A stretch of DNA of 32,362 nucleotides from a virus (IMGVR_UViG_3300035670_000851); one strand, 5' to 3'. Shown: positions 1 through 32,362, counted from the stretch's first letter. Program-made: numbers and translations. Notes: generated from the sequence alone by a model not told the origin.

Positions 1-127
1 GAATATTAAAGGGAAAAATACTTTGACAGATGCTGAGCGCATCCAGCTATTAATGCAAGAGAAACTCCGCCTGGAAGCTGAACTCGCAAAAATAGTCAAA
101 GAGTTAAGGATGTTGGTTAGTAAAATA
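1..127. repeat. Terminal direct repeat, left copy (contig closes on itself)
   Basis: Bases 1-127 read identically to 32236-32362. This implies a circular or circularly permuted genome of 32235 unique bp. 127 bp is also a common maximal assembler k-mer, so an assembly overlap is more likely than a physical terminal repeat. Confidence 0.95.
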
Positions 128-130
128 TAA
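23..130 (+). CDS. Possible 35-aa coiled-coil mini-ORF (TTG start), complete only after circularisation
   Basis: TTG overlaps the phosphoesterase stop (TTTGA). It translates to LTDAERIQLLMQEKLRLEAELAKIVKELRMLVSKI and ends with TAA at 128-130. A second copy starts at 32258 and runs off the window end. It may be non-coding. Confidence 0.15.
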   Translation: MTDAERIQLLMQEKLRLEAELAKIVKELRMLVSKI

Positions 131-172
131 AGTTGTTCATTGGTAAAGTGTAAACATTCGGTTAGTGGAGAG

Positions 173-376
173 TTATCGGTCATTGCCAGCCCAACTAATG
201 AACTTGTGATAAGTATTCCAAGCCTTTATTTGGTCGGCAGTTATATCAGGGTCGCAAGGGCTTTCCTCTAAACACTGTTCGGCTAACAAACATCTTTGTT
301 TCCAATAATCAACATCGGAAAGCAACGAAACGCTAACAAGTGGTTGTTGAAATAGCTGGTTTTGTTCTTCTTTCAT
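173..376 (-). CDS. Hypothetical small acidic protein (67 aa), last gene of the leftward operon
   Basis: ORF track. Same strand as the 508-1078 string. D+E is about 11 versus K+R about 6 by my count. No recognisable motif. Confidence 0.55.
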   Translation of the reverse strand: MKEEQNQLFQQPLVSVSLLSDVDYWKQRCLLAEQCLEESPCDPDITADQIKAWNTYHKFISWAGNDR

Positions 377-421
377 TTCATTTAGTTATAAGGTATATAA
401 AATGGGGTTTATCTTTAATCG

Positions 422-505
422 TTATGTACTCTCCTCCTCAGCCAAAATATACATTTCAAAGGCTGCAATACAAGCCATTATTAGGCAGATGATTAGTGTT
501 TGCAT
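422..505 (-). CDS. Possible 27-aa hydrophobic mini-ORF
   Basis: Hand translation on the minus strand gives MQTLIICLIMACIAAFEMYILAEEEST. It starts 3 nt after the stop of the 508-720 gene and fills an otherwise empty gap. Confidence 0.15.
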   Translation of the reverse strand: MQTLIICLIMACIAAFEMYILAEEEST

Positions 506-507
506 GG

Positions 508-720
508 TTATAGTGCTTGTTTAACTTCTTGCCACCAATTGATATGGTCAATGTCATAGCTTTCACTTGTTACATTTAATATCTCATCTACTTCTGATAA
601 CGCAAATTGTTTAGCTATCTCCTTAACTTCATCCATAGTTAGCTTATTACCAACTACACTCAGGATAGTGAGAGAGTTTGTGCTAATTAATTCTTTTGCT
701 TTTTCTTGTGGTGTTTTCAT
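508..720 (-). CDS. Hypothetical small acidic protein (70 aa)
   Basis: ORF track. Its start shares one base with the stop codon of the upstream 720-926 gene. D+E is about 12 versus K+R about 7. Confidence 0.6.
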   Translation of the reverse strand: MKTPQEKAKELISTNSLTILSVVGNKLTMDEVKEIAKQFALSEVDEILNVTSESYDIDHINWWQEVKQAL

Positions 721-926
721 TATTTCTCTGAGTTAAATGTTTCATTGTAGTATTGTCCTGCTTTTGGCATATCACAAAAATAATCTCCTTTTGTTCTTGC
801 ATCCATTATCTGTTGCTTTTCCATTTCTTTGGCTTGTTTATGAATTTCATTAGGAATACCATTTGGCAATAATCCATTTTTTGACATTTCAAATAACAAC
901 CATTCTACTGCAGTCTGCTTTTTCAT
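720..926 (-). CDS. Hypothetical protein (68 aa)
   Basis: ORF track. ATGA start/stop overlap with the upstream RHH gene at 923-926. Confidence 0.6.
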   Translation of the reverse strand: MKKQTAVEWLLFEMSKNGLLPNGIPNEIHKQAKEMEKQQIMDARTKGDYFCDMPKAGQYYNETFNSEK

Positions 927-1078
927 AATGCTTTGATTATCGTTTTCAGATCACGTTCAAGAAGTAATTCAACGTGAGCAGATAATGATCGCTTTTCTTT
1001 TTCGGCCTTAATCTTAGCCTGATCCATTATGGATGGTTTTACGTTAATCGTGTAAATTTTCTTAGTTTCTTTTGTCAT
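923..1078 (-). CDS. Ribbon-helix-helix (Arc/CopG/MetJ-type) DNA-binding protein, 51 aa, first gene of the leftward operon
   Basis: Not in the ORF track because it is under 60 aa. Hand translation: MTKETKKIYTINVKPSIMDQAKIKAEKEKRSLSAHVELLLERDLKTIIKAL. It shows a short N-terminal beta-strand (YTINV) followed by two helices (SIMDQAKIKAEKE and SLSAHVELLLERDL), the RHH pattern. Its TGA overlaps the next ATG. It sits next to the divergent promoter region. Confidence 0.6.
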   Translation of the reverse strand: MTKETKKIYTINVKPSIMDQAKIKAEKEKRSLSAHVELLLERDLKTIIKAL

Positions 1079-1094
1079 AATTAATTGCTTTTCA

Positions 1095-1126
1095 CAAATC
1101 TATACATAATAATTGTTACTTACAAA
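1095..1126 (-). promoter_or_regulatory. Candidate leftward promoter (Bacteroidota -33/-7 type)
   Basis: On the minus strand: TTTG (1126-1123), a 20-nt spacer, then TAGATTTG (1102-1095). This matches TTTG-N19-21-TAnnTTTG. The RHH ATG at 1078 lies about 17 nt downstream of the -7 box. Confidence 0.45.
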
Positions 1127-1137
1127 ATAAATAATTA

Positions 1138-1157
1138 TAAATATTATTAAATATTAT
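1138..1157. repeat. Perfect tandem 10-bp direct repeat TAAATATTAT x2 (candidate operator)
   Basis: Copies at 1138-1147 and 1148-1157 read directly. Each contains the palindrome AATATT. The spacing is one helical turn. The repeat lies between the two divergent promoter candidates and abuts the -33 box of the rightward one. Confidence 0.5.
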
Positions 1158-1188
1158 TTGCAAGTATGATTTATTCTATTTACTTTCG
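1157..1188 (+). promoter_or_regulatory. Candidate rightward early promoter
   Basis: TTTG (1157-1160), a 20-nt spacer, then TACTTTCG (1181-1188). There is one mismatch to TAnnTTTG. The first rightward ATG is at 1211. Confidence 0.35.
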
Positions 1189-1210
1189 TTCATACCAAAA
1201 CACAAAAGCT

Positions 1211-1300
1211 ATGGAAATTATCATCTTTTTTATTTGTATGTCGGCAGTCCTAATTGGATTAGCTGGATTATGTGACTATTTAACCGAGAAATTGAAATGA
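1211..1300 (+). CDS. Possible 29-aa hydrophobic mini-protein
   Basis: Hand translation: MEIIIFFICMSAVLIGLAGLCDYLTEKLK. ATGA overlap with the next gene at 1297-1300. Confidence 0.3.
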   Translation: MEIIIFFICMSAVLIGLAGLCDYLTEKLK

Positions 1301-1578
1301 ATCTTGATGAATACTATGACAGATTGCACGAGGCGCAATTTGCCAGAAACGAGAATATCAGAATTGATGACTGTGATAACTGCAACGGATCGGGCCATAT
1401 AGAATTTTCCAAATGTTGCGATGCTGAAGTTTTTAATCGTGTATGCCAGGACTGCCTATGGCCTTGCAATATTTACACAGAGATTTGCGATGAATGTAAA
1501 GGCGAAGGCACAGTTGAAATTGAAAGCAATCACGAACACGATAAATATGAAAGCCGCCGAGATGCGGAATTTGAATAA
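1297..1578 (+). CDS. Cys-rich protein with DnaJ-type zinc-finger repeats (CxxCxGxG)
   Basis: CDNCNGSG and CDECKGEG both match the CxxCxGxG repeat of the DnaJ central Cys-rich domain. Additional Cys pairs (KCCD, CQDC) lie between them. Confidence 0.6.
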   Translation: MNLDEYYDRLHEAQFARNENIRIDDCDNCNGSGHIEFSKCCDAEVFNRVCQDCLWPCNIYTEICDECKGEGTVEIESNHEHDKYESRRDAEFE

Positions 1579-1593
1579 CCTAAACCCAAAAAA

Positions 1594-1818
1594 ATGAAAA
1601 CATTATTTGAAAGATTAAAGCCAGAACACATCTTAACTTTAGATGATAAGGCAGATGAGTTTCCTTATTTAGTTGAAGCTATAAAGCTAGAACTGCAACA
1701 AAATCACTACATTACTGATTTAAAGTATGGTACTGTTATAGCAATGGAATCTCATTTTAACATTTACAAATTTCAAGATTTTATAAATTTATTTGAAGAA
1801 CATGAACAATTTATTTGA
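1594..1818 (+). CDS. Hypothetical protein, paralog A of a tandem pair
   Basis: ORF track. Shares LFERLKPEH..TL, DLKYG.VIA and NLFE with the next ORF. Confidence 0.6.
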   Translation: MKTLFERLKPEHILTLDDKADEFPYLVEAIKLELQQNHYITDLKYGTVIAMESHFNIYKFQDFINLFEEHEQFI

Positions 1819-2020
1819 ACGCCTAAAGCCAGAGCATAAGGCAACCTTAGAAAAACAGTCTGATTTATACCCAAGTTCTATTAAGAATATTTATCAGGAA
1901 CTTAGCAGTAGTTACTCATTCATTGATTTGAAATACGGAAGTGTAATTGCATTGAGCAACTTTTGCAACCTGCCTAATTATGACATTACAAGCATTAACA
2001 ACTTATTCGAAAAGCCATGA
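1793..2020 (+). CDS. Hypothetical protein, paralog B of a tandem pair
   Basis: ORF track. Same motifs as 1594-1818. It overlaps paralog A by 26 nt and the next gene by ATGA. Confidence 0.6.
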   Translation: MKNMNNLFERLKPEHKATLEKQSDLYPSSIKNIYQELSSSYSFIDLKYGSVIALSNFCNLPNYDITSINNLFEKP

Positions 2021-2256
2021 AAATCTTATCAGTCCAAACCTCAGTAATGCCAGATGGCTATCGCATTGAATGGCACAACGGGATGCCGCAACATAAAGAG
2101 TTTACAATGGATTCGGAATTATTTAACCGATGGGCAGAGTACATTCATGCTCAGGTAAACAAAACAAAAGGCATTAACAAAGTCAAGCCGGGCGGAGTTG
2201 CTCACATCGAAGGGCAGGAATCGGCTTTGAGATTAGCAAAGGAGATTTTAAGATGA
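2017..2256 (+). CDS. Hypothetical protein (79 aa)
   Basis: ORF track. Translationally coupled on both sides. Confidence 0.55.
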   Translation: MKILSVQTSVMPDGYRIEWHNGMPQHKEFTMDSELFNRWAEYIHAQVNKTKGINKVKPGGVAHIEGQESALRLAKEILR

Positions 2257-2384
2257 TGCACTTTCACGAAGATCCCGAACCAAACCAAAATCGTACCTTC
2301 TGGGCGATTATGTTTGTCATGATTTTATTAGTTATGTTTTTCGTGATGGAGATTTTTGTTAAGTTTTATTTGCAGATTAGTTAA
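2253..2384 (+). CDS. Possible 43-aa single-pass membrane mini-protein
   Basis: Hand translation: MMHFHEDPEPNQNRTFWAIMFVMILLVMFFVMEIFVKFYLQIS. ATGA overlap with the upstream gene. Confidence 0.35.
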   Translation: MMHFHEDPEPNQNRTFWAIMFVMILLVMFFVMEIFVKFYLQIS

Positions 2385-2390
2385 AAAATT

Positions 2391-2633
2391 ATGAACAAAC
2401 CATATATCAAACAATTAAATCAGGATGGAATAGTTTCCAACCCAATTGAAGGCAGCTACCTACATAGCGAACAAAACAGAAAACAAAGAAGATTAAAGCC
2501 GCTAAGGTTTATGAGTAATCGAAGGGGAGTATCTATAACTATTGATAATAGTCTTAGGTATATCAGAACAATTCAACTTATTAAATTGGTTGATGGCAGT
2601 ATAAAAAGAATTGGTCATTATGTTTTGAGATAA
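2391..2633 (+). CDS. Hypothetical basic protein (80 aa)
   Basis: ORF track. Contains an Arg/Lys-rich segment (NRKQRRLKPLRFMSNRRG). Confidence 0.5.
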   Translation: MNKPYIKQLNQDGIVSNPIEGSYLHSEQNRKQRRLKPLRFMSNRRGVSITIDNSLRYIRTIQLIKLVDGSIKRIGHYVLR

Positions 2634-2693
2634 CTATTTTTTTTATTACTTTAGATACACCGACTGGAAGCGGTATTTAAAAACATCTTAAAA

Positions 2694-2749
2694 GCCTTAT
2701 TTCGGGGGCGGATCTTCCAGTCCAAACCCGGTATAAGGCATTTTTTTTT
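2694..2749 (+). terminator. Intrinsic terminator closing the early small-gene string
   Basis: GCCTTATTTCGGG (2694-2706) pairs with CCCGGTATAAGGC (2727-2739). That is 12 pairs including one T-G wobble, plus one T-T mismatch, around a 20-nt loop. It is followed by A plus T9 (2741-2749). Confidence 0.7.
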
Positions 2750-2752
2750 ATA

Positions 2753-3268
2753 ATGAGTACAAAACCAAACCTACCAGCGATTGTAAAAGACCTGGGACTA
2801 TCCGTAAAGATGGATAGTTTAAATTCCTTGCTAAACACCGCGCCACCGAAGTCATGGCTAAAGGAACACAAAGGCAACACCTACCAGCCGATTGAACGAG
2901 TGAAAAACAATCTTGTTACTATCTTTCAGGATTACGATTGGGAAATTAAGAACTGTTCTATCATGGCTAATTCGATTTTAGTTTACGGAACTTTATCAAT
3001 TACTAATCCGATTACCGGCAGAGTTCGGAATTTGTCAGGCGTGGGTGCTTGGCCGATTCAATTAAAGTCAGGATCCAAACCTTTAGAAATCGAAAACATT
3101 ATTCAGGATGCGATTCAAAAGAACGCACCGGCCGCCGAATCTTTGGCCCTAAAAAACGCAGCTTCCAAACTTGGTAAACTATTTACCGATGGCGGATCTG
3201 ATGTTGAGTTTACCGGGATGTATTCCAAAGATGTACCAATGGATGAGATAAAAAATTCGCAATCATGA
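2753..3268 (+). CDS. Rad52/Sak-like single-strand annealing protein (putative)
   Basis: It lies directly upstream of, and overlaps, a YqaJ-type exonuclease gene, the classic annealase-exonuclease pair. G.TYQPIERV...L..IF..YDW and the C-terminal AAESLALKNAASKLGKLF resemble Rad52-family conserved blocks. Not verified by search. Confidence 0.5.
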   Translation: MSTKPNLPAIVKDLGLSVKMDSLNSLLNTAPPKSWLKEHKGNTYQPIERVKNNLVTIFQDYDWEIKNCSIMANSILVYGTLSITNPITGRVRNLSGVGAWPIQLKSGSKPLEIENIIQDAIQKNAPAAESLALKNAASKLGKLFTDGGSDVEFTGMYSKDVPMDEIKNSQS

Positions 3269-3921
3269 TAATTACCGGAACACAAAACGATAACCAGCGC
3301 ACTCCAGAATGGATTCAATCGCGCATGGGCAGGTTCTCATGTAGTCAGTTGCATAGACTAATGACCGAACCGAAAAGCAAAGCCGACAAAGAAGCTGGAA
3401 AGCTATCAGATGGGGCAATTACTTATGTAATGGAGTGCATCGCTGAGAAGCTGACTGGCAAACCTGCCAAAGATGATTTCAGTTCAAAATACACCGATTG
3501 GGGAGTAATGCACGAACCAATCGCTATTGGTATTTATGAGGAGGTTTTCGGATGCAAGGTTACTCAGTCTGGTTACCTTCCGTATGGAGATAACTTCGGA
3601 GGCAGTCCAGATGGATTGATTGATGAGGCTGGAGGCATTGAAATCAAATGTCCCTATACAATTACTGCGCATTTAGTACATTCGCTAACAAGCGATCTAA
3701 AAGCCGACTACAAAGAATGTTATTGGCAGATTATTGGGTACATGATTATTACCGGGCGCAAGTGGTTCGATTTCGTTTCCTATCATCCCGAATATCCCGG
3801 CAAGTATCAATTCAAACGTATTCGTTTAGAACGAGCAAATGTTTTGGATGACATCGAACAAGCGGAAAAGAAAATACAACAATCAACTTTTTATTTAAAC
3901 ACAATTTTAAACTCAATCTAA
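3265..3921 (+). CDS. YqaJ/lambda-exonuclease-like PD-(D/E)xK recombination exonuclease
   Basis: N-terminal TPEWIQSRMGRFSCSQ and the catalytic block GGSPDGLI...GGIEIKCP are typical of YqaJ viral recombinase-family exonucleases. Confidence 0.8.
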   Translation: MIITGTQNDNQRTPEWIQSRMGRFSCSQLHRLMTEPKSKADKEAGKLSDGAITYVMECIAEKLTGKPAKDDFSSKYTDWGVMHEPIAIGIYEEVFGCKVTQSGYLPYGDNFGGSPDGLIDEAGGIEIKCPYTITAHLVHSLTSDLKADYKECYWQIIGYMIITGRKWFDFVSYHPEYPGKYQFKRIRLERANVLDDIEQAEKKIQQSTFYLNTILNSI

Positions 3922-4211
3922 TGGCAAACAAACCAATGCATGGATCTATCTGTATGACCGATCTCAGCGAAGCATTTAAAAAGAATCATTCGGCTTTTAA
4001 CAAGTCCGAAAAGAACGGGAAAATTTACGCGAACATCGCAGTCTGGATGAATGATGAACCTGATCAATACGGAAACATCCTATCCTTTCAGCTTAATAGT
4101 AAAAAGGATGCGCCGGATGACAAGGTCTATTTCGGTAATGCTAAACTGCCTGATGCGGCTAAACCAGCGGCAGCGGCAAAATCTGCCCCTGATGATATTT
4201 TCTTATTCTAA
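3921..4211 (+). CDS. Putative ssDNA-binding protein with an SSB-like acidic C-terminal tip
   Basis: A Pro/Ala-rich linker (PDAAKPAAAAKSAP) is followed by the terminal DDIFLF (4191-4208), which resembles the DDDIPF tip of bacterial SSB. It is third in the recombination module. The body is too short for a canonical OB-fold SSB. Confidence 0.35.
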   Translation: MANKPMHGSICMTDLSEAFKKNHSAFNKSEKNGKIYANIAVWMNDEPDQYGNILSFQLNSKKDAPDDKVYFGNAKLPDAAKPAAAAKSAPDDIFLF

Positions 4212-4218
4212 CTTAACA

Positions 4219-4239
4219 AACCCGGCTAACTACCGGGTT
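4219..4239 (+). other. Perfect 7-bp stem-loop without a U-tract
   Basis: AACCCGG (4219-4225), a 7-nt loop, CCGGGTT (4233-4239). It is followed by A-rich sequence, so it is not a canonical terminator. Confidence 0.3.
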
Positions 4240-4252
4240 AAAAACTAAACTT

Positions 4253-4642
4253 ATGATAAATTATTACATTGCCCCAGGACTATCATACATTCATTTGCAA
4301 GGCGCAATCAAAAGCGCAAAGCAGCATACTCAATCTAAAAAGGAATTAAGGCTATCGGAAAACGAGGCTTTGGCGCATAGAATTATGCTTATTGTTTCCG
4401 AGCATTACAATATTACTATTGATCAATTACGGAATGAGTGCCGCAGATCAGAGTTCAGAACTGCCAGACAAGTTGCTCAGGATCTAATCCGATATAAAGC
4501 AGATTTACCTTTAAAAAAAATAGGTAAGATGTTCAACCGACATCATACAACTGTTATTTATTCCTTAAAAACTATTGCAAGTTTGCGAAGGTTTTATAAA
4601 GCCTTTGATGCAGAATATAGGGAGATCGAAAGCCATGTTTAA
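4253..4642 (+). CDS. DnaA domain IV-like helix-turn-helix DNA-binding protein
   Basis: SEFRTARQVAQDLIRYKADLPLKKIGKMFNRHHTTVIYSLKTI follows the DnaA C-terminal pattern (R...aRqiamyL...sl..IG..f.r.HtTV....kki). It lacks the AAA+ domain. Confidence 0.65.
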   Translation: MINYYIAPGLSYIHLQGAIKSAKQHTQSKKELRLSENEALAHRIMLIVSEHYNITIDQLRNECRRSEFRTARQVAQDLIRYKADLPLKKIGKMFNRHHTTVIYSLKTIASLRRFYKAFDAEYREIESHV

Positions 4643-4757
4643 CCACCTGCACCAAAAGATATTAATGGATTTCTTTAGAAGGAGGTCATTGATGAAATAT
4701 AAGATTGATGATATTTGCGATGCCTTGTTAAGTTACTATGGCAAAAAAACTAATTAA
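4635..4757 (+). CDS. Possible 40-aa ORF
   Basis: ATG at 4635 is in frame with track ORF 4575-4757. It starts 8 nt before the upstream stop, which removes the implausible 68-nt overlap of the longer version. Confidence 0.2.
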   Translation: MFNHLHQKILMDFFRRRSLMKYKIDDICDALLSYYGKKTN

Positions 4758-4971
4758 AACCAATGGCAAAGGCGATGCTCAGGAACTTGGCAAGGTGCAA
4801 AGCTACAAAGCAAAGCCGAAGCCTTACCGAGAACCTGATTCGTTACGAGAGTATAGGTTAGAAAGGGAAAGGTTTTTCTGGAAAAAATACCCAGAGCAAA
4901 GGGCCGAGATTGAAGAGAAAGTAAAACAAATGAAAAAAGAATGGGAAACCCAGGACAAAAGATTAAAATAG
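4738..4971 (+). CDS. Hypothetical Lys/Glu-rich protein (77 aa)
   Basis: ORF track. Highly charged. Overlaps the methyltransferase start by 31 nt. Confidence 0.45.
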   Translation: MAKKLIKTNGKGDAQELGKVQSYKAKPKPYREPDSLREYRLERERFFWKKYPEQRAEIEEKVKQMKKEWETQDKRLK

Positions 4972-6185
4972 CTACAGTATGTTCCGGCATTGGTAGTCCA
5001 GAACAAGCGTTAAAAGAATTGGATATTCCGCATGAAATTGCATTTGCTTGTGAGATTGACAAATATGCAAGGCAGACCTATTTAGCAAATTTCACACCTA
5101 ATCAAATGTACACCGATTTAACCGCTGAAGAATGGGATAAGCCGGAACAGTATTCGGACTTGTTTATTGGTGGGATTCCATGCCAGGCGTTCAGTCTTGC
5201 CGGGAAACGATTAGGGGAATTAGATAAACGTGGTCTTTTGTTTTATGATTTTTACAGATACGTTAAGAATCAGCAGCCTAAAGTATTCATCATTGAAAAT
5301 GTCAAAGGGTTGTTATCTGATAATAATGGAATCACTTTTCAAAATTGGTGTGCTTTATTGGGCAGGTCAATGAATACCCATGTCAATATGTTTAATCATG
5401 ATGATTCATTGCTTTACAATCTGCATTTCAAAGTATTAAACTCCAAAGATTTTGGAGTGCCACAGAACAGGGAAAGGGTTTTTCTTGTTGGGGTTAGAAA
5501 TGATTTGCCAAATACTTTCCATTTCCAGATAGGAGAAAGATTAGCAAAAAGGCTAAAGGATATTTTGGAAAGCGAGGTTGATGAGAAGTATTATTTGAGT
5601 GATACCTGTATTAGTAGATTAACAAATGAAGGTAAAGGGCATAGAAGCGTAATAAAAAAAGAAAATGATATTGCTTGTACTGTTTTGGCTTCGGATTTCA
5701 AATTAGCCAGAGGTATGAATATTTTTCAAGAACCCTACTGCGTAGCTATGCGAGGGAGAAACCCAGAGAACCCATCCGATAGGACAACTGGTTCGCCAAT
5801 GGAACAAAGATTAGAACCTAATTCGCAAGGGATAACCAATACGATTACAAGCGTTCAAAAGGATAATTTGATAGTAGAATTTGAAATAGCCGATTATCGA
5901 GCAGATGAAGGTTTGAGAATTAGGGCAAATGGATTAAGTCCATGTATTAATTCATCAATCAGAGAGGCTGAATGGGATCCGAAAATCGGAACTCGCAATG
6001 CGCCAATAACATCAAACGGACACCGCATCCGCCGCCTCACTCCCTTAGAATGTATGCGCCTCCAAGGTTATCCCGATTCATTTATCAAGCCATGCTCAGA
6101 TAGTCAAACGTATAAACAAGCCGGTAATTCAATAACTGTAAACGTGATGAAAGCGATTATTAAAAATATTATACCAATTTTATGA
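4941..6185 (+). CDS. DNA (cytosine-5)-methyltransferase, orphan (no cognate endonuclease gene seen)
   Basis: C5-MTase motifs occur in the correct order: I ATVCSGIGS, IV GGIPCQAFS, VI IIENVKG, VIII QNRERVFLVG, then RRLTPLECMRLQGYP and X GNSITVNV. Confidence 0.9.
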   Translation: MGNPGQKIKIATVCSGIGSPEQALKELDIPHEIAFACEIDKYARQTYLANFTPNQMYTDLTAEEWDKPEQYSDLFIGGIPCQAFSLAGKRLGELDKRGLLFYDFYRYVKNQQPKVFIIENVKGLLSDNNGITFQNWCALLGRSMNTHVNMFNHDDSLLYNLHFKVLNSKDFGVPQNRERVFLVGVRNDLPNTFHFQIGERLAKRLKDILESEVDEKYYLSDTCISRLTNEGKGHRSVIKKENDIACTVLASDFKLARGMNIFQEPYCVAMRGRNPENPSDRTTGSPMEQRLEPNSQGITNTITSVQKDNLIVEFEIADYRADEGLRIRANGLSPCINSSIREAEWDPKIGTRNAPITSNGHRIRRLTPLECMRLQGYPDSFIKPCSDSQTYKQAGNSITVNVMKAIIKNIIPIL

Positions 6186-6625
6186 AAATAGACTACACCG
6201 ATCCGCTAAGCCAATACAAATCTCACAAAGCATACAAGCCAAAGATTCAACATGAATGGTCGGCCCAGTTGGCGTTTTGTAAATGGCTAAAGCTGCAACA
6301 TCCCGATATTCGGTTTCGTTCAGACATACAGTCTGCCGGTAAGCTATCTCCGCAGATGCAGAATATTAAACTAATCATTGATCCTTGGAGAGCATGGCCC
6401 GATATTCAGATTTATCACAAGGTTGGAAATTACTGTGGTCTTATGATAGAGATGAAAAGAATAGATTCTGGGACTTTTCTAAAGGATGGCAGTTTGTCAA
6501 GCCAAAAGCATGTGCAGGAACAAGCCGAGATGCACCAGTTTCTTAGAACTTTAGGCTGGTCGGTTTGTTTTGTCGAAGGCTTTGAGGAAGCAAAACAAGT
6601 TTTAGAAATTTATTTAAAAAATTAG
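6182..6625 (+). CDS. VRR-NUC-type PD-(D/E)xK nuclease (putative)
   Basis: WPDIQIY ... GLMIEMKR (D...ExK) followed by Q.HVQEQAEMHQFLRTLGWSVCFVEGFEEA matches the VRR-NUC layout. ATGA overlap with the methyltransferase gene. Confidence 0.55.
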   Translation: MKIDYTDPLSQYKSHKAYKPKIQHEWSAQLAFCKWLKLQHPDIRFRSDIQSAGKLSPQMQNIKLIIDPWRAWPDIQIYHKVGNYCGLMIEMKRIDSGTFLKDGSLSSQKHVQEQAEMHQFLRTLGWSVCFVEGFEEAKQVLEIYLKN

Positions 6626-6745
6626 TATATTGCAAACCAGCTACAACGTCATGAAAATATTAAAAAATTCCCTCCTGTTCTGTTTACTCATCATTCGATG
6701 GGGGCGTTGTAGCGACATCCTTAGAGCAGGGGGGTTATTTTAGTT

Positions 6746-8911
6746 ATGGATATTTCGCTATTTAATTCGCTACCAGAAAAGGGCAGACAACATATATCAG
6801 ATGCAAAAATATCTATTGCAGACTTTTTAAATGCAGTCAAATCTGGTAAGTACAAATCACAAATTGAACGGATTAGAACCGAGCAAGACAAAGCCAATCG
6901 TGATGCCCTAAAAAAGCAATTACCAGCGGTAACCATTTCGGGAATTTTTACTGAACGTAAATCGGAATTGTTAATTCAACATTCCGGGTTTATTCAAATT
7001 GATATTGATCATTTTTCCGATAAATCGGCATTGATTACAGATCCTTATACCTACTCACTATTTAAGTCCGCATCCGGTGGAGGTCTGGCAATAGTAGTAA
7101 AGATAAATCCCGATAAACACAAAGAATCTTTTAACTGGTTGCGGAATTACTATTTCCAGCAGTTTGGTATTGTCATTGATTCCGCGCCTCAAAACGTGGC
7201 TTCTTTAAGGTTCGTATCATACGATCCCGAATTGATAACAAATGAACGTTCAAAGGTCGCGCGTACGCTAACAGAAAAAAAATATGTTAGTAAGTCACTA
7301 CCGATAATAGTTGATGGCACAGAGGTCTCGGAAATGGTTCAGGAGTGCGTAAACTTAGGTCATAACCTTGCACCAGATTATGATTCATATTTAAAGTTGG
7401 GGTTTGCACTTGCGCAAGGTTTTGAGGAGAAAGGGCGCGAGTATTTTCACGCGCTTTGCTCGGTCTCTGAAAAATATGATAGCCGACATGCTGACAAGCA
7501 ATATACTATCTGTTTAAAGGGTAATAAGTCTGGAATAACTGCCGGTACTTTCTACTGGATGCTTAAACAAGTCGGCATACATGCTCCGGAAAGTCAAAAG
7601 AAAGCAGTCCAGGTGGCAACACTTGGCAAACGTGCCGGGCAAAACCCTGAACAAGTAAAAAAACAAATACAACAAATTGTCGGCGTTGATGAAAAACAAG
7701 CGAGTAAATTAGTTGATGAGGTTTTTAAACGTGATGATATTTCTATTAAGTCAGCTTCGGGCGATCCTGATCATCTGATACAAGCATTAACTGAATGGAT
7801 GAAACAGAATCATCCGATGAAAGTAAATTCTATTACTCGAATTATTGAAGAAAAAGGTAATGAAGTTCGCCGAGAACGGATTAATTCTATCTATTTACGC
7901 GCCAGAATGTTCTTTAATACTAAGGATATAACCAAGGATTTGGTAGAATCTTACATTTTTAGTGACTTTATCTCTGAATATAACCCAATAACCGAATACA
8001 TTAATAAGAATCTGCATCGTAAATCAGTCGGAAACATCACAGATTTGGCAAAGTGCATTAGATCTAATACCGAAATGAAGGAAATATTTGTTCGTAAATG
8101 GCTTATTTCTTTAATTGCTGCATACAAAGGTGCGCCAGTTAGATCGGTATTGTCTTTAGTTGGTGGTCAAAACTCAGGAAAAACCGAATGGTTTAGAAGG
8201 CTACTGCCTACTGAACTAAAGAAATATTATGCCGAATCAAAGCTGGATGCCGGGAAGGATGATGACATATTGATGTGTCAAAAGCTAATCGTAATGGATG
8301 ATGAGATGGGCGGTAAATCAAAGCAGGATGAGAAGAGATTTAAGGAATTAACATCAAAATCTATCTTCTCATTACGCGCACCTTATGCCCGGTCAAACGA
8401 AGATTTTAAACGCCTGGCAGTTCTTTGCGGAACATCAAATGATCCTGAAATTATAAATGATCCTACCGGCAACACTCGAATCCTACCGATTGAGGTACTT
8501 AGCATTGATCATGAACTCTACAACTCAATAGATAAAGATGAACTCTTTATGGAGATTTATCGGGCCTATGAATTAGGCGAGGAATGGCAATTATCAAATG
8601 AGGAATTAGCCTTGCTTGATGGCGTAGGAAAAGACTTCCAGAGCATAGCTTTTGAACGTGAATTGATTCTAAAATTCTTTAAATCTTCTGATCTCGGAGG
8701 CTATTCTGAATGGATGACCGCTACTGAAATTAAAGATTTTATTGAAGCAAATACGAAACAAAAAATACATTCGATGCGAAAATTTGGTATGGAATTGACT
8801 AAAGTTTTTGGAAAATCTAAGTCAAAATCAGTAAATGGGGTAATTCTTAATAGGTACGAGGTTATCCGGTTAAACTCTCAAAGCATTGATAGTCAAGAAG
8901 TTAATTTCTAA
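6746..8911 (+). CDS. Primase-helicase type replication protein (VirE/D5-like P-loop NTPase with an N-terminal primase-like region)
   Basis: Walker A GGQNSGKT and Walker B LIVMDDEMGG lie in the C-terminal half. The N-terminal GFIQIDIDHF block is as in VirE_N/BT4734-like primase domains. At 721 aa, its size and position are typical for a phage replicase. Confidence 0.75.
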   Translation: MDISLFNSLPEKGRQHISDAKISIADFLNAVKSGKYKSQIERIRTEQDKANRDALKKQLPAVTISGIFTERKSELLIQHSGFIQIDIDHFSDKSALITDPYTYSLFKSASGGGLAIVVKINPDKHKESFNWLRNYYFQQFGIVIDSAPQNVASLRFVSYDPELITNERSKVARTLTEKKYVSKSLPIIVDGTEVSEMVQECVNLGHNLAPDYDSYLKLGFALAQGFEEKGREYFHALCSVSEKYDSRHADKQYTICLKGNKSGITAGTFYWMLKQVGIHAPESQKKAVQVATLGKRAGQNPEQVKKQIQQIVGVDEKQASKLVDEVFKRDDISIKSASGDPDHLIQALTEWMKQNHPMKVNSITRIIEEKGNEVRRERINSIYLRARMFFNTKDITKDLVESYIFSDFISEYNPITEYINKNLHRKSVGNITDLAKCIRSNTEMKEIFVRKWLISLIAAYKGAPVRSVLSLVGGQNSGKTEWFRRLLPTELKKYYAESKLDAGKDDDILMCQKLIVMDDEMGGKSKQDEKRFKELTSKSIFSLRAPYARSNEDFKRLAVLCGTSNDPEIINDPTGNTRILPIEVLSIDHELYNSIDKDELFMEIYRAYELGEEWQLSNEELALLDGVGKDFQSIAFERELILKFFKSSDLGGYSEWMTATEIKDFIEANTKQKIHSMRKFGMELTKVFGKSKSKSVNGVILNRYEVIRLNSQSIDSQEVNF

Positions 8912-9135
8912 CCTTAATAGGTTAATAGGTTAATAGGTAAAAGTGAGTTAGTTTATTTCTACAACATAGCAACAAAAAAAAACATGATTATATTATACAG
9001 AAACATTAATTATATATATATATCCTATTAACCTATTAAGATTATATAAATATGTACTTTAAGATACCAACAAGCAAGAAAAATCTTAATAGGATAGAAA
9101 AATTTATCCTATTAACTATCCTATTAACCTATTAA
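8847..9135. repeat. Iteron array: ten copies of the 8-mer TTAATAGG (5 forward, 5 inverted) flanking an AT-rich/(TA)n core; putative replication origin
   Basis: Forward copies: 8847-8854, 8914-8921, 8922-8929, 8930-8937, 9086-9093. CCTATTAA copies: 9024-9031, 9032-9039, 9108-9115, 9120-9127, 9128-9135. There is an A9 run and a TATATATATATAT tract near 8975-9023. TTAATAGGAT (9086-9095) and ATCCTATTAA (9106-9115) form a palindrome. Confidence 0.6.
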
Positions 9136-9137
9136 CT

Positions 9138-9356
9138 ATGCAAACAGACAAAAACCTACAAAAATGCTGGGCGATTTTAGATAAATTGCAACCAGCCGAA
9201 ATCATGGAACTGAAGCGAATCCCGGTAGATCGGCGCGAGGTCTTTATAAGCTGCGCCAAACAATATGCCGACACTTACCACAATTTAACATTCAATAACA
9301 ATTACACCAAACTTAGAAAAGATGAAAACACCAATCACACCAGAAGCCTTAATTGA
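9138..9356 (+). CDS. Hypothetical protein (72 aa)
   Basis: ORF track. Starts 2 nt after the last iteron. Confidence 0.5.
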   Translation: MQTDKNLQKCWAILDKLQPAEIMELKRIPVDRREVFISCAKQYADTYHNLTFNNNYTKLRKDENTNHTRSLN

Positions 9357-9543
9357 ATTAGGATTTGTAGATTCCTCTTATCCTGAAGATGGAGTATTTA
9401 ATGATTACACCTATCACGATGAAAAGTTTAGTATTAATTTCTATGGGAATAACATTCTTGAAATACAATTCTTTGATGAATGGATTACAACCAATGCCAA
9501 AACAATGGAAGATATTCAGGAGTTGATAAGATTGTTTAAATGA
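9322..9543 (+). CDS. Hypothetical acidic protein (73 aa)
   Basis: ORF track. Overlaps the upstream ORF by 35 nt. Confidence 0.5.
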   Translation: MKTPITPEALIELGFVDSSYPEDGVFNDYTYHDEKFSINFYGNNILEIQFFDEWITTNAKTMEDIQELIRLFK

Positions 9544-9556
9544 TTGTACAATTTTA

Positions 9557-9564
9557 TACCTTTG
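9557..9564 (+). promoter_or_regulatory. Candidate -7 box (TACCTTTG) ahead of the packaging/structural genes
   Basis: Exact TAnnTTTG match 43 nt upstream of the terS ATG. The -33 element is only weak (ATTG/TTTA near 9531-9538). Confidence 0.3.
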
Positions 9565-9606
9565 TTTTGAAAAATTAGTTAACTGAATAAAACTAAATAT
9601 TTTGAA

Positions 9607-9912
9607 ATGGCAGATGGTAGAAAAAACAATAGTGGCAAGATAGGTAATAATGGAGGCAGACCGCCAAAGTCCGAAGAGATAGCACTAATTGCAAGGTTAT
9701 CACCTATGGATGATTTAGCTTTAAAATTGTTAAATGATAAACTAGAAGAGGGCGATATGGCAGCGCTTAAAATGTTTATGGAATACAGATGGAGCAAACC
9801 TAAACAAGAGGTTTCCGTTGATGGGGATTTAATGTTAAGCATCCCAGCTCCAGTTATTTACAATACTGCACCGCCATTGGCAAGTAATGAAAATGATGTA
9901 GAAAATGTTTAA
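9607..9912 (+). CDS. Terminase small subunit (putative)
   Basis: A small protein directly upstream of, and overlapping, terL. It has an N-terminal basic GGRPPKSEE segment typical of HTH-type small terminases. The call is mainly positional. Confidence 0.45.
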   Translation: MADGRKNNSGKIGNNGGRPPKSEEIALIARLSPMDDLALKLLNDKLEEGDMAALKMFMEYRWSKPKQEVSVDGDLMLSIPAPVIYNTAPPLASNENDVENV

Positions 9913-11071
9913 ATGCTCACCAGTCTTTTATAAAAATTATGAGGCTAAGGAAAAGGTCCTAATTAATCAAGGCGGCACATCTTCTTCTAAAACTTATTCA
10001 TTGATGCAATTGCTTTTTTACAAAGCAGTTACAGAGCAGAGATCAGTTATAACAGTAGCCGGTGAATCATTACCTAACTTGCGAAAGGGCGCTTACAGGG
10101 ATGCGGAAAATATCTTCTCAGATAACAAATACCTACAATCTCAGCTAAAGTTCTGGAATAAAACAGAACGAATCATCTATTTTAAAAACGGATCGCTAAT
10201 AGAATTCGTATCTTTTGAGAATGAGCAGTCAGCAAAGAATGGTAAGCGTGATTACCTATTTGTCAATGAGGCTAATGGTATAAGCTATCAAATCTACTGG
10301 CAGTTAGCAATCAGGACAAAAAACCAAATATTTATAGATTACAATCCAACTAATGAGTTTTGGGCGCATACTAAGCTAATCGGTCAGCCAGATACTAAGC
10401 TAATCATATCGGACCATCGGCATAATCCGTTTATATCGGAAGAGGATCATCAAAGGATCGAAGCTATAAAGGATTTAGACTTGGAACTGTGGCGAGTATA
10501 TGCCAGAGGTTTGACCGGCAAGATTGAGGGCGTAATCTTTAGGAACTGGGCCATCTGTGAACGAATACCAGAAGATGCAGAACTTATAAGCTATGGCATT
10601 GACTTTGGTTTTACCAATGATCCGACCGGCATCATAGAAGTTTACAAATCAGGAGGAGAGTTATGGGTAAACGAGATGTGTTATGAAAAAAGGCTGACCA
10701 ATATGGATATATGCCGGAAGCTGCGAGAATTTGGAGTGACAGAGGATCAGGAGATAATAGCAGATAGTGCAGAGCCAAAATCCATACAAGAAATTTACGC
10801 AGAAGGATTTAATATTCATGGCGCAATGAAAGGACCGGACAGTATCAAGCAAGGCATTGACATCCTTAAAAGATATAAAATAAATATTACCGCAAATAGC
10901 CATAACTTTAAAAAGGAATTATTTAGTTACATTTGGAAAAAAGATAAAACAGGCAGGATGCTGAATGAGCCTATTGATTCTTTCAACCACTTAATAGATC
11001 CGTTACGTTATGTGGCATTAAACAAGTTAGCATCTAAAATTAAACAAGAATATTCATTTGATTGGAACTAA
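9905..11071 (+). CDS. terL: Terminase large subunit (PBSX/Terminase_3-like)
   Basis: Walker A-like QGGTSSSKT, Walker B LFVNEAN, and nuclease-domain acidic blocks (IDYNP, GIDFGFTNDPT, DSAEP). It is followed by the portal gene. Confidence 0.9.
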   Translation: MFKCSPVFYKNYEAKEKVLINQGGTSSSKTYSLMQLLFYKAVTEQRSVITVAGESLPNLRKGAYRDAENIFSDNKYLQSQLKFWNKTERIIYFKNGSLIEFVSFENEQSAKNGKRDYLFVNEANGISYQIYWQLAIRTKNQIFIDYNPTNEFWAHTKLIGQPDTKLIISDHRHNPFISEEDHQRIEAIKDLDLELWRVYARGLTGKIEGVIFRNWAICERIPEDAELISYGIDFGFTNDPTGIIEVYKSGGELWVNEMCYEKRLTNMDICRKLREFGVTEDQEIIADSAEPKSIQEIYAEGFNIHGAMKGPDSIKQGIDILKRYKINITANSHNFKKELFSYIWKKDKTGRMLNEPIDSFNHLIDPLRYVALNKLASKIKQEYSFDWN

Positions 11072-12515
11072 AATGGGCGTATTTTCTAAAATATTCAGAG
11101 CTGATATAGAAAAAGCAGCTACTACTCAGTTAGAGGCTTTAATGCCTGGACTTCAGCAACAAATAACCGCTAACCTGTATAATCAAAACGTATTTGGTTG
11201 GATTGGTAACAATCAGGTAATAGTTGATTTCGAGGACAAGGTAAAATTTGTAGATGAAGGGTTTAAGAAAAACGCGGATGTTTATACTTGTATTGATATT
11301 ATCTCAAAGAAAATAGCAGAGTGCGCTTATGCTCTTTATGAGATTAAAGAGGGCGTGACTAAAAAGGATCTAAAGGTTTATGAAAATATGTCTTTAGCTG
11401 AAGGACCAACTGCTAAGATGCGGACTTTGCAATTAAAAGAGCAGATGTTTAACCAGATTGAGAGCAATCCAATTCTAGACTTATTGGCAAAACCTAATCC
11501 TCAGCAAACGTATGAGGAATGGATGACTGATCTAGCTGGTTTCTTTTTGTGTACCGGCGATGGTTATATTTTTGGAAATGGCAAGGATCCTGCAATGACT
11601 GAAAAACAAATCTGGTCACAACTTTATTCTTTGCCATCACAATTTATAGAGATTATCTCAGGCGGAATGTTTGAGCCTATCAAGGGTTATCAGATGCGAT
11701 CGGTTTACATGACCGAAGTTCCAATACCGGCCAATCAAGTTGTTCACTTTAAATCCTTTAATCCAGACTTTACGCTAACAGGTGCGCAATTGTACGGACA
11801 GTCACCAATAAAAGCTATTTACCGGAATGTACTAAAAGAGAATGAAGGCGATAACGAATTACTCAAGCAAATCCGTAACGGAGGCGCTATGGGTTTTATA
11901 TCACCAGATGGATCAGGCGCAAGTTTGACTAAAGATCAAATGAACGTACTCAAAGAAAAGATCATTGATGCTAAACGTGGCGAAACTTTAATGGATCGTA
12001 TATTCCCATCATCTGGTCCGCTTAAATGGACTCAGATAGGATTGCCATCAACTGATTTGCAGTTAATCGAATCGCTAAACATTGATACCAGAAAGATATA
12101 TGCAGCGTTTCACGTTCCTATTCAGTTTTCAGGTAGTGAAGAAGCATCAACGGACAATAATATGGGTTGGGCATCTAAGCAGTTAATCTACAATGCAACT
12201 GCTCCACTATCTCGCAAGATCAGAGATGCTATCAATAAGTTTGTTTGCGAACCATACGCTAAAGCATACGGAAAGAAATACTACTTTGATTTTGATTTTA
12301 GTAGTTATCCTGAGATGCAGGAGGATATGGCTAAACTGACTACATGGTTAGCTAACTCATATTGGATTACTCCAGATGAGAAACGTATAGCTCAGGGTTA
12401 TGACAAGATCAGCACTCCAGAGATGCAGAATATTTATGTTCCGGCTAACTTAGTTCCAATTGAGGATTTATCTTTAGATCAGGCGTATAACAATGCAACT
12501 ATAAATGGCAAGTAG
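11058..12515 (+). CDS. Portal protein
   Basis: A 485-aa protein immediately after terL and before the MuF-like and protease genes. Size and order match HK97/SPP1-type portals. Confidence 0.8.
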   Translation: MIGTKMGVFSKIFRADIEKAATTQLEALMPGLQQQITANLYNQNVFGWIGNNQVIVDFEDKVKFVDEGFKKNADVYTCIDIISKKIAECAYALYEIKEGVTKKDLKVYENMSLAEGPTAKMRTLQLKEQMFNQIESNPILDLLAKPNPQQTYEEWMTDLAGFFLCTGDGYIFGNGKDPAMTEKQIWSQLYSLPSQFIEIISGGMFEPIKGYQMRSVYMTEVPIPANQVVHFKSFNPDFTLTGAQLYGQSPIKAIYRNVLKENEGDNELLKQIRNGGAMGFISPDGSGASLTKDQMNVLKEKIIDAKRGETLMDRIFPSSGPLKWTQIGLPSTDLQLIESLNIDTRKIYAAFHVPIQFSGSEEASTDNNMGWASKQLIYNATAPLSRKIRDAINKFVCEPYAKAYGKKYYFDFDFSSYPEMQEDMAKLTTWLANSYWITPDEKRIAQGYDKISTPEMQNIYVPANLVPIEDLSLDQAYNNATINGK

Positions 12516-13332
12516 TGTTAAATATCACAAAACGTATTTAAGGCTGCATAAAGAGTATGAGGCTTATGCTTATCCTATAATTAAGAAAGCCTTGGATGAC
12601 CAGACAAGCGCAGTTGCTGATTTTGTCAATCAGGATAACTTTGATAACATTGATTTATACATTGAGTTCTTAGTTCAGCAGAAACCTTTATACAACGGAT
12701 TAGAAAAAATCTACACCAAGGTCGGCGTATCAGCTGCTACTTTCTCTTATGACTGGATTCGTAATTCAGTACCTAAAACCAAAAAGGATTTTATTATAGA
12801 TTTCTTTAATGCCGCATGGTACGAAGAGATGGTAAACTACTTTAGACTAATCGGAGGCACTAAGGTTACAGGCATTGATGATACTACTAGAAATATTGTA
12901 AAAAACTTATTGGCTAATATTTTAGGACAAAATTTGTCCAGAAGAGAACAGGCAAAGCTATTTGAAGAAAGCCTAAATGATCCAGCGTTTAACAGAGCAA
13001 GGTCTTTGGTTATAGCGAGAACAGAAGCTACTACTGCGGCAAACTTCGGAATTAATATGGGCGCTGAAAGTTCAGATTATGAAGTTGTAAAGTTTTGGAT
13101 TAATACTAGAGATTCTAGAGCCAGACCTTCGCATCTGGCAATGACTAAAGATCGTATTGCATTAAATCAGCCTTTTATGGTTGGTGGAACTCCAATGATG
13201 TATCCAGGTGAAGTTGGCGCACCTGCGGCTGAAGTTGTTAATTGCAGATGCGTTATGGCTACTGAAGCATTAAAGGATGATGATGGGTTGCCGATATTAA
13301 AACCGAGAACTCCTGAATATTTAAAAAGATAA
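12505..13332 (+). CDS. Head morphogenesis protein (Mu F / SPP1 gp7-like)
   Basis: Positioned after the portal. The C-terminal block RTEATTAANFG ... SRARPSH ... VNCRCV is characteristic of the Phage_Mu_F domain. Confidence 0.7.
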   Translation: MASSVKYHKTYLRLHKEYEAYAYPIIKKALDDQTSAVADFVNQDNFDNIDLYIEFLVQQKPLYNGLEKIYTKVGVSAATFSYDWIRNSVPKTKKDFIIDFFNAAWYEEMVNYFRLIGGTKVTGIDDTTRNIVKNLLANILGQNLSRREQAKLFEESLNDPAFNRARSLVIARTEATTAANFGINMGAESSDYEVVKFWINTRDSRARPSHLAMTKDRIALNQPFMVGGTPMMYPGEVGAPAAEVVNCRCVMATEALKDDDGLPILKPRTPEYLKR

Positions 13333-13368
13333 TTAAAATAAAAGTATATTTACAGAAATTTTTCTCTT

Positions 13369-14076
13369 ATGAAAGGATTATTAGAATATAAGAACTTTAA
13401 AGCCGAGATCAAGGACATGGATCCTCAAAGGATGACTGTTACCGGATACTTTGCTAGTTTCGGGAATATGGATTATGATGATGATATTATAATGCCAGGC
13501 GCAGCGACTAAAACAATTGCAGAACGTGGTCCTATGGGATCGAATGAAATATTCTTTTTAAATCAGCATAACTGGTCACAACCTCATGGCAAACCAATGG
13601 TACTAGAGGCGCAGGAAAAAGGTATTTATTTTGAGAGTTCTATTGCACCTACTTCATACGGAAAGGATGCAATGATTCTTTATGCTGAAGGTATTGTTGT
13701 CCAGCATTCAATTGGATTTAGTACAGTCAAGTCTGACTATGATCAAAAGACAGGAACAAGAATTATCAAAGAGATTAAATTATATGAAGGATCTAACGTA
13801 ACTTTAGGCGCTAATCCTGAGACACCATTTACAGGCTTTAAGTCTTTGACAATGGCGGAGATCAACGATCAGATAGGTAAAATGATTAAGCTATTAAAAG
13901 ATGGTAGCTTAACGGATGAAGGTTTTGGTAGATTGGAAATAGCATTAAAGCAATTCCAATTGGAAGCCTTCAATTTAGGTAAAAATTCACTATTAGATAA
14001 AGAGCCGGTAATTCCCACTCCAGATGCTAATGAGCCGAATATATTAACAAGTTTAATTAACGTATTACAAAATTAA
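13369..14076 (+). CDS. Prohead serine protease (HK97 family), possibly with a C-terminal scaffold-like helix
   Basis: VTGYFASFGNMDYDDDIIMPGA and HSIGF blocks as in HK97-type prohead proteases. It lies directly upstream of the capsid gene. Confidence 0.75.
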   Translation: MKGLLEYKNFKAEIKDMDPQRMTVTGYFASFGNMDYDDDIIMPGAATKTIAERGPMGSNEIFFLNQHNWSQPHGKPMVLEAQEKGIYFESSIAPTSYGKDAMILYAEGIVVQHSIGFSTVKSDYDQKTGTRIIKEIKLYEGSNVTLGANPETPFTGFKSLTMAEINDQIGKMIKLLKDGSLTDEGFGRLEIALKQFQLEAFNLGKNSLLDKEPVIPTPDANEPNILTSLINVLQN

Positions 14077-14079
14077 AAA

Positions 14080-15282
14080 ATGGACAATTTAGAAGCAAAG
14101 GCTCAGGAGTTGCTAGATGCAAACAAAGCCAAAACATTAGATGAAGCAAAGACTATCATCGCAAACGCTATCAGCGAAGCAACAAAAGCAGCTGATTTAA
14201 AGCTAGAAGAATTACAAAAATCTACAACTGTTAAATTTGATGAAATGGACAAAGCATTGCTAGAAGCCAAATCAGAAAACAACAGAATGAAAATGGATGC
14301 TAAAGATAAAGCACCAGTTTCTTTCAATCAGGCTTTTGCTACTGCAATGGATGAGAACTCTGATAACTTGGAGAAATTCAAGAGAAAAGAAATCAAGCAA
14401 TTTGCAATGGAGTTAAAGACAGTTGGCGATATGTCATTGTCTAACATCACAGATTTAGCTGCTGCAAACGTACAGATGCTACCGGGTATCATCCCAGCTG
14501 CACCGCGTAAGTTGCACATCAGATCATTACTTCCAACTGGAGTTATGACTACTTCTGCAATTCACTACTTGCAAGAAACAGGTTCTGAGGGATCAGTTGC
14601 TGCATGGGCAGATAATTCAGGAACTAAATCTCAAATTGATTACGATTTGACAGAAGAGGTTGCACCATCTGAGTTCATCGCAGGTTACCTTCGTATTACT
14701 CGTAAGGCGCTTGATGATATCTCTGCTATGCGTTCATACCTTCAGTCACGTTTGCTTGAGCAGTACCTTGATGCAGAAGATAATCAGTTACTTAATGGTA
14801 ACGGAACTTCTCCAAACTTAGGTGGTTTAATTACTAACGCTGAGGCTTACTCAGGTTTCCGTACTATTCAGGTTGAGAAATTGGTTGATTCAATTGCACA
14901 AATTGATGGAAACAATCACTCTGCCAATGGTATTCTTTTAAGTCCTGAGCAGTATTATGCTTTGTTACTTAACAGATCAACTACCAATGAGTACACTTTG
15001 CCAGGACTAGGAACTGTAACCTCTGTAAATGGTCAAATGTTCATCTCAGGTGTTCCGGTATTCAAATCTACTGCAATGAGTGATTCTAAATACCTTGTTG
15101 GAGATTGGGCAAAAGGTGCGCAGCTTTATGTTCGTGAGAATCCAATTGTAAGATTCTTCGAAGAAGATGGTACTAACGTTCGTGAGAACAAGATTACAGT
15201 TCGTGTTGAAGGTCGTGTTGCACTTCCTATCTACTATACTGATGCATTTGTGACTGGTTCACTTAATGCTAATCCAAGCTAA
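14080..15282 (+). CDS. Major capsid protein, HK97 fold, with an N-terminal coiled-coil delta domain
   Basis: A 400-aa protein after the protease. The first 100 aa or so are charged and helical (delta-like). The remainder has HK97-family composition. It is followed by a strong terminator. Confidence 0.85.
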   Translation: MDNLEAKAQELLDANKAKTLDEAKTIIANAISEATKAADLKLEELQKSTTVKFDEMDKALLEAKSENNRMKMDAKDKAPVSFNQAFATAMDENSDNLEKFKRKEIKQFAMELKTVGDMSLSNITDLAAANVQMLPGIIPAAPRKLHIRSLLPTGVMTTSAIHYLQETGSEGSVAAWADNSGTKSQIDYDLTEEVAPSEFIAGYLRITRKALDDISAMRSYLQSRLLEQYLDAEDNQLLNGNGTSPNLGGLITNAEAYSGFRTIQVEKLVDSIAQIDGNNHSANGILLSPEQYYALLLNRSTTNEYTLPGLGTVTSVNGQMFISGVPVFKSTAMSDSKYLVGDWAKGAQLYVRENPIVRFFEEDGTNVRENKITVRVEGRVALPIYYTDAFVTGSLNANPS

Positions 15283-15306
15283 CTTTTTTAGTGTTTATGG
15301 GGAAAG

Positions 15307-15335
15307 CCTGTCGAGAAATCGGCAGGTTTTTTTTT
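15307..15335 (+). terminator. Intrinsic terminator after the capsid gene
   Basis: CCTGTCG (15307-15313) pairs with CGGCAGG (15320-15326), with one G-U pair and a 6-nt loop. It is followed by T9 (15327-15335). Confidence 0.8.
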
Positions 15336-15349
15336 GTTATTAAAATAAG

Positions 15350-15357
15350 TACATTTG
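15350..15357 (+). promoter_or_regulatory. Candidate -7 box (TACATTTG) at the entry to the glycosylation cassette
   Basis: Exact TAnnTTTG match 15 nt after the terminator T-run. It overlaps the TTG at 15355 and lies only about 4 nt before ATG 15361, so either the 58-aa ORF is leaderless or not expressed from it, or the box is fortuitous. Confidence 0.25.
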
Positions 15358-15360
15358 CTT

Positions 15361-15537
15361 ATGTTTAAAGCCAACTTTATAGGTGAAGCAGGATTATACA
15401 AAAATCAAGAGTATAAAATCTGTATTGGCGTTATAAATGGTTGGATTCATGTCCGCAGAAAGTGCGGTGCAGGTCGCGTTAATTACCCATCAATATTAGA
15501 GTTCCTAAGAGATTGGGATAACATCCGTAAAGTATGA
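15361..15537 (+). CDS. Hypothetical small protein (58 aa from ATG; track version starts at TTG 15355)
   Basis: ORF track. ATGA overlap with the following glycosyltransferase gene. No motif recognised. Confidence 0.35.
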   Translation: MFKANFIGEAGLYKNQEYKICIGVINGWIHVRRKCGAGRVNYPSILEFLRDWDNIRKV

Positions 15538-16445
15538 GAATTTTCCATTTAGGATTATGCGTTGGTCCTCCTCCCTTTGATTCAATGCGTAAAGCCTTTT
15601 TAGCTAACTGTACTGATTACATAGAATTAAGCACAGGGGAAAAAGATGTAAATAGCAAAGCTATTGCAATGGCTAAAGCATTCAAGCCTGATATTATATT
15701 CATGCAGATTCAAGCAGCAAACATTATCCACATACAAACTGTTAAGGCTATGCGAGAAACAGGCGCGTGGATTTGTAATTGGAATGGTGATATAAGGGAT
15801 GAAACGCCAAGATGGATGATTGAGATGTCACCTTATGTAGATAGAACTTTGTTTTCCAATATGCGCGATGTCGGCAATGTCATAAATGGCGGATATTTAG
15901 AGATTGGTTACGATCCTGAGATTTATACACCTACTGGCGATAAAGGTAGTTGCAGAGAGATTTCTTTTTTCGGGAATAATTACGGAGCTGACAAATTTCC
16001 GTTAAGTAGATTGCGAATAGAAATGAATACAATGCTTTATAAAAACTTCGGAAATAGGTATGGCGTTTATGGGAACAACTGGTTTAATGCATCCGGGAAC
16101 TATAACCATTCACAAGCCGAGGAATCAAAAGCATACAGAGCAACCAAAATAGCTATTAACCTAAGCCATTACGATGTAGATTTATATACTTCAGATCGGA
16201 TTTATAGAATATTGGGATCTGGGGCGTTTTGCTTATGCAAGGCTTATCCAAATATGCCATTTATTGATGGCGTTCATGTGCGAACCTGGAATACTATTTA
16301 TGATTTAATGTTATTACTAAGGTATTACATTGATGATCACCAAGAAGAAAGGGATCTAATTGCAAAGCAAGGCAATGAGTTTGTTAAAAAGAATTATACG
16401 TTTGATAAAATGATAAAGAATTTAATTCATATTTATGAAAATTAA
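15534..16445 (+). CDS. CgeB-like glycosyltransferase (GT-B, Glyco_trans_1_2-type C-terminal half)
   Basis: KPDIIFMQ..., ISFFGNNYG...R, YGVYGNNW, YRATKIAINLSH, TSDRIYRILGSGAFCL and the C-terminal ERDLIAKQGNEFVKKNYTFDKM follow the CgeB/DUF3880 plus Glyco_trans_1_2 pattern. Recognised by eye only. Confidence 0.6.
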   Translation: MRIFHLGLCVGPPPFDSMRKAFLANCTDYIELSTGEKDVNSKAIAMAKAFKPDIIFMQIQAANIIHIQTVKAMRETGAWICNWNGDIRDETPRWMIEMSPYVDRTLFSNMRDVGNVINGGYLEIGYDPEIYTPTGDKGSCREISFFGNNYGADKFPLSRLRIEMNTMLYKNFGNRYGVYGNNWFNASGNYNHSQAEESKAYRATKIAINLSHYDVDLYTSDRIYRILGSGAFCLCKAYPNMPFIDGVHVRTWNTIYDLMLLLRYYIDDHQEERDLIAKQGNEFVKKNYTFDKMIKNLIHIYEN

Positions 16446-17181
16446 AGTATTAGGTTTTATGACAATTCATTATGCCGGTGATTACTTGCGTGAGGCGTTA
16501 TTGTCAGTTGTAGATCATGTAGATAAAATGGTGATTGCTTATAGCATGATGCCTAGCCAAGGTCATGGGAGCAAATTGCAATGTCCAGATTCCGAGGGTT
16601 ATATTTTTGACATTTGTAAGGATGTATTAGGTGATAAATTAATTTGGGACCGGGCCGATAGATATGGTGCAGAAACTGAGCATCGAGCAGTCAAGTATAA
16701 ATACTCTGATGGCTATGATTTGGTTTTGACAGTAGATTCAGATGAGGTTTATAAATCGGATGAGCTGGAAGAATCTTTTAAATATGCTTATTGGGGCGTA
16801 GATAGGTTTTATGGCATTGATGGGTTTATAAACTTTTGGAGATCATTTGACTTTGCTTGTTATGATGGATTTAGACCAATCAGATTAGAGAACTTGCACA
16901 GATCAGCGCAAACTCAGGACTTGACTTTAAAACAAACTATCTACCATTTCAGCACTTGTCAGCCAGAGCCTATAATGAGATACAAGTATAACGTATTTGG
17001 TCATGCGCATGAGGTCCGCAAAGATTGGTTAAATCATTGTTTCTACAAATGGAAACCAGATAATCAATTTGGGGATGTGCATTGTGTAGCATTAAACCTT
17101 TGGAATCCTACGCCATTTGATAAATCAGTTTTGCCTAGCTATTTAAAAAGCCATCATAATTATAACAAAGAATTAGTATGA
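16435..17181 (+). CDS. GT-A fold (family 2-like) glycosyltransferase
   Basis: An N-terminal Rossmann-like start (KVLGFMTIHYAGDYLREALLSV), then EHRAVKY and the acidic motif LTVDSDEVY (DxD-type). Confidence 0.55.
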   Translation: MKIKVLGFMTIHYAGDYLREALLSVVDHVDKMVIAYSMMPSQGHGSKLQCPDSEGYIFDICKDVLGDKLIWDRADRYGAETEHRAVKYKYSDGYDLVLTVDSDEVYKSDELEESFKYAYWGVDRFYGIDGFINFWRSFDFACYDGFRPIRLENLHRSAQTQDLTLKQTIYHFSTCQPEPIMRYKYNVFGHAHEVRKDWLNHCFYKWKPDNQFGDVHCVALNLWNPTPFDKSVLPSYLKSHHNYNKELV

Positions 17182-17354
17182 GCGACATTAGTAAGTGTTC
17201 TGGCGAAGGATGCGATTTAAAGAATGAGTGTTATAGATATACTGCAAAAAGCGGAACTTGGCAAAGCTGGTTCTGTGAAGTACCTATAAAAGATGGCAAG
17301 TGTGATATGTTTTGGGATAACAAATTAAAAGATATTAAAGATCAAAAAAAATGA
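17178..17354 (+). CDS. Cys-rich 58-aa protein inside the cassette
   Basis: Not in the track. Hand translation: MSDISKCSGEGCDLKNECYRYTAKSGTWQSWFCEVPIKDGKCDMFWDNKLKDIKDQKK. ATGA overlaps on both sides. Five Cys residues. Confidence 0.5.
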   Translation: MSDISKCSGEGCDLKNECYRYTAKSGTWQSWFCEVPIKDGKCDMFWDNKLKDIKDQKK

Positions 17355-17920
17355 ATTTTGCAGCTATCATAGTTGATGATCGGGAAAATGTGGCTCAAGA
17401 AGCTATGCAAAGACATAAAAAGTTTATACCGAAATCATGGGATGTATTTAATATTAAACCTCCTTATGAAAATGGTATTTACCACATAAAAAATCCTCAG
17501 ATTTATAATAGCATTTTAACTAATCCTAGTTTCTGGCGTGGTTGTAGGTTTGACAGGGTGCTAGTGTTTCAACATGATTCCGGATTACTTAAAGATGGAA
17601 TTGAGGAGTTTTTGGAATGGGATTTTATTGGGGCGTGGATTAAGAACATACCGGGTTGCATGAATGGAGGTTTAAGTATTCGCAATCCTAAAGTTATGCA
17701 CGAAATTTGTTTAAAGCATCCGTATCAAGGAATGGCAGTACATGGCAATGAGGATATTTACTTTTGTAACATGATGCGGCAGTTAGGTTATAAGTTGCCC
17801 GATAAAGAAACCTGCAATAAGTTTGCAGTTGAAACTGAGTTTGCATATGGATCAGTTGGCTATCATGCCATAGATAAGTATCATAAAAATTACAAAGATA
17901 TACTAAAGCAATATGATTGA
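17351..17920 (+). CDS. Putative glycosyltransferase (DUF5672-like)
   Basis: AAIIVDDREN, VLVFQHDSGLL, DFIGAW and NGGLSIRN resemble the conserved blocks of the DUF5672 family of putative sugar transferases. Needs a profile search. Confidence 0.4.
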   Translation: MNFAAIIVDDRENVAQEAMQRHKKFIPKSWDVFNIKPPYENGIYHIKNPQIYNSILTNPSFWRGCRFDRVLVFQHDSGLLKDGIEEFLEWDFIGAWIKNIPGCMNGGLSIRNPKVMHEICLKHPYQGMAVHGNEDIYFCNMMRQLGYKLPDKETCNKFAVETEFAYGSVGYHAIDKYHKNYKDILKQYD

Positions 17921-18464
17921 TAAAATATTAAAAGTAACCGCAGATGAGTTAAATGAGATTAACCTGTCTAAATATCTAAAAAGTACGGATGATCAGGGAT
18001 TCCCAAAGAGTTGGTTTTATATGGATGCTGGATTAGAGCATTACAGATTACTGGCTTATATCAGCAAACTTTACAATGGCGTGACTTTGTTAGACATCGG
18101 AAGCTATCAGGGCAGTTCTGCAATTGCATTATCCTTTAACAAAAAAAACAAGGTTATCAGTTACGATATTGAGCAGCAACCAGAGATAGCTGAGATTAAT
18201 ATTCCTAACATTAAATTTATCAAAGGCAATGTTTTAAAGGATGAGATTACTGCTCCGTTTATTTTGCTAGATACTTATCATGATGGGACATTTGAGCAGG
18301 ACTTTGTTGATCATTTGCTAAAGATTAATTACAAAGGTTTGGTCATGTTTGATGATATCCATTTAAACGAGGAAATGAGTAATTTCTGGAATGGATTAAA
18401 AAATGAGAAATATGATTTGACTGAAATAGGTCATCATTCAGGAACAGGTATAGCAATATTCTAA
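17913..18464 (+). CDS. Class I SAM-dependent methyltransferase (O-methyltransferase/CmcI-like)
   Basis: Motif I VTLLDIGSYQGSSAIAL, an acidic residue after beta2 (ISYDIE), and a later VMFDDIH block. Confidence 0.6.
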   Translation: MIDKILKVTADELNEINLSKYLKSTDDQGFPKSWFYMDAGLEHYRLLAYISKLYNGVTLLDIGSYQGSSAIALSFNKKNKVISYDIEQQPEIAEINIPNIKFIKGNVLKDEITAPFILLDTYHDGTFEQDFVDHLLKINYKGLVMFDDIHLNEEMSNFWNGLKNEKYDLTEIGHHSGTGIAIF

Positions 18465-18465
18465 A

Positions 18466-18573
18466 ATGAAAATATTTAAATTTTTATTTCACATGATATT
18501 AGGAGGCTTTGTGTTATTAGGATTCAGCTTCTTTTTACTCGCAGTAATTGGTTTAATTAAATATATATGGTAA
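18466..18573 (+). CDS. Possible 35-aa transmembrane mini-protein
   Basis: Hand translation: MKIFKFLFHMILGGFVLLGFSFFLLAVIGLIKYIW. It starts 2 nt after the methyltransferase stop and overlaps the next start (ATGGTAA). Confidence 0.3.
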   Translation: MKIFKFLFHMILGGFVLLGFSFFLLAVIGLIKYIW

Positions 18574-19172
18574 ATCTTTTTACTTCAATTTACACCGACA
18601 AAAGCCTTGTAAGGCAAAAGGAATTAATTTATTGCATAAATAAGAATTTAGCCAATGCACATATAGATAAGATTTATCTATTTGTAGAGGGTGAGGTGGA
18701 GTTGCCAAATTCTGACAAATTAGTAATCATACCTTTTAAAAGACCTACCTATCGGGACTTTTTTAGTCTGATTGATAGAACAGTTACCAGCAGGGATGAC
18801 ATATCAATTGTAGCAAATACAGATATTTATTTCAACCATACTTTAAATGGTTTAAACTTGCATGAACGCCAATGTATTGCTTTAAGCAGATGGGATGATA
18901 AGGTCACCGGACTTAAATTGCATAATGAAAGATTTAGTCAGGATGTCTGGATATTTAAAGGAAAAATGCGCAATGTAAATTTCTGCGATTTCTTTTTAGG
19001 AATACCGGGTTGCGATAATCGCATAGCTTATGAGTTAAATAGTGCAGGTTATGTGTTATCTAATCCAGCTACAAAAATTCAAGCTATCCATTACCATCGA
19101 AGCGACTTGCATAATTACGATGGCCAAACAATGAAAATACAAAAGCCTTATCTGTTTATCCCAGTAACATGA
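18567..19172 (+). CDS. Hypothetical protein, possibly a further sugar transferase
   Basis: ORF track, embedded in the cassette. ISIVANTDIYF (DxD-like), SQDVWIF and GIPGCDNRIAYEL blocks. Function not established. Confidence 0.3.
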   Translation: MVNLFTSIYTDKSLVRQKELIYCINKNLANAHIDKIYLFVEGEVELPNSDKLVIIPFKRPTYRDFFSLIDRTVTSRDDISIVANTDIYFNHTLNGLNLHERQCIALSRWDDKVTGLKLHNERFSQDVWIFKGKMRNVNFCDFFLGIPGCDNRIAYELNSAGYVLSNPATKIQAIHYHRSDLHNYDGQTMKIQKPYLFIPVT

Positions 19173-20113
19173 AAATTTTATTAACTCCAGGCATTTACTT
19201 GCCGCACCAAAGAGCAGGATCTGAAATCTATTTACATAGAGTTGTAAAGTATTTAATGAGCAAAGGTCATCAAGTTAAGGCAGTCACCAGATGCCCGGAA
19301 GATTATACTTATGAGGGTATTGAGGTTTACAAGGCTAAAGATAATTACAAAGAATGCCATAATTTTTTATGGGATTGGGCGGATTTGGTTTTCTGCCAAC
19401 TGTCTGGGACTTATTATGCAATGAATAAGCAGAGGCTAAAAGCTAAAAAGGTTATTAATTTTGCTCATAATAACGTAGGTTATCCGCAAGTCAATATAAG
19501 ATCAAATGTTTATACAGTCTACAATTGCGAAAACACAAAGCGAGAATTAAACTACAATCAAAAAACCTATACCCTTTACGCGCCGATTGATTACCGGGAC
19601 TTCTCGACTGATCGACCAAATGCTGAGTATGTTACTCTGATAAATCATAACGAAAACAAGGGCGGTCAGATTTTAATAGACATTGCAAAGCGGATGCCGA
19701 ATGTTAAATTTATGGCGGTCCAAGGTGGGTACTATCACCAAATCAAAGATGAAAAAGTTAAAAACATAAAATACGTTCCATTGGTAGATGATGTGCGCAA
19801 ATATTTGGCGATGACTAAAGTTCTAATTGCACCAAGCGAATATGAAAGCTACGGAATGGCTCAAATAGAAGCTCTGTGTTGCAATATTCCTGTTATATGC
19901 TCTGATATACCCGGCTTTAGAGATAGTGTCTCTGATGCAGGGATATTTGTTGACAGGAACAATATAGAGGCATGGGTAGATGCTATTACTAATATTGATA
20001 CCATACAGACTAAGAAAACTCCTTTAGAAAGGGCGAAGGAATTAGATCCTACTAAGGAATTGCCTAAGTTTGAAAATTGGTTAAATAAAATATGTAATTT
20101 AGCGCTATTATAA
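19169..20113 (+). CDS. Glycosyltransferase family 1 (GT-B, GT4-like)
   Basis: C-terminal domain signature APSEYESYGMAQIEALCCNIPVICSDIPGFRDSV (E-x7-E motif). N-terminal MKILL..G....AGSE as in GT4 enzymes. Confidence 0.8.
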   Translation: MKILLTPGIYLPHQRAGSEIYLHRVVKYLMSKGHQVKAVTRCPEDYTYEGIEVYKAKDNYKECHNFLWDWADLVFCQLSGTYYAMNKQRLKAKKVINFAHNNVGYPQVNIRSNVYTVYNCENTKRELNYNQKTYTLYAPIDYRDFSTDRPNAEYVTLINHNENKGGQILIDIAKRMPNVKFMAVQGGYYHQIKDEKVKNIKYVPLVDDVRKYLAMTKVLIAPSEYESYGMAQIEALCCNIPVICSDIPGFRDSVSDAGIFVDRNNIEAWVDAITNIDTIQTKKTPLERAKELDPTKELPKFENWLNKICNLALL

Positions 20114-20158
20114 TGGAAAAAAAAGAGTATCTAAAACAACCTTTTAAATCTAAACAGA

Positions 20159-20659
20159 ATGGACCAGTTAAATGTAGTGAGCCTAGCGGACGCAAAAATG
20201 TTTCTCAGACTAGACCTAGACTATACAATCGAAGATGGCTTAATTACATCATTGATAAAATCTGCGGTTAATCAAGCCGAGCAGTTTACCCTTCAGGTAT
20301 TATGGCAAAGGCAATTAAGCGTTATTACGCCGGTATCTGGTTCTGTAAAACTATATGAATATCCTTTGATTGCGGTTGAGACTGTTTTTGATCCTGACTT
20401 CAATCCTTTAACATTCGAAACAATCGAAACGCCGGGCTATACTGAGGTAATATCTGGAGCGCCTGGGTTTAATACTGTTACTTTTGTAGCTGGTTATGGT
20501 TGGAATTATGAGGGCGGATCTGATTGCCCTGACGATATTGAAACTGCCATCAAAGAAATGATATCCTACTATTATGAGAACAGAGACAATCCTGTGCAAG
20601 GTATGCCTACGATTGCAACTTTATTACTATCTCCTTACAGGCGTATAACTTTATTTTGA
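20159..20659 (+). CDS. Head-tail connector/adaptor (gp6-like)
   Basis: The N-terminal LADAKMFLRLDLDYTIEDGLITSLIKSAVNQAEQFT is the typical gp6-like head-tail connector helix pair. It is first in the neck gene set. Confidence 0.65.
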   Translation: MDQLNVVSLADAKMFLRLDLDYTIEDGLITSLIKSAVNQAEQFTLQVLWQRQLSVITPVSGSVKLYEYPLIAVETVFDPDFNPLTFETIETPGYTEVISGAPGFNTVTFVAGYGWNYEGGSDCPDDIETAIKEMISYYYENRDNPVQGMPTIATLLLSPYRRITLF

Positions 20660-20660
20660 C

Positions 20661-20999
20661 ATGAATCCAGGCAAATTAGATAAGCGCATTACATTTGGCA
20701 CATTCGATTCAGTAGAAAATGCCTATCAGGATTATGATATTACCTTTGTGCCTGTATTGGCTACATGGGCCAATATCAAACCATACGATGGTAATAGGCA
20801 GTTACAAGCGCAAGAGCAAGTAATAAATCAGGTCTTTAGATTTATAATTCGTATCAGAAAAGACTTTGCACCTACAAAAGATATGCGAATCCTGTATGAA
20901 TTGAATTTTTTTACCATTCATTCAATCAGAAATGTAGATGATACATTCAGATTTTATGAAATATTGGCATCTGTTACAGATGATAATAATGGCTTCTAA
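20661..20999 (+). CDS. Head closure / head-tail joining protein
   Basis: 112 aa. The N-terminal GKLDKRITF and the position after the adaptor fit SPP1 gp16/HK97 gp9-type proteins. Confidence 0.5.
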   Translation: MNPGKLDKRITFGTFDSVENAYQDYDITFVPVLATWANIKPYDGNRQLQAQEQVINQVFRFIIRIRKDFAPTKDMRILYELNFFTIHSIRNVDDTFRFYEILASVTDDNNGF

Positions 21000-21429
21000 A
21001 ATAAACATTTCAAGACTTTTATCTCAGATATCATCCTTTGGCAAAGATGCTAATAGGTTAGCGGTTGGGGTTACCAATGATACTACCGAGGGAATGGTTA
21101 CTAATGCTAAGTTAAGAGTAGTTGTTGATCTAGGTCAATTAAGGCAGTCAATCGGCAAAACAACTGCGACGTTGAACAATAATAGATCACTCTTTTTTGC
21201 TAATGCACCTTATGCAGCTTACGTTGAATTTGGTACTGGCAGCGGTGTAGATATTCCGAGAGGTTTTTCAGATTTGGCTGCACCTTTTAAGGGCCGAGGA
21301 ATTAGGAGGCGAGATTATGGCGCTAAACCTTTTTTTATTCCTAGCTACTTAGAAGGGATCCAGCAATATCCAAAACAATTAAGAAAAGTTTTGGAATCTG
21401 AAAGTAGAAAATATAATGCAAAAAAATAA
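20989..21429 (+). CDS. HK97 gp10-like neck/tail-attachment protein
   Basis: The YAAYVEFGTG motif is typical of the gp10 family. I prefer the ATG at 20989 (MASKINIS...) over the track start at 20938, which would overlap the upstream gene by 62 nt. Confidence 0.6.
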   Translation: MASKINISRLLSQISSFGKDANRLAVGVTNDTTEGMVTNAKLRVVVDLGQLRQSIGKTTATLNNNRSLFFANAPYAAYVEFGTGSGVDIPRGFSDLAAPFKGRGIRRRDYGAKPFFIPSYLEGIQQYPKQLRKVLESESRKYNAKK

Positions 21430-21442
21430 TTACATTTGACAA

Positions 21443-21865
21443 ATGAAGGATGCAAATTTATCTATACTGAATGCATACAAAAGTACACTTGCCAATTTAA
21501 TAGTCGGTGGTGTTACTGTTCCAGTATATAGTAAGTCAGCGCCTTTAAAGAATGTTCCGGCTAAATATGTAATATTATCTAGTCAAACAAGATTGCAAGA
21601 GCAAACAAAGTGCGGATATTGGTATCTTTGTACTATTAACGTGCAGATAGTAACTAAATATCCTAATGGGAATGGTGATTTAAGTTTTGCTATGGTTATT
21701 TCTGAGGAAATACAAAGCAGAATACAAGATACTAATTTAACTTTGTCTAACTTTATAAATGTTGAAACCTTGCAACTATTAACAAATGAGGTAATTTTAG
21801 AAACAGATACAGAAAACATATTTCAATACATTTTAACTTTTCAACACAAATTAAATAAAACTTAA
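21443..21865 (+). CDS. Tail completion/terminator protein (positional call)
   Basis: A 140-aa ORF between the gp10-like and major tail genes. Confidence 0.35.
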   Translation: MKDANLSILNAYKSTLANLIVGGVTVPVYSKSAPLKNVPAKYVILSSQTRLQEQTKCGYWYLCTINVQIVTKYPNGNGDLSFAMVISEEIQSRIQDTNLTLSNFINVETLQLLTNEVILETDTENIFQYILTFQHKLNKT

Positions 21866-21867
21866 TT

Positions 21868-22338
21868 ATGGCAGCAGAAACATTTTATTCAGGAAGTTTA
21901 TTTATGCTTTACATTCGCACAGGTGGCGCTTGGAAACCAGTAGCATGTTTGACTTCAAACGGAATCAGCGAATCATGGGATTTCGCTGAGACAGTAACTA
22001 AATGCGATCCGGGAGTGACCAGGCGCAAACCGACAACTTATTCGTATGAGATTCCTTTCGAAGGAGTTTTTACAGATACAGTTGGCGCAGGTGGTGATAC
22101 CGCTAAAGCATCATGGGATACGATTAAAAATATTGCTAGATCAAAGACTTTGACTGAGTATCAAATAGCTTTGTTATTAGCTAATGGTGCTGAAGATCCT
22201 AATTTTGCTGCTCAGTATGGTACTGCTTACTTTAGCGCTTTAGATATTACAGGTGCTGAAGGCGAGTTCATTACTTTCTCTGGTACTTTGTTAGGCGATG
22301 GTGACATTACTGAAACTGATCCTTATCCTGGATATTAA
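21868..22338 (+). CDS. Major tail (tube) protein
   Basis: A 156-aa protein immediately upstream of the chaperone frameshift pair and the tape measure gene, the conserved siphovirus order. Confidence 0.65.
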   Translation: MAAETFYSGSLFMLYIRTGGAWKPVACLTSNGISESWDFAETVTKCDPGVTRRKPTTYSYEIPFEGVFTDTVGAGGDTAKASWDTIKNIARSKTLTEYQIALLLANGAEDPNFAAQYGTAYFSALDITGAEGEFITFSGTLLGDGDITETDPYPGY

Positions 22339-22341
22339 TTT

Positions 22342-22695
22342 ATGGAAGGTCATTTAACGTATAAAATCGGTGAGGTTGATAGGCAGTTTTTCTTTGGCAA
22401 TTATGCCTTAGAGCAAACATTAAATCATTTTGATGCATCGGTTTCTGATTTATCTGAAATTTTAGGTAAGCAATTATTGCCATTTTTGAGAATGTTTATG
22501 TTTCATGCGGCAAGTTATCCAATACTAAAGAAAGGTGAGATTGTTGATTTTACCGAGTTTGATATTCATGAATGGATTGATAATGCCGGAGGTTCTAGCG
22601 GTGAATTGATTGTTGTAGTTTCAAATCATGTTTTCAGAGTATTAGGATTAAATACTGAGGTTAAGGAGCAAAAAAAAAGCAAAGCGGAAAGTTAA
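22342..22695 (+). CDS. Tail assembly chaperone (gpG-like, zero-frame product)
   Basis: Positioned between the tube and tape measure genes. It contains an A9 slippery run 18 nt before its stop. Confidence 0.7.
   Translation: MEGHLTYKIGEVDRQFFFGNYALEQTLNHFDASVSDLSEILGKQLLPFLRMFMFHAASYPILKKGEIVDFTEFDIHEWIDNAGGSSGELIVVVSNHVFRVLGLNTEVKEQKKSKAES
22670..22678 (+). promoter_or_regulatory. Programmed -1 ribosomal frameshift site (A AAA AAA)
   Basis: The zero frame reads CAA AAA AAA AGC. The heptamer at 22671-22677 is X XXY YYZ. The -1 frame is open from here (AAG CAA AGC GGA AAG TTA AAT TGG AAT AAA GAT GTG CTG ...) through to 23003. Confidence 0.7.
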
Positions 22696-23003
22696 ATTGG
22701 AATAAAGATGTGCTGACATTTGCTTTTGGTGAACTGGGATTAATGCCTGATGATTTTTACGCCTTGACATGGAATCAATATATATTGAAATGTCAAGGCT
22801 TTTTTAATAGAGAAAAAAAGGAGTGGGAACGGATAGGCTGGGCAACTTGGAACGGAATGAGAGTGCATGTAAACAAGGGGATGCCAACTTATAAAAAATT
22901 CATGTCATTTATTTATCAAGATGAAGAAATAAAGGACATGGATAGAATTAAAGAACAGATGAATAAGGCGATGAGTAAATATCTGGAAAATGCAAGGAAT
23001 TGA
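22677..23003 (+). CDS. -1 frame extension of the tail assembly chaperone (gpT-like part of a G-T fusion)
   Basis: The track ORF starts at GTG 22710, with no ATG until codon 12. The reading frame is -1 relative to 22342-22695 and stays open back to the slippery run. Confidence 0.65.
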   Translation, partial: KQSGKLNWNKDVLTFAFGELGLMPDDFYALTWNQYILKCQGFFNREKKEWERIGWATWNGMRVHVNKGMPTYKKFMSFIYQDEEIKDMDRIKEQMNKAMSKYLENARN

Positions 23004-24894
23004 GATACCTATTGGAGCGCCATTAGGGCAATTAGATAGAGACCTAAAAGGAGCAGAAAAGAAATTAAAAGGATTTACTAGTTCTGCTGAAACTAATTTA
23101 AAAGGTTTTTCCTCTACTGCAAGTAGTGCATTTAAAAGCGCAGGACTTGCTTTAGCAGGTGCTTTTAGTGTTGGTGCTTTTGCAAGTTTTGGAAAAGAAG
23201 TTTTAGCAGTAACCGCTGAATTTGAAAAGTTCGGTGCAGTTTTGGGTAATACTTTAGGTTCTACTGCTTTAGCAAACTTAAAGCTAAAAGAAATAGAAGA
23301 GTTTGCATCTAGAACTCCATTTAGCGTTCAAGAATTAACTAACTCATTTGTAAAGTTAGCAAATCAAGGTTTCAAGCCGACTGGCGATGAAATGAGAAGA
23401 TTAGGTGATTTGGCGGCAAGTACCGGCAAGTCTTTTGATCAATTAGCTGAAGCAATATTAGATGCGCAAACAGGCGAGTTTGAAAGGTTAAAGGAATTTG
23501 GCGTTAGGGCGCAAGATGCCGGGGATAAGGTAATATTTACCTTTAAAGGAGTTCAAACCACAGTAGATAAATCATCTGAGGCTATAAGAAACTATGTTAC
23601 ATCTTTAGGTAATGCTGAAGGTGTATCTGGATCTATGGCAGTTATATCTGAAACCTTAACTGGAAAGATTTCAAACTTAGGCGATAGTTGGGATCAGATG
23701 CTAGTTTCTATTGGTAGCAATACGTCTGGAGTATTTAGTTCAGTTATCAGCATTATAAGTGAGGCAGTTAATTCAATAACAGAATTTAACAAAGAATTAA
23801 ATATTGCATCTAAATTTAAAATTGAAGGTACACTAGTTGAAGGTTTAGCAAAATCCGTTGGCAAACTTTCAGGCATACCGGCTCTCGGTGCTTTATTATC
23901 AACAAAAGATATAAAAGTAAATGCTATTCAATCAGTCGAAAAAGGCGTTAATAATATAGTTTCTAAAACATTATCTGGAGCAAAAAGCGCTAATGATTTT
24001 GGTATTGCAATAGCACGTTTAAAAGCTGAAGGTGATAAATTATTACAATCAAAGGGCGGAGGCGATAAGCAAGTTGCAGCAGCATTTCAATCTATTTATC
24101 AAGATGGGATTAGAGCATTGCAAGATGGCAGAAAACAATTTCAAAAAGAATTAAATAAACCAGCTGGTGCAAATTTTGGTAAAGCAAAAAAAGCAAAAAC
24201 AGAAAAAGTTACTAGGGATCCTCAATTTACTGCGCAGCCAAGTATAAATGAATTAGATTTATTTTTAGAAAAGTATAGAAAAACTGAGGCACAATTAAAT
24301 AAAACTCCATTAGTTCCTTTTCCTGGAATAAAAGAAAAATTAAAAGTTGTTAATCAATCATTAATAGAGTTTAATGCAGCTGCAAATGATATTATTCAAA
24401 ATAGCATAATAAATACATTCAATAATCTAGGTACTGCTATTGGAGAATCTTTAGCAACTGGTGGAAATGTATTAAAAGCAGTTGGAAATACTATTTTGCA
24501 AGGATTGGCTGGGTTTTTATCTGAAATGGGTTCTCTATTAATTAAATATGGAACTTTAGCGGTTTTAAAAGGAAAGTTAGATATAGCAATTCTAACAGGA
24601 GGACCAGTTGCTATTGGTGCAGGATTGGCAGCTATTGCCGCAGGTATTGCATTAAAAGCAGCAGGTGGTGCAATAGGATCACTTGCAAGTAAAGGTAGCG
24701 GAGGTGGTGGAAGTAAAGGCTCAAGCGCTGGAGCTTCAGTACCTATGCCACAAGGAAGCGCAGCTATCAGTACAAGCGCAGCAGGTTCTGCTCAGGATTT
24801 TGGCGGTGGCGCAGTTGTATTTGAGATTTCGGGAGCAAATCTAATAGGTGTATTAAATAGAGCAGGTGCTAAACTTACAAGATACGGACCATAA
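22990..24894 (+). CDS. Tail tape measure protein
   Basis: 634 aa, Ala/Gly/Lys-rich and helical. It has a hydrophobic Gly-rich segment near the C-terminus (GGPVAIGAGLAAIAAGIALKAAGGAIG). It follows the chaperone pair. Confidence 0.85.
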   Translation: MQGIEIPIGAPLGQLDRDLKGAEKKLKGFTSSAETNLKGFSSTASSAFKSAGLALAGAFSVGAFASFGKEVLAVTAEFEKFGAVLGNTLGSTALANLKLKEIEEFASRTPFSVQELTNSFVKLANQGFKPTGDEMRRLGDLAASTGKSFDQLAEAILDAQTGEFERLKEFGVRAQDAGDKVIFTFKGVQTTVDKSSEAIRNYVTSLGNAEGVSGSMAVISETLTGKISNLGDSWDQMLVSIGSNTSGVFSSVISIISEAVNSITEFNKELNIASKFKIEGTLVEGLAKSVGKLSGIPALGALLSTKDIKVNAIQSVEKGVNNIVSKTLSGAKSANDFGIAIARLKAEGDKLLQSKGGGDKQVAAAFQSIYQDGIRALQDGRKQFQKELNKPAGANFGKAKKAKTEKVTRDPQFTAQPSINELDLFLEKYRKTEAQLNKTPLVPFPGIKEKLKVVNQSLIEFNAAANDIIQNSIINTFNNLGTAIGESLATGGNVLKAVGNTILQGLAGFLSEMGSLLIKYGTLAVLKGKLDIAILTGGPVAIGAGLAAIAAGIALKAAGGAIGSLASKGSGGGGSKGSSAGASVPMPQGSAAISTSAAGSAQDFGGGAVVFEISGANLIGVLNRAGAKLTRYGP

Positions 24895-26882
24895 TGGCAT
24901 ATAACCTTAAATATTTTTTTACTTTTTACGCGGACAGAGATACTAGAATAATTGATGGTACTCCGGATGATTATACCTGCAATATATCGCAGTTAAATTA
25001 TGCAGGTAGCGCAATAGAAATACTGGCTCAACAAAATCCAATTCAGATTGACTATCAGAATACATCTAGCAATAAATTAGAGCCTATAATAGGATCTGAA
25101 TGTACTTTGAATTTAATAGCATCTGAGAACTTTGAATTAGAGGATTTATATACTGAGAATGAGCGCGAGTTTTTAGTCGAGATTTACAGAAATTCAACTT
25201 TAATTTGGTCAGGATTTATTATTCCAGATGGATGTTTGGAAGCCTTTACATTTGCACCTTATGCAATATCTGTCAATGCAGTTGATGGTTTAGGGTTGCT
25301 AAAGAATTTAAGCTATGTTCAAAATAGCGGAGACTTTTATTTAGGAAAACAAAGTTTTATCGAGGTTATAAATGCATGTTTAATTAGATTAGAATCGCCT
25401 AGTTTGATTTTAAATACTTGCGTAAACATTTACGATGTAACAATGACTGAGGGCGATTCCTACGATCCGTTGGCTCAGGGGTTTGTGAATGCTGAAAGGT
25501 ATTTAAAGGATGACCAGTTTACGCCAATGAACTGCGAGGAAGTTTTAAGGTCAATTTTAGAGGAATGGACTGCGGTCATGATACAAAGTGGCGGTCAATG
25601 GTATATTTATAGACCAACTGAATTAGCCTTAAATGGTAATTTAGCTTTTAGAAAATATTTAGATGGGCAAAGAGTTTATGATCAGCCTACTGTCACAGTT
25701 GATTTAGATGCTACTTTAGGAGGCGAAAGCGAGGGTGTACTTTTAGCACCTTACTTTCATATCAATACGGATCAAATGAAAATGATTGATAAGCCTTACA
25801 AAAATGCATCAATGTCTTATAAATTTGGCGCAAGTTCTGCAAATCTTGATGAGGAACTTGCTAATCCTAATTTAGAAGGTGCTTATCAAGGTTGCGGAGG
25901 TGATCCTATCGGGCCTTGTGATGATGTAACTATTCCGGGATATAGTAAGACTGGCACGATGTACGCTGGTCTATATCCAGGCGGCGGTGTAATATTTTAC
26001 AACCAAGGTGATACCTATCCGATTTTAACTGACTATTACGAAAATGATAATCTCATCCCGGTGAGCAGAACAGTAACTGCAACTGATAGATTACGTTTCA
26101 CAATTGTTTATAAAAATCCTGATCCGTTGTTTGCTACTGATATGAACTTTGTGATTAGTTTAGATGATGGAGTAAGTATTTGGTATCTTCAAGCGGATTT
26201 AACTTGGATGATTCCTTTGCCGGGATTAAGCTACTACCAAGTTCGTTCAGATGTTGGTGATGGAGGTACGCTAACTGTTAATACTGCCCCAGTTCCAACA
26301 GGCGGAAACGTAACCTTTAGAATATTAGCACCTACCGGAACTATTCGTGACATTGTTTATACTAAAATTTCAGCTGGGATTTTTACCGATCCAAGCAGTC
26401 AAGTTGGAGAAATACATACTGCAACACAAAGAGGAAAATTTACTTACGTTCCTAAAACCATAGATGTATTTAATGGGGATAGTCCATCAAATGATTACTT
26501 AGGTGCTATCTTTGGCCCAGATGAAACTACATTAACTACAAAGTGGAATAGAAGAGGTTTGAGCGAATCTATACTTGCAGAGCCTTACGAGGTTGATAAA
26601 CAATTTTTAAGGATTGCAGTTGAGGAAACTCAGCGCTTGTATGCCGGTCCGTTTGTTAGATTTGAAGGATCAATATTTGGATATTTTAACCCGGTGACTA
26701 GGTGGTCAATCAATTTAATTGATGGTTATTTTATGAATTTAAGTTTGAACTATGATCTCCAGCAGAATATCTGCAAGGCAGTTTTAGGAAGGATAACTAA
26801 TCAGGAGATAGCTTTAGATTATACACTTGTGCCAGATTATGGTAAAACTACTAGAGTAACAGTAAAAGGAACAACATCATGA
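24894..26882 (+). CDS. Distal tail/baseplate protein (positional call)
   Basis: A 662-aa ORF with an ATAATG stop/start overlap with the tape measure gene. No motif recognised. Confidence 0.4.
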   Translation: MAYNLKYFFTFYADRDTRIIDGTPDDYTCNISQLNYAGSAIEILAQQNPIQIDYQNTSSNKLEPIIGSECTLNLIASENFELEDLYTENEREFLVEIYRNSTLIWSGFIIPDGCLEAFTFAPYAISVNAVDGLGLLKNLSYVQNSGDFYLGKQSFIEVINACLIRLESPSLILNTCVNIYDVTMTEGDSYDPLAQGFVNAERYLKDDQFTPMNCEEVLRSILEEWTAVMIQSGGQWYIYRPTELALNGNLAFRKYLDGQRVYDQPTVTVDLDATLGGESEGVLLAPYFHINTDQMKMIDKPYKNASMSYKFGASSANLDEELANPNLEGAYQGCGGDPIGPCDDVTIPGYSKTGTMYAGLYPGGGVIFYNQGDTYPILTDYYENDNLIPVSRTVTATDRLRFTIVYKNPDPLFATDMNFVISLDDGVSIWYLQADLTWMIPLPGLSYYQVRSDVGDGGTLTVNTAPVPTGGNVTFRILAPTGTIRDIVYTKISAGIFTDPSSQVGEIHTATQRGKFTYVPKTIDVFNGDSPSNDYLGAIFGPDETTLTTKWNRRGLSESILAEPYEVDKQFLRIAVEETQRLYAGPFVRFEGSIFGYFNPVTRWSINLIDGYFMNLSLNYDLQQNICKAVLGRITNQEIALDYTLVPDYGKTTRVTVKGTTS

Positions 26883-27334
26883 CCGAGTTAATGCTTTACA
26901 TAAATGATATGCCTGTCGGATGCTTATTGAGCAATGGCTTGAGTGAATCTATTAGTTTTATTAAGACTTGCAAGAGTACCGAGAACATGGGCCAAAAACA
27001 ATTGGGGCAATTGCATTCTTATTCAATTAGCTTTGAGGCGGTGTACTCAACAGATCAGGCTATTATTGGATGGGATGAATTAAAAGATTTAGGTAGATCT
27101 AGAAAGATCATTGCTTGGTCAATGGTTAATTTAGATACCAATGAGGGTGATGCAGGTCAGGGATTTATAGAGAACCTAGAGATCAATGGAAGTACCGAAG
27201 ATTTTGTTAAATTTACAGGCGTAATTACAGGGTATGGTGCAATAGTAGATTCCGAAACAATTTACTATGTATGGGCGCAAAATGTTGGCGCATACGTTGA
27301 TAATGGAAATGATAGATATGTATTTGTAAATTAA
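26879..27334 (+). CDS. Tail-tube-like paralog (second copy of the major tail protein fold)
   Basis: It aligns by eye with 21868-22338: MLYI...PV.CL.SNG.SES..F, SY.I.FE.V, WD..K...RS, G....F..F.G...G.G.I, all in the same order. Confidence 0.6.
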   Translation: MTELMLYINDMPVGCLLSNGLSESISFIKTCKSTENMGQKQLGQLHSYSISFEAVYSTDQAIIGWDELKDLGRSRKIIAWSMVNLDTNEGDAGQGFIENLEINGSTEDFVKFTGVITGYGAIVDSETIYYVWAQNVGAYVDNGNDRYVFVN

Positions 27335-27339
27335 AAGAT

Positions 27340-30048
27340 ATGCCAGTTATAAATGGAGTTTATTTAAAGGATTTTACTGCATTACCTGAAGCGGTTGCAG
27401 ATGCTAATATTATACCAATTGCCATCTCAGGCGATAATATTGCTTATAGAACGACAGTAGCAGGAATTGTAACCGATGCTAGAGTTACTAGTAAGTTATT
27501 AACCGGACTATCAATAACAGGAAGTGCAGTTCTTGCAACAGATACGATTTTACAAGCATTTGGCAAGGTACAGAATCAACTTAATGGTAAGCAGGGAACA
27601 ATCACTCTTACAACCACAGGATCTAGTGGTGCGGCTACGTTGATTGGTTCGACGCTAAATATTCCAAATTACGGAAGTGCATTATCAGGCTACGTTCCAT
27701 ACACAGGTGCTACTTCAAATGTTAATTTAGGAAATTTTGCATTAAATGCTGAATACATTATTGCTACTGTAACCGCTGGAAGTAGTCAAGATGGTGTTCA
27801 AGGTTTTGCAAATAATGGTAGTGGAGTTCGTGGTGTTGCAAATAATGGTACTGGAGTAAAGGGAGAATCTACAAGTAGTGTTGCTGGTAACTTTGTAAGT
27901 GGTTGCGCTTCCACTATTGGTACTTTAGAAGTTATGAATACAAGTACAGGATTTTTAGCTAATTTCTTTAGCTCTGGTTCTGTTTTAAGGGCATCAATTT
28001 CAAATACTGGTAACATCACAGGTAATTCATTTATTAAAACAGGAGGCACATCAGCACAGTTCTTAAAGGCAGATGGCTCGGTTGATTCGACTACTTACGG
28101 TACAGGCTCGGTAACTTCGGTCGCTGCTTTAACTTTAGGTACAACAGGAACAGATTTATCATCAACAGTAGCAAACTCAACTACAACGCCTGTAATTACC
28201 CTGAACGTACCAGATGCTAGTGCAACTGCTCGAGGTGTAATAACCACAGGAACGCAAACGATAGCAGGGGCTAAGACATTAACTGGTGCATTAGTTGGTA
28301 CAACTGGTAGCTTTACATCAAGTGGCAGTAGCGATACATTTAGTATTACTCATTCCAGCGGTTCGGGAATTGCGTTAAATATTACCAAAGGTGGTAATGG
28401 GGAAGGGATATACGTTAATAAAACTTCTGGAACTGGTAATGCGGTAACAATCATAGGAACTTTAAACGCTACAACTTTGGTTAAAAGTGGTGGCACATCT
28501 TCTGAATTTCTAATGGCTGATGGTAGCGTAAATACTTCTGTTAGTCCTACTGGTGCTTACCTACCGTTAACAGGAGGTACATTACTTACAACAAATACTA
28601 CCGAAACTTTAAGAATTGTAAATGCCGGAACAGGTTATGGTTTATTTGTTCAAAGCGATAGTTTTTTTCAAGGCAATGTAACATTTCAATCAGGATTTAA
28701 AAGTCCTACAAATACTTTTACATTACCATCAGCCACAGGAACATTAGCTTTAACATCTGATTTGAGTGGTTACCTACCATTATCAGGTGGTACACTTACA
28801 GGTGCATTATCAGGTACAAGTGGTACGTTTACTGGAACTGGAACTTTTGGCACTCTCAATTCAGCAACGATTCCATTAGTGGCCTACGCAAGTACTTCAA
28901 ATATAGGACTTAAATTAATAGGCACATCCACAGGTAACGGAAATGGAACTTATTTTTATGCTAACAATGGAAGTACCTTGCTCGGTTCTGTGAATATAGC
29001 TGGAACTGCAATGGCTATTTCAAATGAACAAACAGGTATTCTTTATTTTGCTACCAGCGGAAGTGAACAAGCAAGAATATCGTCATCTGGAGATTTTAGC
29101 ATAGGAACAAGTTCTGGTGGATTTAAACTAAATGTTAATGGAACAGGTAATTTTAGTGGGGCATTAAGTGGTACAAGCGCATCGTTTAGTTCAACTGCGA
29201 CTGCATCAGCCTTCATCCCAAGCGGTGCAACAATTCCGACAAATGGAATGTATTTATCGGCTGCAAATACGTTGGATTTCGCTACTAATTCAACTAATCG
29301 TTTGCGTATCACATCGGCTGGTTACACTTGGGTAAATGGTGCTATATCGGGATTTAGTGCTTCTGGAGTGCAATTACAAGTTAATGGTCAGTCAAGAATG
29401 GGTGGCACAATTATATTGCACAACACTTCGGATGCTACTCAAAGTGCAACTTTTAATTGTACTGCTGCATCCACAGTAACCATTGCTGATAATGTAGTAA
29501 TTGTAGGTTCTTTATCAAAAGGTTCAGGTTCATTTAGAATAGAACATCCTTTACCATCATTGTCAGAAACGCATCAATTAGTACATTCATTTGTTGAAGC
29601 ACCAAAAGCTGATTTAATATACAGAGGTAAATTAACTTTACTAAATGGTAAGGGTCAAGCTAATATTGATGAAGTAGCTACAATGACAGAGGGTACATTT
29701 GAAGCATTATGTAGAGAAGTTCAATGCTTTACAACAAATGAAAGTGGATGGGATTTAGTAAAAGGTAAAGTAATAGGCAATATCATTTACATTGAAAGCC
29801 AAAATGAAAACTCAACAGATGAAATATCATGGATGGTAATTGGAGAACGTAAAGATAAACACATGATGGAAACAGGTTGGACAGATGAAAATGGCAAGGT
29901 AATAGTTGAACCATTGAAACCTATTGAGCAAGAGCCTATGGAAGATTTAACAGAAGTTGTTGAGCCAATAGAAGAAGTAGTAGTAGAGCAAGCAGAACCA
30001 ACTGAACCAGATTCAGAACCTGATACACAAACACAACCCAATAATTAA
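27340..30048 (+). CDS. Tail fibre / receptor-binding protein
   Basis: 902 aa, very Gly/Ser/Thr-rich. Repeated fibre motifs: GGTSAQFLKADGSVDS and GGTSSEFLMADGSVNT; YLPLTGGTL and YLPLSGGTLTGALSGTSGTF. A globular C-terminal domain is followed by an acidic Pro/Glu tail. Confidence 0.8.
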   Translation: MPVINGVYLKDFTALPEAVADANIIPIAISGDNIAYRTTVAGIVTDARVTSKLLTGLSITGSAVLATDTILQAFGKVQNQLNGKQGTITLTTTGSSGAATLIGSTLNIPNYGSALSGYVPYTGATSNVNLGNFALNAEYIIATVTAGSSQDGVQGFANNGSGVRGVANNGTGVKGESTSSVAGNFVSGCASTIGTLEVMNTSTGFLANFFSSGSVLRASISNTGNITGNSFIKTGGTSAQFLKADGSVDSTTYGTGSVTSVAALTLGTTGTDLSSTVANSTTTPVITLNVPDASATARGVITTGTQTIAGAKTLTGALVGTTGSFTSSGSSDTFSITHSSGSGIALNITKGGNGEGIYVNKTSGTGNAVTIIGTLNATTLVKSGGTSSEFLMADGSVNTSVSPTGAYLPLTGGTLLTTNTTETLRIVNAGTGYGLFVQSDSFFQGNVTFQSGFKSPTNTFTLPSATGTLALTSDLSGYLPLSGGTLTGALSGTSGTFTGTGTFGTLNSATIPLVAYASTSNIGLKLIGTSTGNGNGTYFYANNGSTLLGSVNIAGTAMAISNEQTGILYFATSGSEQARISSSGDFSIGTSSGGFKLNVNGTGNFSGALSGTSASFSSTATASAFIPSGATIPTNGMYLSAANTLDFATNSTNRLRITSAGYTWVNGAISGFSASGVQLQVNGQSRMGGTIILHNTSDATQSATFNCTAASTVTIADNVVIVGSLSKGSGSFRIEHPLPSLSETHQLVHSFVEAPKADLIYRGKLTLLNGKGQANIDEVATMTEGTFEALCREVQCFTTNESGWDLVKGKVIGNIIYIESQNENSTDEISWMVIGERKDKHMMETGWTDENGKVIVEPLKPIEQEPMEDLTEVVEPIEEVVVEQAEPTEPDSEPDTQTQPNN

Positions 30049-30049
30049 C

Positions 30050-30057
30050 TATATTTG
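30050..30057 (+). promoter_or_regulatory. Candidate -7 box (TATATTTG) ahead of the lysis region
   Basis: Exact TAnnTTTG match 17 nt before ATG 30074. No clear -33 TTTG. Confidence 0.25.
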
Positions 30058-30073
30058 ATAAAAAAACAACCCT

Positions 30074-30277
30074 ATGAAAACCAAAGAAGAAGTACAAACA
30101 GAAACAACACCAGAAGTACAACCAGAAGTACAAAAGTTAAAAGTAGAATTGGCAGTCCAAGAATGGGAAGCAGTATTGGCAGTAATTGAGCAGTCAACAT
30201 CTCCGCACATTCAAGTTAAGGCAGTAGCGGCTGAATTAGTTAAACAATTACAACCACAAATAAAAGATGACAAATAA
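30074..30277 (+). CDS. Hypothetical acidic protein (67 aa)
   Basis: ORF track. The N-terminus (EEVQTETTPEVQPEVQ) resembles the fibre tail in composition. It is followed by an amphipathic helix. Confidence 0.45.
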   Translation: MKTKEEVQTETTPEVQPEVQKLKVELAVQEWEAVLAVIEQSTSPHIQVKAVAAELVKQLQPQIKDDK

Positions 30278-30434
30278 TAACGCCGATTTGGCGACCATAG
30301 TAAGTGTAACTGGTGCGATGTTAAGCATTGCCAATATACAACCGATAGTGACATTGTTGGCTTCTCTGGTCGCCATAATTAGTGGAATTTTTGCCATTAG
30401 GTATTACATCAAAGCAACAAACAAAATCAAATGA
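30267..30434 (+). CDS. Holin candidate (55 aa, two hydrophobic segments, basic C-terminus)
   Basis: Not in the track. Hand translation: MTNNNADLATIVSVTGAMLSIANIQPIVTLLASLVAIISGIFAIRYYIKATNKIK. ATGA overlap with the next ORF. It lies two genes upstream of the endolysin. Confidence 0.45.
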   Translation: MTNNNADLATIVSVTGAMLSIANIQPIVTLLASLVAIISGIFAIRYYIKATNKIK

Positions 30435-30610
30435 AAGCGGAAGAAATCGAATTTATCGAGGCAGAGGTTAAAGTTAGCCTAATGCCGGAAATTAAGAAAG
30501 CAGTTCCCGGAGTTTTGGCGTGGGTGCTTAGAGTAGTTTTTCCAAAATTGGAACGCAAGATTATTGATTTTGTTATTTCAATGGTTGAGCATTTTTTGAG
30601 TAAGAAATGA
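30431..30610 (+). CDS. Hypothetical 59-aa protein in the lysis cassette
   Basis: Not in the track. MKAEEIEFIEAEVKVSLMPEIKKAVPGVLAWVLRVVFPKLERKIIDFVISMVEHFLSKK. ATGA overlaps on both sides. Confidence 0.4.
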   Translation: MKAEEIEFIEAEVKVSLMPEIKKAVPGVLAWVLRVVFPKLERKIIDFVISMVEHFLSKK

Positions 30611-30987
30611 GTGCAGGTCAATTAACTACTAACTTCCATATCCGGGAGTTCAAATGCAAAGATGGGAGTAAAGTACCTGAAGCATTAGAGGCTAACGTGA
30701 GGCTATTAGCTGACCAGCTACAAGCGCTTCGGGACTTCATTGGTATTCCTATCACTTTAAATTCTGCGTATCGTACAGAGGCTTATAATGCGTCTATTGG
30801 TGGCAGTCCAAAAAGTCAGCATAAATTGGCAAAAGCTGCGGATTTGGTTACTTCAAAATATACTCCGAAACAATTAGCAGCAATTATAAAAAAGCTAATC
30901 AAATCAGGCAAAATGATGCAGGGCGGAATAGGTGTTTATCCTTCCTTTGTGCATTACGATTGCCGGGGGACTGAGGCACGTTGGTAA
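30607..30987 (+). CDS. Endolysin, zinc peptidase M15 family (D-Ala-D-Ala carboxypeptidase/L-Ala-D-Glu peptidase-like)
   Basis: NFHIREFKCKDG, LNSAYRTEAYNASIGGSPKSQHKLAKAADL and SFVHYDCRG give the H...D...H zinc-ligand pattern of Peptidase_M15. Confidence 0.85.
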   Translation: MSAGQLTTNFHIREFKCKDGSKVPEALEANVRLLADQLQALRDFIGIPITLNSAYRTEAYNASIGGSPKSQHKLAKAADLVTSKYTPKQLAAIIKKLIKSGKMMQGGIGVYPSFVHYDCRGTEARW

Positions 30988-31226
30988 TAAATAAAATTAT
31001 GGCAAAAAAAATCATCTCAAAACAAGGCACGTTGCAAGTCAGGGACTTGGTGCGAGGTCTTATAATGGCAATCCTAACTCCAGCGGTTTTGATACTTCAG
31101 CAATCTTTGGAAGCTGGAATCTTAACCTTTAATTGGCATCAGATAGCGATGGCATCCGTTGCCGGGGGATTTGCCTATCTGGTTAAAAATTTCTTTGAAC
31201 CTACGAAGATAATCGAAAAGTTGTAA
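30981..31226 (+). CDS. Two-TM membrane protein (second holin/antiholin candidate)
   Basis: The hydrophobic segments LVRGLIMAILTPAVLILQ and IAMASVAGGFAYLVKNFF. It overlaps the endolysin stop. Confidence 0.4.
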   Translation: MVINKIMAKKIISKQGTLQVRDLVRGLIMAILTPAVLILQQSLEAGILTFNWHQIAMASVAGGFAYLVKNFFEPTKIIEKL

Positions 31227-31303
31227 TGACAAGCGCAGGAATAATTCTTGTGTTTTTTGGACTTTTACTAATATACTTTTATGCAAAAACAAGAGATAGT
31301 TAG
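31226..31303 (+). CDS. Possible 25-aa hydrophobic mini-ORF
   Basis: MTSAGIILVFFGLLLIYFYAKTRDS. TAATG overlap upstream, but a 23-nt overlap with the next gene, so weak. Confidence 0.15.
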   Translation: MTSAGIILVFFGLLLIYFYAKTRDS

Positions 31304-32261
31304 GCCATATTTGGAAAGATTCCCAGATCATGGGGATCTGACCTTGGCTAAAAAAATCTATAAAGAAAATCCCTTAGTATTTAAAGATGTTGAAGGGGTT
31401 CGCAGTAGTATTCGAGCAATAAAAGGCAAGATTAGTAATTACGCTAACAAAAGTCTATATCAGCCAAAAACATTCAATAGCAATCCATATAAGTTACCAG
31501 AAAGCGAGGAGAAAGATAGAGTACCTTTTACTTTGCCGGTAGCTTGTAATAACATACTTTTAATCTCTGATCTGCACATTCCTTATCATTCGATTGATGC
31601 CATTACTGCGGCGTTGGATTATGGCAAAAAAGAGAACATAAACACGATCCTGATCAACGGGGATCTGATTGATTTCTACGGATGCAGTCGCTTTGAGAAG
31701 GATCCTCGCAAAAGATCAGTCAAGCATGAGTTTGATACTACTAAAGAATTTCTAAGGATCCTGAGAGCATCCTTTCCTAATGCAATAATCTATTTTAATA
31801 AAGGCAATCACGATGTAAGGTATGAGCATTTCTTAATGGCTAAAGCGCCTGAGATTTTTGATGATCCGTACTATTCGCTTGATGCAAGACTGGAACTCTC
31901 AAAGATTTCTATAAATCTGATTGATGACAAAACAATTATCAGGGCCGGAAAGTTAAGCATCCATCATGGACATTTATTTTTTCGTGGATTTGGTGCGCCA
32001 GTAAACGCAGCGAGAGGGTTGTTTTTAAAAGTTAAGCAAAGCGCAATCGTAGGACATACCCATCGCATAAGTGAACATTCTGAAACTACATTGTCTGGAG
32101 AATTAATCACTTGCTGGAGTACCGGGTGTTTAAGTGAATTATCTCCTGATTACAACCCAGTAAGCAACAATTATTCGCATGGGTTTGCACACATACAAAC
32201 TAAAACAGATGGCAATTATTCGGTTAAGAACTTTAGAATATTAAAGGGAAAAATACTTTGA
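31281..32261 (+). CDS. Calcineurin-like metallophosphoesterase
   Basis: All five metallophosphoesterase blocks occur in order: SDLHIPYH (DxH), NGDLIDF (GD), KGNHDVR (GNHD), HHGH, VGHTHR (GHxH). Confidence 0.8.
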   Translation: MQKQEIVRPYLERFPDHGDLTLAKKIYKENPLVFKDVEGVRSSIRAIKGKISNYANKSLYQPKTFNSNPYKLPESEEKDRVPFTLPVACNNILLISDLHIPYHSIDAITAALDYGKKENINTILINGDLIDFYGCSRFEKDPRKRSVKHEFDTTKEFLRILRASFPNAIIYFNKGNHDVRYEHFLMAKAPEIFDDPYYSLDARLELSKISINLIDDKTIIRAGKLSIHHGHLFFRGFGAPVNAARGLFLKVKQSAIVGHTHRISEHSETTLSGELITCWSTGCLSELSPDYNPVSNNYSHGFAHIQTKTDGNYSVKNFRILKGKIL

Positions 32262-32362
32262 CAGATGCTGAGCGCATCCAGCTATTAATGCAAGAGAAAC
32301 TCCGCCTGGAAGCTGAACTCGCAAAAATAGTCAAAGAGTTAAGGATGTTGGTTAGTAAAATA
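32236..32362. repeat. Terminal direct repeat, right copy
   Basis: Identical to bases 1-127. Confidence 0.95.

Follow-up and report, generated by a model that had tools for sequence, protein, structure and literature searches.

The window analysed here, a stretch of 32,362 nucleotides from the virus IMGVR_UViG_3300035670_000851, carries an exact 127-bp repeat at its two ends and thus represents a complete circular assembly of 32,235 bp. The host of this phage probably belongs to the Bacteroidota. Between the major capsid gene and the genes for head completion lies a same-strand cassette of about 4.8 kb (Table 1), which amounts to about 15 % of the complete 32.2-kb genome. As proposed in a preliminary description of this DNA, the cassette breaks the canonical adjacency of capsid and adaptor genes. 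In phi17:1, one of three Cellulophaga phages (with phi12:1 and phi18:1, Helsingorvirus) that are the nearest isolated relatives (33 % identity for the capsid protein and 27 % for the portal), both genes are 70 bp apart. The adaptor gene itself (20159-20659) matched PF05135 and phrog_40.

Table 1. Features of the capsid-adaptor interval and its flanks (positions counted from the first nucleotide of the window)
Feature	Position	Strand	Evidence and remarks
HK97-type major capsid protein gene	14080..15282	+	TIGR01554 at 1.9e-21; left flank, candidate acceptor
Intrinsic terminator, 3' of capsid gene	15299..15334	+	16-pair stem and T-run
TACATTTG box	15350..15357	+	TAnnTTTG, Bacteroidota -7 promoter consensus; 3 nt before ATG at 15361
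58-aa basic protein, RRKCGAGR motif	15361..15537	+	conserved; specific to this phage lineage
CgeB-like GT-B glycosyltransferase, core member 1	15534..16445	+	PF13524 1e-11, 45.4 bits vs cut-off 25
GT-A glycosyltransferase, core member 2 (o248 family)	16435..17181	+	AF2 pLDDT 94.2; Foldseek
Cys-rich 58-aa protein, accessory	17178..17354	+	phrog_20586 at 5e-6; five cysteines
DUF5672 protein, core member 3	17351..17920	+	PF18922 3e-24, 86 bits
Probable class I SAM-dependent sugar methyltransferase, accessory	17913..18464	+	LLDIGSYQGSSA motif; in about half of relatives
35-aa single-pass hydrophobic peptide, accessory	18466..18573	+	Kyte-Doolittle 19-residue maximum 2.59
GT-A glycosyltransferase, core member 4	18567..19172	+	AF2 pLDDT 93.7; Foldseek
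GT4-type GT-B glycosyltransferase	19169..20113	+	PF00534 2.4e-17, 63 bits; PF13692 7e-17; phrog_26352 2e-40
Head-tail adaptor, head-closure and Neck1 genes	20159..21429	+	PF05135; phrog_40, phrog_25, phrog_5

The nine chained ORFs described previously were all recovered at exactly the same positions, as were their ATGA overlaps (at 15534, 17178, 17351 and 19169) and short overlaps (at 16435, 17913 and 18567). The first ORF had been counted from a TTG at 15355; its start in relatives is the ATG at 15361, giving 58 aa. Five ORFs are glycosyltransferase-like and comprise a CgeB-like GT-B, a GT17/Fringe-like GT-A, a DUF5672 protein, a second GT-A and a GT4 GT-B. Pfam cut-offs were passed by three cassette enzymes (PF13524, PF18922 and PF00534). 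Assignment as a glycosyltransferase was obtained by Pfam for two ORFs and by AlphaFold models searched with Foldseek for two more, including core member 4, previously listed as a possible fifth transferase and now seen to have a GT-A fold. Kyte-Doolittle analysis revealed no transmembrane segment in any cassette enzyme, the only stretch of such hydrophobicity in the cassette being that of the 35-aa peptide, which is found in a subset of relatives and lacking in many. The analysis supported the view of a multi-glycosyltransferase and methyltransferase cassette encoding soluble proteins.

The CgeB-like gene adjoins that of the o248 family in every examined backbone, and the two domains are fused in P0362 and P0372; in P0044, it is the DUF5672 domain that is fused to o248. 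Fusions of this kind, observed among CgeB-like, o248, DUF5672 and GT2 domains, tie these domains to one pathway. The o248 protein has three invariant acidic residues (D101-x-D103-E104). Its best fold matches in the PDB were SunS and ThuS (8e-7), followed by SpsA, TarS and TarP. The family had 541 representatives among 1.84 billion proteins and one match among 185,579 bacterial and archaeal species genomes; on these counts it is small and almost virus-only. Residues D76, N105, G106 and G107 of the DUF5672 protein are invariant. A sub-significant alignment with glycogenin-2 placed its FQHDS opposite the DxD segment and its CMNGGLSI opposite CFNSGVFV, making it a probable GT8-like GT-A transferase with signatures at motif level only. 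Core member 4 resembled chondroitin synthase, B4GalT1, GlcAT and ppGalNAc-T (E 2e-6 to 1e-3, TMq 0.5-0.6) and displayed invariant N84, D86, D126, D150, H175 and H177. The GT4 enzyme, in which the E-x7-E motif is visible as EYESYGMAQIE, is specific to the cassette version of this lineage. All Pfam methyltransferase matches of 17913-18464 were below cut-off (FtsJ 7e-4, Methyltransf_3 5.5e-3), and its counterpart in L083 matched PF13578. It is probably a sugar methyltransferase, as its homologues in cyanomyoviruses (35-38 % identical) include one in S-SSM7 that is flanked by nucleotide-sugar epimerases, UDP-glucose dehydrogenase and transferases.

SunS and ThuS are glycocin S-glycosyltransferases, and a short peptide encoded by the phage, for example a glycocin-like product, or else a small molecule could accordingly be the acceptor. 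One candidate would be the Cys-rich protein, with its five cysteines, whose gene follows that of the SunS-like GT-A with an ATGA overlap. This gene was seen in only 8 relatives, a minority, as against a universal o248 transferase, and its slot is occupied elsewhere by other small ORFs. A second candidate would be the basic protein that always heads the cassette in this lineage. It was present in all relatives reaching this far (54-100 % identical; dN/dS 0.05-0.20), had no Pfam or PHROG match and was not found in the other phage backbones carrying the core. Moreover, the TM-score of the o248 protein against SunS was only 0.45-0.49, whereas better full-length matches were obtained in BFVD with phage proteins labelled 'GT family 17' or 'Fringe-like' (TMq 0.63-0.72), and there is no leader peptide, transporter or immunity gene. 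Glycosylation of such a peptide or of a small molecule is highly improbable.

The terminator reported after the capsid gene at 15307-15335 was found at 15299-15334 as a strong fold (dG -19.6 kcal/mol, z -4.4), equalled in none of 200 shuffles. It was the sole strong terminator of the + strand within 9000-28900 and was kept in 42/42 distinct intergenic variants of relatives. The TACATTTG box was likewise kept in all 25 variants having the 58-aa gene directly after the terminator, with TA and TTTG at fixed positions and variation at the two middle ones; TAnnTTTG boxes also occur in other late intergenic gaps (9557, 21431 and 30050). The TACATTTG box may be regarded as a putative promoter. Neither a terminator nor a TAnnTTTG box was found between 15361 and 21429, the next box being at 21431. 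This arrangement suggests that the cassette and the connector genes are transcribed as one unit, to which the adaptor, head-closure and Neck1 genes would probably all belong.

The cassette was found in every relative extending far enough, down to 66 % identity of the major capsid protein; in 80 IMG/VR relatives this protein was 83-100 % identical. With dN/dS values of 0.03-0.13, compared to about 0.09 for the capsid gene, the cassette ORFs are real genes under purifying selection. The interval is also a general accessory-gene hotspot: in close relatives, 11 loci had a PAPS-reductase-like gene there, 2 had an N6/N4 DNA methylase, 2 a GP88 gene and 1 a hexapeptide acetyltransferase. Additionally, the four-transferase core occurs on unrelated phage backbones at other genome positions: among small genes far from the structural genes in L083, and flanked by a primase-like gene and the terminase in L087. 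Such mobility would be easier to explain if the acceptor were shared by many phages or hosts than if it were a specific capsid protein.

The cassette can be compared with several known systems. Genes gp35-gp38 of Corndog, a cluster O mycobacteriophage, encode an O-methyltransferase, two glycosyltransferases and an N-acetylglucosaminyltransferase, and are reported to glycosylate its capsid and tail tube in PMC11600133 and PMC12363180, which cite Freeman et al. 2023. In position and composition they are the closest analogue of the cassette: a methyltransferase and several soluble transferases interrupt the head genes of a siphophage on the same strand (PMC4351075), genes for sugar nucleotides or lipid carriers do not stand alongside, and the enzymes are not virion components. 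However, the Corndog insertion lies between portal and protease genes rather than between capsid and adaptor, it comprises three transferases instead of five, and its host is actinobacterial, not a member of the Bacteroidota. None of the five enzymes had detectable sequence similarity to those of Corndog (tblastn) or Che8. The previous mention of Che8 as a precedent with transferases next to capsid genes was imprecise as to their location, which in Che8-type phages is close to the right end of the genome (PMC11256854). Among isolated phages, the GT4 enzyme has its closest homologue in gp20 of Streptomyces phage TurkishDelight (26 % identity over 96 %, 9e-30), a predicted transferase whose gene does lie between the major capsid and major tail/adaptor genes. 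It is, however, a single 678-aa protein in an unrelated 94-kb genome and not a five-enzyme cassette. The Cellulophaga phages, which also have a Bacteroidota host, carry a methyltransferase (PF13578) and a TOD1/MUCI70-like transferase as a gene pair within the head module, the transferase gene having been noted in the structural module in PMC11946311. These enzymes are non-homologous to those of the cassette, with only one transferase-like gene, and the pair is located between the MuF-like and protease genes, leaving capsid and connector genes adjacent.

Tentatively, and at somewhat less than even chances, we regard the cassette as a phage-encoded cytoplasmic unit building an oligosaccharide, most likely on assembled virion proteins. 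Five soluble glycosyltransferases, with an optional sugar methyltransferase and, in some relatives, an acetyltransferase, would add sugars singly and directly to the acceptor in the infected cell, without a lipid carrier and in a presumed order. The preliminary description listed no nucleotide-sugar synthesis, priming transferase, flippase or polymerase gene in the cassette, and this extends to the complete genome, none having been detected when the larger ORFs were scanned against Pfam and PHROG; the enzymes would thus draw on the nucleotide-sugar pool of the host. Transcription would start at the cassette's own Bacteroidota-type promoter directly after the capsid-gene terminator and would continue through the adaptor, head-closure and neck genes. 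A transcript common to head-completion genes implies late expression, presumably at low catalytic levels. The capsid would be the likeliest acceptor, followed by the tail tube or the Ser/Thr/Gly-rich 902-aa fibre, and the product would be a glycan coat on the virion. As precedents, Corndog gp35-gp38, TurkishDelight gp20 and the Cellulophaga gene pair lend partial support to the earlier proposal of virion proteins as acceptors, and the best PDB fold matches of the o248 protein, SunS and ThuS, are themselves peptide-glycosylating. The argument from placement is weaker, because the interval is a hotspot, the core also occurs outside structural modules and the capsid has no C-terminal extension relative to a cassette-less Cellulophaga phage. 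In mycobacteriophages, C-terminal capsid extensions have been reported as glycosylation sites (PMC12619734); an extension of this type is absent here. A search for an acceptor signature found none, and location alone would not settle the assignment.

Another possible explanation is remodelling of the host envelope, which we consider rather unlikely. The transferases would then act at the inner membrane face on undecaprenyl-linked intermediates (of LPS, capsule or the Bacteroidota O-glycosylation glycan) or on another host glycoconjugate, and host priming enzyme, flippase and ligase would complete the process. The changed cell surface would block superinfection or prevent adhesion of progeny to debris. 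Lipid-linked intermediates at the membrane face can also be substrates of soluble GT2 and GT4 enzymes, which in the O-antigen and Pgl pathways commonly use them without having transmembrane segments, so that the lack of such segments in the cassette enzymes is compatible with a lipid-linked host acceptor. Several observations point in the same direction: the best NCBIfam matches of the GT4 enzyme include exopolysaccharide, teichuronic-acid and LPS transferases; homologues of core member 4 and of the methyltransferase occur in cyanophage sugar-gene clusters, the former beside a nucleotide-sugar epimerase in Synechococcus phage S-SKS1; core mobility among unrelated phages fits a host-supplied acceptor; and the cassette contains a gene for a membrane peptide. 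Classic serotype conversion, however, is a prophage trait, and in the complete genome the larger ORFs yielded no integrase or other recognisable lysogeny gene. Apart from the accessory 35-aa peptide, there is no GtrA/GtrB-type or other membrane component. Moreover, expression would be late, judging from the apparent co-transcription with genes for head completion, with little time left to export a new five-sugar structure, and the near-absence of the o248 family from the 185,579 species genomes is unlike typical surface-polysaccharide transferases.

Decoration of DNA, also considered in the preliminary description, was weakened further by the complete genome and appears improbable. In this case the transferases would build the glycan on a modified base in the phage DNA, which would thereby evade restriction. 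A C5 cytosine DNA methylase is indeed encoded (PF00145, 1e-71), as in the phage clusters of methyltransferase, 5mYOX (TET) and glycosyltransferase genes known from metaviromes, whose GT-A and GT-B enzymes have been documented to add mono- to trisaccharides to 5hmC from host sugar nucleotides and whose 5hmC glycosyltransferase genes are sometimes near structural genes (bioRxiv 10.1101/2023.12.21.572611). The N6/N4 DNA methylase and PAPS-reductase-like gene in the hotspot of relatives also resemble a DNA-modification island, and the GT4 enzyme scores 27.9 bits against the Pfam profile 'GT4 in conflict systems', whose cut-off is 26. Nevertheless, no TET/JBP dioxygenase or ThyS-type hydroxymethylase creating a hydroxyl acceptor was found in the complete 32,235-bp genome, and the ORF overlapping the methylase gene (6182-6625) has a PD...E-x-K nuclease-type motif and not a dioxygenase signature. 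Known pathways are clustered, but 9 kb separate the cassette from the methylase, and five transferases with a sugar methyltransferase would exceed the three sugars reached by described DNA glycans.

Two further systems invite comparison. In chlorovirus PBCV-1, the major capsid protein receives a methylated oligosaccharide in the cytoplasm, which virus-encoded soluble transferases (A064R and others) and a methyltransferase domain assemble without recourse to host machinery. PBCV-1 differs as a giant virus with a eukaryotic host, and A064R was absent from the best 50 PDB fold matches of both the o248 protein and core member 4. In Bacillus subtilis, CgeB and SpsA add sugars to a protein shell that forms in the cytoplasm of the mother cell. 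Core member 1 falls in the Pfam family centred on CgeB, and the fold matches of the o248 protein include SpsA. The likeness is remote, extending to family or fold but not to the operon, but spore-crust glycosylation may serve as a useful mechanistic analogy.

As a separate observation, the genes for methylation and acetylation differed between close relatives of this phage.

The preliminary description had placed nine ORFs of one strand between a capsid gene and a gp6-like adaptor gene, and all of these ORFs, together with every junction claimed between them, were reproduced by the ORF listing. The cassette occupies about 15 % of the genome. Both flanks were identified as proposed, the left one as an HK97-type capsid gene (TIGR01554, 2e-21) and the right one through matches of the adaptor to PF05135 and phrog_40. 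One start was corrected: in relatives the first ORF begins at ATG 15361, which gives a leader protein of 58 aa. The terminator reported after the capsid gene was also present (15299-15334) as a 16-pair hairpin followed by a T-run, with a folding energy of -19.6 kcal/mol (z -4.4). It is the sole strong + strand terminator of the late region, and it was kept in 42 of 42 distinct intergenic variants of the relatives.

Features of the cassette, of the remainder of the window genome and of the viral loci compared with it
Feature	Location	Strand	Observation
CgeB-like GT	15534-16445	+	PF13524 above cut-off
GT-A	16435-17181	+	AF2 pLDDT 94; GT-A fold; invariant D101-x-D103-E104
DUF5672	17351-17920	+	PF18922 above cut-off
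Methyltransferase	17913-18464	+	class I SAM motif; Pfam matches below cut-off
35-aa accessory peptide	18466-18573	+	cassette's only transmembrane-grade hydrophobic stretch
GT-A	18567-19172	+	AF2 pLDDT 94; GT-A fold; invariant N84, D86, D126, D150, H175, H177
GT4	19169-20113	+	PF00534, PF13692 above cut-off; E-x7-E visible
Replication/DNA metabolism	window genome		YqaJ-type exonuclease, DnaA-C-like HTH protein, C5 DNA methylase, primase/VapE protein
Packaging and head	window genome		TerL, portal, MuF-like protein, prohead protease, capsid
Connector	window genome		adaptor, head closure, Neck1
Tail and lysis	window genome		tail tube, tape measure, distal tail proteins, 902-aa fibre, M15 peptidase
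Metallophosphoesterase	window genome
PAPS-reductase-like gene	capsid-adaptor interval of relatives		11 loci
N6/N4 DNA methylase	capsid-adaptor interval of relatives		2 loci
GP88-family gene	capsid-adaptor interval of relatives		2 loci
Hexapeptide acetyltransferase	capsid-adaptor interval of relatives		1 locus
Four-gene core	L082, L085, L086		3' of weakly protease-like gene, 5' of tail-fibre-like gene
Four-gene core	L083		amid small genes
Four-gene core	L087		between primase-like gene and terminase
Four-gene core	L091, L092		other arrangements

In the profile and structure searches that the preliminary description had called for, glycosyltransferase families were found by Pfam for the CgeB-like and GT4 ORFs, and glycosyltransferase folds by structural modelling for the ORFs 16435-17181 and 18567-19172. 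The GT4-type GT-B protein scored 63.4 bits with PF00534 (Glycos_transf_1, cut-off 26.4), covering the C-terminal Rossmann domain, and 62.5 bits with PF13692 (cut-off 27), and its translation displays the E-x7-E motif in ...PSEYESYGMAQIEAL...; the N-terminal, acceptor-binding Rossmann domain remained below the cut-off of PF13439 (15.3 bits against 28.5), and a phrog_26352 match spanned residues 1-302. Its nearest isolate homologue, gp20 of TurkishDelight, is encoded between capsid and tail genes. The CgeB-like protein, a putative GT-B enzyme, reached 45.4 bits with PF13524 (Glyco_trans_1_2, cut-off 25) over residues 173-298, and a sequence search gave no match among PDB sequences.

The two modelled ORFs, both without a Pfam hit, were folded on alignments of metagenomic homologues. 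The model of 16435-17181 (pLDDT 94.2, pTM 0.91) adopted a Rossmann-like GT-A fold with 118 PDB matches at E<=1e-3, and the matches listed were mostly GT-A enzymes, plus RmlA-type nucleotidyltransferases of related fold. The best ones were the peptide S-glycosyltransferases SunS and ThuS, followed by SpsA, TarS and TarP, and among the viral models of BFVD it resembled phage proteins annotated as 'GT family 17' or 'Fringe-like' (TMq 0.63-0.72). Its DxD motif residues D101, D103 and E104 were invariant in 41 sequences. The window protein falls outside Pfam GT2 (PF00535), which few members of its family (here called the o248 family) reach: metagenomic protein P0057 and, weakly, P0506. This small family has 541 representatives in a set of 1.84 billion proteins and is essentially missing from cellular genomes (a single match in 185,579 species genomes). 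The model of 18567-19172 (pLDDT 93.7), likewise of GT-A fold, matched chondroitin synthase, B4GalT1, GlcAT and ppGalNAc-T with TMq 0.5-0.6; a possible counterpart of the canonical DxD motif, N84-T-D86, is invariant in the alignment, as are D126, D150, H175 and H177.

A five-cysteine protein of 58 aa (17178-17354) is translationally coupled to the GT-A protein 16435-17181. The pairing of such a protein with a SunS/ThuS-like enzyme is suggestive, but the small gene occurs in only 8 relatives. A small peptide, for instance this adjacent Cys-rich protein, could be the acceptor of the sugars, but its gene is missing from most relatives and this explanation is therefore very improbable.

The DUF5672 protein scored 85.8 bits with PF18922 (cut-off 24.4). 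Its one similarity to a solved protein, glycogenin-2, was sub-significant (E 0.5-0.9); in that alignment the invariant FQHDS lies over FLDAD, the DxD segment of GT8, and CMNGGLSI over CFNSGVFV. Comparison with the two GT-A families of the cassette by hhalign was negative, the DUF5672 and methyltransferase profiles had no significant match among PDB sequences, and the only paper found on DUF5672 was an unrelated one on type VII secretion effectors of Streptococcus suis. From its sequence, the protein is a probable, not proven, fifth transferase. The probable class I methyltransferase carries a glycine-rich motif I, LLDIGSYQGSSA, and gave 20 bits with FtsJ (cut-off 24.1), 16.5 with Methyltransf_3 (cut-off 22) and PDB profile matches to O-methyltransferases at E 0.1-0.5. 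Homologues 35-38 % identical to it occur in cyanomyoviruses; the one of S-SSM7 is flanked by nucleotide-sugar epimerases, UDP-glucose dehydrogenase and transferases, and the counterparts in viral loci L083, L090 and L092 carry PF13578 or PF04989. These associations point to a role in sugar methylation. Homology to gp41, a 'DNA methylase' of a Cellulophaga phage, was tested and none was found.

Very probably, the cassette builds an oligosaccharide on a cytoplasmic acceptor from host sugar nucleotides, methylated where the methyltransferase is present. The absences listed in the preliminary description held for the complete genome, since Pfam and PHROG searches of its larger ORFs detected no sugar-nucleotide synthesis gene, priming transferase, flippase or polymerase. 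GtrA/GtrB-type membrane proteins and an integrase were likewise absent among these ORFs. The cassette genome thus differs from Wzx/Wzy and GtrABC systems in lacking their membrane and priming families among the larger ORFs, the only hydrophobic ORF being the 35-aa accessory peptide.

The first and last 127 bp of the window (1-127 and 32236-32362) are identical and in direct orientation, which indicates a completely assembled circular genome of 32,235 bp. A nucleotide search with 15 kb of it gave no match among GenBank phages. A Bacteroidota host is pointed to by kinship with Cellulophaga phages, which are the nearest isolates, by the BT4734-like domain of the primase, and by the single match in 185,579 species genomes, a 28-kb contig binned with a Saprospiraceae MAG. 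This contig is a relative of the window phage (capsid identity 66 %) with the cassette at the same place.

The genome also encodes a C5 cytosine DNA methylase (4941-6185; PF00145, 1e-71), and this gene, together with the DNA-modification genes found among the accessory genes of relatives, would be in line with DNA as the acceptor. However, no enzyme known to make a hydroxyl acceptor was found in the complete genome: Pfam searches of the larger ORFs detected neither a TET/JBP-type 5-methylpyrimidine dioxygenase nor a ThyS-type hydroxymethylase. The cassette (15361-20113) also lies apart from the C5 methylase. On both counts, absence of a 5mYOX/ThyS-type enzyme and of clustering between transferases and C5 methylase, the genome departs from phage DNA sugar-hypermodification clusters, and glycosylation of DNA appears quite improbable. 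Should DNA nevertheless be the acceptor, the cassette would still be unusual, its sugars being added in the absence of a known hydroxymethylating enzyme. A conserved ORF of 147 aa (6182-6625) overlaps the C5 methylase gene by ATGA and displays a PD...E-x-K nuclease-type motif (WPDIQIY...GLMIEMK); the two may form a methylase-nuclease pair, or the ORF may encode a VRR-NUC-like protein. A TET-like dioxygenase was ruled out for this ORF by the absence of a Pfam match and by the PD...E-x-K motif.

In IMG/VR, 80 loci encode capsid proteins 83-100 % identical to that of the window, and the cassette was found between capsid and adaptor genes in every locus reaching far enough. The 58-aa leader gene and the genes for the CgeB-like, 16435-17181, DUF5672, 18567-19172 and GT4 proteins were constant, the methyltransferase gene (about half of the loci), the 35-aa peptide and the Cys-rich gene (8 loci) variable. 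The dN/dS ratios of the cassette genes measured were between 0.03 and 0.13, that of the capsid gene being 0.09. Interval lengths between 4.05 and 5.9 kb reflect additional genes that relatives have there (e.g. L031:1283-2104, L060:6283-6924, L029:12716-13339 and L019:11289-11765) as well as several small ORFs, and the capsid-adaptor site is therefore a general hotspot for accessory genes.

The adjacency check suggested in the preliminary description favoured an insertion: in Cellulophaga phage phi17:1 the capsid-connector gap is 70 bp. In this phage, the MuF-like and protease genes are separated by a methyltransferase gene (PF13578) and a TOD1/MUCI70-like gene, both non-homologous to the cassette. 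They correspond to gp41 and gp42 (L081:5301-6970): the 'DNA methylase' gp41 matches Methyltransf_24 (PF13578), a family adjoining sugar genes elsewhere, and the 'putative glycosyltransferase' gp42 matches TOD1/MUCI70 (PF04765). The pair may represent a second, non-homologous sugar cassette in the head module of Bacteroidota phages. The presence of this transferase gene in the structural module has been reported, its function being left open there (PMC11946311).

The genes for the CgeB-like, 16435-17181, DUF5672 and 18567-19172 proteins, here called the core, were found together in unrelated phage backbones, whose loci had no other detectable protein in common with the window genome within 8-10 kb flanks. 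The core context in L082 is tentatively structural; for a 407-aa protein encoded 3' of the core in this locus, hhalign and PDB searches were uninformative as to an HK97-type capsid. The 58-aa leader gene was ruled out as a member of the mobile core by a negative HMM search of the other backbones. Further partners in core-bearing loci were hexapeptide acetyltransferases, Methyltransf_24 proteins and GT2 enzymes, and on the jumbo-sized contig L090 the DUF5672 gene, without the rest of the core, adjoins CmcI-type methyltransferases and sugar-nucleotide enzymes. Natural fusions join the o248 family to the CgeB-like domain (in either order), GT2 or DUF5672 (P0362, P0372, P0454, P0044), and these enzymes therefore act in one pathway. 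On the unrelated phage contig L092, a Cpn10 (GroES-like) gene (L092:10026-10337) lies directly 3' of the core.

Core mobility and the homologues in cyanophage sugar clusters would also fit a host lipid-linked or envelope glycan as the acceptor, and enzymes without transmembrane segments are compatible with it. Such a target fits poorly with a genome without detected lysogeny genes and with late expression, and we regard it as unlikely. If it were the acceptor, the cassette would still be unusual, as a case of surface remodelling by a phage without detectable lysogeny genes.

Late expression was considered from the box TAnnTTTG, the Bacteroidota -7 promoter consensus. One such box (15350) ends 3 nt 5' of ATG 15361 and was kept in all 25 of the 25 variants with the 58-aa gene directly 3' of the terminator, TA and TTTG being invariant and nn being CA, TA, CC, AC or CT. 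The other + strand boxes in late gaps are at 9557, before the packaging and head genes, at 21431, four nt before ATG 21443, and at 30050, before the lysis genes. If these are Bacteroidota -7 elements, those 3-4 nt before ATG 15361 and 21443 would yield leaderless or near-leaderless transcripts. Between 15361 and 21429 neither a box nor a terminator was found, so, as judged from sequence, the cassette looks like one transcription unit with the genes for adaptor, head closure and Neck1. Such a unit would fit a modest output, late in infection, of enzymes and of connector proteins needed in few copies. The two-box Bacteroides pattern (TTTG, 17-21 nt, TAnnTTTG) had no match at 15350 and was not enriched in the window, TAnnTTTG by itself showed no excess in non-coding DNA, which makes up about 13 % of the sequence and contains 5 of the 32 boxes, and scans for sigma-70-type promoters gave results at or below chance; it is position and conservation that suggest TAnnTTTG as a promoter.

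Virion proteins are the best single guess for the acceptor, a tentative one made by analogy. In their favour are the apparent co-transcription of the cassette with head-completion genes, the position of TurkishDelight gp20 between capsid and tail genes, the Cellulophaga phage cassette, and the peptide-glycosylating enzymes SunS and ThuS as top fold matches of 16435-17181. Position, the strongest argument of the preliminary description for a virion acceptor, turned out to be weak, as the capsid-adaptor interval is an accessory hotspot and the core lies outside structural genes in L083 and L087. It also counts against virion proteins that comparison with phi17:1 revealed no C-terminal capsid extension as an acceptor signature, and that homology to mycobacteriophage enzymes is lacking. 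The earlier proposal of a virion glycosylation system was thus supported in part: the cassette was confirmed and strengthened, and the virion acceptor rests on analogy.

The cassette shares with the Corndog gp35-38 and Che8 gp110 systems phage transferases encoded within or close to the structural genes, accompanied in some cases by an O-methyltransferase (PMC4351075). Homology to the essential transferase of the Che8 gp110/Corndog gp38 cluster was not found: tblastn searches of 50,697 phage records with the five transferases and the methyltransferase gave no mycobacteriophage match. Che8 had been cited as a positional precedent, which is imprecise, since in Che8-type phages the transferases are encoded close to the right end of the genome (PMC11256854). 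In the actinobacteriophage systems, glycans are reported to be covalently attached to capsid and tail-tube subunits (findings of Freeman et al. 2023, as cited in PMC11256854, PMC11600133, PMC12363180 and PMC12619734); the present cassette is a candidate for such a role. In the papers retrieved, phage-encoded virion glycosylation was reported only for a few actinobacteriophages, where it alters antibody recognition, and virion glycosylation by a methyltransferase and transferase cassette inside head genes is already known from cluster O mycobacteriophages. What appears undescribed in the literature searched is the combination of five transferases (two from unannotated, almost virus-only families) with DUF5672, the conserved four-gene mobile core, and the occurrence in a Bacteroidota-type siphophage lineage.

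It is possible, though on balance doubtful, that the virus-restricted mobile core of four transferases, with swappable methyl-, acetyl- and extra glycosyltransferases, constitutes a portable glycan-coat kit among unrelated aquatic phages, which glycosylates capsid or tail in this lineage. If so, virion glycosylation would be found for the first time in phages other than actinobacteriophages. If both a 32-kb aquatic lineage and several unrelated core-bearing phages coat their particles with a methylated oligosaccharide, virion glycosylation would no longer be a curiosity of mycobacteriophages but widespread among phages; it would have consequences for how virions adsorb, how stable they are, and how they are grazed and decay in natural waters, and functions would follow for DUF5672 and for two transferase families that lack annotation and are almost confined to viruses. 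As a candidate the cassette is well defined and testable, and its relatives, some having and some lacking the methyltransferase or acetyltransferase, are a source of natural glycan variants to compare.

Two further observations concern the tail genes. ORF 26879-27334, located 3' of a distal tail protein gene, matches the major-tail-protein family of the tail-tube gene (21868-22338; phrog_1407, 1e-9) and probably encodes a tail-tip protein with a tube-like domain. The 902-aa Ser/Thr/Gly-rich fibre (27340-30048) gave only a faint BppL_N match, at residues 300-318, and ends in a very acidic Glu/Pro-rich C-terminal tail (…EQEPMEDLTEVVEPIEEVVVEQAEPTEPDSEPDTQTQPNN).
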